DNA of 64,000 bases from Psammoneis japonica (GCA_008632985.1 QPGO01000132.1:1-64000); one strand, 5' to 3'. Shown: positions 1 to 64,000, counted from the stretch's first letter. Made by a program: numbers and translations. Notes: generated from the sequence alone by a model not told the origin.

Positions 1-1527
1 GGACCTCCACAGAATCCACACATTTTTACACCAAAGCTGTTGTCTTCTGCAATTTGTGCAAAAACAGACTTGACTGTTGTCTGACCAGGTGCATTGTTGC
101 AGACATGTTTTCTGAAATGTGCCTGATCAGATGACAGTCAATCTCATCATTTTTTGCAAAGACACTTTTCAATGTCAGCTGCCCACCCTCAGCCTCTGTG
201 TGTGTTTCCATGTGCCCTCTCATGCAGAGATGTTGCCCTTCTCAGAGAGTGTTTCCCCTGGTCTTGCCAGCCCATTTTGGCCACCTCTGCTGATGGTGCA
301 ACCTTGTTGTGGCATGATGAGCAACACTCTCCAGCAGCAGAAAGAAACTGGCACATGCATGCCTTGTGGCTCACAAGCCAGCTGACTTGTCTTGCAATTT
401 TCTGCCAGCTCAATGCAGTTTCTGTGCAGGCTTCAGTGCAATTCTGCATGCTGCTGAAATGTCCTCCAATGGCCACACAGTTAAATCTCAGAGCTGCTCC
501 TCTTGCTCATGTCCACCCACATTCCTCAACAATCTTTTCTCTCTCTGTTGGCTTGTCAAGTCCCCTTTGCTCTGCTGAGCAGTGAAAGCACTGCATCCAT
601 TGTGTGGCACACACGAGTGTGAAAATGAGTCATCCTTCAACATCATTTGGCAGGCATTCATTTTGTGGGTGCATTGGCGACACTTGTGCAACAGCTCTGG
701 CATTGTTTCTGCATGAGATTGAGGCTTTTTTCTGGCAGCCAACTCATGACATCATCAAGCACCCCTGTTTCTCTCACCCAGCTGCCAGCCCTGGACAACC
801 CATCCCTTCCTTGCTGGCATGTCTCAAGAGCTCCCTGCTTCGAGTGGCATTCTTTCTGCTGCTGTCACACTGCTTGGAGGTGTGAAGTTGGGCCTCTTTT
901 TGACAAGTGCAAGTCTGTGCCTGGTTTGCTTGGCAACCATGTTGCTGTCTCATTTGGTTGAGCAAGATTGGAAACGCCTGATGAGAGGAACCCACTTCGC
1001 AAAAAACATTGCAACAGGATGATTCAGTTCCTCTTGCGCGCGCCATTGACAACCAAACAAAGAGGATGAATTGCAAACCTTCACACCCACATAAAGTCAT
1101 TTTAACAAACATGTTCAATTCTGAACATCGATTGCTCTTTCGAGCTGCCCCCATGCCAACGCCTTCTTGTGTTTCTGAATGACAGACTAAAACTTTGACT
1201 TCTGCCCAGCCAAGTTCTGCCTTTCATTGATGTTCAAAAAATGCAGAAGACAGAAAACCACAGTTAGTTGTGTTTGTTCGTTTGCTGTGAGGTGACCTCA
1301 TGGAATCTACAGCAGCACACATGCAACTCGCAACGACTTCTTGCAAATGAAATTAAAAAGGGCAGTGTCACCAGGGAGAGGGACTTTTGCCGAGGACGGC
1401 AAAATGGTCCGGTGGTCGACACCTGACACCGAAAATGGACACTGGTGAGTGTGACCTCCTGCCAACAACAGATTTGCCTGGCCGCACCCTGGGTGACATC
1501 TCTAGATGCGCTCATTCATGTTCAACC

Positions 1528-2555
1528 ATGGATGAAGAGTCTGATCACGAAAGCATTGAGTCGTCGGCAGCGACTGTCGACGATGTCAAAGAGGGTGCGA
1601 ACTCTAAGAAGTTGGTTGTGCCAAGGACATTAGAGCCCAACGTTTGTGGGCAGATCCATCCCGTGGAGAGCCCCGAGTTGATCGCTGCAGCGCTCCCAGA
1701 GTTTGACAACGAGCTGCGGTTTGTTGAAACCAAACAGAAAGATGCTCTGCTTCAGGCCGAGAGAAAATGTCCTCAACTCCTGACAAAAGAATTAAAGCTC
1801 ATGTTCCTTTGTGCTGAAGTCTTTGACGTTGATGTGAGTCACCCTTCACAGACTTCACAGTGATTTTATGATCGTTGCATCTTCATTTGTTCCTGGTTTC
1901 TGTCTTTCTTCATGCGCAGCGTGCTGCAAAGCGTCACATGCGGCACTGGTCAAAGCGCTTGGACGTTTTTGGTCCTCTGAAGGCTTTCCAACCGCTCACA
2001 TTGCAGGGAGCTCTTTCAGATGACATTGACATCATTTGACCAGGATTTGTCCAACACTGCTTGACCAAAGATGCTTCTGGTTGTCCGCACGCAATGCTGA
2101 ATCCTGCAAAACTCGACCGAAACAAGTGCACTGTAGAGGGCATGGCGCGAGTGTGCTGGCATTTCTTGCATGTGATGAATGAATCCGAAATGGGGCAAAA
2201 GCAAGGGTTGGTCACATTGTTCTGCCTGGATGATCTTGGTGTGAAGCATGTGGATTGCAAATTAATCGGGGGAGTGATCCCTGGCATCCTCGGCATCACG
2301 CCGAACAGATGCAGTGCGATTCACGTTTTTAGACCTCCACCCTTTGTGCAACTGGTGATTCCTTTTCTGCACATGTTTTTGAATGAAAGGATGAAAAAGA
2401 GAGTTGTTTTTCACATTGACTCCAAGCAAAAGATCGCCAACTTGTTAGAGAGAGAATGTGGTTTGCCATTTGACTGCTTGCCAAAAGAACTCGGCGGCAA
2501 GGTGAGACTGTGTGTCGACAGTTGGATGGTTCAGAGACAGGCCGAAGGGAAGTGA
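1528..2555 (+). pseudogene. CRAL-TRIO (Sec14-like) lipid-binding protein, hypermutated paralog of 5727-6990
   Basis: Colinear with the intact gene (HPVESPELIA, AERKCPQLLTK, HVFRPPP, LPKELGG). Same intron position (1834-1919). In-frame TGA near 2037 where the paralog has Arg. Paralog Tyr codons read Cys or His. Confidence 0.9.
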
Positions 2556-2800
2556 ATTAAAAAACATGTGGGCAAATGATGCAGTTTAATTTGTTGTTCT
2601 TAATGGTTGCACTTTAGAACGCCAACTTGTCAGAGGGAGAATGTGGTTTGCCATTTGACTGCTTGCCAAAAGAACTCGGCGGCAAGTTGAGACTGTGCGT
2701 TGATGGTTGGATGGTTCAGACACAGGCCAAAGGGAAGTGAGTTAGAAAATTTGTTGGGAAAGGATGCAGTTTACTTTGCAGTTCTTAACAGTTGCACTTT
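2435..2800 (+). repeat. Tandem duplication of ~181 bp (2435-2615 and 2620-2800) covering the 3' end of the CRAL-TRIO pseudogene
   Basis: cgccaacttgt...gttgcacttt occurs twice with high identity. Confidence 0.9.
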
Positions 2801-5726
2801 CCATCACACTCTCTCTAAAGGCATGAGTTGACAGACATTTGACTGAGTGCTGACTTCGCGAACCAATGTTTTGTCAGTGGCACACTCTTCGAACTGCCCA
2901 GCCAACAACATGCTGCTGAGCCAGCCATTGCTGCAGCCCCATGGAGCCTGGCATTTGAATGACGTGTCCTTTTGCGTGCTTTTGGTGGGATTCACACTGG
3001 CAACAGACAGCCTTCATTTCCCTGCCTCAAGCCAGTGTGTGGTGCTGCACTTTTGAGGAGATTTTGTTCACAACCTGAAGCATTGCAGTCCAATTGTGAT
3101 CTTCTGTTCTCTGCTGGAAAACTTTCTCTTCTTGATTTTTCCATTTTCTAACTTTGTTTTCAGTTGGTGTCAATGACTCTGCCACACCCATGTGCAGCTG
3201 GGGAGAAATGTCCATGATGCAGTCCTGAGCTGCAGCTCATGTTATGACCAGCAAACATCTGTGGTGCACGACTGCAGCTGACAAGTTTTCTGTGGCTGAA
3301 CAACTTCAATCCAAGACCCTAAATCTCAAATCAAACATTTGAGTTCAAAATCCAGAACCCAAAACAGAGCTTGCTGCTTTAAGAGAGCTTGCGCCAAGGC
3401 TCACAAATTGGAGAGAGTGCTGAGAGCACTGCAAAATGCAAGAAACACATGCTCACAAGTGAGCCTCCTGGGAATCCCAAAAATGGCAGCACCAGGTGCG
3501 ACAAACAAGGTCACCACATGTGCCAAAAAGGAATGCCAAGGTTTGCTTGTGACTGGCCCCATGCTCAGTGCACACAACCACATGTCTGTGGCAGCATTGC
3601 AAGCTCACTTTTCACCCAGCTGATGCAACAACTTGCCAACAATGAGTTGGACCTGAGCCGCCCTCAAAAACAGCCTCACTTTTGGTTGCATCCAGAGGCC
3701 AGTTTTTTTGTGCTGGTGCTCATTCACACCATCACAATGCTGCTGCAGTTTTCATTGAATGTTGGCCAACCATGAATCATGTTCTCTTTCTTTTCATTTT
3801 TGCCATCAGCTGGGTGTGCCAGAAACCCAGCTTGCTGTGGGTTGATGGAAAGTGCAGAGCTGGCACAAACCACAGGATGCTGCAACCTGGCGCACAATGG
3901 CACGTTTCTAAAGTTTTCCTCTGAAATGTGGATCTTTGCTTGGGAACCATTTCTCAAGCACATTTGTTGAGCAATGTCAAAGGTCTTACACAGAGCTCTG
4001 CTGCTGCAGTGGTGGGTGCATGCGAGCAGTGGTGGCATGGACAACAACAATTTGGGGGCACCTTGTCTGCAAAGCCCCGGCATTGTCATTGGCTCCAGCT
4101 GCTTGACTTTGATGGCATCTTCCCAGGGTTGTCACCAGAGAGGATGAGAGATGGTGCAGAAGCCCTCACATGCCAATTTTGGGTTGTGCTCTCACACTGA
4201 CTGGTGCGCAAGACCCCACTGCCTCTGTTTTCACAGCAGCAGGAAAGGCGCAGTTTTGCCAAGAGGAGATTGACAAGGATGTGTGCAGCATTCTTCACTG
4301 CAACAAAGCACTGGCCCACGCAATTTGCCAAAACAAACATTTGCATCTGAGACAGTGATGCACATGGCATCTCTTGCATTTTCTTGGCTTGCCAACTCTG
4401 GGATCAAGGAAGCATGCAAGCCGGCCATCTCCCGCCCACTTGCGCTCACAAGGAGAACAAGGTGCTTTTCCTCTTTGATTTGCACCATTTTTTGCAGATG
4501 TGCCACGTGAAATTCCTGCTCAATCTTCAAAGATCAGGCACTTGAGCAACTTGTCTCGCAGCACCGATGACTGGGCTCTGCCGCAGCACAACCATCGCAT
4601 TGTTTTGCACCACGAACATGAGTGCACAAACAAGGGCACACCAAATTTTGCTCACACTGCTCCCCAGATGAGTGCTGCTTGAATTTTGCCCAGCAATGTG
4701 TGTTCAGGCAACAAAGTGAGCCACGGCTCTTGAGCCAGCTCTCGCTGTCTGTGTGGCTGCTGCGGCTTGTACAGCCAAAGTCTCCTGTCATTGATTTTGC
4801 TTTGGCTGGCTCTGGCAGTGTTGAAGAACATGAACCATCAATCGCTGACCATGTTGGGTGCAATTGAGGCACACTTGCTGGGTGTTGCAATGTGCGGCAA
4901 TCACTCCAACAATCTCCATGATTTGGTGATGCGTGCACCTCGAAAGGCAGCCTGCCCAGCCGGCTGACTTTGTGCCAAATTTTGAGAAAGAAAAGAGCTC
5001 ACCAAACTGTTGTGACAAACACGCACCTGTGGACGTCCAAGGCAGAAACGAGAAAACTGGGTTGGACTGAAAATCACAACCAAGCTTTGAAATGATGAGT
5101 GTTGGCAGCTGCCAAAGCTTTTTCGTCACGTTCTGTTCGCGGCGCGCGGTGCATTCGAAAATTTGATAATGCCCTGGGCCACCATCACACTCTCCTCTCC
5201 ACCACAACCACACATTCAACAAATGTTGAAAAGTGAGCGCGAGTTCCGCGAATCCCGTAAGGTTTATTCCCGCCAAAATTTTTTGATATTTGATTTATCT
5301 TTATTGTTTGTGCGTTAATATATTAATCTTCAGAGGTAGCACTATAGTGACGTTTATCAAAGTTAATTTAGCTGAAAATGTATATGAAATCCGTTGTAAG
5401 CAACAAATTTCTAACAGGTATCATGCGATTTTACATTCAAATTTCATATGTCACACATGAAAACTCAAATTTGATTCACAATCAATGATACCGACTTTAT
5501 GATAAATATTAGAGTGCAAAGTATTGGATAATTTTCGTTAACAAACTTGTATCAGAAATGAGAGTTTACTCATGTACGTTTCATAAGATTGGATAAACGG
5601 CGTTTACGTGCATGTGAAATTTCGCAAAAAATCTCGCAAAAACAAACAACACAAACGACGTGTTCTCGTCATACACAGTGTTGCATGAACGAGAACGCGG
5701 GTAGTTCCCACTTTTAGAACCCCACC

Positions 5727-6990
5727 ATGCCTCCCAACAAACCTGAAAGAACGTTAAAGAGAGCAGCTTCACTTGGAAGTGGAGTTGTATCCGATGATGG
5801 TAAAACAATAGAGTGGTCATGGACTGCAGAAGAAGGAAGCTCGGGAGTCACCAAGCAGAACGATGAGCCACTAGTAAACAACAACATACTGCTCTTCCCT
5901 CCAACACAAGATTTCCCCCTCCGCGTCCTGAGTGATGTTTCTTATCTTAATGATTCGTCAGTTTCTAGTCAGAATGACATGTCTTCCATCACAGATTCGG
6001 ATCGAGACAGCTCCATCGACGAAGGCAAGCCCTACATTGAGTCTCCTAGGAGTGCCAAATTGGTGGTACCGAGGTGCAGAAAGAATGACGTTTATGGGCA
6101 AAGCCATCCTTTGGAGAGTCCCGAGTTGATCGCTACAGCGCAGGACGAGTTTGAGAAAACGTTGCGTTTTGTCAGGCGGGAGAGAAGTGCCTATGCTCTT
6201 CGTCAGGCAGAGAAGAACTGTCCCGAACTGCTCACCAAAAAGTTCAAGCTCTTGTTCCTTCGTTCCGAGCGTTTTAACATTGATGTAAGTCACGAGCCCA
6301 ATCCTGGTGTTGACTTTGTTAGATCGTGGCTCACTCCTTGCTTTCTCTCTTTCTAACGAATAGCGTGCTGTAAAGCGCTATCTCACGTACTGGGACAGGC
6401 GCTTGGACATCTTCGGTCCCAAGAAGGCGTACCAACCGCTCACGTTGCAGGGAGCTCTTTCAGAAGACATTGACACTATAAGACTGGGATTCGTCCGAAT
6501 CTGTTTCGATGCCGACCTTTCGGGACGACCGTACTTTTTGTTGGATCCTTCAAAACTGGATCGAAAGAGCTACACCGCCGAGAGCATGTCGCGAGTGTGC
6601 TGGTACTTCTTGCACGTAGCGAACGAATCGGAAGCGGCCCAGAAGCGAGGTGTCATGTTATTGTGGTACCTGGAAGAATTCCGCATGAAGCATTTGGATC
6701 ACAAATTTGCCAAAATGGTTCTCCCGTCTATTCAAAGTGCCATTCCAATTCGGCTGAGTGCCGTGCACGTTTTTCGACCTCCGCCCGTGGTGAGAGTCAT
6801 CATTCCCTTTTTATACCTTTTTGTGATTGAAAGGATCAAAAAGCGAATTTTGTTTCACTTCGGATCCCAAGACGCAGTCGCCAAGTTAGCGGTGAAGAAG
6901 TACGGACTGGCTTTGCCGAAGGAACTCGGTGGCAAGCAGTGTCTTTGTATCGATCGTTGGGTGGAACAGCGACTAGCGGAAGGCAAGTAA
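5727..6990 (+). CDS. CRAL-TRIO (Sec14-like) domain protein, 2 exons (5727-6284, 6364-6990)
   Basis: GT-AG intron 6285-6363 joins the frames. Motifs FLRSERFNID-RAVKRYLTYWDRR, PIRLSAVHVFRPP, LPKELGG. Confidence 0.85.
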
Positions 6991-7479
6991 AAAAAAAAAG
7001 AAAAAAAAAAGACCAGCTAAGCATCTAATAATAAGATGACCAAGACCACTCGGTCTTAGCGCAATTACTTCAGTTTCTTTGTGCTGTACTCGTAACACCG
7101 TGACACTCTACTTGTAGCTACTAGAGTTCATATTATTTTTGAAGCATGTTGTCGCAATACAGTGAATGTGAAATGGTGCCCAAAAGCATGTTCAGTAAAG
7201 GGGTTTACGTTTCGTGACTGCGCGGAAGCCAACGTCGGTCAGCGCGCGCTCGCCGCTCGCCCAATCGTGGCTCGCCACGTCGTGTATGTACAGCATTCAT
7301 ACTGTAGGGCTATGATTGATACTGTACGGTACGTTGTGGAGCGGGCAGGCGCTCGCGCGTTGACAAACGTTTCAAATTTTTCGAAAGTCAATCTTCAAAA
7401 AATCTACTTGCATGCCTGCGGAAGAAGATTAAATTTTCAATTGCCCCCCCGGCCGGGCTCTTTTTTTTCGCTTTCTGTA

Positions 7480-9290
7480 GAGTCACATTGCAATGATGTT
7501 TTTAGATGGAGCTTTCTGACTGAACCCCGCTTCATTTGTTTCTTTCTTCTGACTTTCCTTTCTTCTTTGATGACTTGCCTTTGATGCAGCAAATCAAAAA
7601 GGAGAGGGTGTTGTTGCTGGGGCTGGATGATCTGTTTGTCCTTCACACAGCTTGTGTGCAGACAAGATGATGGATGCCAGCTCTGTTGGGGCGTAAAACA
7701 CGATGTGGGGTGAGCTGGTCCAGGTTTTTTCTTGGGCTCAATGTGCTTCCTTTAGTGAGGAGACTCATTTTGAAACAACTGGGATGCTGTGCCCTTTGTT
7801 CTTGTCTGCCCTGCACTGACAAATGGCAGCATGCTCAGCATCACTTGTGGCAAACACAGCAGCCGGCTGCTCCTGCATCAATGACATTTGCTTGAAGTCT
7901 GCCCCTCATTGCTCATGTCTGTTTTAAAGTCATGGCACCAATGCAGCTGGGCTGCTGGTGTCTCTCCCATGCTTTCTTGTGTGCCAGGTAGAAAAAGCAT
8001 GTGGCTGCTTTGACGTGCACCTTCAGGCTGTGGTGCAAGAGTGCAGCTCCATGCAAATGGAGTCTTGCCCAATCAAAAAAAGACTTTTTGGCAATTTTTT
8101 TGTCATTTCTGAGTTTCCAGCTTTGGGTGCACTGGCCTGCACAGCAGCAAAAACAAGAGAACCAGTGTGCAGGAAATGGGCGCAGCAGTCAGAAAGCCTT
8201 GGCACAGCAAGCAACAGGTTTTCTTTTTGTTTTGTCAGGTGGAGCAGCAGCATGAAACAACAGGGCAACGTGCATGGCAAAACATGCCCAAAGTGTGGTC
8301 CATGGAATGAGCCAGCACTTGCGTGACTGCGTCAATTGTTTGGAAAAAGGCCAAAGAAGTGGCTGGTCACAAAAGGAGAGCTGGCATGCTGAAAGATGGC
8401 AAGACTTTGTCAGAGTAAATGGGCCAGTGAAGGGGGTGCTTGCAAGCTTCAAAACTGGCAGAAAAATGAGCTTTTGACTGCGACGGGACCAAGCGGGGTG
8501 CTTGATGGAACAACACCCTTTTTTTCTCAAAGCTGATGCATGAAGCAATTTGTGAAACAGGGGTGAAATTCATGATGCTGCTGCAATTGCCGACATGCTG
8601 CATCACACAAGCTCTCCTCCTTGCACTGCTCTCGACATGCTTGGCTGCAGCTGCCGCACCTCTTGTTGGCACCACACAAGAGTGGTTGTTTTGTGATCTT
8701 TGGGGTTCAGAGTGACAGCACAAGCCCCATGGTGAGGAGGGGGGAGTGAAAAGCTTGCAAAGCTGGTCAATGAGAAACACGAGCATGTGATGGTGTGCTC
8801 CACTGTCAACTTGAAGGAGGGGCAGCTCTGGTCGATTTTTTGAATGTGCAGGTTGAAGCCATGGCTGACAAGGTTGGAACTTTTGTGTGTGCCAAGTTCA
8901 ACATTGCCAAGGAGGATAATCTCTCAGAAACAAAGGCATGGCATTGTGTTGTGAAAAAGCCGGCACACCATCTCTGCTGGCCGCCAAAGCTCCCAGAGCA
9001 GAGAAGTGCTTTGTGTGTTGCTGCCGCGCCGCTCCTTCACACAAACAACAGAGAGTTTCTGTGCCAAGGCTTGCAACAACAACACAAGAACCAGTGTGCA
9101 GATGGGTGCTGTGTCTGTGCAAGTGATGTTGCTGTGCAGTTTTCTGCCACTCTCAAGCCAAGCTGGCGGGGCTGTTTGCAGCACCCTCTCGATTTTTTTT
9201 TCTTTTGGAGTGCATGCAAGCTTGGGGCCTCTGCAGCTGCACTCCACAACACAGCCACACCCTCTGGGACAGCCTTTCCAAACAGATAAT
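7480..9290. other. TpA/CpG-depleted domain, degenerate repeat of unknown family
   Basis: Near absence of TA, TG/CA excess, no recognisable protein. Confidence 0.75.
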
Positions 9291-9624
9291 AAATGAGTGA
9301 GACCCTCGTCTGGCTCTCATGTTAGAGATGAAAGCACGATGGTCGAGGCTTTCTCACTGAAGTTCGTGCCAGAAACTTCAAGCGACAGCGGGGGTTGCTC
9401 TGTTTCGAATTTTCTTCAGTCACGATTTGTCACGATTCGCAACCTCCTGTCTCCTGTCGCTCACCATCACTTTCACTCTCTTGACTGTTGCCTGTTGCCT
9501 GTTGCCATTTTTGTCAGACGCTCAGGCCTGCACAACGCACAGTACCACCAACAAAGTGTCCTCTCTATAAAGTCAAGCTCTACTGGATGGCTGAAAGCTC
9601 GAAGAGAACAAAATCCTAGAAACT

Positions 9625-10602
9625 ATGCGGCCGAGCAACAGGCAGGGTGCTTTTTGGTGTTTTAGAAGTACAAACAATGTTCTTCCCACAACAACAACAA
9701 CCACTGCTCGATCACCAACACGCAATTCTTGTTGTTGCATTTCGGTCGCAATCATTCGCAAGAAACGACGACGGACTCTGTTAATTTTGCTTGTGTTTCT
9801 TTATTGCGTCCACCGGCTTCGCAGAAGCTACTTTGAACTCGAACTTGCCATTACTGATCCCTACCGTGAAGCACAAGTCATTTGGCCGTGGAGGTATTTT
9901 CAGGTCAAATACTTGCAACGACACCCCTCTGCAATACGCAACTTTACCATGACGGCCGAAAATGCATTTGTCATTAATGTGGATTCCGACACGGCTCGGT
10001 ATAGATCCTTTCGGTACCATAGCGGCAATGCGACCATTACACGCTTTTCGGCGTCCACGTGGACCAGAAACCACAATCGTTCGTCGGAACAAGAAATTTA
10101 TATGCATCAATATCCATGGATACAAACTTCAGTCCGCAAGAAAGCATTTGGGGATGCCGCGTGTGCACTCTCGCATATTCGACTGCTGGAACACTTTCTC
10201 GACATGGACAACATAGACTATATGTTTGTCTTTGAAGACGACGCCATATTTGACAAGAGATTCCTCGAAACACGTTCGATTCGCGCTCCAAACGATGCGC
10301 AAGCCATTCTCTTGAGCAAGACATCCACCAAACTTGTAGAGATTCCAATCAAGCACCACCAAAAATACGCAACCCGCGTCATTCAAGGCTTTGGCATGTT
10401 TGGATTTGTCATTACCAAGGAGGGAGCAAAGCGATTATTACAAATCATGCAACGTCGTGGTGACGCCGCCTTGGATGTGGTGCTCAATTCCAGACTTTTA
10501 ACCTATCATCCAATCGACTATTGGCCACTGGTGCATCATGCCGATCGACCTTCGACGAGACGAAAAGTAAACGATGGATTGTATCTCCACCGAAAGAGAT
10601 GA
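9625..10602 (+). CDS. Glycosyltransferase family 25-like, type II membrane protein
   Basis: N-terminal TM (TLLILLVFLYCV). Motifs FVINVDSDTAR, ACALSH, VFEDDA, GFVITKEGAKRLL. Start codon uncertain. Confidence 0.8.
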   Translation: MRPSNRQGAFWCFRSTNNVLPTTTTTTARSPTRNSCCCISVAIIRKKRRRTLLILLVFLYCVHRLRRSYFELELAITDPYREAQVIWPWRYFQVKYLQRHPSAIRNFTMTAENAFVINVDSDTARYRSFRYHSGNATITRFSASTWTRNHNRSSEQEIYMHQYPWIQTSVRKKAFGDAACALSHIRLLEHFLDMDNIDYMFVFEDDAIFDKRFLETRSIRAPNDAQAILLSKTSTKLVEIPIKHHQKYATRVIQGFGMFGFVITKEGAKRLLQIMQRRGDAALDVVLNSRLLTYHPIDYWPLVHHADRPSTRRKVNDGLYLHRKR

Positions 10603-10810
10603 ATGATGCGTTAACAAAAGATTCATCTTTCTCGTTTTGTTTTTGCAATCTAATCTATTGACACGGTGTTGTCACACTGTGTCTTGTTGTGTATCCATAG
10701 TCTAAAACTTTTCGTGTTGAGACATGTCTGACCATACCAGCTTTGCGAGAAAAAATGTTCAAGTACATGCAATTCAAAACTTGAAATATGATTTGTGGTC
10801 TAACTAATGC

Positions 10811-13786
10811 TTACAAACTATCGGCGGAAGGAACATTAAGGGCATCGAGTTCCTGGTTGCAGTTTAGAAAATAGGATGGATCCGGAAAGCCATGGGTCCC
10901 ACTATCAGGGCTCGTCTTGTGGTGGATCGAAGACCACGTGATTCGGTTGGATAGGCCAGTCGTCATGGAGGTGCCAATGGTAAACGTTAGACCATGCCAG
11001 AATGCAAATTTTAAACGCTTCAGAAGCTTCCGGCCCTCATCATTGTCAGGGAGGTATGCTACGCGAAATTCCGATCTGTAAGAGACGCCTGGGTTGGAAT
11101 GGTAGCTCTTTTGTACGCCACCCTCGAAATCATATGTGATTACTATGCTGCCGGGAGCGAAACCTGCGCACGTCGTGTATTTGCATTGCGATACTTCCAT
11201 CGTCCCCGAGGGCATCTTGCCTTGCGGCTTACCGACCGGCTTGCGACAAACTGGACAGGTCTTGGCATGCTGGAGCGCGTGCTTGACACAATTGTAGTGA
11301 AAGACGTGTCCACAATCCTTGATGCTCACGACCCTCTCAAAACAGCGCAACGATGAAAGACAAATCGCACAATTGTCATCAGAATCATGACGTTTAATGT
11401 CTTCAAAGCTGTCCTTGTAATGAGAGTCTTGAAGTTTGGATGGGGCATCATATCGAATACTTTCATCGATTGAAGCACCTGAGTTACGGTGCGTGCTGCT
11501 GGTGCTTATTCCATGATGGGCTTGACTCTGGTTTGAAGGAATGGTGGCCGCCCCAAAAGGAACAATAGACAAAGGGTAGCCGCCAAAAGACACCCTGTAA
11601 CCAGCCGCGGAAGACGTAGACGGAGCGCTTGCACCCAACGCAAACGGGCCTGATCCAGCATAGGATCCAGATGTGTTAGTCACCGAAGATGTAGAGGCAG
11701 TCACACCAAACAAACTCCCAACGGCTCCTGAAGGCGGCACGGGTGCATTAGATGCTGAAAATGTAGAGGGAGCGCTCGCACCAAATGAGAAACTGCTTGC
11801 TCCTGAACTTGCTCCAAATGCATTAGACATAGAGGGAGCGATCCCACCAGAGGAAGACCCGACGGCTCCTGAAGTCGGTACAGATGCAGTAGAGGCAGCG
11901 CTTGCACCAAATGAGAAACCATAGGCTCCTGAGGTCGGCGCAGATACATTCGGCGTAGACCCGAAGGCTCGTGAAGCCGGCGCAGATGGATTAGATGCAG
12001 AGGGAGCGCTTGCGCCAAACGAGGAACCACTTGCTCCTGAGGTCGGCACAGATACATTAGAAGCTGATGATGTAGAGGGAGCGCTTGCACCGAACGAGAA
12101 ACCACTTGCTCCTGAACTCGGTCCAGACACATTAGACGCTGAAGATGTACCGGTAGCTGGCGCGCTTGTGCCAAACAAAGGCAAGGCTCCTGAATTGAAT
12201 GCAGTAGACGTGGATGGAGTACTTGCACCAAACGAAAAGGAGGCTGCTCCTTTAGAGGATCCAGTTGCGTTGGATGCTGAAGACGTAGATGAAGCACTTG
12301 CACCAAACGAAAAAGAAGCGCCTCCACCAAACGAAAAGGCTCCTGCTCCTGCATGGGATCCAGGTGTGTTGGACGTAGAATGGGCAGATTGAGCGATGCC
12401 ACTCAAAGAGAACACGCGTTTTCCAGTATTCATTCCAGACAAATGGGACAAAGAAGAGGGAGGAGCTCTGCGAACCGTAGCTCCTGAATTTGATACAAAT
12501 GCATTGGATGTAGATGAGAGAGAGGGAGCGCTCGCTACGGCTCCTGACCTGGAGGCAGACGAAGCGCCGCCTAGAGTCGTCGGCCAACCATACGGCGCTG
12601 CTGATCCGGAAGTGTCCCCAATCTTGGTCTTCACTCCATTGTTGAAGAACTTGTCCACAATCTTTTGGAGCTCCGTTTGGTAAATGGCCACGTTTCTGAC
12701 AGAAATGTCTAAGTTTCCTGATTCCACCAATATGCTTGGGTATTCAATCAGAGCGAGGCATTGGGAAGGCATACCCAAAACCACCATTGGACGAGCCGAT
12801 GGAGGTACTACCGTGTCGCACCAATCCTTCGTACTATTCTCGACTCCTTTGAGCCGGGCCACGATAAGCCCCACGTCGCCGTAGCGTTTGTAATCAAAAG
12901 GGTTGTTTCCCGTGTATACCCCGTCACCGTACACCGATCCATTGTGGTGGCTCTGAATACCACTTGCTTCACGCTTCGCCTTGGTGAGTAGCCCATCTGT
13001 CTTGATCCGAGCCATATTCTTTTTCAATGTGTAATGATAGCCGATATCGACATGCGTAGGCTTGCCGGCAATTTGAAACGCGTTTTGCGTTCGAAACAAA
13101 GCCTCGGCTTGAAACACCATGTCGTCAACCGCCACCGCTTTAAAGCTATCAAACCCGGACCCCTGCTGGCTCTTGAATCGTTCATCAAGCACCATTACGG
13201 CCTTGACGAAAAGCCACGCTTTCCCCGAATCGGTGCTTGCCATTTTCTGTTCCTCCGCGTCCTTTGAGTTTCGATGCAACTCGGCCTGCAAGTCCTTCGC
13301 GACCTGTTCATCACGTTGCTCTTGAAGTTGCATGCTCTTGCTCTTGAGAGGTGACTTGGCCGCCATCTTTTGTTGGAGCGCAAAAGCACGGTCGTTGTTG
13401 TGCTGGCAATTGTTTGGAACCCGGGCGTTTGGTCGAACCGTTGCTTTATCGGTGAAAACCTGGTTTTGAAGTTGAGCCGTTGTTGCGACCTTGCCAAAAG
13501 CTGGGCTTTGAAATTGTCTTTTGCCATGGGCGCTGTCGGACTTGACGTTTCGAGAAGTGCTGCCAAAATGTTGAATGAATCTTCCAGTCGCCGCATCATT
13601 TCCTTTCACCTTGACAAAATCTTTACGAATTTGAAACGACGGCGTGCATGATTTCTTCTTGTGCATGGTGCGGGTCTTGGCAGCCACCGCTGGCTTGCAA
13701 CCCCTTTCGTTGCCACGATGACTTTCCATTAGAGACCTGTCAATACGGGCCTTCTTGGCGGACGGTTGCTTCTTGGCCACCACCAT
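10811..13786 (-). CDS. Deltex-family RING-DTC E3 ubiquitin ligase with an N-terminal ADP-ribosyltransferase-like domain and FG-like repeats
   Basis: RING-H2 (CAIC...CGHVFHYNCV...CPVC) followed by the Deltex C-terminal domain (GKMPSGTM, RVAYLPDNDEG, FTIGTSMTTG, WSSIHHKT, HGFPDPSYF). Upstream HYT...YGDGVY motif. Repeated FSFGASA. Probable ATG at 13786. Confidence 0.85.
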   Translation of the reverse strand: MVVAKKQPSAKKARIDRSLMESHRGNERGCKPAVAAKTRTMHKKKSCTPSFQIRKDFVKVKGNDAATGRFIQHFGSTSRNVKSDSAHGKRQFQSPAFGKVATTAQLQNQVFTDKATVRPNARVPNNCQHNNDRAFALQQKMAAKSPLKSKSMQLQEQRDEQVAKDLQAELHRNSKDAEEQKMASTDSGKAWLFVKAVMVLDERFKSQQGSGFDSFKAVAVDDMVFQAEALFRTQNAFQIAGKPTHVDIGYHYTLKKNMARIKTDGLLTKAKREASGIQSHHNGSVYGDGVYTGNNPFDYKRYGDVGLIVARLKGVENSTKDWCDTVVPPSARPMVVLGMPSQCLALIEYPSILVESGNLDISVRNVAIYQTELQKIVDKFFNNGVKTKIGDTSGSAAPYGWPTTLGGASSASRSGAVASAPSLSSTSNAFVSNSGATVRRAPPSSLSHLSGMNTGKRVFSLSGIAQSAHSTSNTPGSHAGAGAFSFGGGASFSFGASASSTSSASNATGSSKGAASFSFGASTPSTSTAFNSGALPLFGTSAPATGTSSASNVSGPSSGASGFSFGASAPSTSSASNVSVPTSGASGSSFGASAPSASNPSAPASRAFGSTPNVSAPTSGAYGFSFGASAASTASVPTSGAVGSSSGGIAPSMSNAFGASSGASSFSFGASAPSTFSASNAPVPPSGAVGSLFGVTASTSSVTNTSGSYAGSGPFALGASAPSTSSAAGYRVSFGGYPLSIVPFGAATIPSNQSQAHHGISTSSTHRNSGASIDESIRYDAPSKLQDSHYKDSFEDIKRHDSDDNCAICLSSLRCFERVVSIKDCGHVFHYNCVKHALQHAKTCPVCRKPVGKPQGKMPSGTMEVSQCKYTTCAGFAPGSIVITYDFEGGVQKSYHSNPGVSYRSEFRVAYLPDNDEGRKLLKRLKFAFWHGLTFTIGTSMTTGLSNRITWSSIHHKTSPDSGTHGFPDPSYFLNCNQELDALNVPSADSL
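11580..12345 (-). repeat. Degenerate coding tandem repeat encoding (S/T)SGAxxFSFGASAPSTSSA
   Basis: About a dozen imperfect units visible in DNA (gcttgcaccaaa...gctcctga) and protein. Confidence 0.85.
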
Positions 13787-14153
13787 GATGATAGTTCTTT
13801 GTCTGACACTTGACACTCTTTTCTGCTCAAGTTTGGATAAAACTGGAAACCGTTGGCGATTTTCAGTCGTTGAAAGCGCGCTTGCTACATCGGACTCCAC
13901 CGACAAAAAATTCGCGCATTCGCGCGCCGCTTCGGTCCATCCATGATGACGTCATTGAAAACTCAAAACGAGCGAGCGAGTTGGCGGGAAAAAATGACGT
14001 GGTTCCGGCACCTCACGAAAAAGGTGGACGAAGCCTGATGATGCAAACGGTTGGCTGATCAGACATGCACTCAACAAAACACATCATTGCATCAAAAACA
14101 CTCAATTTGTGCATTTTCAAACGCGAGAACTATAGATTCACTAGTACAAACCA

Positions 14154-15675
14154 TGCCACCTCAAACCTCCGACATCAAGGACGACGTCGGGACTACGTCT
14201 ACCGTACAGCTTTCCGTCTACCAATATGAACCCGGCAAGAGATTACGAGAAGGACGAAACGAACCGCAACAAGAAGTCAAAGACACAATAGAAGAGTCTG
14301 AACAAGAAGAAGAACAAGTCGGGCCTTGGTACAAGCGAGCCTGGAATTGGTGGTGCAATTTCTATGCAGCAAATTCGTTCCTTGTCGGTGTCGTAATTGC
14401 CATTCTGTTGGCCTTGGCGTACCCACCGCTCGGAGCCGACTATTTGCAACCTCAAATTACTGCGACATGGATTGCCGTCATTTTTATATTTTGTAAGTGT
14501 AAACGAGTCAACGCAACGAAACGTTCCAAATGACTTGCCAACTGACTCATCCTTGTTTTTAATTTTTAACAGTAATGGCGGGTCTTGGTCTCAAAACAGA
14601 AGAACTCAGCAAGGCCTTTTTGAGAATTTACTTTAATGGCTTTGTTCAAATTTTTAATTTCGGCGTCGTATCAGCCATTGTCTTTGGGTTTTCCCGTTTA
14701 ATGAAAACGGCAGGAGCCTTGAATAGTAGTTTGGCCGACGGCATGGTGATTTGTTCGTGTCTACCACTCACCATCAACATGGTCATGGTTCTAACAAAAT
14801 CGGCCGGTGGAGACGAAGCTGCCGCCATTTTCAATGCCGCCTTTGGAAACTTGATTGGTGTCTTTTTGAGTCCAGTGCTCATTTTGGCGTATATCGGAGT
14901 CACGGGAGACATTGATATTGGGACTGTCTTTTACAACTAGCACTCCGAGTGCTGACGCCGCTGCTGGTTGGACAGATTCTCCAAAAGAAATCAAAGACGG
15001 TTGTCGATTTTGTCAAAAAGTACAAGCCTCGTTTCAAAAAGGCCCAGGAATTGACACTGATCTTTATCGTGTACACAGTGTTTTGTCGAACCTTTGACAA
15101 TGGCACCGATTCGACGTTTGGCGACGTGGTCATTATGATTTGCTTTCAGGGATTCTTGCTTTGTCTCGTCATGGTCTTGGCGTGGTTTGCCTTGCGTTTT
15201 CTCTTTCCCAACGACCCCAAGTTGCGTGTCATGGGATTGTTTGGATGCACCCACAAGACGTTGCCATGGGCGTGCCACTTATTAATGCCATTTACGAGAG
15301 CGATTCCAATGTAGGGCTCTACACGTTGCCTCTTTGATTTGGCATCCCATGCAACTCATTATTGGATCGGCACTTGTGCCAAGATTGGCAGCGTTTGTGG
15401 AAAGGGAAGAAGAACGATTAGGAATTGACAAAAAAGAAGAGGAAGGCGTTGACGAGGCTTCTGGGGATGAAGAGTCGTCACCAGGAACGAGGGACGATGG
15501 CGATGAAGAAGCATTAGATCCCGTCGACGAGGAGGAGGGATCAATAGCCGAAATCGACGATGAATCTCCCAAAGAAGTTACGGCTGATGAGGAGAACTCA
15601 TCACCAGACGACAATGACGAGGAAGCTCCAAAGAAAGTTGAAGCCGACGAGGAGGCTCCAGACGAATCAAGATAA
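14154..15675 (+). CDS. Sodium/bile acid cotransporter 7-like (SLC10A7 / SBF-like) with acidic C-terminal tail
   Basis: Motifs [45 protein letters not shown](V)[15 protein letters not shown]. Intron ~14493-14573. Three 1-bp deletions (~14936, ~15260, ~15334) interpreted as assembly errors. Confidence 0.85.
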
Positions 15676-15775
15676 TATCGCTAAGATTACTTCATCAGGT
15701 TTCTAGAATACAGGTATCAGGTGGGAAAAGAGCATGGTACATTTAATTTAAGATTCTCATTTTATTTCCCGAATC

Positions 15776-17278
15776 TCATAGCTTTTCATTGGATGATCTT
15801 GACGACTTTTTCCGAATCCAGTTTGCCACTCGCTTTGCACCTCTCACAATTTTTCCAAGATCTACCCCACCTTGCTGCAGCGTGGGCAATGTCGCTGCAG
15901 TCGTATCCGACAATGTCGTGGCAGCAGGCTTGTCGGATAGCAACAATTGTTGTGACGTTTCTTGTTCTTGTGCCACAACGGGTGGTGGACGTCCATCGTC
16001 GGGTAAAAAGGTAGAGGACGGCGACTTGCCATTGGCGGCATAGACTCGATTTCCCGACATGCGTGCTTTGAGCTCTTCTTCCAATCCACTCACCATGACA
16101 CTCAGTACACCATCGACATTGTAGGCTCCACCCGCGGGACGCCACAATTCACCGACAACCTGTGTAGTGAATATTTTCCAAGTGTGAAGAATGTGAGAGG
16201 GGACCATACAACTGTGTTAACACACAAGAATCATCATCATTTTCTTTTTCTTTTTCACACTACTTACACGCAACGTCATGACAATGCCAAACGTCATGAC
16301 ACCAAACAAGCATCCCTCCACGGTCAAAATATTGTACCACCAATCGTTTGTGTCCCGGCACCCAACAATGGAAAGCTCACCAATTCAATCGCCGCCAGAA
16401 TCCACAGCAACAACATGTGAATCGATGGTAATTTGCGTTGCAACGCTCCAAGTCGTTTGGAACGTTCTTGTCGTAAACTCCGTACCGTCTCATAGACCGA
16501 CGATGGTACCCCCACGCTCGTCATGTACATGATGGCCTCGAGTGGATCATCCACGGGCCGCGCCGAAAGTAAAATGGCGGATCGTCTTGCAATCTCTTGA
16601 GATCTTCTTGAACGTATTTGGAAATGGACTTGAGAATGGAATGATACATGGACCGTCCCTGACAGACGAGTGCGACTTGTTCCAATAACGATTTGGCTTC
16701 GGTAACTTCACTAAAGAGTGCGTAAAAGACGGCTTCTTGTTGCTGATACATGAAATAGTACGTTTGTCCGGCGAGAATACTAAACAAGAGTCCCGAGACT
16801 GTCAAGAAATTTTGTACAAATTGAGACGAATCTTGTGACAACACCGCAAAGACACCGGCATCATTCATAATGGACGCGAGCGTTAATGCAAAAAAGGGAA
16901 AAAGCAACGTGGCCACAACGCCGGCAAAGACGGACGGAATGCCCACACGAAGCAACGTGATGAGTTGCACCTTGAGCTTGTCCCGTTCTGATGTGATCTC
17001 CTTGTAGGGAGCCGATGCCTTGACGGCGGCTGTTTGAGACAAGACGGATGCCATGCGTTCCCAAATGGATACCTTGTTCTCGTCGCCACCAAAGTACGTG
17101 GAAGATAAGATTGTTTTTTGAGTATTACCGCACTGTGAATGATGAGAAACACATGATCGAGATTGGAATGGTGACACGACACCACTTTTGGTGATACAAA
17201 CGCCATGGCGACTCCATTCTGTTCTAGGCAAAGCAAAGGCGCTGCCAGAGGAAGCAATAAGGCTTTCTTAGATCTCAT
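15776..17278 (-). CDS. Predicted plastid-targeted multi-pass membrane protein (DUF4239/bestrophin-like, tentative)
   Basis: Signal peptide ending VAMA-F(VSP), resembling the diatom ASAF motif. TM segments GLLFSILAGQTYYF and RKLPSIHMLLLWIL. Intron ~16160-16266. Several 1-bp frameshifts. Confidence 0.55.
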
Positions 17279-18824
17279 GGTTGACTTGAAAATGAAGGTC
17301 TCTCGGTCAACATCTCATTTATTTTTTCATGGTCGTTCGTCGTTCGCTCCGATGCATCAACGGCCTGTATCTTCCAACGTCACATGCGAAGGGCCACGTA
17401 GAATCAACGAGATTTCGTGACGTCACTTCTTCTAAACATAAGCCTCCAGTCATGATGTTTGATTTCAATCCGCTCACAAAATCTTTTTGACAACGCACAC
17501 CACTTGACACCTTTCTCATTCTTTCGAAAAGAGAGAAAGCGCACCATGTTGATTACCAAGTTACCCCGTCTTTCCATTCTTGCAGACCACCCAAATGCCT
17601 GTAGTGCACTAGCGTTTGGATCCATTGTGATTGCTCGAAATCTCTTTGGCACCAAGGTAAGAATTGGGAAATTGCTGACATGCTGGGTGTTGCGTTTACA
17701 TGCATGTTGAACTTGTTGCACGCTTCTCTCACACTTTCAAACACGATAGGTCGATCCGACCATGATTCACAAGTACAAGCACAATTTTGATGAACAAGAA
17801 TGGGGAAGTCATGATGAACGGCATGAAAAAATGACACCACCTCGCAGAAGCACTCCTCCCAAACATTCCATTCTCAAAAAGAAAAAACCTACCGAACCAT
17901 ACTACAACAAATTCATGCACAAAAACAAGTAGAATAGTACATGATTCTTTGTATGCATGATGTTGAATATTATATGGATTGTGTTGCGCAAGAGCAGAGT
18001 GACGATTTTACGGCGAATGCATACATGCTACATGACCTACTCCCTCTTTCCAAACAAGGCGAGATTACTACAAGAAAAGAAGGCGCTACTTACTAAATAA
18101 TTTCTGTGCTTGATTCATACCTACACAGCGCAAGAACAACTGTCTATTTTCCGATAAGAGCCACATGCGGACCATCCATGAAGGTTTCTGAACGAGAGTG
18201 CCCCATGATCAAAACGATTTTGGCTTGAACATGACATGGTCCTTGCGTGCTGCTCTTTTTTTCCAGTTTGCTTTAGAATTATCCAACGCGACTTACCAGT
18301 TGTATTTATCCTTTATAAAAAAGCACTTTTGTTTAGCCACTTGTTTGAATGCGCACACGGTGAAAATGACTCGATTGTCAATTTACTCATTCATTGTTGC
18401 TTTCTTTGGGTTTTGGAATTCCCTGTCAATGCGTGTTTGTCAATGGTCCATGTTGTTTCATTTTAAATTTGAACGGGTAGCTCTCGAGACAATTCACTGG
18501 GTCAAGTCACGTCTCTTTGGGCGTGACATTACCGCCATCGATTACATAATATCTGCTGACCGTTTCAATAAGGGAACTAGAAGAAACGCCGCGCACATTG
18601 ATCAACACGCCGTACATACTATGTTACAAGACCAGTGTACGCCAAGCAGAACAACAATAGACACAGGGGCGGATGATTCCCCATACACTATAACAGCATT
18701 TTTCATCAATGTACACATTTGAAAAGAGAATGCAGTAGCCAGCTGACGTAGCTCCATTCATGATGATTAGTTCGTTATTTACAACAACACATTAGACTAC
18801 AGGTTCATGATGAGAAACGAGGAC

Positions 18825-20827
18825 CTAGACATCAGGAGTCTTCTCCTCAGGGTCTTTCTGCGGAGCAATTCCCCTGCAAGTACATGACAGTAGAGACAAT
18901 GGCACGGCGGTGAGACACAAATCCAACGGAAAAATCACCCGTCTCTCGACATTTTGCAAATGCTTAAAATAGTTCCACTTACATTTTGACCAACATTTTG
19001 GTAAATTCCTCTTGTCCAATCACTCCGTCACCATCCTTATCGTACTTTTTAAACATTTCATTGACAGCATCTTGGTCAATGTTGTAGTTACGACGGTATT
19101 GACGATCGGGTTCATTCAACTCGGGTGGCGGACCTTCGTCTTCTTCTTGTGCCGCCAAGTACCGTTGCAAACGCCAGGCAACCTTGCGAATAAAGTCCTC
19201 CGTGGTGTATCCCTCGGGTCCAGACATGTCTCGTGTTCCCTGTCCGTACCGAAAGGTGTTGTGCATGGCAAGACGGAGTGTGTCTGTATAATTCATGACC
19301 TTGTCGTATACCAACTTCTTTTCTTCGTCCGATGGATCTGCTTCATGCTCGAGAGTGGCAGCATGCTGCATGGCACCAATCATGGCTTCGACCAACCCAA
19401 GGGATTCAAGGACGTTTCCTTGCCCGCCAAATGATCGTTCCACAAGTCCGACACAGTCCCGTGAGAGGCTTCAAACTCCTTGATTAAACGCCCATCATCC
19501 GCCTTTCCGACAAGATTGGACGTGATGAAACCGGGCGAACGGTGGACCTGCGCAATCTGATCGGTAAGCATGTCTCCATCGTAATTGTGAGCCGCCATTC
19601 CAAATCCACCGTCGGTCCAACGGATCAATTGCATCGTGGCGGCATCGGAAATCAAATGCTGCAAATCACCTCCACACTTGTCCAACAAACCCGCCTTGGA
19701 AAAATCGTCCTTGTAATTTTCATCAAACACTTGTTTCATGGTGGCCCAGAATCCCTCTTGCCACTTGAAGACGGTCTTTTTCGTGACTATATAAGGCGTA
19801 ATGTCCGCCTCCAGACAGCGCTTGAAAAACAAATGCGCAAGTGCCTCGACATTGTCGTAGGGATTGTGGTAGACCACACACACATTGTGATCATCCGTCA
19901 AGTCACGCTTGTCCACAACAAAGGGAGCGGCTCCGTCTTCGGGAATATACGTGGTGAGCAACGTACCCTTGCCCACCTCGTTCCAACCGGCACCGTACTC
20001 TCCGCCTACGGCGTGGCGTTCGAAAAAGACGGGATTCTTGTATCCCAATTCAATGCCATCAATGTGAATCGTATCACGGCTAATGGTAATACCGTTCCAT
20101 CCACGACGCATGGCACCATTGGGGGAACCAAACGACTTGGAGAGTCCCATTTCTTCAACCTGAATTAAAAAAAGAAAAAGAATAAGAAAGAAAAGAATAC
20201 ATACAAAGTGAGAAACGGAAAAAAAGCCACAAAAGAAAGAGAATCAGCCACATCATCATCCTTCTCAATCCAATCATAAAATTTACACATCCTTTTCACC
20301 GGCTGCTGCCTATCATAAGCTTTTAACAACGTCTGAAATGAAATCGATACAAAGTATTCATATAATATATGACTCACTTGAACAGCCGTCGGCGTAATTG
20401 TGGGTTCCTTGAAAATGGCTCCAATCCTGGCACCCGCCTCGACGGCACTGTGCAAGACGTCATCGTTGGTTTCGTCACGGGCCTTGCACGACAAATCAAA
20501 GGTTTCCCATTTCGATGTATCAAAGTAGGGTTTGATCCAGTGCTCCACAATCAATTGACAAGCATAATGTGTCATTTCTTCACCCGAAATGTAAACCATG
20601 GGAGGTGCCACGACATTTTCACCGAGACTGAGTGTCGCGTGAAATCGCAAAGACGACGACAAACATGGCTTGAAGGTCGTGTTGTGCGGCGTTGTTTTCA
20701 ACAAAGAAGAGGTGCTTCCTCCAAGAGCAGCATAATGATTGTTGCTGCTCAACGATGATGAAACTGCTGATAAGGAGCGACGCGATGTGGTGCTCGCAAA
20801 GGAACGAGCCACGAGTCGAAGAGCCAT
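18825..20827 (-). CDS. IDH: Isocitrate dehydrogenase (homodimeric type), mitochondrial presequence, C-terminal EF-hand
   Basis: Motifs VYISGEEMT, KEPTITP, SPNGAMRRGWNG, HNYDGDMLTD, EASHGTV, TSLNPLG. EF-hand DKDGDGVIGQEEF. Introns 20160-20377 and 18874-18982. One 1-bp frameshift near 19395. Confidence 0.92.
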
Positions 20828-21239
20828 GGTGGATCTCCCACAAACAAAAGACAAGAAGAAGTGAGAATATCCAAAGCAGAAAAAAAATGAAAATGCCGAT
20901 GAAAGGATTTTGCTTCCGACGTCGATGCGCGCATTTTTGTGTGTTGTTGGTGGCGCGGCTGCAATTGCAGCGAGAAAGACTTAGAATTAAAGATTCCTTG
21001 AAATCGCAAGCGATCATAACAAACTTGTGTGAAGAAAGGAATCAAGAATCACTTGCCTCATCTCAGTTGCCTGTTTGTGCGAGAAAGTAAGACTCAAACT
21101 TCCGCCACCTTTTTCGGTACAAAGTTCCGTACATTTCTACATGAGAGAAGAACAAGCTATGCGGTTTAGGCTTTTGCTCTTCAATGCACGAAAGAGTGAC
21201 CTACCGACCTAACCTCGCGGACGGCGGACCGACACATGA

Positions 21240-22780
21240 TCTTTGATTGGCAGCCAGCATGCTTGTGTTCACACAATGGTGAAAATGTTGGTTAGAATTC
21301 GAGTGAACCAGGCTCCCCCTCCATCAATTGTTTGTTCTCTGCTCTCATCACACTTTTTTGTTTCACACAGATGTGGACATGAGTTTGTGCAAAGCAACAA
21401 CAGCGCGTGCTTCTCCGGAAAAGACGCTGTGCCAGAGCTGCGCAGCTGGCAGCAAGTGGCTTTGCTCGCACACCTTGCTCACATCTTGTGTGAGAGTTAA
21501 AAGAGCCTCTCTTCTTGGCTTTGTGCCAAGTGGTGATTGGAAGAGTGGTTGGCAGCTCTGTCACAGAAGCCAGGCTGCTCTGGCTGCACAGAAGGGTGGG
21601 CATTTCTTGGGAAAATCGTGTGAGCTCGTTTGGGCCCCAGAGCTTTCTGCCAAAAAAAAAAGAGGAGGGGAAAAAGAGCAGCTGCAGCTCTTCATTTGAT
21701 CAACAAGAGCTCATCACACTGAGCACAAGAAGCCCTTGTTCAACCCTTCAGCTGCCGGACTTGAGCAAATCTCTGCAGGTGGAGATTTGCTCGCTTTGCA
21801 AGCAAATCAAATGAAATGTTCTCAGATGTGAACAATGAACAATTTGTGCATGATTTTGTTTTGGAACACATGCACTCATTAAAAATCTGGGGGGAGGGGC
21901 ATTTTTCTTGCGATTTAGAAAGTTCAATGTCGACTTTCGACACCTTTTTTTTTGCACACTTGATCTGTGTGTGGAGAGGCAGGAACCAAATCTCACCTGT
22001 TGACAATGAAATTTGTGATGAGCCACTGTCACAACAGAGCAGCAAATGCCACACCCTTGGAGCAAATCTCCAAAATCAAGAATGCCATCACTTGTTGCAA
22101 GCAATCACAGCAGCAAATGGGTTGGCACATGATTGAAACTTTGGCGCTGTTGTTTCTTCTGTCTCAGCGGGGAATGGTGCACCTTGCTCAACAAGCTGGA
22201 GATGGACAACATTTGGAGAAAGATCACCAAGGGGCAGGTTGTCAATGCCTTCACTGCATCATGCATGCTTCAATTGTTTCACTTCATCCATGGCAGGGTC
22301 CCAGCCTTGGTGACAGGGGCTGCTTCTTGGTGTCTCGGGATGTGTTGGTGTTTGGTTGAGTGCATGTGGCTCCAATGAATGGTGTGCAAATTCCATTTTT
22401 AACTCATGAGATGTGAGCTCTGGATCTGGTCAATGCTTTCTGGACACTTGTCAAGCAGTCCTTTGTGCTTTGTCAACACAGGAAATGGAAGGGACGATGC
22501 AAATGAGGCCATGCCGGCCAACCTCCTCAATGGCATTAATCTGGGTTGTGTTGACATTTTCAATGCTGGGATGATGGATGCAGGAGAAGATGAGCAGTGT
22601 GTGTTGTGGGTCAGCAAAAACACAAGGACACAGTGCAAAGCCTTGATTGACAATGACTTGATTGAATCCATGAAAGTGCACAGCACCCTCTGTCTGCATG
22701 CGCCACTCAACCGAAGATGAGCCCATTGCCTTTGAAAACATCCCAAATTTGACTGCCAATGCCAATTTGGACCTCTGTGT
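21240..22780. other. TpA-depleted domain, degenerate sequence of unknown origin
   Basis: TA nearly absent, TG/CA excess. TA resumes at ~22780. Confidence 0.75.
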
Positions 22781-22815
22781 AACCACTGGGGAACACAGCG
22801 GCGAAGCAGTCGTAT

Positions 22816-23165
22816 CTTGTCTTGTGGGCATAACGATCCCCTACTGGATCAACTCTTTCAACGTTCAGAACTATCCCGTGAAGGAAAGAATTAGCAGGGG
22901 TGGCTGCTCTAGCAAAGGGGACTCAGCTCGAGAAAGAAGACTTTGTTGTATGCGATTTCTCGGCTGTTGTATCATCTTTTTCTAACGAAAAACCGATCTT
23001 GTGGACAGCGCATTCCCCTAAATATGGATCAACCGTTTCAATCTTCAGAACTTTCCCGTGAGGGAAAGGAGTGTTGGGCTATGTCTGCTCTCATCGGACT
23101 CAGCTCCAGAAAGACGTAGTTGCAGGCAATTTCTCGATCGTTGTGTAATATTTTTCTTAAAAAAA
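22816..23165. repeat. Diverged tandem duplication, ~178-bp unit
   Basis: Shared blocks tcttgtgg, tggatcaac, tttcaa, ttcagaact.tcccgtga.ggaaag, ctgctct, ggactcagctc.agaaaga, atttctcg, tttttct. Confidence 0.75.
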
Positions 23166-23256
23166 AAAAAAGAATGTAGCTTACCAAAGATGCAATCTCT
23201 AATTATTGTCTCCCTCTCTCCCTCTCGCCCTTGACCTCTACCGGTACTGTGACTTG

Positions 23257-24426
23257 CTACATGATGCTTTGTCCCATAATGGACGTGACAAGATGCAATC
23301 CAAGCTCGACCGTTTCCTTCCCACCCGCTTTATCCGACAAGCTCGGATTCACTTCTACAATTTCAGCACTGGCCAAGAGACCGCTTTTTGCCACGGCCTC
23401 TGCAACATAATGTGCCTCTCGATACGTCAAACCTCCGCGAACGGCGGTTCCCGTGGCGGGTGCATGGGCCGGATCTACAGCGTCAATGTCATAGGACAAG
23501 TGCAGCGGGCGGTTGGGATCGTTTTGTAACAAATGTTGCAAGGCCATGTCCATGACGTTGCCGATTCCATAATGATCAATATCATGCATGCTAAAGGCAC
23601 GAATACCCAATCGTCGAATGGCGGCACGTTCGGCGGGATCGACATCGCGGAGACCGACATAGACAATGGAATCCGGTTGCAGTCGTGGTGTGTCGCCATC
23701 CTCTGACAGCCACTCGAGTCCGGGAAAGAGAGAATGATCCGGTGCCATGCCTTGCATAATCATACCAATAGGCATTCCATGTAAATTACCACTCTCGGAT
23801 ATATCCGGTGTGTTGAGATCCGCATGAGCATCCACCCAGATAATTCCCGTTTGTGGCCGACACTGCAAAATTCCCGCCAGCGAACCAATTCCAATCGAAT
23901 GATCGCCGCCCAAGATGAGCGGAAAACGACCTTCACTCAAACTCGTTTGTACGACTCGAGCCAATTCCTTGGTTCCCGCACCGACCAATCCACAATTCTT
24001 GGCATTCTGTAAATTGACATTGGCGTGTTGTGGCGATTGCTTTCCAATTTCATCAAAATCCAAATCACCCAAATCGTCCACTCTCCATCCCAACGAGGTT
24101 AATTTCGACAAGAGACCCGCCTCTCTCATTAATTGTGGTCCCATGTCGGTCCCCACAAAGGGTTGACCATAGGTCATGGGTGCTCCAATCAAGGACACGG
24201 TTTTGGGGTGTTTGGTATGCAAAAAGAGATCGCTTGAAATGGGAAGCAAGTGATCGTGGACATTACCAAAGCCAGCGCCGGCGCCGTCGTCTGTCTTCTT
24301 CTTCTTGGAGTTGTGCATGATGCGGCTTGTGTGAAACAATTTTCGAGTAGTGTTGTTGTTGGATGAATAATTACGGCATTTTGGGACGACCGTTTGACCG
24401 CAACGCAACAATCGAACTGATGACAT
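23257..24426 (-). CDS. ARG: Arginase (urea cycle) with mitochondrial-type presequence
   Basis: Motifs GGDHSIG, WVDAHADLN, SGNLHGMP, GLRDVD, SYDIDAVDP, EIVEVNP. Confidence 0.96.
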   Translation of the reverse strand: MSSVRLLRCGQTVVPKCRNYSSNNNTTRKLFHTSRIMHNSKKKKTDDGAGAGFGNVHDHLLPISSDLFLHTKHPKTVSLIGAPMTYGQPFVGTDMGPQLMREAGLLSKLTSLGWRVDDLGDLDFDEIGKQSPQHANVNLQNAKNCGLVGAGTKELARVVQTSLSEGRFPLILGGDHSIGIGSLAGILQCRPQTGIIWVDAHADLNTPDISESGNLHGMPIGMIMQGMAPDHSLFPGLEWLSEDGDTPRLQPDSIVYVGLRDVDPAERAAIRRLGIRAFSMHDIDHYGIGNVMDMALQHLLQNDPNRPLHLSYDIDAVDPAHAPATGTAVRGGLTYREAHYVAEAVAKSGLLASAEIVEVNPSLSDKAGGKETVELGLHLVTSIMGQSIM

Positions 24427-24910
24427 GGGGATGCAGAGGCTTTTACGGCAACAAATTACGTACGGAGTGTTGTCGACTCTGCTGATGACGCCGAATCATC
24501 TACCCCTCGACAACAGTGAAGAGATCGGCGATGCACGCACTGCCTCATCGAGATTCATTTTGTGAGGTGGGCAAAGTCGTGGCGCGCGTTTTCAGTTGGA
24601 CGCGCGACCGAGTCGTGGATGGTCGCGCTTGAGTCCCGACTTCTGCATGCTTGCTGTAGCTTCCACTGCTCGAGCGTTTTTTGAGTTCGCTGCATCACCC
24701 ATCACCCATCACCTCATGAGGTTGAACACAAAAGAAAGGACGTGAGAGAACAGGAATTGAGATCCAAACCTTCTGGTTATGCACCTGCAATCTCACAAAA
24801 AAGGAGCTTTCTGAAGAATACAATCCATCATACTGTAGACGACTGTGGACGTGACGTTTTCGCATACCGAGCACGACAAACGAAGCGCCGAAAAGTAAGA
24901 ACCGAGGAAC

Positions 24911-25954
24911 ATGAAGCAGCCAAACGATGATGATTCATCCTTAGAGATTGGTTCCTTGGAATCTGCCGAAAAGCACTCGATATCTTTGGACAGTGATCGT
25001 ACTTTGACCTATTACACCTTTCCAGACTACAACAACGACCACACATCGCCGTCCTATCCCGTCTTGTACCTTCATGGCTTTCCGGGCAACGGCCTGGAGG
25101 CGGCGGTGTTGTGTGCTCCCGCCGCTGCAAATGTCAAGCTATATGCCTTGGATCGTCATGGCATGGGTGAGTCCGACGGGTTTGACGGCAATAACTTGAC
25201 GACACCAAGAGAGAGATACGAGCAATTTTGCAAGGACGTGTGGGATCTTGCCGCAAAACTCGAGTGGAGCAAGTTTTCAATCATTGGTGTCAGTGGAGGT
25301 GGGCCCTTTGCGTGTGCAATCCTCGAGTCTTACTTGTCATCCAAGTTGCCAAAGAACAACGACAATATTGTGCTGGAACGAGTCGTATTGGTCGCAGGCG
25401 TTTGCTGTTCGGCGGGTGTTTCAGACATGTTTTCGATCAATCAAAAAATGTATTCCATGGGATCGACGGTCGAAACAAGTATGCTCTCGTATTGGAAACT
25501 ACGACTCTTGTTTGGTACGACGCGGTGGATGGTGAAAATCATGCCATCATCTTTAATGTTGAAAGGAGTTGCCAACAAGGAATTGCCCCAGGTGGATCAA
25601 GATTTACTCACCAACACTGCCATGGGCAAGGCCATGTATGATGTGCTTGTCGTGTCCTTGAAGAATGGTTCTTTTGGAGCGTTTTCAGAGGCGTGTACGA
25701 TTTTTCGGCCCAAACAGGAATGGGAAGATTCCTTGCGGCTGCACTATGCCAAAGAAAGCAATGCGCAAAACCTTCCTCGGATTCACATCTTTCAAGGAGC
25801 CAAAGACAAGAATGTGCCGCTCTCGCATGGAAAATACTTTCACGAGACCATCTTTGGCGGAAAGTCAACATTTTATCAGTACGATGGGCTAGGTCACATC
25901 AGTTTGGTTTATGAAAAGAGGGAGGAGTATCTCGCAAAGGCGGTAAATGGTTAG
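24911..25954 (+). CDS. Alpha/beta hydrolase fold protein
   Basis: Motifs HGFPG, DRHGMGES, nucleophile elbow GVSGGG, QGAKDKNVP, GH. Divergent from arginase. Confidence 0.9.
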   Translation: MKQPNDDDSSLEIGSLESAEKHSISLDSDRTLTYYTFPDYNNDHTSPSYPVLYLHGFPGNGLEAAVLCAPAAANVKLYALDRHGMGESDGFDGNNLTTPRERYEQFCKDVWDLAAKLEWSKFSIIGVSGGGPFACAILESYLSSKLPKNNDNIVLERVVLVAGVCCSAGVSDMFSINQKMYSMGSTVETSMLSYWKLRLLFGTTRWMVKIMPSSLMLKGVANKELPQVDQDLLTNTAMGKAMYDVLVVSLKNGSFGAFSEACTIFRPKQEWEDSLRLHYAKESNAQNLPRIHIFQGAKDKNVPLSHGKYFHETIFGGKSTFYQYDGLGHISLVYEKREEYLAKAVNG

Positions 25955-26278
25955 AAATTTGGCACGGTTATTGATCAGCACAGTAGGGCATCCTTCCGGC
26001 CGTCTTTAAACAAGTTTGCGATCACTATGTAGTGTCTAGTGGTGGCTTGCTTGCTAGCCACAGTAGTACGAACTGTCACGGCGCTGTTGCATAATGTGGT
26101 TGCGTTGGAAGTGCGGTAGCTCTAGGCCTAGCAGAAGAAACCCGCAACAGTTTCTCAATTTTTGTTTTGCAAGCATTCGCTGCTATACTGCTTGCTATAC
26201 ATTAACATTGAACTGTTCCCTTTTGGAACAGATTGTGCAATTAAGCAGATAGCAGGCTTTGCCCTGGATAGAAGCTTC

Positions 26279-26893
26279 TTATTCTTGCCCATTGTTGGGA
26301 CGATAAATCCTGTCAGCCGTCACTGGATCAAAAAGTAATTGTAGCATGTGGGGCGCCATATAGGAGTAATACAACAACTGAATGGCCAACGGCAGTGTCA
26401 CCACGGCAATAGGCGATAAAAACAGTGGACCCGCAATCAACTCCAAGAGACGTCCCACGGCAACGAGTTGACATATTATACCCCCAACAAAAGCAAAGGT
26501 CCTGTGCGGTTGCCAAGTCAGCAAGTAAAACATTGTAAAGAGTATTCGAAATACTGTAAATGTGTAAACAAGCACTTTGAGTTCTTGATCTTGTCGATTG
26601 CCAAGCGCCACGGCGTACAAAATGAAAACGATCCAGGCGTGCATGTTTTCCGTGTCGTTGCGCTGAATGTGGCTCCATCGAGTGACCCATTGATTCTCGC
26701 TAACAGTGGTGGCAATGTGGCCACCAATGTGAAAGTCTTCTCGGTTTCGAAAGTTTCGAGTTTTGACACGAAGAAATCCAATGACTTGGGATGTAAAGGT
26801 GCACTTGAGCGAAAGGATCGAAACACCGAGAGCGACAGGTGCCAGTGACGGGTATTGGTCAAAGACGTTCTTGACTGTAGCAACCGTCATCAT
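26279..26893 (-). CDS. MAPEG family protein (microsomal GST / prostaglandin E synthase-like)
   Basis: Motifs R..F.N.ED, RWSHIQRNDTEN, FTVFRILFT...QPHRT, with hydrophobic helices. Confidence 0.75.
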   Translation of the reverse strand: MMTVATVKNVFDQYPSLAPVALGVSILSLKCTFTSQVIGFLRVKTRNFRNREDFHIGGHIATTVSENQWVTRWSHIQRNDTENMHAWIVFILYAVALGNRQDQELKVLVYTFTVFRILFTMFYLLTWQPHRTFAFVGGIICQLVAVGRLLELIAGPLFLSPIAVVTLPLAIQLLYYSYMAPHMLQLLFDPVTADRIYRPNNGQE

Positions 26894-27589
26894 CAATGTT
26901 TCTAAAAATATCAGCGGAGGAAACAAAGGAAGACGAGGCTCCGGATACAAAGCACAGTTCCTTCTTACTGTAGACTAGAGAGTATATTTTACTTTGCATG
27001 TCGTTGGATGATTCCGATGATACATCATGCAAATAATACGATCGGCTCGATCGGGCGCCGGGCGCCTCGGGAGTTTTTAGAAAATTTAATACCCTATTCA
27101 ATGATGCATGCTGTAAAAAAATTTAGTATAACGATTTGTGGGGAGGAGGTCGCGCATCGCGACCAACCGCACGACTCATGCGCGAGCAAAAAGCATCATC
27201 TTGCCCACAAGGTCGCAATGGTCACCACTGTAGAGAAGCAGCATGATTTTGCCAAGTGGTGGATCATTGCTGTCTAACTGCCAAATGGGCAGAAGAAAGG
27301 AGCATACACACGCATGTGATCAGAGGAGCTTGGTTGGCAGTGAACAGGAGGCTCAGCGAGCAAGTGTGCTGTCCTGGAAATGTGCATGAAGCCGGTGCTC
27401 CCAGCTTGTGCGCTGCATGTCTGTTTCAACCTCAATTGACTGGTTGAGACCCCTTCATTGCACAGCCTAGCTTCATCAACCTTGCCAGTCACTGCTGCAT
27501 CTTTGACAACAAAATCAGGAGCTGTGAGAGAGAAAGTCTGCAAAAAGACGTCGAGTCTGTCCAGCGTTCACCAACCCCCCCCCCCCCCC

Positions 27590-30500
27590 AATGCACAATT
27601 TGACAGACTCTTTCAGCACAAATTCCAAATTTGGTGTGCAAGATGATTCTTCAGCGGGTGTCACAGCAACAACAGAGGGACAACAACAATGGACACTGGA
27701 GCAGTTGTTGCCGTTGCGCCGTGTCATGAACTGGCCTTGGAGTCTGGTGGAGGAGGTGACTGTGCAGCTGATCTTCAGCAACGGTCTCCCTCCGAGCGGC
27801 AATGAGGATTTGTTTGAGCAACTCTGTGTTTCAGCATTGTTTCCATTCATCTTGGGTGTCCCATCAAATCAGGTGCAACTGCATTTGGTGGATGAGAACC
27901 GGGTTGGAGATCCAGAAGAAGACTGTGGGGGGGCACATTCAACAAAAAGAGTTGAGGAGTTGAAAAGTCATGAAGATGAAAGTGAAGCTGTCTCGCCTGC
28001 TGGTTGCCATGACTGTTTCATGGAGATTTGTGGGTGTGCTGCAAGAGGGCAAGAAGGTCTCCCTGAGTGCAGCTTCTGCACATTTTCTGGCCATGGTCAT
28101 GGGACAGGGCAGATGGACAAATGTCATGTCAAATGCGGAGCAAAAGGCCACAAGTTGCGCTTTGTTCATTTGGGGGCAAAGGCGACAGTTCTCATGATCC
28201 TTGACATTTGCGGCAATCTGCACGCGGTTGCCTGCATGAGTGACAGGGTTCCTCCAGGTGATGCAATGAGAAGATGGAAGAAGACCATCAGAGTGCACGA
28301 CATCGTAACAATGTCTGCATGCGTGACAAAATTACATTGCTGTGTTACAAAATTTACTTGTCTGCACATGACGGTTTTTGTCATTTGGTCAATTGTCAAT
28401 CTCCTGCTGTTCTTCATGTTTGAACACAGATGCTTTTTAATTTTTATGCTCTGCCTTTTTCACAACAACTGACGATCTTTAACGACAAGCCAAACACTGC
28501 AATTGCATGCAATGAAATTTTCATCATGCAAAGTGTGCACCAATTGTTTGATCAACAACTGTGCTCCAATTGGCCCATTCGTCCACATCGTCCTCTTCAT
28601 TCCATGTGTCTTGTCCACTCTCTTGCAAGAATTTCAAATGTGCCGCTGCCGCATTGGCCTGACCACAGCGCCGACTTTCAGCAGGCGATTGTGGCTGCCA
28701 GGGAACATTTCATGGCACAGGATGACTGAATGGACTGTGCAAGTGGACACTGCATAGAATCCATGAGGAAGCAATTGCTCTGAAACTGCGCACATCTGAT
28801 GCATCGAGAGTTTCCTGTCGTGTCGGTGGTTGGGAAAGCCTTCCGATCTGGAAGAAGCTTGTCTTGGAGTTTCAGAAGAAGACATCAGAACGAAAGCAAC
28901 AGAAGGTGCTCGTGCCGCACTGCTTCACGTGTGCCACAATGACTTTGCCAATTCTGAAAGGATCAAATTCATCATGTTTGCAAGAAAGAGTCAGGAAATC
29001 ACTGTGAGTGAATGACAGATTGATGTGCATGTCCCATTTTAGAAACAAATCTGACCAACACTTCCTTCTGTCCTGTGTGGCCCAAACAAACAGGGCCTTT
29101 TCTTGCGCTTCTGCTGCTCCTGGACATTCTTCATAAACCAAAACATTGTCCCCAATTGCTTCGATGGGGAGAACACGTAACTTGGGTGAGTGCTGAGTCT
29201 TCTCAGGTGTTGAAAGCCAGTTGTTTTGTTTGTGATCAAGCTGCCAGTGACCAACCAAGTCTGTGTGCTGATGCCGTTGCCTCACAGTTCTCTGGTCAGC
29301 TTGACAAGCAGTTGGATGGACCACTGCAAAAATCGATCCTGTGTCTTCCTGTTGAAGAAACATGGCAAACGGGAGGGAAACTGTTGATCGCCCTTTCGTG
29401 CGCCAAAGGTCACACAGGCAAAGTCATGCCATCCCTCCCGTTTGCATTGCAAAACTCTGTCTTACAAGTCAGGTGTGCATTTTCACTGTCTTCACCAACA
29501 CAATCCTCTCACTTTTCTGACATGAAGTTCAGTGACACAGGATGAACTTGGCAACGAGCATGCAAGCTGTTCCACTCAAACGTCACAGCGCCAATCCCTC
29601 GGTTGCAGGTGAGAGTGAGTGCACTTCCTCCCAGCGTGTGATTGTCCGTCCTGACTCTTGATGATTCCTTTTTCCCAGTTGGCAAAATCCAACTGTCAGC
29701 TGAAATTGCGGCATTGAGCCTCATTTGGTCCTCCATGCGTGACACAACCTGCTTCAGAAAACTGTCGAGGTCATGTTGTTGTGCGGCAGATGACAGCAGC
29801 TTGAAAAAGTCTTTCAAGAGACATTCCCCCAACCCTGCGTCAAAGTTCATCGCATGTCGGCAACAACAAAGAAACACTGGGAGATGGAGTGTTTCATAAA
29901 GCTTTTGAAGCTTCCGCCCGCATCCTTCTGTTCGCAGGACGAATTGCACTGTCCGGTCAATGAGGAGACGGATTTTCTTGTTTATTTTCTGAATGGATGA
30001 ACTGGGAGTTGCACTTGTGATGGGTGGATTGCCCAGCCTGCACCATGCGTGGAAGACAAGAAGGTCCTCGAGCAATTGAATGAAATTCCGGACGCTGCAG
30101 TTGAGTCTTTTTCCCTTGTGTTTTTTCTTTTTTTGGTTGTCGTCACCATCCTCAGCCTCACTCTCCTCTTTCTCATCCTCATTTTCGTCCCAGTCACCCT
30201 CTTCGGACTCCTCTGACCTTTCATCGTCAGAGTCCAAGTGCTCACTGGGTTGGCAGCAACTCTCAAAGTTCACTTTGGGTGTCTTGCGATTCTCTGGAAC
30301 AATGGGTTCGTCTGCGTCCTCATCAAGGAAGCATGACTCACATGCGTTTCGTCCCTCACTGGTCAACAGGAGAAGGTAGAAAACAAAAGCCATTCCAGCC
30401 CAGTGGTGAGAGTTGAGGAAGGTGAGCGACGTTGCTCCTCCTTTGAAGTTTGTTCGCAAAAAGGATGCTTTGCAAGTTGACCGGTGATTGCTGAAAATCC

Positions 30501-33500
30501 TTTCCACTGTGCTGTCCACCTCACTTGCGACCACAGGTGTCATGCTGTCTACAAATGAATTGACTGCCCTTTTCAAGGTGCCATTTTCAAAGAGATGCAT
30601 CATGTCGCTTGCTGTCGCAAGGGTGATGCCGCATGGTTGTGCACCAAAGTCTGCCTCAAAAAGACAGTTGGCAGGTGCGTTGTGTTGCTTGAGGCAATGC
30701 AAGATGCCCAACCAGTGCTTCCTTTCTTGGTCTGATCTGTTGTTGTCGTTGGCCTTAGTTTGCACTTGGTGGAGATCCAGTCCTCGGACAAACTTGCATT
30801 CAATCCATGGGTCATCCAGTTTGTTGAAGCCAGTGAGGCAAAAACGACAGCAACGTTGACGACAGTTGTGACCTCCGCATCGTCCGATGAGACAGTCGCC
30901 ACTTTTTGCATCTCCTGTGATCAGAACGATCAGCGGGATTGCGTGGAGGTGTCGCATCTCATCCCCTCGTCGCACACATGTTTTCATGCCTCCTTTTCTC
31001 ATGACTTCCAAAAGTGGCTCCAAAACAACACGCAAGCAAGTGTGGCAGTCTCTCAATGAGCGTCCCTTCTCCGCCTTGCGATTGTTTGAGAGATTCTTTG
31101 CCGCAGATGACGACATCTTTTCCAAATCCGGGAGACAACCAATTGGTTTCCAGACACTCTTGTCTGACCATTTGTCGAAGGCAACATGCACAGAGGTCAT
31201 GATCACTGGTTCTCCGCAATGTGATCCCATCCCTTGTGTCCCACCAGTCTTGTTGAGGCAAATGACATTGCACTCGAGAAATTGTTTCTCCGGGTCAGTT
31301 GTCCATTCTTCGTAACTGCGCCTGTGCCACTCACCCGCCAAAAGGCACTTGTCATCCAGTCCCTTCGCTTTGAACTTCCCAAAAGGATTGTCTGGATCGG
31401 CCACATTCTCTCTGCTGCACCACAGGTGAGGATCGAGTGAAAACTGTTCCCAAACCTTTGTGAAATCCCATCTTGGCACTGACACTCGTTTTGGCAAACC
31501 GGTTTTGAAATTTTTGGTTTCTAGAGTGACAGGAATAGACTCGCTGGGTGGAAGAGGGAAATGATTGGTCAAGGCATGCATCAACTCTTTTCTCCTTGGC
31601 AGAACTGCACCAAGCTCAATGTTGCTGTCACCAGTGTGCCTCTCAATGAAATCAACAATGCAATTGCACAATTCCAGGGGAGCACCACGTGTGTCCATGA
31701 TCTTCTTGCACAACTCTGCGCAAGCTCCGTCAAGATTTGTCAAAGAGGGAGCAGAAGCCAAGGCCTCTTCTGCAGGAGCATCACACCTGATCCCCAAACG
31801 TTGATCCTCATCATGAATGTCCTCTTCCTCCTCCATTGTCATGTCCAACACTGCAGCAAAGGATTGACCACCGCCAACATCCAAATCGTTCATTGCCAAA
31901 AGTTCAACTCCATGCATGCTGTGGTTTGATGAAATGGAGGACATGTCGTCCATTCCGTGTGGTGCGTCATCCTGGGAGGGGAACAAGGGGCTGCTGCTCA
32001 GATCACTCATTGAAGATCTTGGGAATCTGCTGTGAGTGGATCGCCTTGGATGGGATTCGTCATCATCAGAGGACGAAGAGGAAGAGCTGCCACTTTCTTT
32101 GGGTGGCCCCTCTGTTGTGGCAGGAATGTCACTTTGATCTGGGACCAGATCTTGGGTTTGCAACTCTTGGGCAACTGAGTGACACGTCGGCGAGCATCTC
32201 CAATGGCAGGCTGTTCGCAAAAAACTTTGGCCACAACCTGGACAGAGAAGAGGGTTTCCGTCCATTGTCAATCAGACAACATTGACAGGGCCTTCATCAA
32301 GACTCACACTCGTCGTCCTTGTCTTGTGGATGAGAAGGGAAAAGAAGAACAACATGCAAAAAGTTGGTGGGAAACTGGCAAACATTACATTGCACTCCAG
32401 ATTTGGATGATTCTCATGGGTGTGACATGTCTGCATTTTGATTTTTTATCTGGCACTCACAATGAACATTGTGCTTTTTATTTGCTGTCAAAATGTGGGA
32501 TGTTGTCTCCGTTGAAACGCAATGACAGCCACATCAAAAAGCAAGCTGGACTGTTCGTTGTCATGTGCAAATGTGTTTTCAAATTTCAGTGTTGCTGACA
32601 ACAATTTGTGCAATGTTTTGGAGAAAAACAGAGTGCCTGGCTGTCTCAACACGACCCAAACAACGGTTGCACTGTGGAACAGTGCCACTCCTCTCATTGT
32701 TTCCGTGAAAAGATCAAGATGTCGCATCCAGCACCACCGGCAAAGAAGAGAAAGAAAAATGAGACTGTCAAGCCAATGAGCCCAAGACTTCAGGCAGTGT
32801 TGAAGAGAACAGGTGCGCAGGCAGCGCATGGTGCATTGAAATCAGAAGTGGAGAAGGTGGCTGGAAATGATCTGTTTCCACAGGTGAAGTTTCTCAGTCC
32901 ATCAGAATTGGCAAGCAATGGGAGCGTCTCAATGTTTGTCAAGAAACAGATTGCTGGTGGCAACATGGACACTTCAAACTGGTCAGGAACTTGGGAGGAA
33001 TGGGCAAAAAAGGCGGTAAAAAGGCAAATTGACAATCGCAGAAACACGGTGTGTTCGGCTGTTGGGGTGGAGGCAATGGCCCGTAAGTCAAGTGACCAAT
33101 GTGTGTGACTCGAGAGTTGCACGTGTCTCACAAGAAGATGATGGTGATGCTTCATCTGTGCAGGCATTGTCGCTGAGGAAGAGGGAAAGGAAAAAGAAAA
33201 GAAACTCAAGGCGGCAGCCAGGAGGAAAAAGCAAGGCAGGAAAAAGTCAAGCTGTGACAAGAATGAAGAGAATGATGTCCCGTTTGTGCCGACATGGGAT
33301 CCGTTTGGCCTGGACACCATCACCGGCGGCAAACGAAGGAACAAGCAGGCACACAAGTGGTTCTGTGATCACATGCCACCTCAAACCACATGGAGCAGCG
33401 CTGTCAAAACTGGGAACGCACAGGTCTCACAGTTGTTTGCGGTCGGTGACGAAGCTTTGGCACTGTCAGCTGTGGAGAATTGTTGGCAGGTGTGGGCATG

Positions 33501-34010
33501 CAGGAACAAGGAGGAGGCGGTGGAAGAATTGGGTGAGGAAATGGAGCCCGAAGAAACAAGGCCTGCCCCTCGGCACATGAAGCCAAAGAAACAACGAGTG
33601 TCTTGGGGAGACAAAGGAATCAATTGGTTCGACGATTTGTGCAAAGAGGTGACAAAAGACAGAGACTCCAAGGAGGGCAAGGAGTTTGAAAAGTGGCACG
33701 CGGAGATCAAGAAAAGCGAGTGCGAGAAGTCCGGAGAAGCAAAAAAGAAGAAGAAAAAAGCACCAACTGGTGACACGGAGAAGGTGAAGGCAATGAACAG
33801 CCCAATGGTGGAGAGCAGCAGGGACGACAATGGCAACGACGATGAGCAGGAGGAAGGGGCAAAAGGCAAAACGGACGACGGAGGAGACGAGTCCGATGGA
33901 GACGAGTCCGATGATGATTGTTGGCTCAGTTTGAGAGAGTTGCAGCAAGAAAATGTGTGCACAGTTGACACAGCACTCGGTCATTGCACTGCAGACGTAA
34001 CAAGGGATTG
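27590..34010. mobile_element. Putative Plavaka/CMC(EnSpm)-like DNA transposon relic with transposase and accessory ORFs; termini not identified
   Basis: Transposase-like ORF on the minus strand, a divergent intron-containing ORF (32718-34011), and a convergent ORF relic (27591-29035). All are TA-depleted. Confidence 0.6.
29030..32271 (-). pseudogene. Plavaka/CMC-like transposase, hypermutated
   Basis: N-terminal CPGC...H...C finger. Motifs ITGDAKSGD...CRFC, DMMHLFENG, KLQKL(H>Y)ETLHLP, NFDAG.GE. Only ~3 Tyr in 920 aa. A TGA at 29509 truncates a frame whose likely C-terminus continues toward ~29030. Confidence 0.65.
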
Positions 34011-34011
34011 A
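32718..34011 (+). pseudogene. Transposon-associated accessory ORF (basic/acidic, NLS-like PAKKRKK), hypermutated
   Basis: GT-AG intron 33083-33163 joins two frames (AMA-R-IVAEEE). Motifs DEALAL..EN.W and W..KGINWF..LCKEV..DR. No Tyr. Confidence 0.5.
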
Positions 34012-37000
34012 CTTGGCCGATGAAATGATCACGCACTGGCATGTGGCAACAAGGTGGAGGCAGAAATGGTGATGTGGAGACAGTGAAAAATGGCACACAT
34101 GATTCTCAATGAGTCATTGCAACATTGGTGTGCCAAACTTGCAACCAGAGGTTGGCCTTTCATCACATGACAACAATTTTTTGCAACATTTTGACAAATT
34201 GTCATCATGCAAATCTGCACATTTTTAACATTTCGTGCACTCTGATGACCGTGGCATGTCAAAATGTTCCTTTTCCATTGGCCTGAGCAAAGAGCTCCGT
34301 CTCATGGTGCTGTCGGGTTGGATGGGTTGGTCAACATGATGTGGATTGTGCACATGAAGAGCACAAGCCTTGTGAAATCTTGGGGCTGCTGCTGAGCCAT
34401 CTGGTTTGCTTTCCCGTGGCAAATTGCATCCCAGCCGTGACAAAGGCCTGCAAGTGTGATGCCAATGAAGACCGTGACTTGGATGTGACATTTTGCAAGA
34501 AATTTCAGGGGTTGAATCCTTGGCGCTTTTGTGAGAATCCCGACAAGCATCTGCCATGCACTCACACAGGTTTGAGTCATCTGCAACAGCTTGTTGACAG
34601 TGGGACATGTTGCCTGTCAAGCAGGATGCATCAAAATGCACCCTCTGTCAGCAAGAGTGGGAGTGGTTCTCCACATGCAAGCTTGCTCTGACATTTGATG
34701 ATGGGGACAAGGTTGGTCACAGCATTGTCAAATTCATCATCAAATCAATTCTTCAATGGCACCAGAAGGATCCTGAGAGACGCTGTTGGAATCAAGCATT
34801 GGCACCCGGCTGCAGCAACAAAGGTTGCTCTGACTGTGAAGCCTGCAAAGCATGGCACATGTTGCTGGAAATGGCGGGAAAATTCCGCCCCCAGCTCATT
34901 CATTAATTTTGTTACATTGGCGAGCAACATGTGACCCGTTGTGTCAATGAAGACAACTCAAATGTAGATGTGGGCTGAAGGGTTTGGCCCTCTGTCATCC
35001 AGACCTTCTGAAGGTTGTTGAAAAAGTCGAGTGTTGGATTGCCACAGGCTTCAACAGAAAAAGAGGCAATTTTGTGAGTGCACAAACTCCTCCACACTCA
35101 GAGGACATCATTTTTGGTTTGTCCAGGTGTGAAACAATGTTGTCGAAGTGTGTGTGCACAATGTGCAGTGCATGATCAAAGTGGCGCAAGGTTCCACCTG
35201 CAGTGGAGAGCTGGAGCCAACCTGCAGAACACACATGTGGGCTGAAAAACAATGCTGCAAGTGCACCACAGAAGGACTCAACAAAACTGTGATCAGCATC
35301 CTTCCCTTGCAAACACAAACACATTGCTGGCAAGCTCAGGTGCTGATTTTGGCACCACTGGAAATGTGCCAGCCAACAGCAGCAGTCGCGGTGCCAGCTG
35401 CAGCATGGATTAGATGCAACAAAGAAAATTCTTTTCAAGAGGATCTCTGTCCAGAGAATCCTGGTGCACACTTTTGTCAGAAGCCAGTTTGAAGACAGAA
35501 CAATGAGCTCATTTTCTCAACCAGGGACATTGGGCAGTTTGTTGGTTTGACTGGAGAAAAAAAAACTCAGCAATGTGGCCAATGGACCCACTCAGATGAA
35601 AACTTGCTTGGCCAGCAAAGATGGCAAGTGCACTTCTCACTTCTGCCCCTTTGCCTCCAGCAGCAGCTGTGCTTGGCCAACTGCTGCCCATGTTGTGCTG
35701 GCTTTCAGCATTGACTTTTGCAGTTGCTTTCCTGTGCCAGTGCATGTTCATTTTGTGTTGGAAACAAAGCCAGCAAAATCAGCTGTGCACACAGCCATCC
35801 AACAGCAACACAACAGCTCTCACTCAGCAAAACATGCACATTCTTGCCAAATTCATTGCACACAATGGGGGGGAGCACTGATGGGGTTTGTTCTGAGGAC
35901 GGAGGTTTGAGGCAGAGATGTGGTCATTGAAACACATCCATCCACTGAGTTGTTTGATGGCTGTGCCCCACAAAATTCACCTGCTCACTGCTTGTCAGTT
36001 GTTGATCCTCCAAGAATGCTCCAAGACCAAAATGACACCAGCCTGCCCACCAACCATGTCACTTCAATGAGTGAGCACTCATTTCCGCCCACATGCTTGC
36101 ACTTCTAAGTTTCTGAAAGAGTTGATGCTCAGTGCACAATGCATGGTGCTGCATGGGCCACACAGCTGGCCCCACCTTTTGCTTTCAATCACTGCATTGT
36201 CGCCTCATTCTTTCTGCTCCAAGCAGCAACATTTTGTGCAAAAGTTGTGTTTCACAAGCCAGGATCATCCACAGGTGTGGGCCCCAACAAGAAGAAATCC
36301 ATGACATGCCTCTCAAAAAGTTGGGTCAAAAGTTCTGAGAAATGCAGCTCTTGAACTGGTTCATGAAGACTCAAAGGATGAGTGCACTTTGCTGCTTTAA
36401 CAAGCTTTTCTAGATAAAATGATGATGCAGTGGATCTGACTTTGCCAAAAGGGGCAAAGAAATTCTGTTGCATGCACAAAACCTTTCCTCCAGCTCCCCA
36501 TGGTCAACCAGACAATCAAGCTCAAAATGCAACTGAAGAAGATGTGTGAAGCAGTCTGTTGAGTGCTTGTTGGGTTGAAGAAGTCAGATCTGCCAACAAC
36601 AACCACCAACTTCTGCAGTTGAGACAAACAAGCTGCAAGAAGCTTGGGAAGCATCTTGCTGATGAGCAGGTGGAGCAAGAACTTCTTGCTTGTGGTGCTG
36701 ACAAGGACAAGAAGGATCCAACAAATCACATTGTGAGCATCAACCAGAGCCACCCAGATCCAAAGCCCCATCACCAGGAATGGACTGGTGGCTCATCAAA
36801 GAAGAAAGTGGCCATTGTCAGTTTCCCAGACTGGAGATGTTTTCCACATTTTGAAATGCTGGACATTGGTTGGGTGGAGCTGAAGTTGCTGCAGAAGCAT
36901 GGCATGCCAATTGTGCCTCACAGATTTCATTGATGGCAGGATGTGCATCACAGATTGGATTGCTTTTGGGCAGTGGAACGTCAGTCTGTTCGCTCAAGTG

Positions 37001-38462
37001 AAGATCAATGTGTGCCAATGCCAACACCATCTTCTGGATCTGCGCTGCATCTTGAACTCCCAAGTGATGAGCAAGGTTGCTGCTCTGTCATCTCCTGTGC
37101 CAACTTGCCCAAAGGCTGTCCTCAGAAACTCAAAAGAAGCTCATCAGCCAAGTCCATTCTCAGATTTTCCATCACAGAGATGCTTGCTCGCCTTGCTCTT
37201 GGAGCCATCAATGCATGTTCTTGGTTGGGGCACACAGTTTTCACTTGACTCAAATTCAACAGGATGTGTTTTCCCCCTCACATTGCGTGCATGCAAGGAT
37301 TGTGTGGATGTGGGCAGAAACAACATTGATGCTCATGTTGCAACACCCAGGCTTAAAAGTTTGGGAGTGCACATGGCAGACCAAGTGACCAACTTGATGG
37401 GAAATGCTTGGTGTTGTGTCAGGCTGTGCCAACATTCCTCAATCCCAGCACGCAGCTGCATCTCTAGTTCTTCATGTTTGCATGGCATCCTTTTGATCAT
37501 GTGCCATGTTGATGTGATGAATGAGTTCAAAAAGTCTGGTGTGGTGGCAACAAAGCCACTGAAAACCTCAGCAAGAAAGACTTGAGTGCCAGCATCAAAG
37601 ATGCAAGGTTCCAAGATTTGTTGCCAGAGATGCTTCTTGGCAAGTGGCTGGACATCATCATCAAGAAAGATTTTGAAGTGCCCAAATCCTTGGCATTTTG
37701 GTCAAGTTGCCCCAGGTGGTTCAAATCTTTGAGCCACCACATTGTCAACCAGCAGACAGAGCTGTTGTTGGAAATAAAAAGCATGCTGCAGACAGTGTTG
37801 AAAGAGAGGGTGGAAGACTGGCAACGGCTGACACTGTCTTTGGAGGGCAAGGGTTCTGTGCAGGAAAACAAAAAGAGCCAGCTGCAGGAGCAAGACTTGT
37901 GCAGAGTCAAGACCAAGCTTGCAATTTAAAGATGCCAGAGTTGTCAAACAGGGTGGGAAGGCACCATCCATCTGAAGCATCTGTTGTCAACCCGCAGTTG
38001 CTCCTGGAGCCTGCACCTCAAAGATCTCCACCATCTGACTCAATCATGCCAGAAGCACTGGTGCACCACAGGGCTTGTGCAAAGTTTGTGCTGAGAACAA
38101 AAAGGCAACAAAGACAAACCAGTGCTGCATGCTCTGCAGGACTCAAAGAGAAACAGCTGTGCTGCTGGTGGGAGGACACCCAGGGACTGGAAGAGTGTGT
38201 GTCTGCAAAGCACATTGTGGAGAAATCAAACCTCAAATGTGTCTTGGAACTTGTTGAAAAAGTCACCACCAGCAATGAAAAGAAGATGCTGAGAATGTTG
38301 GTGGTGGGAACAATGGAGCTGGAGGCATGTGCGCCACAGCAGTGCCACTCAGAAATGCTGCATGACCCAAGAAATGTGTCTCCACAAAGAAGCAAGGCAA
38401 AGATCTAGAAGTTGAAAGGCAGAGAAAAAAAAACAGCAAATGCCAAGAGAGCCACGCACCAG

Positions 38463-38911
38463 GTGCAACACACAGCTGCTGACAAGAGTCAATGCATCAC
38501 GGTGACGTGTTGCAGCCTTTAAATGTCACAAAGGGCGTGACAAAAACAACCTTTTGTCTGCATGCATGCTGCACCATGAATTCACAATGGAGTGGTGCAT
38601 CGCAACCACTGGGCAGGAGGCCAGGGGTTCGAAACCCTGAGTGGGAGTTGTCTGCAGCAACGTTGATCACTGTCGAGCGCGTAAAACTCTGTGCAGTTCT
38701 GTGTGTTCCTTCGCACGTGCCCACACTGTTCCGCCAAAACCGTGCAGTGTCAGCACACGTTAGCAAAGAGCCGCATGGACGCGTGATGCATGGGGAGGAG
38801 TGCAACACACAGCTGCCAATGAGAGCCAATGTGTCACGGCGACGTGTTGCAGCCTTTAAATGTCACAAAGGGCGTGACAAAAATGACCTTTTGTCTGCAT
38901 GCACACTGCAC
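38463..38911 (+). repeat. 112-bp direct repeat (38463-38574 and 38800-38911)
   Basis: gtgcaacacacagctgc...gacgtgttgcagcctttaaatgtcacaaagggcgtgacaaaaa...ctgcac occurs twice without gaps. Confidence 0.9.
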
Positions 38912-40908
38912 AGGCAACTGCACAAGAAAGTGCTCAAGACTGCCTTGCTCAGAAAAAAATGCGCTTGGCCTGGAAACAAATCTGCCAGCTCATTTTTTCC
39001 ATGACTCACAACTCCACATTTGGCATTGTCATGATTTCATCATGCAAGAGTTGTTTTGTGATTGCAAGTGTCCTGTGGGTGCAGCAGCATGAGTTGTGGT
39101 TTCTCATGGTGTTGACATGTCGCACAAATTTTGTTGATTTTTGACCTTTTCACAAAAAGCACTTTGAGCCAGCCTGCTCAAATTGACCATGTGCATCTTG
39201 CAATTTGGGAGGAAGAAAGAGCTCAGACACCAATGCCAAGGTCTGCACACTCACATGCGTGCAGACCTCAACATCAAATTTCATGTGTGAGAAATTTGTC
39301 AGCTTCAGAGCACTGCATTTAGCTCCACAAGCCACACCCGCATGCTGGGAGCTTTCTTTTGAGAGCCTCTGCAGACTGCAGCAGCAACTGGCAGGTTGTC
39401 AAATGGCGTGGGTTGGCACACAACACAATGATGTTGCTGAGATGCAGATGGTCATTTTCTGAGCAAATGGCCTGTGTGTGCTGTCAAGTTCACAGCACAC
39501 ATGAGAAGTTGCTGACAATGAAGGGTTGCTTTCCCCCTGTGTGCACTGTGAACATGCACGCAAATCTCCCTCATGTGTGCTGCAGCATGATGTCCACAAT
39601 GATTGTCATTTGAGCGATTGCACCTCATGTGTGGTGCAAGTCTCACACCACACACAAGGGGGGAGATGTCGCCAAGTTTTGCCGCACATGAAGGCAAATT
39701 TGTCACATGCTCAATGGGGCAATTTCTAGACTCATCATGCCTTGCACCTTGTCATTTTAATCAAGTTAGTCAAACACAGCTTTAAACCACCATGATGCAG
39801 TGCACATGGAGAGGACAGATCTTGTGGCTCAAATGTCGCCAGTCGTGAGCTTCTTGCCAGTGCCGCTGGTGCTTGGTGCATTGCAAGCAGCACGACAGTG
39901 TGCTCTCTTGAGCCGCTGTCTGGCCAAAGCTGCACAAAGTTGGTTTGCTTCTCTCTGTGTGGCTTTTTGACTTTGCTTGTGCTGTCCTCAGTGCCACACA
40001 AGCAAGCCTTTGTTTTCTCATGCTGCTTGTCATTTCTGGCTGCTCTTTTCATCTTTTCTTTTTGTTGTTGCTCTGGCTGCTTGCTGCTCCAACTTGTGCA
40101 GGGCTGCTTTCTGCTGCCACTGCTTTTGACAATCTTGGCATTTTTGTGGAGAAGTGCTGCTGTGCTGGGAGCTCTGTGCTGAAGCTGCAACGATGATTTT
40201 CCAGCTCTGCTGAGAGGCAATGGAGTGCACGCTTGTGCTCTCATTTGACAGAGGCAGTGCGCGGCAGCAGAGAGACATCTTCAGAGCAAGCTCCAATGCT
40301 TCCACATGCTTGAAGATTTTGAAAAAAGCACCGAGGCAGTCCTTTGTGATGCAGCTCTTGACAAAAACTGGGTTGCACCCCAAAGTGGTGCTGAAAACAT
40401 TTTGTGAGGTGCTGCTTGGTCGTGGACAACAGCAACCACATGGGGGGCTTCTTGGCTGGCCAGCTGGGGTGGCAACAAGTTCTTGCTGGGTTGTGCTGCT
40501 GCAGAGCATCTCAACTGCTTGCTTTTGGCACCCAAAACAGCCTCACAATTCTCCCTTGTGGCACCTTGTTCATCCCTTCCGCCTCTGTTTCTTCAAGCTG
40601 CAGCACACAGGGTCGGCTTTTTTTTCGACTCCTGGCAGCTTCTTGCTTCTGCACAAACTCCTTGTGTCTGCACCCGACACTTTGCTTCACAAATTGTTCC
40701 TTGTCCTTGAGCGCCAAAGCTGTCTTCGGTGGTGCTTGTGAAAAATCATCAGCTCACCCCACATAAAATCCGGGTTGCTTCTAGCTGGCTCCACTCGAGT
40801 CGAATCAATCAAAAGTTACCAAATGGCCAGCAATTTGCGTGCGAAGTTCGCGCGATTGTCGCGCAAAGGCTCACGGTGGGGTGAAGGCTTTTGGCTTTTG
40901 CGGCCACC

Positions 40909-41637
40909 ATGACAACGACAGCGATGACTCCAGAGCAACTCAGAGCCGTGACACTGCTAGATGAAGACGAGGAGCCGGTCGCATCGAAAAGTGTGATTGG
41001 AGAAGTGAACGAGGAGCGCCGTCGCGTCTGGTTGTCGCGACTAAATCAAGATGAGCAAGAGCAGTTGAAGCCGGCGGATAAACTCGTTGCCGTGTCCTGT
41101 GTGGGCGGTCGCGGACCCCTTGAACATGCTGTAAGAGTACGAGACGGCGTAGGTACTCCTCTTTTGCTCGAGTGCAAGGTATCCTACGAAGAGTTACCTC
41201 CTTCCATGCTAGTCGAGTACACGTTTGATAATGCTACGTGGCGTCTCTCTTTCGTCTGTCTCGACTATTTGTTGAGTTTTCGCAAGTCCAAATTTCAAGA
41301 TTGGGAAAAGCGAATAACTAACCCTACTTGTAAGGCTGAACTGAAGCGTATGCTGGCGATTGGGGTCGTGACGCGCGTCTACGACCACTACATGTTTCCA
41401 TCCACTGAAGCAGAAATGCAGGACTATCAAGTGACAGATGAAAATGGCAAGACCGTCGTTTTACCAAGGCCTGTGGCGGCCTTGCGCATTTGGTCAACTG
41501 AGAAACAAGCATATGAACCTGTAGATGCGACACTGGACGGTGCTCCAGATGATACCGAGGGGTACTGGAAACAGCTCATTGCGAAACTCAAGACTGAATA
41601 TCCTGACGAAGTAGAGGAGCTCTTGAGTGCGACATAG
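40909..41637 (+). CDS. Hypothetical protein (242 aa), intact gene island
   Basis: Uninterrupted ORF with natural amino-acid composition and normal Tyr and TA content. Good ATG context (gccaccATG). Confidence 0.75.
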   Translation: MTTTAMTPEQLRAVTLLDEDEEPVASKSVIGEVNEERRRVWLSRLNQDEQEQLKPADKLVAVSCVGGRGPLEHAVRVRDGVGTPLLLECKVSYEELPPSMLVEYTFDNATWRLSFVCLDYLLSFRKSKFQDWEKRITNPTCKAELKRMLAIGVVTRVYDHYMFPSTEAEMQDYQVTDENGKTVVLPRPVAALRIWSTEKQAYEPVDATLDGAPDDTEGYWKQLIAKLKTEYPDEVEELLSAT

Positions 41638-42308
41638 TTCAGTGTATCACACTAGAAGTAGCTGGGACGTATTGGAGCAGTCAATGCCTGGCGGGGGTAT
41701 TGACATTGACTGGGATGGCAAGAGAATGAGACACTCTTGAAATTAGTTGAGTAAGACAAGAACTCATGGAATGAACGATACCATTAATTTATTATCATCA
41801 CTTTTGATTACATCGTTCTCCATCATACTTGTGACTCGTGACGCTGTTTATCGATGAGGCCGTTAGACTGGGGTGAGCCTTCGTTAAAACGTCTCTACGC
41901 TTGATCTCCCTGGCATGGAACCAGCCATCTCAGATCTCAGTGCTAATGGCACAAATGGGTGTTCTTCTGGGAATTGCCTTGAGCATGACAAACGCAAGTC
42001 CACAAATCTCTCCACTCCTTGGGGCACGCTGAATTAACAGGATTTGCCAAATCTGCAAAAAGCACTGTGAATCTACCAACTGTTGCCTGCTGCAGAACAT
42101 GGATCCATGCTGCAGAAGAGCCATTGTGGCATCTGTCTTTTGGCCTTGCTTGGGCAACTGATTCATTCTTTGAGAGCTGCTTTTGCTTCCTTTGCTCACT
42201 CTGCCACATCTTCTGATGCTCATTGCTGGAACCCCCCGGAGGTCAAGATCTTCACTTCACATGCAGGTTGAAACAAGCCCGCAGACCAAAGGTGGATGCC
42301 AGCAGTTC

Positions 42309-42334
42309 CTCTCTCTCTCTCTCTCTCTCTCTCT
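42309..42334. repeat. (CT)n microsatellite
   Basis: About 13 CT units. Confidence 0.9.
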
Positions 42335-45300
42335 TGGGGCTCTAGAGATTCTTGCCTCTTGATGCCTCATCAGCAAGGGACAAGCAAGGGCGGGTCTTGA
42401 CAGTCTCAAAGCAACTGGCAGAGCTGGATGGGGAACTGGCAGAGCAAGAGAGGGGGTTCATTGTGTGGGCAGTGTTGGTCAATTGATCAAAGAGGGACTC
42501 CTGGAGAGTTGTGCGGCTCTGGAAAACCATTCAAATACAAAAACGAAGGCGTGAACATTGAGGTTGATGAAGGATTCATCTCATCAGAACACCTGGCATT
42601 TGATGTGGAATCCAGACATCAAGAAAGTGAGTGGGGTCACAGTCAAGGGCAATGAATTTGATCAGACCTTGTTTCTGAAATTTGTTGGGAAATGGAAGAT
42701 GGGGAGGCAAAGTGCTTCGTGAAATGCGCCAATGAGGAGACAGGCCACGCCTTAGTTTGCCAATCACTCAGGGACACCATCAATGTGTTCAGCGGCAAAG
42801 ATGCACTTGAAAAACATTTTGGATTGACCACATTTGGTTTGTGTCCAGACCTTGTCCTTGTGATCTGCACCAGACTGGGGAGCACTCCAATTGACAAAGT
42901 GAAGAATCCAAGCAAAGATGACTGCAAGGTTTTCAGCAGCAAAATTGCAAAACAGGTGCATGACCATCTTGCTCAAGGTCATGGAGAGAATTGAGCATGC
43001 TGCACCATTCATGTTGGTGATGATGCATGAGGAGCTTGCACTTGCAAAACTCAATCAGGAGAATGAAAAGCATTCTCAAGTCACGCAAGAGAGTGCTGCA
43101 CACATTGCCAAAGTGTTCAACCACCGGGAAAATTGTTCAAGAGGAAAAAAAAAGGGGAAACAAAGCCTCCGGCCAGTCCACCCAGAAAATTGCCACAAGA
43201 CAATTTGAGTTCTGAAAATTTGACCATTCTTCTCCTGGTGATTGATGCTGGTGACCAGGTGAACAACAAAGATGAGGATGAAGCCTTTGAAGATGGAGAC
43301 AAGGCAGCACAGGCCTGATGTTGTGTGCTCAAAGATTTTTGGATGGCCACATGTTGTGAAGGCATTGATCCTTGCTGCAGTTTGTGGGCACAGAATTGCT
43401 GAAAAATGTGAAACCAAGTGACAAGGGGACAGCAGGTGCCTTGAGTGGAGCAGCCACCTTGCCGGCAGAAGACCAAGTCATGGAGTCATGGAAAAACAGG
43501 ACATGCCTTTTGCTTGCCAAAACACATTGAGGTGGAAGAAATGCAGCAAAGAGATCCCACACCAACAGTTCCCTGGAGGAAAGTCAAAAAGCTTTTTCCT
43601 GTTTGAGGCCTCCTGTGTGGCAAAGATGATGAAAAAAGTCTTCCCACACATGGCATTTTGTTGTGATGCAAGATCTGAGTGCACAATGATTTGGCACAAT
43701 TGCCTGCTTGCATGACCCCGCATTTTCGTGCTGCAAAGCAGGCTCATGATTTTCCCACCAGCACTTTTGTTGCACATCTCTGTTTTTGCCACTTGTCAGT
43801 GCATGGGGCATTTGTTTCACTTTTGTTTGGATTTTTGAAATGCAGTTCTTGCACTGTGCTTGCTTGAAAAAAAGAACCAGCACTTTTCACAAATGACAAC
43901 AATTTTCTCATTCTCACACTCCCTTGCAATTTCTCAAACATTGTTGCCACTCAAACAGCCAGCAGTGAAGTGCTTGAAACTGCGCCCATGCCAATGATTT
44001 GGTGAAGACAGCTCAGTCACCACAATGGGCTGTGCTTGGATTTTGGCATCCTCGCCCCCCATGGAAGCCCTTCTCCACATGGTTGCAATGGAGTTGTGCC
44101 CCAATGTGTTTGGTTTGGTGGCACAATTTCACAGCAAGTTGGCCAATTTGATGGCCCCCAAATCTTTTGCAAAATCCTGTGGGCCAATCAACTGGATGCC
44201 CTGCCCACACAAAAACTCAGCAGTCATGGGTTCTCACAGCCCAAATCACATCCCACATGGCTGCACTCAAAGCCATGACAAAGGCCAGAAATGACACCAA
44301 AAGAGCACTGAAAAGGAGTCACACAGATCTCTGTTCATTTTGAAAAGCAGGGGGTGTTTTGGTTTGACTGCTGGGCAGCACCACTTCCCAAAAGACTTGC
44401 GCTGGCAGCTCTTGCAGAGCTGTTGGTCAGTGCAATGCTGGCACTGGTGGCAGCTCAGGCCACCCCTCTTGTTCATCAGATTGGTTGGTGCCACCCTTTC
44501 TTTTCTTTCTGCCTTGCCCCCCTGCTGCAGGCTTGGTCACTTGCACCAAAACCAAAAAGTTGAGAATTGGACATTTTCATGACATTCCGCTGTTTGTGCT
44601 GCTTTTCTCATTGTGAGCAAAAGGCTTGCAAGTGAGCCAAGAGCATGTGACTCACCAAGCTCACTCTTGGGAAGACCAAGCATCCCTGCTCAACATTTCT
44701 GTTTGCCCACACATTGTCCATGGCACTTCTTGTTGATCTGCAACACCTTGATGCCCATGCAATGCCCACTCTCTGCCGCCCTCCTGGGAGATTCTTTTTC
44801 ACATTAGAGCTGCTCCTTGCACGTGCAAAGAAAATGTTTTGCATTCCTCTCAGTTGAGGAAAAAGTGGTGGCTGGCAATCATTGTTGATGCTGTGGAGTC
44901 TGCTTGAAAAGCAAAGCTGTGCTTTGAACACACAAAATCTGCAGCTGGCAGCTGCAGCACTGCCACAAAAATGCTGTCTTTTCTTGTCTCAAAATGCTGA
45001 CACCTCCTGCTCATCAAGTCATGCACTGCAAAAAAAAACTGGAAGTGGCCACCAGCAGAGTGCAGAGAAAGCAGCACCATTTTGCTGAAGATGTGCTCTG
45101 CTTCCCCCCCTGCAACGACAAATTTTTGAAAAAAGATGCAGACACTCCCCAGCACACAAGTGAGCTAAAGAGCTGCGTGCACTGTGTGTGTCCACAAGAA
45201 AGTGTGCTGCTGTTGTCAAACTCTTTGATGAGCTGTGCACACAGGTGGGGCACCTTTCATGAAGCTTTGTGGAGATGTCAAATGCTGATTTTCCTGAGAG

Positions 45301-46851
45301 AGTCTGCCTGCAACTTTCAAGAGGTCTTTGTTTAAAATGACACATGGCTTTTGACAGAGTCAAAGCCCACAAGTGTGCACCAAGTGGGTCATGTCACCAA
45401 TCACCTGCTTTTGTGCTAAAGGCTGGCTTGGGTGGCATCACCACCAAAGGCCTGCTGCAATGGCCACCTCCAAATTGGACAAAATCTAGCTCCTTGCTTG
45501 TTTTCAAAAAAATCTTCTCGACCGCTTCAACTTGAGACTGAACTGCAATCCACAGAAACAGCCAATCAGCCTTTGCAGCTGGCATCCTCAACATCATCCG
45601 GCCGCCAGAATGACGAACAGAAATCAAGCAGGACAACAAAGGCAATCTTCACCAACACACTGTCAGATTTGAGATTAACACTCTGCAGCAGAGGTCAAAG
45701 GAACTTGATCACAAATGTTTGTGAGTCAAACTTGTGCTCAGTGGAAACAGTGTGCTGAAAGCACCAAACTGTTACGCTGCAATCGATGTCCTTGGTGCAC
45801 AGTGCTGCATCGATGTTTGCAAAGTTAGAGACACTTGGGATCCGACAAACTAAAAAGCCAGAGAGCCAATCAACCCCCTCTGCACCTGTCCCCCAGTGCT
45901 CTGGAGAGAATCCTCTGTGGGGCTTGGACGCGTGCCGGCAAGGAAATCTGATGAAGGAGCTCCTCAAAATGACATCCCGTTGCACTGTTCAGCTCTCTCT
46001 ACTTTGAGTCTTTGCAGGCATTGCAGCAATTCTCTGGGCTGACCTGGTTCCACAAAAGATGCGCGAAACACTGTGAGTTGACAACCTGGAAAGCAGATCC
46101 AAAGTTTGGCTTGCCGTTTGCATTGCCAGGGGTTCGGAACATGGTTCGAACACAATCAGGGCTTTTTGGATCCCCGTGTCCTTTTGTGTCCACAACACTC
46201 AGCATCGCCTGTTCCTTGGACATGGCATCAACCGTGGCCTTCTTGTCCAACTTCCAGAGTTCTGGACTCTTGGCACACTCGAATGCCTCCCGCATCCGAC
46301 CACCAGTGTGTGATGGAAAATGTCCTCAAAAACTTCATCGGGAGAACAGCTGGAAGCAGATTTGTCATTGGCATCAGCATCGGCTTCATCAAGACATTCC
46401 ATTCCATCATCAGATTTTGTTGTTGCTGAAGCCGCTGCTGCTTTGCTGTCACCAGCTTGTTTTTTGCGGACTGGAATGTCCAAAGTGCACTCCAGCACTG
46501 AGCGCAGGTCCGGCTTTTCCCAGCCACTTAGAATGACCAGAGCAGATGATCTCATAGATTCTCCCTGAGGTGCATCATGTCCACTGCTTGTTGCAAGGCA
46601 ATGGTGTGGTTGACTCACATCTTCGTCACATTCGTGAGGACCATCAAGGAAAAAGAGGACTTCCTTGGCCAAAACTTTGATCTCTGCCTCATCAGGTGTG
46701 ACCCTCATGTGCTTTTGCAAAGCATCCTCCAACACATCTCCCACCATCCAGCATTTTTTCAACTTTCAATTGAAGTGAATCGTAGCCCACTCATTCTCTG
46801 TGTTGCCACTGACCTTCTTTCACATGAAAAACACACTCATGGGTTCTTGAA

Positions 46852-47127
46852 TGACAGAAATTGAAGGCAAATGGCAAGAATTCAAACAATGGCTCCTTGC
46901 TGCTGTCTAAACAGCAGATGAGTCTCCGCTCAGAGACCGTTGCAGGAGCCGAAAGACGTGCAAGTCGGTGCAATCGGGCTGCTGTCATCATTCTTGTGAG
47001 CCTTGTGGCTCGAAAGCAAACTACATCGCGTGCGAACGCGCAGAACTGAAGCACACAAAACTGTGTGCGGCAAACTAAACAGTGCGCGACATGTTGCGCG
47101 CACCCAAATCCTGTTCAAATCCTGTCA
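46852..47127 (-). repeat. 3' LTR
   Basis: Ungapped match to 53660-53935. Adjacent to a PPT-like tggggag on the minus strand. Confidence 0.96.
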
Positions 47128-47142
47128 CTCCCCAGTTTGCTT

Positions 47143-50100
47143 GAGGAGCCACAGAAACAGATTCAACTTCGGATGGAATGAAGTTCCAGAACATGAGGGG
47201 GCGGAGAAGGTCCCAGACTTGGGAGCAACCCCAATGCTTGCTGAGAATGTCAGCAGGGTTGTGGGAGCCTTCGATGAAGTGGAGCTCAAGGCAACCAGAG
47301 GCAATTGCCTCACGCACATGGTGGAATGACAGTGCAGTGTGTCGCTTGTGTAACTTGGAGTGCGGGATGGTGGCACTGTCTACAACCGACTTGTTGTCAC
47401 CGAACATGTAACTGATGTCACGGATCTGGACGCCAAGGCAGCGCAGGGTGATGCGCAGGTCGACAATCTGCTCGACACAAGTCCTTGCGGCAACAAATTC
47501 AGACCCGTGAGTCGCAGTCTCCACGGTGGCTTGCTTCTTAGAGAACCAATCAGCCGGGAATTTGTTGAGGAAGTGGAGCATTCCCATGACAGAGCGTCTG
47601 GTGAGCATGCAATGGTGCAAGTTTGCATCGACGTAGTGGGTGGCAGTGACGAACTTGCCAAGGGGCGGTGGAGCGTCCTTCGGGATCATCTCTTCTGCTT
47701 TGCCGCACACGGAATGCATCCATTCATGGGCCGGAGCAGGGAGATCCGAGTGGTCGGGCTCTTCCGTGCGAACGTGGAGAGCGCCGTGTTGCATCTTGGA
47801 GAGGTGCCCACAGACGCGTTTGGCACGATCCAAGTGGCCTTGACGGGGCGCAGCTTGGAAGCTAGAGAGTGACATGACGGCCGTGGTGATGTCAATTCGA
47901 CCAAGGGACACTGCCCATTGGAGTGAACCAACAAGAGACTGGAACTTGTGAATGCCATCGGGCCCCAGCAATTCGGAAGTGTCCAGTTCGGAGTGGTCAC
48001 CCTTCTCCAGAGGTGACAGGGCGTTGGTGGCAGGTTTCTCCCCAAACAGTCGGGTGCAGCTGTCGACCATGCGCTCGATGTACTTGCGCGGAGACAGGCA
48101 CAAGGTGCCGTCGGGATCCCGGGAAAAGTCGCAGCCCAGATGGAACTCAATCGGTCCCGCACCCTTGAGCTTGAACTTGTGCTTTTCCATGAGAGTGTCG
48201 ACAAAAGATTGAGGGTCCTTCATGGCAATGGCGAGGTCATCCACACAAACGGCAATGCATTCGCAGTGGTTGCCGTTCCTGTGCATCCAAATGTCGGGTT
48301 CGGCATGGCAGGGGAAGAAACCTTCAGCTCGCAGGCAGTCGGCGAAGCGCTCATGCCAGCGGAGGCCAGAGCTGCGCAGTCCATGCAGGGCCTTGTGGAT
48401 GACAAGGATGTGGCCTTCGAGTTTGCCAAATTCAGGTCCGGCTGCAATGTAGAGCTTCTCCTTGGTGGTGGCTTCAAGGTGGGCATTGCCAATGTCGGTG
48501 GCCCATGTCTCCAACTCATTGAGTTCAGCCAGGAAAATCATCAGCCGAAGGCCACGGAGGGAGACTGCTCCGGAGCAGACACTGTCGATGGGTGCGTCCG
48601 TGAGGTGCCCATCGGCTGCGAGACGTGCCTTGTGGCGACCGTCGTGTTTCACGTCGCACACCAGGTGCACTCGGATCTTCTTGTGTCCCGCAGGAGGAGT
48701 GGAAGACTCGGAGGGCCCGCAGTCATGGAAGACTTCGCATTCCTCGAGTTGGTCCATCTCGAGATTAGTTGCGTCTCCCCATTTGCGGTTGCCGTTGCGT
48801 TCGTCTGGTGACATGGCGTGTTTGCAGTTCCGGGGAACTTCGCATCCGTGCTTGCAGCGAGGTGCAGTGCGGAAGGAGCGAAGCTTGGCTTGGTTGGCCA
48901 TGCAGAATGGCTTCTTCTGGCGCCTCGCGATGGTGCGGAACCACTTCCAGCCATCAGTGTCGAGAAGTCCGTTCTCTCGTGCATGGATGGCGCAGGTGAC
49001 AGGGTCGTCCTTGGCGATGATGGCAAGAGGCTCGGACGTGATCTCCCCACTTTCCCATTCAAGCACAATGTTGTAGCTTGAGCCTTTCCAGGTTGGGTCA
49101 TGGGGCTTCAGAGGTCCTTCGTGTGACACAATGCATCGAAATTTCCAAACAGCAGTGTCTTTGTCTTCTTGCTCAATGTGATTCATGATGTCGTTGTAGG
49201 CCAGGACTTCCTCACATTCGTCGTTGTTGACAGAGCAGACGAACTTAGTGAGCTCGGGATTGCCATTCACTTTCCATTCGTGGTCTTCAACGGCCTTGAC
49301 GATGCAAGCTCTGTGGCGTTGTCCATCCTCTTGTGGCTGCATGAGGAAGGTGCATCCGATGGTGTCTTGCGGATCAAAAACTGGCATCTTGGGTGTCCTG
49401 ATCTCCCCATCAGGTGAATCGACGGGGTTGTCATCATGGCGAGATTTGATGATGGGTTCAGGTGGCTCCCCATCAGGAGGATCAAGACGCAGGTTTCGAG
49501 CGGCAGGATCAGTGGCAGCGGATTGTACGTTGGACCGGCAGAGGATCTTCTGAGTCTCGTCAGAGAGGATCTTGAAGGTCATCTGGTGGCCAACGTGCTC
49601 AGCAATGCCAACAAAGCGTCCACGCAACTCACGGGATTCGGACGGCCAATCGGAGTCATCGAGGTGGAAGCACACAGGTTCCCACCAGTGAAAGCGAAGC
49701 AATGGGCTGATGTCCGGGGTGGAGCCAGTGAGAGTCTCGAGGGGCGTGTGCCAGTGGAGACTTGGGGACGCTGCATGGTTGAGCACGAAGCACACGTGCA
49801 TGAGCGCCAGCAGCCATGTGTGGGCAGGCGAACCGAAACGATCCATGACAGTGTTTGCCACGCGCTTCACGGTCTGGTGTTGACGTTCGGCAAAGTTTTG
49901 GTGTTGCTGGTGAGGCTCACTTTGCCAGCTGGAGACAAAGAGGGCTCGTAGGATCCCGAGCACCTTGTTGCTGATCTCAACTTGAGCACGGTCGCCAATG
50001 AGTTTGGATGGAGCACCACGCTCACGGATCTGATCCTCGAGTGTGTTGACAAACTCTTTGTCCGTTTTGGTGCCACAGACGTCAGTGACGGTAGACTCGG

Positions 50101-52744
50101 TGCCAACAAACAGTTGGGCGCTGGTGCAACCAGAGTCGACGGCCGGGGTGTCGGCACAAACGGTGTCAGTGGCGACAGGCTCGTTGTGGCGGTGCACATT
50201 AAGGGCGGGGTTGGGCGATTTGTGGGCCTTCCCAAGGTGTGCACCGGCGGGCATGCGGGCGCACTGCGTGGTGCAGTCGAAAGTACGACAAACCGCATCG
50301 GCAGGTTGGAAGCCAAAGTGAGGCCAAAGAGACTCGAAGGGGGGGTCCTTGGGCTGCACAGTGCGCTCCGGGGGCGGAACGTCGTCGTCCTTGGGGTCAA
50401 TCGCGTGTAGATGACACTCGTGGAACACGTCGTCATTCGGAATGAGATGGTCATCGAGGGCGGACGCGTGATCGGCAGACAAGGAGGCGGACATGATGGT
50501 CTTGTTGACGACGACACGATGACGGCAGTTGCCGCATTCGTCAAACAGGTTGGCAGTGGGATCGTCCTGCAGGTCAGAGATCGCATCGCACCACTGGTCG
50601 TCGTCAGTGACAGAGTGATCAAGGACGGAAGGATCCCATGTGTCATCACCGGTGAGGATGACATGGGGCAGGGTGTCCCATTCGGCGTCAGTGCAAGGTC
50701 GCATGGCAACATGAGGCAGGCCGCCCTTGATGTCAATTGGGATGACACAGCCATCAGGGGTGGCAATGCGTTGCAAGCCGTTGGGCACCTTGACAGAGCG
50801 ATCGTTGACATCCTGTTTGTGCCATTCGAGCTGGCCGCAGGAATGGATGGTCTCGCCCTTTCCCGTGCATGCGTGCTGATGGAGGATGGCGATGACGGGG
50901 CCATGCTGTGTCTCAATGACGGCACCAGTGGTGACAACAGGGATGTCCACCAATTGATGGTCGTCAATGCCCTGAACGTCGACTTGGCGAGAGGTGCATG
51001 CAACAACGCGAACGTCGTCGCCAGCAATGCCGCTGTTGGCCCCACGATCGACCAGAGCACCAGTGCGTGTGGAGCGATGAGCAGAGGCAGAGCAAATGAC
51101 ATTGTGGTCATCAACGCGGTGGCAAGTGCGGCCGTTAAGTTCTGTGTCATCGGCAGGAGCGGGCGAGGTAGAGGGAGCGGCGGATGGCCCTGTTCGACTG
51201 GCGTTGGGGGCTTGGTTAGGAGACAACAGGCGTTGCAGATCACCGGGTGGCAGTGGCTTGCGTTTGGTGAGGTGCGCCAGGATGGGATCATCTGAAGTGG
51301 CACCCACATTTGGAGTGGGGTCACCAGAGTCAGCAGGAGTCGTGTTGGACAAGTTGACATCACCGTCACTCCCAAGGTGTTGGTCGTGAAGGTTGGCCGT
51401 AACGGACTCATGGCAGTTGCTGGCTCGCGGGTTGCGGGGAGGCAGATGAGAATGCTCAAGGATGATCGCCTTGGAGGAATGGGGCAACAAATCCCAAATC
51501 CGTTGGTGATCGGGAGGGAGACGTTTCCATTGGTCACCGGTGAGGCTGGGACCGCGGGTGCAGGCAGCATTGGCCTGAAGGACGTCAATGTCGCTGTCGA
51601 TGTCACAGAACACATCATCGGACGGTTCCTCGGAGTGGACGTCGTGTGCGTGTGTGGCACATCAGGGAGCTCGAGGTGTCGTCTTGGGTTGAAATGCACT
51701 GTTGCAATGAGCCGCTGCAGAGAGGATCAAGCCACAATGTTGATCGCATGTGAGGCTCTTGCCACTCTGCGTGCGATGCTGATCAGCTTGGTTCTTGACA
51801 GCACGGAGTTCCTCGACAGGATGCATGGCATTCTCGAGCATGACGCGCTTCTGTTCTTCAGAGAAGTGGTCACTGGCCGGGATGAGTGCCTCGCACTTGC
51901 GCAACTGATCTTGCCAATGAAGAATGAACCCGTGGGTCGGACCTTTCCAAGTGCCATCACCAAGACGTGCGGTGGCAAGGTGCGTGAGCAAGGTGGAGGA
52001 CTCGACAGATGCGCGGGTGGAGGCAAGCGCATGCTCGGACAAGGCGCGGCAGACGGTCTGGGCGTCAGAAGACCCCACATTTTTGTGAATGAGAGCCTTG
52101 CCCTTGTCGGTGAGAAGGATGCGTTCGAAGACGGCGAACATGTGCTTTTGCTGTTCAGCAAAGAGCAGTTTGTCTTCGGGGCTGGTCGGTTTGTACGACA
52201 AGTCTAGGGTGCACTTGACGTCTTGGGCACGGGCTTGTGCCACAAGTGAGGTGTGCCAAGTGTGCCACTGCTTGTCGGATTTGAGGGCCGTGAAAGCGGT
52301 GGGGTCACGCTTGATGCCTTGCTTGAAGTCTCGCACTGGGTCGCGTGCCTTGGTCGGGTTGGTGACATGCAGAGGTGCGAGGGGCGAGCTGCCGACGGAC
52401 ACAGAAGACATGCAGTCGGGGCTGAGGCGGCAGGCAAGGAACTCCTCATGCATGAACAATGAGGAGTCATTGGCAACATCGAGACCTTTGTGTGCTTTGA
52501 CAATGTACAGACTAACTAGAGCTGCTAACATGTTCTTACAACCGCGGGGCAAAGGGATCACATTGGTGCCGTTGTCGCACTCAAGCGAGTCGATTTGGGA
52601 CGGCATGAACGTGAACAGTTCTTGGCACGAGTCCGTGCCGTCATGGGTCAAAGCCAAACAAAGAGGGCTTCCAGCACCTTGGGCAAGCACGGTTCCAACA
52701 ACGTGCTCGAAACCATCGGTTTGTTGCTGACAAGTGAGAACCAT
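47143..52744 (-). pseudogene. Copia gag-pol polyprotein (protease, integrase, RT, RNase H)
   Basis: ALVDRGAN (PR); VATDTV, QQHQNFAER (IN); HKARL, DIGNA, KAL.GLRSSG, .VDDL (RT); VDAN, GSEF, GDNKSV, NPADILSK (RH). The gag and pol ORFs share one frame, separated by a single TGA at 51662-51664. Confidence 0.93.
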
Positions 52745-53659
52745 GACAGACAAAAGCGGTGTCAGGACAAGCGATTCTTGTTGGGATGCGAAGGTAGACT
52801 TGAAACTTGGGTGAGAAAGGACTTGACTTGAAACAAACTTGACTTGAAATCTTGAACTGCCTTAAAATCAGAAGTCGCCGGGCTGTGCCATCCCATTCGT
52901 TGTCAAGTGCCAAACTTCCCATCCGGTCCGTAGAGTTGTGCCGGCACGTCCGAACCCGCAGCTGGCGGTGCTTTGGGTTGCTTACGAGCGGAGCAGCGGG
53001 TTGCAAACCCCTGCAGGTGAGCTGACCAGAGGTGGACAAGACCCCCGAACCATTCTCATTTTATGTCGGTTGGATTTCCCGATCAGGCTGGCCAGTTGAT
53101 GCAGGCATCAGGCGCTGTGGACGAACGAACAAACGCGGGAAAACACCCTCGCCCCAACGCAGGCTGCAATCACGGCTGCTTGCTCTCACAGTCGTCCTCG
53201 TGGACCTGGTGGAACTGCAGAGCACCAGCAGTCCAGGGCAGATCAGGTGCAATGGACTCGGCGTGCTTGTAGAGTGGCAGCAAAGCCGCAGTCCAAAGAG
53301 TGGGTTCAAGTCCTTGGCCGTGGAGACATGCACAGATCCTTGAACATGTGGGGTTCTTGACCGTTGACCGTTGAATGGGCACATCAAGGGATGAGGATCA
53401 AGGGTGGACTTGGACATGACCGTTGAATGCATGTCTTCAGCGACAAAAAGCAGCACAATCAATCCAGACATGCAGCGGCAAGGAGACTTGACGGTGACGT
53501 TAACTTCCTGCCGATGCCCTGGTGTTGAATGCGCGCAGACTTGCCGATGTGCGTAGAACACATGCGGAGGTCCACGCAGAATTGAAGTGGCGTCGTCGGC
53601 AAATCAACGACGACGACGGCGGTTGCTCAATGGGTTGACAATGAGCAAGACTGTTGATC

Positions 53660-53935
53660 TGACAGAAATTGAAGGCAAATGGCAAGAATTCAAACAATGA
53701 CTCCTTGCTGCTGTCTAAATGGCAGATGAGTCTCCGCTCAGAGACCGTCACAGGAGCCGAAAGACGTGTGAGTCGGCACAATCGGGCTGCTGTTGTCATT
53801 CTTGTGAGCCTTGTGGCTCGAAAGCAAACTGCATCGCGCGCGAACGCGCGGAACCAAAGCACACAAAACTGTGCGCGGCAAACTGAACAGCGCGCGACAT
53901 GTCGCACGCACCCAAATCCTGTTCAAATCCTGTCA
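53660..53935 (-). repeat. 5' LTR
   Basis: Ungapped match to 46852-47127. Confidence 0.96.
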
Positions 53936-55319
53936 TTGAATGTCTTTCATCTTGCAAGCGAAGCAGACAGGCTTGGGATTTTTGTCGCACAGAGTGCAGC
54001 AGAGTGCCACAAGGAACAGCAATGTTTTTTTCCCTGCACCAGGTGAGCCAACTGCAATCTGTCTTTGCTTTCGATGACTCTTGGTCAGTTCCTTGAGTGC
54101 ACCACACATTTCCCTCCGAATGTGAATGGCCCCATTGGGGAAAAAGTGTTCCTTGATTCCCTCCGGATGAGGGGCAAGGGGTGCAAGAAATGCTCCGATG
54201 TTGATGCACCCTCCCTCCAGTGGGCCTGTGGTGGCACACAAGCTGGCGTCAGCACAGTCAAGCGCCGCTTTTCCATGCTGGATTGATGACAACGACGTCA
54301 TTGCCAACGCTGGTCATGGCACCTTGGTCGTCCTCTGGGGGGCATCTTCGGAAGTGAGACTGTCAAAGAAAGTTGCATGGAATTTGTGCCAAAACAGTCT
54401 GTCAATCAGTGCAGTTGGGCATTTGGGACCTCTGGACAGATCCTGCATGTTTTCTTGTGCATGCAAATTGCACTGGAAAACCCCCCAAACGCACTGGCGA
54501 TCAGACCGCCTTCGATGATCTCACTTCCAAAGACGCCCCCCACCAACTCCCTCTAGCTGGCAGAGAGCAGGGCCCCAGAGCAGTGGAGAGCAGAGTTTGA
54601 GACAGTGTGGGGGAAGTCTCCAGTCAGCGCGCTGCTGGCTGAAGAAAATTGTGCAGTAGAATTTGCACTGAAAGTTAGGAGTTTTGGTGAACGCAGGACA
54701 GACTCGACGTCTTTTGCGCAGGCGGGCGGGCAGGGCCTAAAAATTGCACTGCAATTACAAAACCCCCCAAACGCACTGATGGTCAGACTTTCTTCAGCCA
54801 GCAGCTGGCTGGAGGAGTCGTCCCCCGCACTCGGTATGTTTGATTCATTCAGGACGAGTGCTCTGTATGATGCTCGACAATGAGCAAAGTCTGGAGTCAG
54901 GCAGCGTGTCGACTGGCAAGAGGTTGTGTCGGAAGTCTCCTTTGTTTCCTGTCATGAGAATGAGATCAAAAATTTTCCAAAAGATTGTTCTCTCAACGTC
55001 TTCGATTGCGAACCCGAGATTCCATCATGTGCACCCTGCGATAATTGGCCACCACAGGAAGACAATGCGGACAGAAGAAAGAAAAGAAAGGAATAGTCAG
55101 GCCACAGCTTGTCATGGGATGACGCGAGCGTTTTACAAAGTCTCACTGATAAAATAAGAGGAAAGCGAAGCAAAGATCGCGGTGGAGAAGCAAACATCGC
55201 AGACACGAATTGTGGGTTCGCAAAATTTGCACGAGTCAACAATCGCATAAAATCTACATCAGCAATGACACGACATACGATCCACTGAACATCCATTGTC
55301 TACAGCTGTCCCCTTGACC

Positions 55320-56627
55320 ATGTTGATCCGAACTACCGCCATCAGTCTCATGTTGCTCTTCAAGTGGCAAGTCCTTGCGATTCAGCCACCTGTACCGCCC
55401 ATGCCGCCCGAGCCTCCTATCCCACTTGCATGTGACGCATGCTTGGGAGGTGGAGTCCCAGCGTCGACCCCATTTTGCAATGAACTTGTTGCGCGGGCAG
55501 CGGAACTTGATTTTTCATTAGATGATGACGTGGAGGAGTGCCGCATTATCCAAGTGAATGCTGCTGAAGAGTGCGGCCCCGACTGCGTTTTGCCACCAAT
55601 ACCTTCCGGGAACTGCAGTGTGTGCGCTGACGGATTGCCTGTTGCAAATCCAGGCAGAAAAATTCCAATTGTGGAGGGTATTATAGACACGACGTGCTCA
55701 CATTATGATGAATATTTTTGGAGAGGTTTTGCCCCATGGTTATGCGCCACTACCAAGCAGCGCCTGGGAGCGTGGTGTGGGTGTGAAGGAGTGGAGAATG
55801 AGTGCCCCCTTTGTCCCGAGGCTGATCTTGACAAAGCGTTCCCGTGTTTCCCTCCATGTTTCCCATTCAAGCTCAGTCTTTCTTCCCGTGTGACTTGCCG
55901 GGATGCAGCGTTTTACCTGTCCACGTTGAAACGTTGGGAATGCAATGATGTCTATGGTGAATTCAGTCCTTTATCTTTTTGCGGCTGTAACGCGCCGCGT
56001 CCTAATCTTTGCAAAGTCTGCCCGGATGGTCAAGTACTCGCAAATCCTGAAAAGGTGATTGATATTCATGGCATTACCTGCCGAAGGGCTCAAGAGATTG
56101 CGTCCTACTTGTACCTGGGTAATTATTGCAACCTCGTTAAGTTTGCAGCAGAATCTTGTTCATGTGTGAGCGGTGCTTCGACTACCTCCCCGGTGCTAAC
56201 GTTTGAGCCAACAACTCCTGAGCCGACCACCGAGCCCCCCAAGACTCCTGAACCGAGTACGGAATCGACTCCTACGCCAACCACTGAGCTCCCCAAGACT
56301 CCCGAGCCGACCACCGAGCCCCCCAAGACGCCAGAGCCAACGACGTTGAAGCCTTCACAGACGCCAGGTCCGACCACCGAGCCCCCCAAGACGCCAGAGC
56401 CAACCACTTTGAAGCCTTCACAGACGCCAGGTCCGACCACGCAGCTTGCACAGACACCAGAGCCAACGACTGAGTTTCCACAGCAGACCACTGGGCCTGT
56501 GCAGACGCAGGAACCGACTGCAGACTCATCTCCACCGGCAACTGAATTGGGAGACGACTCGAGCGCAACGTTGATTCGCTGTGTCTTGCCATACTTCTTG
56601 GAAATCGGTGCCATGTTTGCGATGTAA
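55320..56627 (+). CDS. Secreted/cell-surface Cys-rich protein with Pro/Thr mucin-like stalk and possible GPI signal
   Basis: Signal peptide, repeated CxxC...TC...CGC modules, TPEPTTEPPK repeats, and DDSSA followed by a hydrophobic C-terminus. Confidence 0.8.
   Translation: MLIRTTAISLMLLFKWQVLAIQPPVPPMPPEPPIPLACDACLGGGVPASTPFCNELVARAAELDFSLDDDVEECRIIQVNAAEECGPDCVLPPIPSGNCSVCADGLPVANPGRKIPIVEGIIDTTCSHYDEYFWRGFAPWLCATTKQRLGAWCGCEGVENECPLCPEADLDKAFPCFPPCFPFKLSLSSRVTCRDAAFYLSTLKRWECNDVYGEFSPLSFCGCNAPRPNLCKVCPDGQVLANPEKVIDIHGITCRRAQEIASYLYLGNYCNLVKFAAESCSCVSGASTTSPVLTFEPTTPEPTTEPPKTPEPSTESTPTPTTELPKTPEPTTEPPKTPEPTTLKPSQTPGPTTEPPKTPEPTTLKPSQTPGPTTQLAQTPEPTTEFPQQTTGPVQTQEPTADSSPPATELGDDSSATLIRCVLPYFLEIGAMFAM
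56210..56480 (+). repeat. Coding tandem repeats (TPEPTTEPPK / TPEPTTLKPSQ)
   Basis: ccgaccaccgagccccccaagac occurs three times, with related units. Confidence 0.9.
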
Positions 56628-56989
56628 TATTTCGTTGAGAGAATTACCCCGAGAAAACCGTTTTATTCCATGCATCAGTACATACCTTGAATACATAATA
56701 CGCAATACGGTTGCAACCGTTGACATGAATGTAAAATTGAATGCTCGTTTCGACCGGCCTGCTTTAGAGCGGGCTACAGAAGCGTGACACGTATTTGCCG
56801 AGAAAGTAACTCGGCCCCGATAGAACAAAAGAGAAAGTAGAGACAGAAAAATAGACTTATGTCAATTACTATTAAGGTTTAAACAACTCTCTAGAGAGTT
56901 GTACGAGCCGAACTCTCTGCATACGATAGTTCTGGCTGACTCCCGCATTAAACGCTAAATTATTCCCGCTTGTCGTTCCGTCCTTTTTA

Positions 56990-57433
56990 TTATTCAAAGA
57001 ATTCAAATTCGACCAGAACAATCTTGGAATTTCCATCATAGAAGGTCAGATAATTTCCATCAACCGTGATCTTTGTCATCTCGGGCAAATGGGAGGTCAG
57101 GTAGTTCTCCATTGGACGTTGCTCCGGCGGAGGCAGCATTTTGGTACTCGCCACGGGTCCCACCTCAATGTCACCCTGGTCATTCAACACTGTAAACTCC
57201 GTCGACATCCTATTGGCAACCCTCGTCTTGATGGTATACTTGTTCTCTCCGTCTGCTTTGTCGATAAAGAACGAGACACCACCGTTCGTTTTCGTCACGG
57301 GAATCAAATCCGCGCGTTCTTGGTTGTTTTCAAAGGCCGTCTGGATTTTCCAAACTCCTTCATACTGAGCCATGGATGATGCTATGCAGATCGCTATCAA
57401 GAGAAAAAGGGACCGTAGGGGAGACGCTGTCAT
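56990..57433 (-). CDS. Secreted META-domain (HslJ-like) protein
   Basis: Signal peptide. Motifs EGVWKI, ANRM, VGPVASTKMLPP, ENYL...L. Confidence 0.7.
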   Translation of the reverse strand: MTASPLRSLFLLIAICIASSMAQYEGVWKIQTAFENNQERADLIPVTKTNGGVSFFIDKADGENKYTIKTRVANRMSTEFTVLNDQGDIEVGPVASTKMLPPPEQRPMENYLTSHLPEMTKITVDGNYLTFYDGNSKIVLVEFEFFE

Positions 57434-57719
57434 GGTTGTAGTTTTCGTTGTATGCTTCGTTGTTCGTTTCGTACTTCTTTTTTCTTGCTGTTGTCGGGCT
57501 CTTTTTATTTCTGGAGCGAGGCGCGAACGAGGTGGAGCGAGGAGCGAGGCGGAGGGGTCTTCCAGTAAGTTCGGCTCTCCGTACCCCGTCGTACATTTTC
57601 TACAGAGAACGTCATCACTTAGGAAAGACAATACTGTATGTTGTACATACTGCACTCTACAGTACATACACAGAACAATATGAGAGTCATCTTTCTCCGC
57701 TCCTTATTGCGTGCGTGCT

Positions 57720-58390
57720 TGGTTGACTTTTTGTCGATTGGGTTGGTCATTTCTGACTGGTCACAGTCATTCAATCGAAAAAGTCGTGCAGGTGGGTTCA
57801 GTGCCACAAGCGGTGTGGCGGACGCTGTTGTGCTGCAATCGATGGACTGTTGAGACTGACAAGTCATGATGTCCCAGAGGTTGTTGTGCATTGAAGAGCC
57901 AAAGCTCAATGACTGCTGAGCAGCAAGCTGCTTGCGACAAAGCAAGAGCAGCATGCCTGACCCGCTTTTTTGTGCTGCGATGCTCTTCTCCCCACACGCT
58001 GCCTCTGACCAGGTGTCTCTGGAGAAATGTGCTAGTTGTGTGCCAAGAGATCTGTCAGACCCATGTTTTTCACCACAAAAACCATGAGACTCATGGCCAA
58101 AAAGAGCTGCCTCGCCATTGGGGCTCTGCTCTTGCTTTTGTGTGCTTGTTTTGGCACAGCACCAATTTTTTTTTTGGCCACTGGAAGTTGCTCTTTTTGG
58201 CTGGCTGCCCCTGCTGTGCTGCAGCGAGAAAACCTGGAGATGATGCTGGGTGTGTGTTGTGCATTCGGCGTTGTTCCTCGGTTGGACCAACAGCGTTCAC
58301 TTGGCTGAGCATCGGGTGTTCAGTGCTCCACTCTCCCACACACAATCGAAGAGCCAAACGGTTCTGTGTTCGAGCTCCAAGCTCTCAAAA
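57720..58390. other. Short TpA-depleted insert between divergent genes
   Basis: About 670 bp with about one TA, flanked by TA-rich sequence (57630-57710 and >58490). Confidence 0.75.
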
Positions 58391-58511
58391 CTAATCTCGC
58401 TCCGAGCAACACAACACACAACAAACGAAAAACTGCCGCCAGCGATGACAACAACCATCAGAAGAAAGTGAAGAGTTGATTGTTGTTTGATATAAGCAAG
58501 AGTTCATCACA

Positions 58512-60091
58512 ATGATTGTCGCTACTAGCACAAGTTTTAACGAAACACGCATTGCTTCCTTGCTGGGAACGTGGACTTCCACCGTGCGCGTCAAGGCATT
58601 CCTGGGAAATTACCAGCTCTTGACGTACTTTGTCCTTCACCTCATGCCTAATCCCACGCGAGAATATCGCTGTTCCCGATCGGATTGCAATGAAATCGAC
58701 AATGAGGTTTGCGTCAAGCAATATACTACGCAAAATACCTTTCAAAGCAAGTGCGTCAACTTGACGGATGAAGTAGTGGAGTGGTCTGATGGTATGTGGT
58801 TTGAGCGCCGTTTCTGCTTTCTGCGTGTACCCGTAGATGGTGATTTTTTGAGATAATTTGATTCTCACACTTTTTTGACTCGTTTTCATAGTCTCCGCCT
58901 TTTTGTATTTTGGTTCAAAGGTTGATGCTGGGATCCCATTTAATATTCATCAGGAGCACAACACTGGGGGCTGGGTAGGGCCTTTTAGTTTGATTTTTGC
59001 CCAAGATCCATCCATCAACGGAGAAAATCAGCAGCAAGACAACCAAACCATTACGTTGGATCGGTATTTTGTTCGCTACGCCAACACACCCACGACACCT
59101 TACTTGCACATGAACCCCAACAACACGCTAGTGTCTCAAGAAGAGGATTTCAATAGGTACATGGGGCCTTTAGCGGTGAATGAAACCATTGTCAAGCAGC
59201 CGCATGTTACAGCCGAGACGGATCCCTACGAGCAATACCTCAAGACCTGCGAACATGGCAATGTCAAGCCCATTTTACCATTGTTTGACTTTACCTTTGT
59301 CCAAGACAAGGAGACTGCACAGGAACGCGTCAATGTCAAATTCAATTACAAACTCTTGTCCATTCCGCAAAAGGGGGATATCATGTACAAGGTGTTTCCT
59401 TGGATGCAGTCACGGGTGAATCGAAGGCAAAAGGACTTTCATATTTCTGGGCCTTATTGCTATGGTGAGTTATCAACAGTTTCGAATCTAGGGGAGATTG
59501 TCTACAACTAGTGTTTATCGGTTGTGCTCATGCGTGTTTTGTATTTCAAGGAGACGATGCAAAGCGAGGCTACACGTTTGATCTAACATACGACTCGACA
59601 CAAGAGTCCCAGGTCATGACTCTCATTCATGGGTGTGCAAAAGGTATTTGCAAACGATACACTACAACAAGCTTTGTTTGTTTCTTGAATGTGCTCATGT
59701 GTCGTTTGTCTTCTCTGTTCTGTCGTTAGGTTATCCCTGCCTTCCGTCAGCGGCAAAATTGGGAACAGAGGATGCCGACAGCATCATTCACAATGCTACA
59801 AAGATTGACACTGGAGATGTGGATGCCGGTGCCATTTCGCTGCTCATGTTTGCCTTGTACTTTTTGTTGCTTGCACTGCTTGTTGCACTAACGTGCAATT
59901 GTCGCTTGAGGCGAAGATTGCGTCACCAACGTGCACTCACTCCATTACGCCGCCGGGCGGCGGCGGCGGACCCTGGTCCTTTTGGTGATTTGGGAGAAGA
60001 TAATGATTTGACAGAGCCTCTTGTGGAAAACAAACAGGACGATACAAAGGAGGAAAGTGTCAGCGAGAGTGCAAGGGTTGAATTTGTATAG
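58512..60091 (+). CDS. Hypothetical multi-exon single-pass membrane protein
   Basis: Consecutive natural-composition ORFs with probable introns near 59465-59550 and 59643-59729. C-terminal TM (AISLLMFALYFLLLALLVAL) followed by a basic stop-transfer segment. 5' structure uncertain. Confidence 0.55.
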
Positions 60092-61143
60092 CCTGCTAGT
60101 TGCTTCCTCTCCACGAATGACTGACAGCGTCCTTTTGTGTCGAGTCATTCAACAAGGAGCTAGCATTCAGTTCTGCTGAAGGAATGTATGTAATATAAAT
60201 GTTGTAGAGCAATGCAATACCACAAGAGTAGAGATCATTTGAGACAAATCCCGATGTAGTCTAGTGAAATTTATGAGTGCTCTTCAGGTCCTAGTTGTCG
60301 GGGCAGTCTGGCCAGTTGAAGAGGACGATCGACAAGGCGGCACAGGAAACCATAATGTGCTTGTTCATCATGGTCAACGTGTTACTCCTGAAACTTCTAA
60401 TTCAGTGAAAGACAACTGAGTTGGAAGACACGACGACTCGCTTCATCTCAACAACGTAGCACTCTCTACTCTAGCTCTAGCTCTAGAGAGCTTGAGTAGA
60501 GAGTAGCTACGGTACGTTATTTTTTATTTTTGTTCATGAAAACGCGTGAAAAGCTGGTGAAAAAGCAAAAACAGGAAAAACGGGAAAAACTGAGATGATG
60601 AGGCAAAATTACCGGGAATATGATTATTACTTATGTAAGTATTAGTGGTCGAATATTTTATCCTTTATAACGGACAACTGATATTTCCGATGACTTCCTA
60701 AGCTCTGAATATATTATTTAATTCAACCGTCACGATTGGTTGATTCAGGTCGTTGCTTCGTCGGCGTGGGGGGTGGAATATGGTCAGATACTGTCCAAAG
60801 AGGCTCTGTCCTCCAAACGCGTTTCGGGTTTTCTTGGACAATTTCACGTAGAAAATTACGTAGAGTCTTTCCATCGTTCACCGAAAACCCCACACGTACT
60901 GATTGATAGACTGTTTCATACAAACTCTACACAAGATTCTTTGGACAGCTTCTGTTGGATGGAGTAGGCGTCATCACGGTGACAGTGGTTGTGCCACTCT
61001 TGTGACACTGCTCAACGTGAACCTACTGTACCTACCTACCACCACTTCACTTCTTCAACATACCGTTACATTCAACTTCCTGCGGCGCCGTAAGTGTGTT
61101 GTTGTTGTGTTATCAACTGTAGAGAGGTTTTTCCGAGGTAACC

Positions 61144-64000
61144 ATGAGCTCTCCAGAGAAGGAGGAGGAGAAAAACGGAATCGAGGAGGAGCCAGCCATG
61201 GCCTCTCCAGAGGAGGAGGCGAAGAATGGGATCGATTCTTCATCGGAACGGCAGCTGAGTAAATCGGGAAGTAGTCGAAGGCGAAGGCTATCTCGTCTCG
61301 ACAGCCTCTTGGAAGTCCGCCGCGAGTCCATGAAGAATATCGTGCAGTTTACCGAAGAAGAACTGATGAGTCCCATTGACGCTGTGACGGACGAATTCAC
61401 GGTATCCACCGAGTCCATGTCTTCGTCGGATCCCGCGGGGGTCCGAATGACGGAAAAGAAGCTCCGCCGAATCTCCCATCGTGTCTCTGCCTATCACGAT
61501 CAGCTCCCCAAGGAGCGTTTGGTGGAGGTGCGTCTCTCGGACCTGTCCTATCACGTTCCCGTACGAGCCGATACCCCCACGGTACCCACCATTTGGAACG
61601 CCACGCCCTTGTACAGGGCCTATCGGTTCTTTCGTCGTATCCATTACTACCGAAGACGCCAACAGATGGAAACGCGAAACCTGAAAAAGTTTGTTCCGAG
61701 GAGCATGAGTGATATTATTACACCCTATCGGAAAAAGACGATTCTTAACAATATCAATCTGGTCCTCAAGCCGGGGAACTCCTATCTTATTTTGGGGCCG
61801 CCAGGGTGTGGTAAGTTCACGTATAGTTATCATTTTCGTTCAGAAACTCTCTGTCTGGCCGTTTCTTACCATTCTGGTTATCAATTACAGGGAAAACAAG
61901 TCTTCTCAAGGCCATTGCGGGCGATCTTAAGGGTGGTACCACGGAAACGTTGAGCCATCAGCCTTACTTTGACGGTCGTATCGAGTACAATGGTCTCACG
62001 AGAGAGGTAAGCTGTTTGTTGGGACTGACTATTATACCCGAGGTTCTTTGTGAATTTGCGTCTTACTTTGATTGTTTTTTTTTTATTCCTTTTACAGGAG
62101 GACCCGTACATGATTTTGCCCAACATTTGCTCTTATGTGGAACAGCAGGACGTTCACGCACCGCGTCTCACAATCAAGGAGACGTTTGAATTCGCCTTTC
62201 AGTGTAGGACGGGTGGAAAGCACCACAATGTCGGTGTCGCGGACAAAAAAATTGGAAGTCAGTACGATTCGGTGAATTTTACGGAAAACATTACCATTGA
62301 GACCCTTGGCCTGGCGCACGTGGCGGACACCTTTGTGGGTGATGAAGACATTCGTGGTATTTCCGGTGGGCAACGCAGACGTGTCACGGTGGGTGAAATG
62401 ATGCAGTCCTCGAGTCCCGTGGCGTGCGCCGACGAGATTTCGACCGGGTTGGATGCGGCTGTCGCCTTTGATATTTGTCGCAGTATTGTGACGTTTGCCA
62501 AGGCAGCGAAAACGACGAGAGTCATGTCTCTTTTGCAGCCTGGACCGGAGGTGTTTAGTTTATTCGATGAGGTGATTATCCTCTCGGAGGGATACCTTGT
62601 CTACGCTGGACCAGTTGACAGCGTCGTGGATTACTTTGAGGAGCTGGGATACCATTTGCCTGCCACGGTGGATGTGGCTGACTTTCTTCAGTCGTTGCCG
62701 ACTCCGGACGGCGCCATGTATTTCGAGCCTCCCGATGGTTCTGAACAGACGACCCATTATTCCTCGGAAGGCTTTGCTTTGGCCTTCAACGAGAGCGACG
62801 CAGGCCAAGCCATTCGAGATGAGCTGAACTCCAATCTCATTTGCAAGTGGCAAGCAGCAACCGCCCCCTCGGGCGAAGACGAAGAGCAAGCCACAGCCCG
62901 TTTAGTCGTTCCCACTCCCGACGAGTTCAAGGTTGAGTTTCAAAACACCTTCCGAAAGGCAACTAGGTTGAATTTTAGGCGATTCCTTACCTTATGGACA
63001 CGTGATATTGGATACATCATTGGAAGATGCTGTGAGAATGTTGGTATGGCGGCTGCGACTGGTGGCATTCTATTTGGTAATGGCAAGGTCACGTGGGATC
63101 AAGACGCGCCCATTGATGCTGAGGCAGCCGAAAAATATTGAAGTTGGAGTCCTCCATTTTTGGAGCACTCTACATGGCTGCGTTCTATGTTGTGCAGGGT
63201 GCCAATGTTAATGCTCCCGAGGAACTCGGTGATCGTACCATTCATTACAAGCATGCGAACGCAAATTTCTACCAGAGTCTGTCGTTTGCAGTCGGAAGGC
63301 TTGTGGCAACATTCCCTCAACGAGCCATTGATATTACCGTCTTTGGACTTCCCTTGTATTGGATGGTTGGGCTCTACGCGGATGCAGGTGCCTTCTTCAT
63401 CTTTTTGCTGCTGCTCATCTTTCTGATTGTAGTTGAGAAGATCTTGTACGGAATCGCGGTTGCTTTGGTTCGAACAAAGCAGAATATATTGGGAATCGGG
63501 TCTTTCCTGATGCTCCTTCAGCTCCTCTTTAGTGGATACATTGTGTTTCCTGATGCCATTCCGGGGTACTATTACTGGATCTACTACATTAACCCAATGG
63601 CATGGGTGTTCCAGGGTCTTCTACTCAACGAGTTCCTATCGGATAAGTATGATGATGGAGAATCAATTCTACGCACAAGAGGCTTCCCCACTGAGAAGGC
63701 ATGGATTGGTTGGGCCTTTCTCTTCTTGGCTTTGGTCGGATTGGCGGCTACCTTGGCTCTGGCATACGCGCTGAAGAAGGTGCGTTTCGAGGCCGCGAAA
63801 CCGAAGGTAACCGCCGCCGATGAACATGCGGAAGACTCTGAGTACGACAGCAAGGCTTTCACTTTGCCATTCACTCCTGTCAACCTTACCTTTGAGAAGA
63901 TCGAATACGAAGTTAAGGCTTCAACGGGGAAGGAAATGATTAAGATTCTGAATGGCATTAGTGGCCATTTTCGTTCTGGGCGTCTATGCGCGCTGATGGG
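61144..64000 (+). CDS. ABC transporter G family (PDR-like, full size), truncated by the window end
   Basis: Spliced Walker A GPPGCGKTS (intron 61811-61890), second intron 62007-62097, signature ISGGQRRRVT, DEISTGLD, SLLQP, TMD, start of NBD2. 1-bp frameshifts after 63138. Confidence 0.93.

Follow-up and report, generated by a model that had tools for sequence, protein, structure and literature searches.

A Ty1/copia retrotransposon in the 64-kb window (the whole stretch of DNA analysed) has lost most of its TpA dinucleotides while its reading frame stayed open, and other repeats in the window carry the same mark. Judged from these end states, the process as a whole, leaving the enzyme aside, was very probably a post-integration, DNA-level hypermutation of repeated or silenced DNA that turns TpA into TpG or CpA. 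The change is specific to one dinucleotide and runs in one direction; it followed insertion, is restricted to bounded repeat blocks and had independent outcomes among copies.

Structure and tyrosine content of the Copia element

The element is a Ty1/copia LTR retrotransposon, with LTRs, a 5-bp target-site duplication and an RVT_2 domain in the C-terminal part of gag-pol:

53660..53935, minus strand: 5' LTR, 276 nt, with TG...CA ends, direct repeat of 46852-47127
46852..47127, minus strand: 3' LTR, 92% identical to the 5' LTR
46847..46851, unstranded: left copy of the target-site duplication TTGAA (flank reads ...CTTGAA, then the LTR)
53936..53940, unstranded: right copy of TTGAA (the LTR, then TTGAAT...)
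47078..52861, minus strand: gag-pol reading frame, 1928 codons, 1 in-frame stop, 8 Tyr
47075..51613, minus strand: pol ORF, 1512 aa, 6 Tyr, 52 Cys, 90 His
48059..48694, minus strand: reverse transcriptase domain (Pfam RVT_2), ORF residues 974-1185
51662..51664, minus strand: sole gag-pol stop, TGA; Arg at that column in 10 of 17 homologues

The LTR copies both begin with TGACAG and finish with CTGTCA, and the gag-pol frame runs co-linear with homologous gag-pol proteins 1845-1991 aa long. RVT_2 was matched in the pol ORF at E = 2.3e-22 and 80.2 bits (cut-off 31.6). No Pfam integrase model matched the ORF protein or either of two intact homologues, P0002 and P0006, and the order of integrase upstream of reverse transcriptase is read from co-linearity with these two homologues only.

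An earlier note on this DNA had put the tyrosines remaining in the pol ORF at about six; the count is exactly 6 in 1512 residues (0.4%). The 120 best homologues had a median tyrosine content of 3.8% and a minimum of 2.86%, and six or fewer tyrosines in 1512 residues at 3.8% has a binomial probability of 2.5e-18. The seven variant motifs quoted in that note were all found in place, and all aligned to canonical tyrosine or valine forms in homologues:

48233..48265, minus strand: CECIAVCVDDL, the YxDD catalytic box (YEYIAVYVDDL in P0006)
48470-48496, minus strand: DIGNAHLEA
48365-48394, minus strand: KALHGLRSSG
48608-48634, minus strand: HKARLAADG
48824-48853, minus strand: KHGCEVPRNC
47495-47515, minus strand: ATHGSEF
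47213-47233, minus strand: WGCSQVW

The codons of the catalytic box read TGC GAA TGC ... TGT GTG GAT GAC, and across the seven motifs TGC, TGT, CAC or CAT stood at tyrosine positions and GCA at the valine position.

Conserved columns were defined as those on which at least 15 of 18 homologues agreed (n = 636), and the pol ORF departed from the homologues at 85 of them. At the 34 conserved tyrosine columns the ORF had Cys 15 times, His 12 times, Phe twice and Tyr 5 times, which bears out the claimed replacement of tyrosine by Cys or His. The companion claim for valine fared less well: GTA had become GCA (Ala) at 2 of the 37 conserved valine columns, so the change is real but not systematic. The changes had also been attributed to TA becoming TG or CA, and the proposed codon-level count, run on an alignment with Copia homologues, agreed, with 39 of the 85 substitutions reverted by restoring TpA and 17 accounted for by CpG decay (e.g., Arg to His, Cys, Gln or Trp). 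Eight of the 39 TpA lay across a codon boundary (Ile to Val, Thr to Ala, Met to Val and Ser to Gly, each after T), and the process is therefore blind to the reading frame. TpA observed/expected was 0.11 in the pol ORF, compared with 0.65-0.81 in 24 metagenomic relatives over the region that matches.

Loss of TpA thus turns TAY tyrosine codons into Cys (TGY) or His (CAY) and GTA into GCA, and alters the next residue where the TpA sits at a codon boundary. Neither A to G nor T to C can give rise to a stop codon, and so the frame remains open even as catalytic positions, among them the Tyr of YVDD, are lost. The element is indeed disabled by missense change in an open frame, as first proposed, with one stop in 1928 gag-pol codons. 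The simplest and most likely origin of this TGA, judging from the sequence, is CGA to TGA through a slower decay of CpG.

TpA depletion in sharply bounded blocks

Blocks with sharp edges and a TpA observed/expected ratio of 0.05-0.13 make up approximately 53% of the window; CpG is lowered in them too, and TpG and CpA are raised. In host genes the TpA ratio is 0.5-0.6. The depleted blocks hold 149 TpA in 33.9 kb and the gene blocks 1064 in 28.4 kb. Composition is bimodal across the window, and the first reading, TA-derived missense change, holds but is incomplete: CpG decay also acts, and depletion is found in every repeat block, not in Copia alone. The main features are as follows:

42101..54600, unstranded: TpA-depleted block with the Copia element and both flanks, TpA observed/expected 0.06-0.09, TG/CA 1.3-1.7
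27401..40800, unstranded: second large TpA- and CpG-depleted block
40750..41900, plus strand: island of normal composition with an ORF of ~243 aa, between the two depleted blocks
29512..32271, minus strand: relic of a Plavaka-type DNA transposase, 920 stop-free codons, 3 Tyr, 43 Cys, 36 His
1640..2564, plus strand: TpA-converted copy of a CRAL/TRIO-domain host gene (normal copy at 6088-6999)

In the block around the Copia element, the left flank had a CpG observed/expected of 0.28 and the element itself one of 0.8-0.9. Over 28601-40800, 44 TpA were seen against 806 expected, and both strands of the 12-kb block were alike (TG 1.72, CA 1.70). At either edge of the island, TpA rose from 0 to 2-7 per 100 nt within approximately 200 nt. 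The change is thus limited to DNA that is foreign or repeated and spares host genes, including this island amid repeats; the exception is one repeat-embedded gene copy.

That copy is one of two CRAL/TRIO paralogues. The 27 TpA of the normal copy appear in the converted copy as TG (13), CA (10) or other dinucleotides (4), and none as TA, while control dinucleotides were retained in 38-57% of cases; whether TG or CA resulted was independent of flanking bases. As the paralogues are only 68% identical, ancestral states are uncertain, and the sparing of one member of so old a pair is a weak test of dependence on pairing. Five homologues of the Plavaka relic have 2.5-3.2% tyrosine, and one of them, P0121, carries Pfam PF18759; the Pfam search gave no match for the relic or for the ORFs beside it. 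Unannotatable blocks were TpA-depleted as well. Given that a DNA transposase relic and these blocks were converted, reverse transcription is not required.

Flanking bases had only a moderate influence on which TpA survived. Survival in depleted relative to gene blocks was 0.03 for TAT, 0.07 for TAC, 0.18 for TAG and 0.22 for TAA, mirrored by NTA survival; among tetranucleotides, it was 0 for ATAT and 0.42 for TTAA. Measured against intact relatives, survival in the Copia element was 0.04 for RTAY, 0.03 for RTAR, 0.12 for YTAY and 0.16 for YTAR.

Timing and rates from the LTR pair

The two LTRs differ at 21 positions, corresponding to 15 events, all of them transitions and 14 at TA- or CG-derived sites (6 CA/TG doublets, 2 TA/TG, 5 CG/TG, 2 CG/CA and 1 other); one TpA and 16 CpG are intact in both. 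LTRs are identical at insertion, and their differences at TA- and CG-derived sites therefore arose after integration, at the DNA level. The Copia element would have inserted intact and then lost approximately nine tenths of its TpA. Losses per LTR estimated from the pair were ~0.92 of TpA, ~0.18 of CpG and ~0.0025 of other sites, a rate ratio of ~1000 : 80 : 1 that is rough, its background being a single LTR difference. Some CA/TG doublets may descend from CpG rather than TpA; an RTAY context was read from the alignment for 1 of the 6. A further repeat pair (38463-38574 and 38800-38911) showed 7 events, 5 of them CA/TG doublets.

Retroelements hyperedited by ADAR or APOBEC enzymes were reportedly described by Knisbacher and Levanon in 2016, and resemble the present case in their clustered single-type transitions, ascribed to deaminases. 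Such editing takes place before integration and affects one strand only, its substrate being RNA or cDNA, whereas here both strands of integrated DNA were changed, DNA transposons included; we rejected it given that both strands are changed, the LTRs differ and non-retroelements are converted. A related explanation, in which ADAR- or ADAT-like enzymes edit transcripts (A to I at UA) and reverse transcription then inserts copies already mutated, is very improbable. It would share the 5' U preference of RNA adenosine deaminases noted in the Discussion of a preprint on Bigelowiella natans (bioRxiv 10.64898/2026.01.13.699255), but reverse transcription cannot make the LTRs of one insertion differ at TA-derived sites. 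The strands are also about equally affected, by the Tyr to Cys and Tyr to His counts (15 and 12) and by TG and CA in the 12-kb block, and the DNA transposon relic, the host-gene copy and non-coding blocks were converted too.

CpG decay as a second process

Decay of CpG to TpG or CpA operates in the repeats but leaves the loss of TpA unexplained. It accounts for 7 of the 15 LTR events, and CpG observed/expected is 0.07-0.9 in the depleted blocks against ~1.0 in genes. Decay of methylated CpG would act in these blocks too and likewise end in TpG or CpA, from another substrate and roughly tenfold more slowly than TpA is lost, by the LTR pair. Diatom LTR elements are reported to be CpG-methylated (Maumus et al. 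2009, PMC2806351).

Could CpG decay alone, or classical fungal-type RIP, have produced the pattern? Repeats full of transitions and depleted of CpG fit both, and RIP of ascomycete fungi is likewise a post-integration, DNA-level burst of dinucleotide-specific transitions that ruins repeats and distorts dinucleotide ratios in sharply bounded blocks. Nevertheless, we regard this as exceedingly improbable. CpG decay cannot alter TAY codons, as the earlier note had pointed out for the tyrosine changes. RIP runs in the opposite direction, making TpA from CpA/TpG, lowering G+C and placing stops in genes, whereas here TpA becomes TpG or CpA, frames stay open and G+C is raised (57% in the Copia element, 48% around it); fungal RIP was rejected on this rise and on the TpA ratios of the blocks. 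Furthermore, RIP mutates both copies of a duplication, and here one CRAL/TRIO paralogue was spared, with the weakness that their identity imposes on this test.

Other copies, relatives and the host

All arginase homologues of the window that carry an organism name are from diatoms, which supports the earlier note's guess of a diatom and points to a diatom-like genome. Runs X1-X4 are from one sample, possibly the source of the assembly, and the X1 contigs matching the element have about a thousand times the summed depth of its flanks (a depth ratio, not a copy number). Family copies differ from the window element at 457 transition places and 66 transversion places; among them, CA alternates with TG in doublets, and TA is retained at some sites in part of the copies.

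If the Copia family were naturally free of TpA and tyrosine, through native composition or selection, its active members would share CVDD, the outcome that the earlier note had set against its own reading. The 1928-codon frame, open but for one stop, would suit this, yet the mutation type itself explains an open frame, and the idea has very little to commend it. The LTRs diverged at TA- and CG-derived sites after insertion, so that the changes are younger than the insertion; other copies have CA for TG or the reverse, or still TA; and the 24 metagenomic relatives and 120 homologues are normal in TpA and tyrosine (at least 2.86%), respectively. Non-coding and unrelated repeats are depleted as well.

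Modified bases are a known cause of systematic long-read errors, and modified repeat bases might have been misread as TG or CA in a long-read assembly, the sequencing platform of the assembly and of X1-X4 being without record. Such an artefact is highly unlikely, however. In the TpA-free left flank, X1 contigs from a different assembler (word depth ~57-69) agree with the assembly at all but 1 of 2877 letters, tyrosine-free Copia fragments are present in public protein sets, and the identical mutation type was found with Illumina reads in B. natans, according to the preprint.

Candidate chemistry

The TpA step is palindromic, and the change would amount to an A:T to G:C transition that can strike either of its strands. 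The most likely chemistry, which we hold at about an even chance, is that an enzyme deaminates adenine to inosine at 5'-TA, with 5'-TAY as the preferred site. TadA naturally acts at U-A-C, and in bacteria its editing of mRNA changes TAC codons (Tyr) to TGC (Cys). The shared feature is a target A preceded by U or T, and activity of TadA/ADAT2 on chromosomal DNA is hypothetical here. These tRNA adenosine deaminases were proposed as candidates in the B. natans preprint (bioRxiv 10.64898/2026.01.13.699255).

In end-state data, a change of adenine on one strand is indistinguishable from a change of thymine on the other. In silenced DNA, the T of TpA might be oxidised by a TET/JBP-type dioxygenase, yielding 5-hydroxymethyl- or 5-formyl-uracil, which would mispair with G and give T to C, seen as A to G on the opposite strand. 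The symmetric end state, in which NTA survival mirrors TAN survival, fits this equally well. Dinoflagellate 5-hydroxymethyluracil and trypanosome base J are found where A follows T, 5-formyluracil promotes T to C mutation, and in fungi Plavaka-type elements, of which the window holds a relic, carry TET/JBP genes. On the other hand, the pairing of 5-hydroxymethyluracil itself with A is normal. Pfam was empty for the ORFs beside the relic and no dioxygenase gene came to light, and the preprint's authors favour adenine deamination, as a proposal only. We consider thymine an unlikely target, if a more credible one than the artefact or RNA-editing explanations. Whichever base is attacked, TpA hypermutation appears to be targeted by chromatin or methylation state rather than by repeat pairing, and probably serves genome defence.

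Discussion

The only description of TpA to TpG/CpA hypermutation that we found in the literature is the 2026 preprint on viruses integrated in B. natans. In mutation-accumulation lines of that species, 230 of 231 mutations were A to G or T to C, all at TpA, and they fell in two integrated viral regions at ~6e-7 per site per generation, ~1000 times background (bioRxiv 10.64898/2026.01.13.699255). As described there, the two cases agree in that TpA alone becomes TpG or CpA, on both strands, TpG and CpA rising as TpA falls, and in that change is confined to foreign DNA (here foreign or repeated). Here the LTR pair suggests a rate ~1000 times background, a rough estimate that depends on one background difference. 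They differ in host, a chlorarachniophyte there and a diatom-like one here, and in targets, viral insertions there and here an LTR retrotransposon, a DNA transposase relic, a host-gene copy and old repeats. Depletion here is near saturation over about half of the window, whereas TpA observed/expected is 0.45 in the B. natans NCLDV region (Mettrop et al., bioRxiv 10.64898/2026.01.13.699255). CpG decay accompanies TpA loss here, and the term 'CpG' is absent from the main text of the preprint. Finally, the process was watched in mutation-accumulation lines there and is deduced from end states here. This diatom-like genome seems to provide a second instance, much closer to saturation, in which transposons are the targets and CpG decays alongside at a lower rate.

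Several practical consequences follow for genome analysis. Dating by LTR divergence is inflated about twentyfold in the Copia element, where 1 of the 21 differing positions is background. Gene callers will output long tyrosine-free, Cys/His-rich 'proteins' from dead elements, fragments of which are already public. Family models are weaker on converted copies, as seen for RVT_2 (80 bits, against 104 in intact homologues) and for the Plavaka relic with its lack of a Pfam match. The base-editing field would take an interest in a natural editor of DNA adenine with TpA specificity, and this genome offers a place to seek the responsible enzyme.

An extreme footprint on ordinary transposons here, with a weak long-term one in B. 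natans, argues for a general defence rather than a quirk of two viral insertions. We tentatively raise the possibility, which we rate below even, that TpA-directed A:T to G:C hypermutation is an old, chromatin-guided defence common to distant SAR lineages (a stramenopile diatom here, a rhizarian chlorarachniophyte elsewhere) and the main killer of transposons in this diatom. If so, LTR dating would be falsified, the enzyme would be a natural A-to-G editor of TpA in double-stranded DNA, and comparing diatoms that show the signature with those that lack it could reveal which enzyme it is. Transposons in this diatom would then be killed faster than by CpG decay, with TpA erased from perhaps half of the local sequence and open 'ghost' frames left behind.

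Tyrosine loss in an open Copia frame

An earlier note, made from the sequence alone, had flagged the systematic replacement of tyrosine by cysteine or histidine, and of valine by alanine, in the Copia polyprotein. That observation is confirmed, as is the way it was read, and the underlying phenomenon is larger than noted: a domain-wide, post-integration TpA-to-TpG/CpA hypermutation that strikes the repeats of a diatom-like genome, about ten times faster than CpG decay. The frames concerned are as follows.

47075-51613, minus strand: pol ORF, 1512 aa
47078-52861, minus strand: single gag-pol frame, 1928 codons with one stop
51662-51664, minus strand: TGA, the only gag-pol stop

RVT_2 was the sole Pfam match of the 1512-aa ORF, and its gag-pol homologues are numerous in the protein database (mostly ~1850-1990 aa, ~65% identity). 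The "about 6" tyrosines of the earlier note proved to be exactly 6, alongside 52 cysteines and 90 histidines, while the 120 homologues listed had a median tyrosine content of 3.8% and none fell below 2.86%. All seven altered Copia motifs that it quoted were found in place; wherever the canonical motif has tyrosine, the codon is TGY or CAY. The ORF was then aligned with 18 homologues, and a column was considered conserved when at least 15 of the 18 agreed. Among the 636 such columns, the window deviates at 85. At the 34 conserved tyrosine columns it has Cys (15), His (12), Tyr (5), and Phe (2), so the tyrosine part of the claim holds at 27 of 34 columns, whereas the valine part is minor, with alanine at only 2 of 37 conserved valine columns (both GTA to GCA). 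Counting substitutions against homologous polyproteins, as the earlier note had proposed, gave 39 of the 85 that are reverted by restoring TpA and 17 by restoring CpG; neither fits the other 29. In eight TpA-type substitutions (Ile to Val, Thr to Ala, Met to Val, and Ser to Gly), the T is the final base of the codon before, which indicates that the process is blind to the reading frame. Changes from Arg to His, Cys, Gln, or Trp, seen at 13 of 54 conserved Arg columns, are ordinary CpG decay.

The element was also correctly described as hit by missense change with its frame left open. The single stop in 1928 codons lies in a column that is Arg in 10 of 17 homologues. By the genetic code, A-to-G and T-to-C changes cannot create stop codons, and this is why the gag-pol frame has stayed open. 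Tyrosine was hit so hard partly because its codons are TAY, the best context for the change.

Sharply bounded depletion across the window

Sliding dinucleotide analysis showed that the window is bimodal, with sharp borders between the two kinds of block (see table).

Dinucleotide composition of the two kinds of block
Depleted blocks: 33.9 kb in total; 149 TpA; observed/expected TpA 0.05-0.13, CpG 0.2-0.9, TpG/CpA 1.3-1.9
Gene blocks: 28.4 kb in total; 1064 TpA; observed/expected TpA 0.5-0.6, CpG ~1.0

The gene blocks encode arginase, isocitrate dehydrogenase, an ABC transporter, a Deltex/RING protein, a CRAL/TRIO protein, and a GT25 enzyme. An island of normal composition lies between two depleted blocks, and the mutational process ends within ~200 nt of it.

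40750-41900 (approximate), plus strand: 1.15-kb island with normal TpA and CpG, ORF of ~243 aa

Pfam was searched with 13 further frames of the window. Three host-gene frames matched CRAL_TRIO, Deltex/RING, and Glyco_transf_25, and nothing above the cut-off was found for seven non-Copia depleted-block frames, the ~243-aa island frame, or two gene-block frames. A tRNA scan of the window returned zero tRNAs. Within a gene-rich stretch, a lone 500-nt depleted block (57901-58400; 2 TpA seen versus 28 expected) is perhaps a solo LTR, or else a piece of a transposon. A Cys-rich, secreted-looking protein without a Pfam match is encoded at 55320-56627 on the plus strand, with five tandem repeats of 63 nt (56212-56484) coding for its Pro/Thr-rich tail.

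Changes between the two LTRs

The Copia element is complete, with TG...CA ends, a TTGAA target-site duplication, and two LTRs.

46852-47127 and 53660-53935: LTRs, 276 nt each

The LTRs of one insertion are identical at the time of insertion. This pair now differs at 21 positions, corresponding to 15 events, classed as CA/TG doublets (6), CG/TG (5), TA/TG (2), CG/CA (2), and other transition (1); one TpA and 16 CpG survive in both copies. From these counts, the loss per LTR was estimated at ~0.92 for TpA, ~0.18 for CpG, and ~0.0025 for other sites, a TpA : CpG : other rate of ~1000 : 80 : 1, which is rough as its background is one LTR event. In a second short repeat pair in the window, five of seven events are CA/TG doublets. 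Together, the two pairs imply that the changes postdate integration, that they were made in chromosomal DNA, and that each LTR acquired its own independently. An LTR identity of 92% would suggest an old insertion, and all but one of the 21 differing positions are at TA- or CG-derived sites.

Conversion of a DNA transposon and a host-gene copy

Similar conversion was observed in sequences unrelated to Copia.

29512-32271, minus strand: relative of Plavaka-type (KDZ) DNA transposases, 920 codons without a stop
6088-6999, plus strand: CRAL/TRIO host gene, normal copy
1640-2564, plus strand: CRAL/TRIO copy embedded in repeats, 68% identical to the normal copy

The transposase frame has 3 Tyr, 43 Cys, and 36 His, its Plavaka-type relatives having 2.5-3.2% Tyr; it is no longer recognised by Pfam, and its homologue P0121, from the public protein sets, carries PF18759. 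Only one of the CRAL/TRIO duplicates is converted: the 27 aligned TpA of the normal copy correspond in the embedded copy to TG (13), CA (10), or other dinucleotides (4), and never to TA, with control dinucleotides retained at 38-57%. Conversion thus reaches DNA transposons, a copied gene, and non-coding relics alike, and it proceeds without reverse transcription. A 185-nt tandem duplication lies at 2431-2800.

Flanking context of the lost sites

Survival of TAN in depleted relative to gene blocks was 0.03 for TAT, 0.07 for TAC, 0.18 for TAG, and 0.22 for TAA. For four-base contexts it was 0 for ATAT, 0.005 for ATAC, and 0.32-0.42 for CTAG, CTAA, and TTAA, with half-sites intermediate. Such a pattern is better explained by attack at 5'-TAY on each strand independently than by recognition of a four-base palindrome. 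Measured against intact relatives, every context class in the Copia element is down to 0.03-0.16. We also considered a strict RTAY target with a strand-specific outcome. In the CRAL/TRIO pair, the outcome (TG or CA) does not follow the flanking bases, and by our reading of the LTR alignment only one of the six doublets lies in RTAY; the motif was thus rejected as strict and survives only as a moderate preference. Five surviving TpA are clustered in a 32-nt stretch of the gag region (52506-52537; GTAC, CTAA, CTAG, CTAA, and TTAC), compared with ~1 per 170 nt elsewhere in the element, and this cluster could reflect local protection or chance.

Relatives and other copies of the element

At all 24 metagenomic loci encoding relatives (38-60% identity), observed/expected TpA in the matched region was 0.65-0.81. 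Among 150 representatives taken from an exhaustive profile search, three proteins from public sets (P0198, P0209, and P0270) have <1.5% Tyr and a fourth, P0160, has 1.9%. These four are Copia fragments of 280-381 aa (0-1.9% Tyr) with Cys or His at conserved tyrosine columns: Cys 8, His 4, Phe 1, and Tyr 0 in P0198, whose YxDD box reads CKCIAHHVDD, and His 5, Cys 3, and Arg 2 in P0209. Public protein sets thus already contain other converted Copia copies, which may come from Psammoneis japonica itself.

The element is present in four sequencing runs of one sample. Across contigs over 44001-64000, summed word depth was 59,000-150,000 on the element versus 49-70 in single-copy flanks; these sums do not count copies directly, although their plain reading is a high-copy family. 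Against the window, the copies in one run, X1, show transitions at 457 places and transversions at 66. In the 40 of these places that were listed, most copies have CG at many sites where the window has TG/CA, CA/TG doublets occur several times, and some places still carry TA in a subset of copies (e.g., at 48444, 48576, and 53406). In X1, the left flank (44001-46877) is at single-copy depth and differs from the window at 1 of 2877 letters, a reproduction that speaks against an artefact of assembly. The right flank is repeated to ~54800 (summed depths 4397 and 711 versus ~57). Despite its single-copy depth, left-flank DNA at 44001-46851 is among the most depleted (TpA 0.02-0.12, CpG 0.08-0.44) and is presumably an old relic.

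Host, known systems, and implications

Arginase matches with an organism name were all diatoms (Fragilaria, Thalassiosira, Skeletonema, Seminavis, Nitzschia, Odontella, Attheya, Cyclotella, and others) at 57-69% identity, which makes the window diatom-like; no close relative was found among them. In a full-text literature search, no account of diatom transposons losing TpA turned up, and the only relevant work was a preprint on Bigelowiella natans (Mettrop et al., bioRxiv 10.64898/2026.01.13.699255). As its main text reports, 231 of 302 nuclear mutations in mutation-accumulation lines fell in an integrated NCLDV and a virophage, and 230 of these 231 were A to G or T to C, all at TpA, at ~6e-7 per site per generation and in only some lines. 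The long-term footprint there is modest: the NCLDV region has a TpA rho of 0.45, and the genome as a whole contains 124 depleted clusters. The words "CpG", "context", and "diatom" are absent from this main text, to which the comparison is confined. Bigelowiella natans was rejected as the source of the window: TpA accounts for 3.7% of dinucleotides in the gene blocks versus 6.0% reported for B. natans, the window's genes have long uninterrupted ORFs, and the named arginase matches are all diatoms. Diatom LTR elements have been reported as CpG-methylated (Maumus et al. 2009, PMC2806351), which fits CpG decay as the second process of the window.

The chemistry of the hypermutation and the way it is guided are inferred, and the process may still be active. 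The preprint authors proposed an ADAT2-like adenine deaminase. Adenine deamination is also our preferred chemistry for the TpA change, with thymine oxidation a live rival.

What the window records appears to be the second case of a phenomenon first described this year, in one other alga, and a far more saturated one. Gene callers already report ghost proteins of dead Copia elements, and LTR dating in the Psammoneis japonica genome needs TA- and CG-derived sites to be masked.
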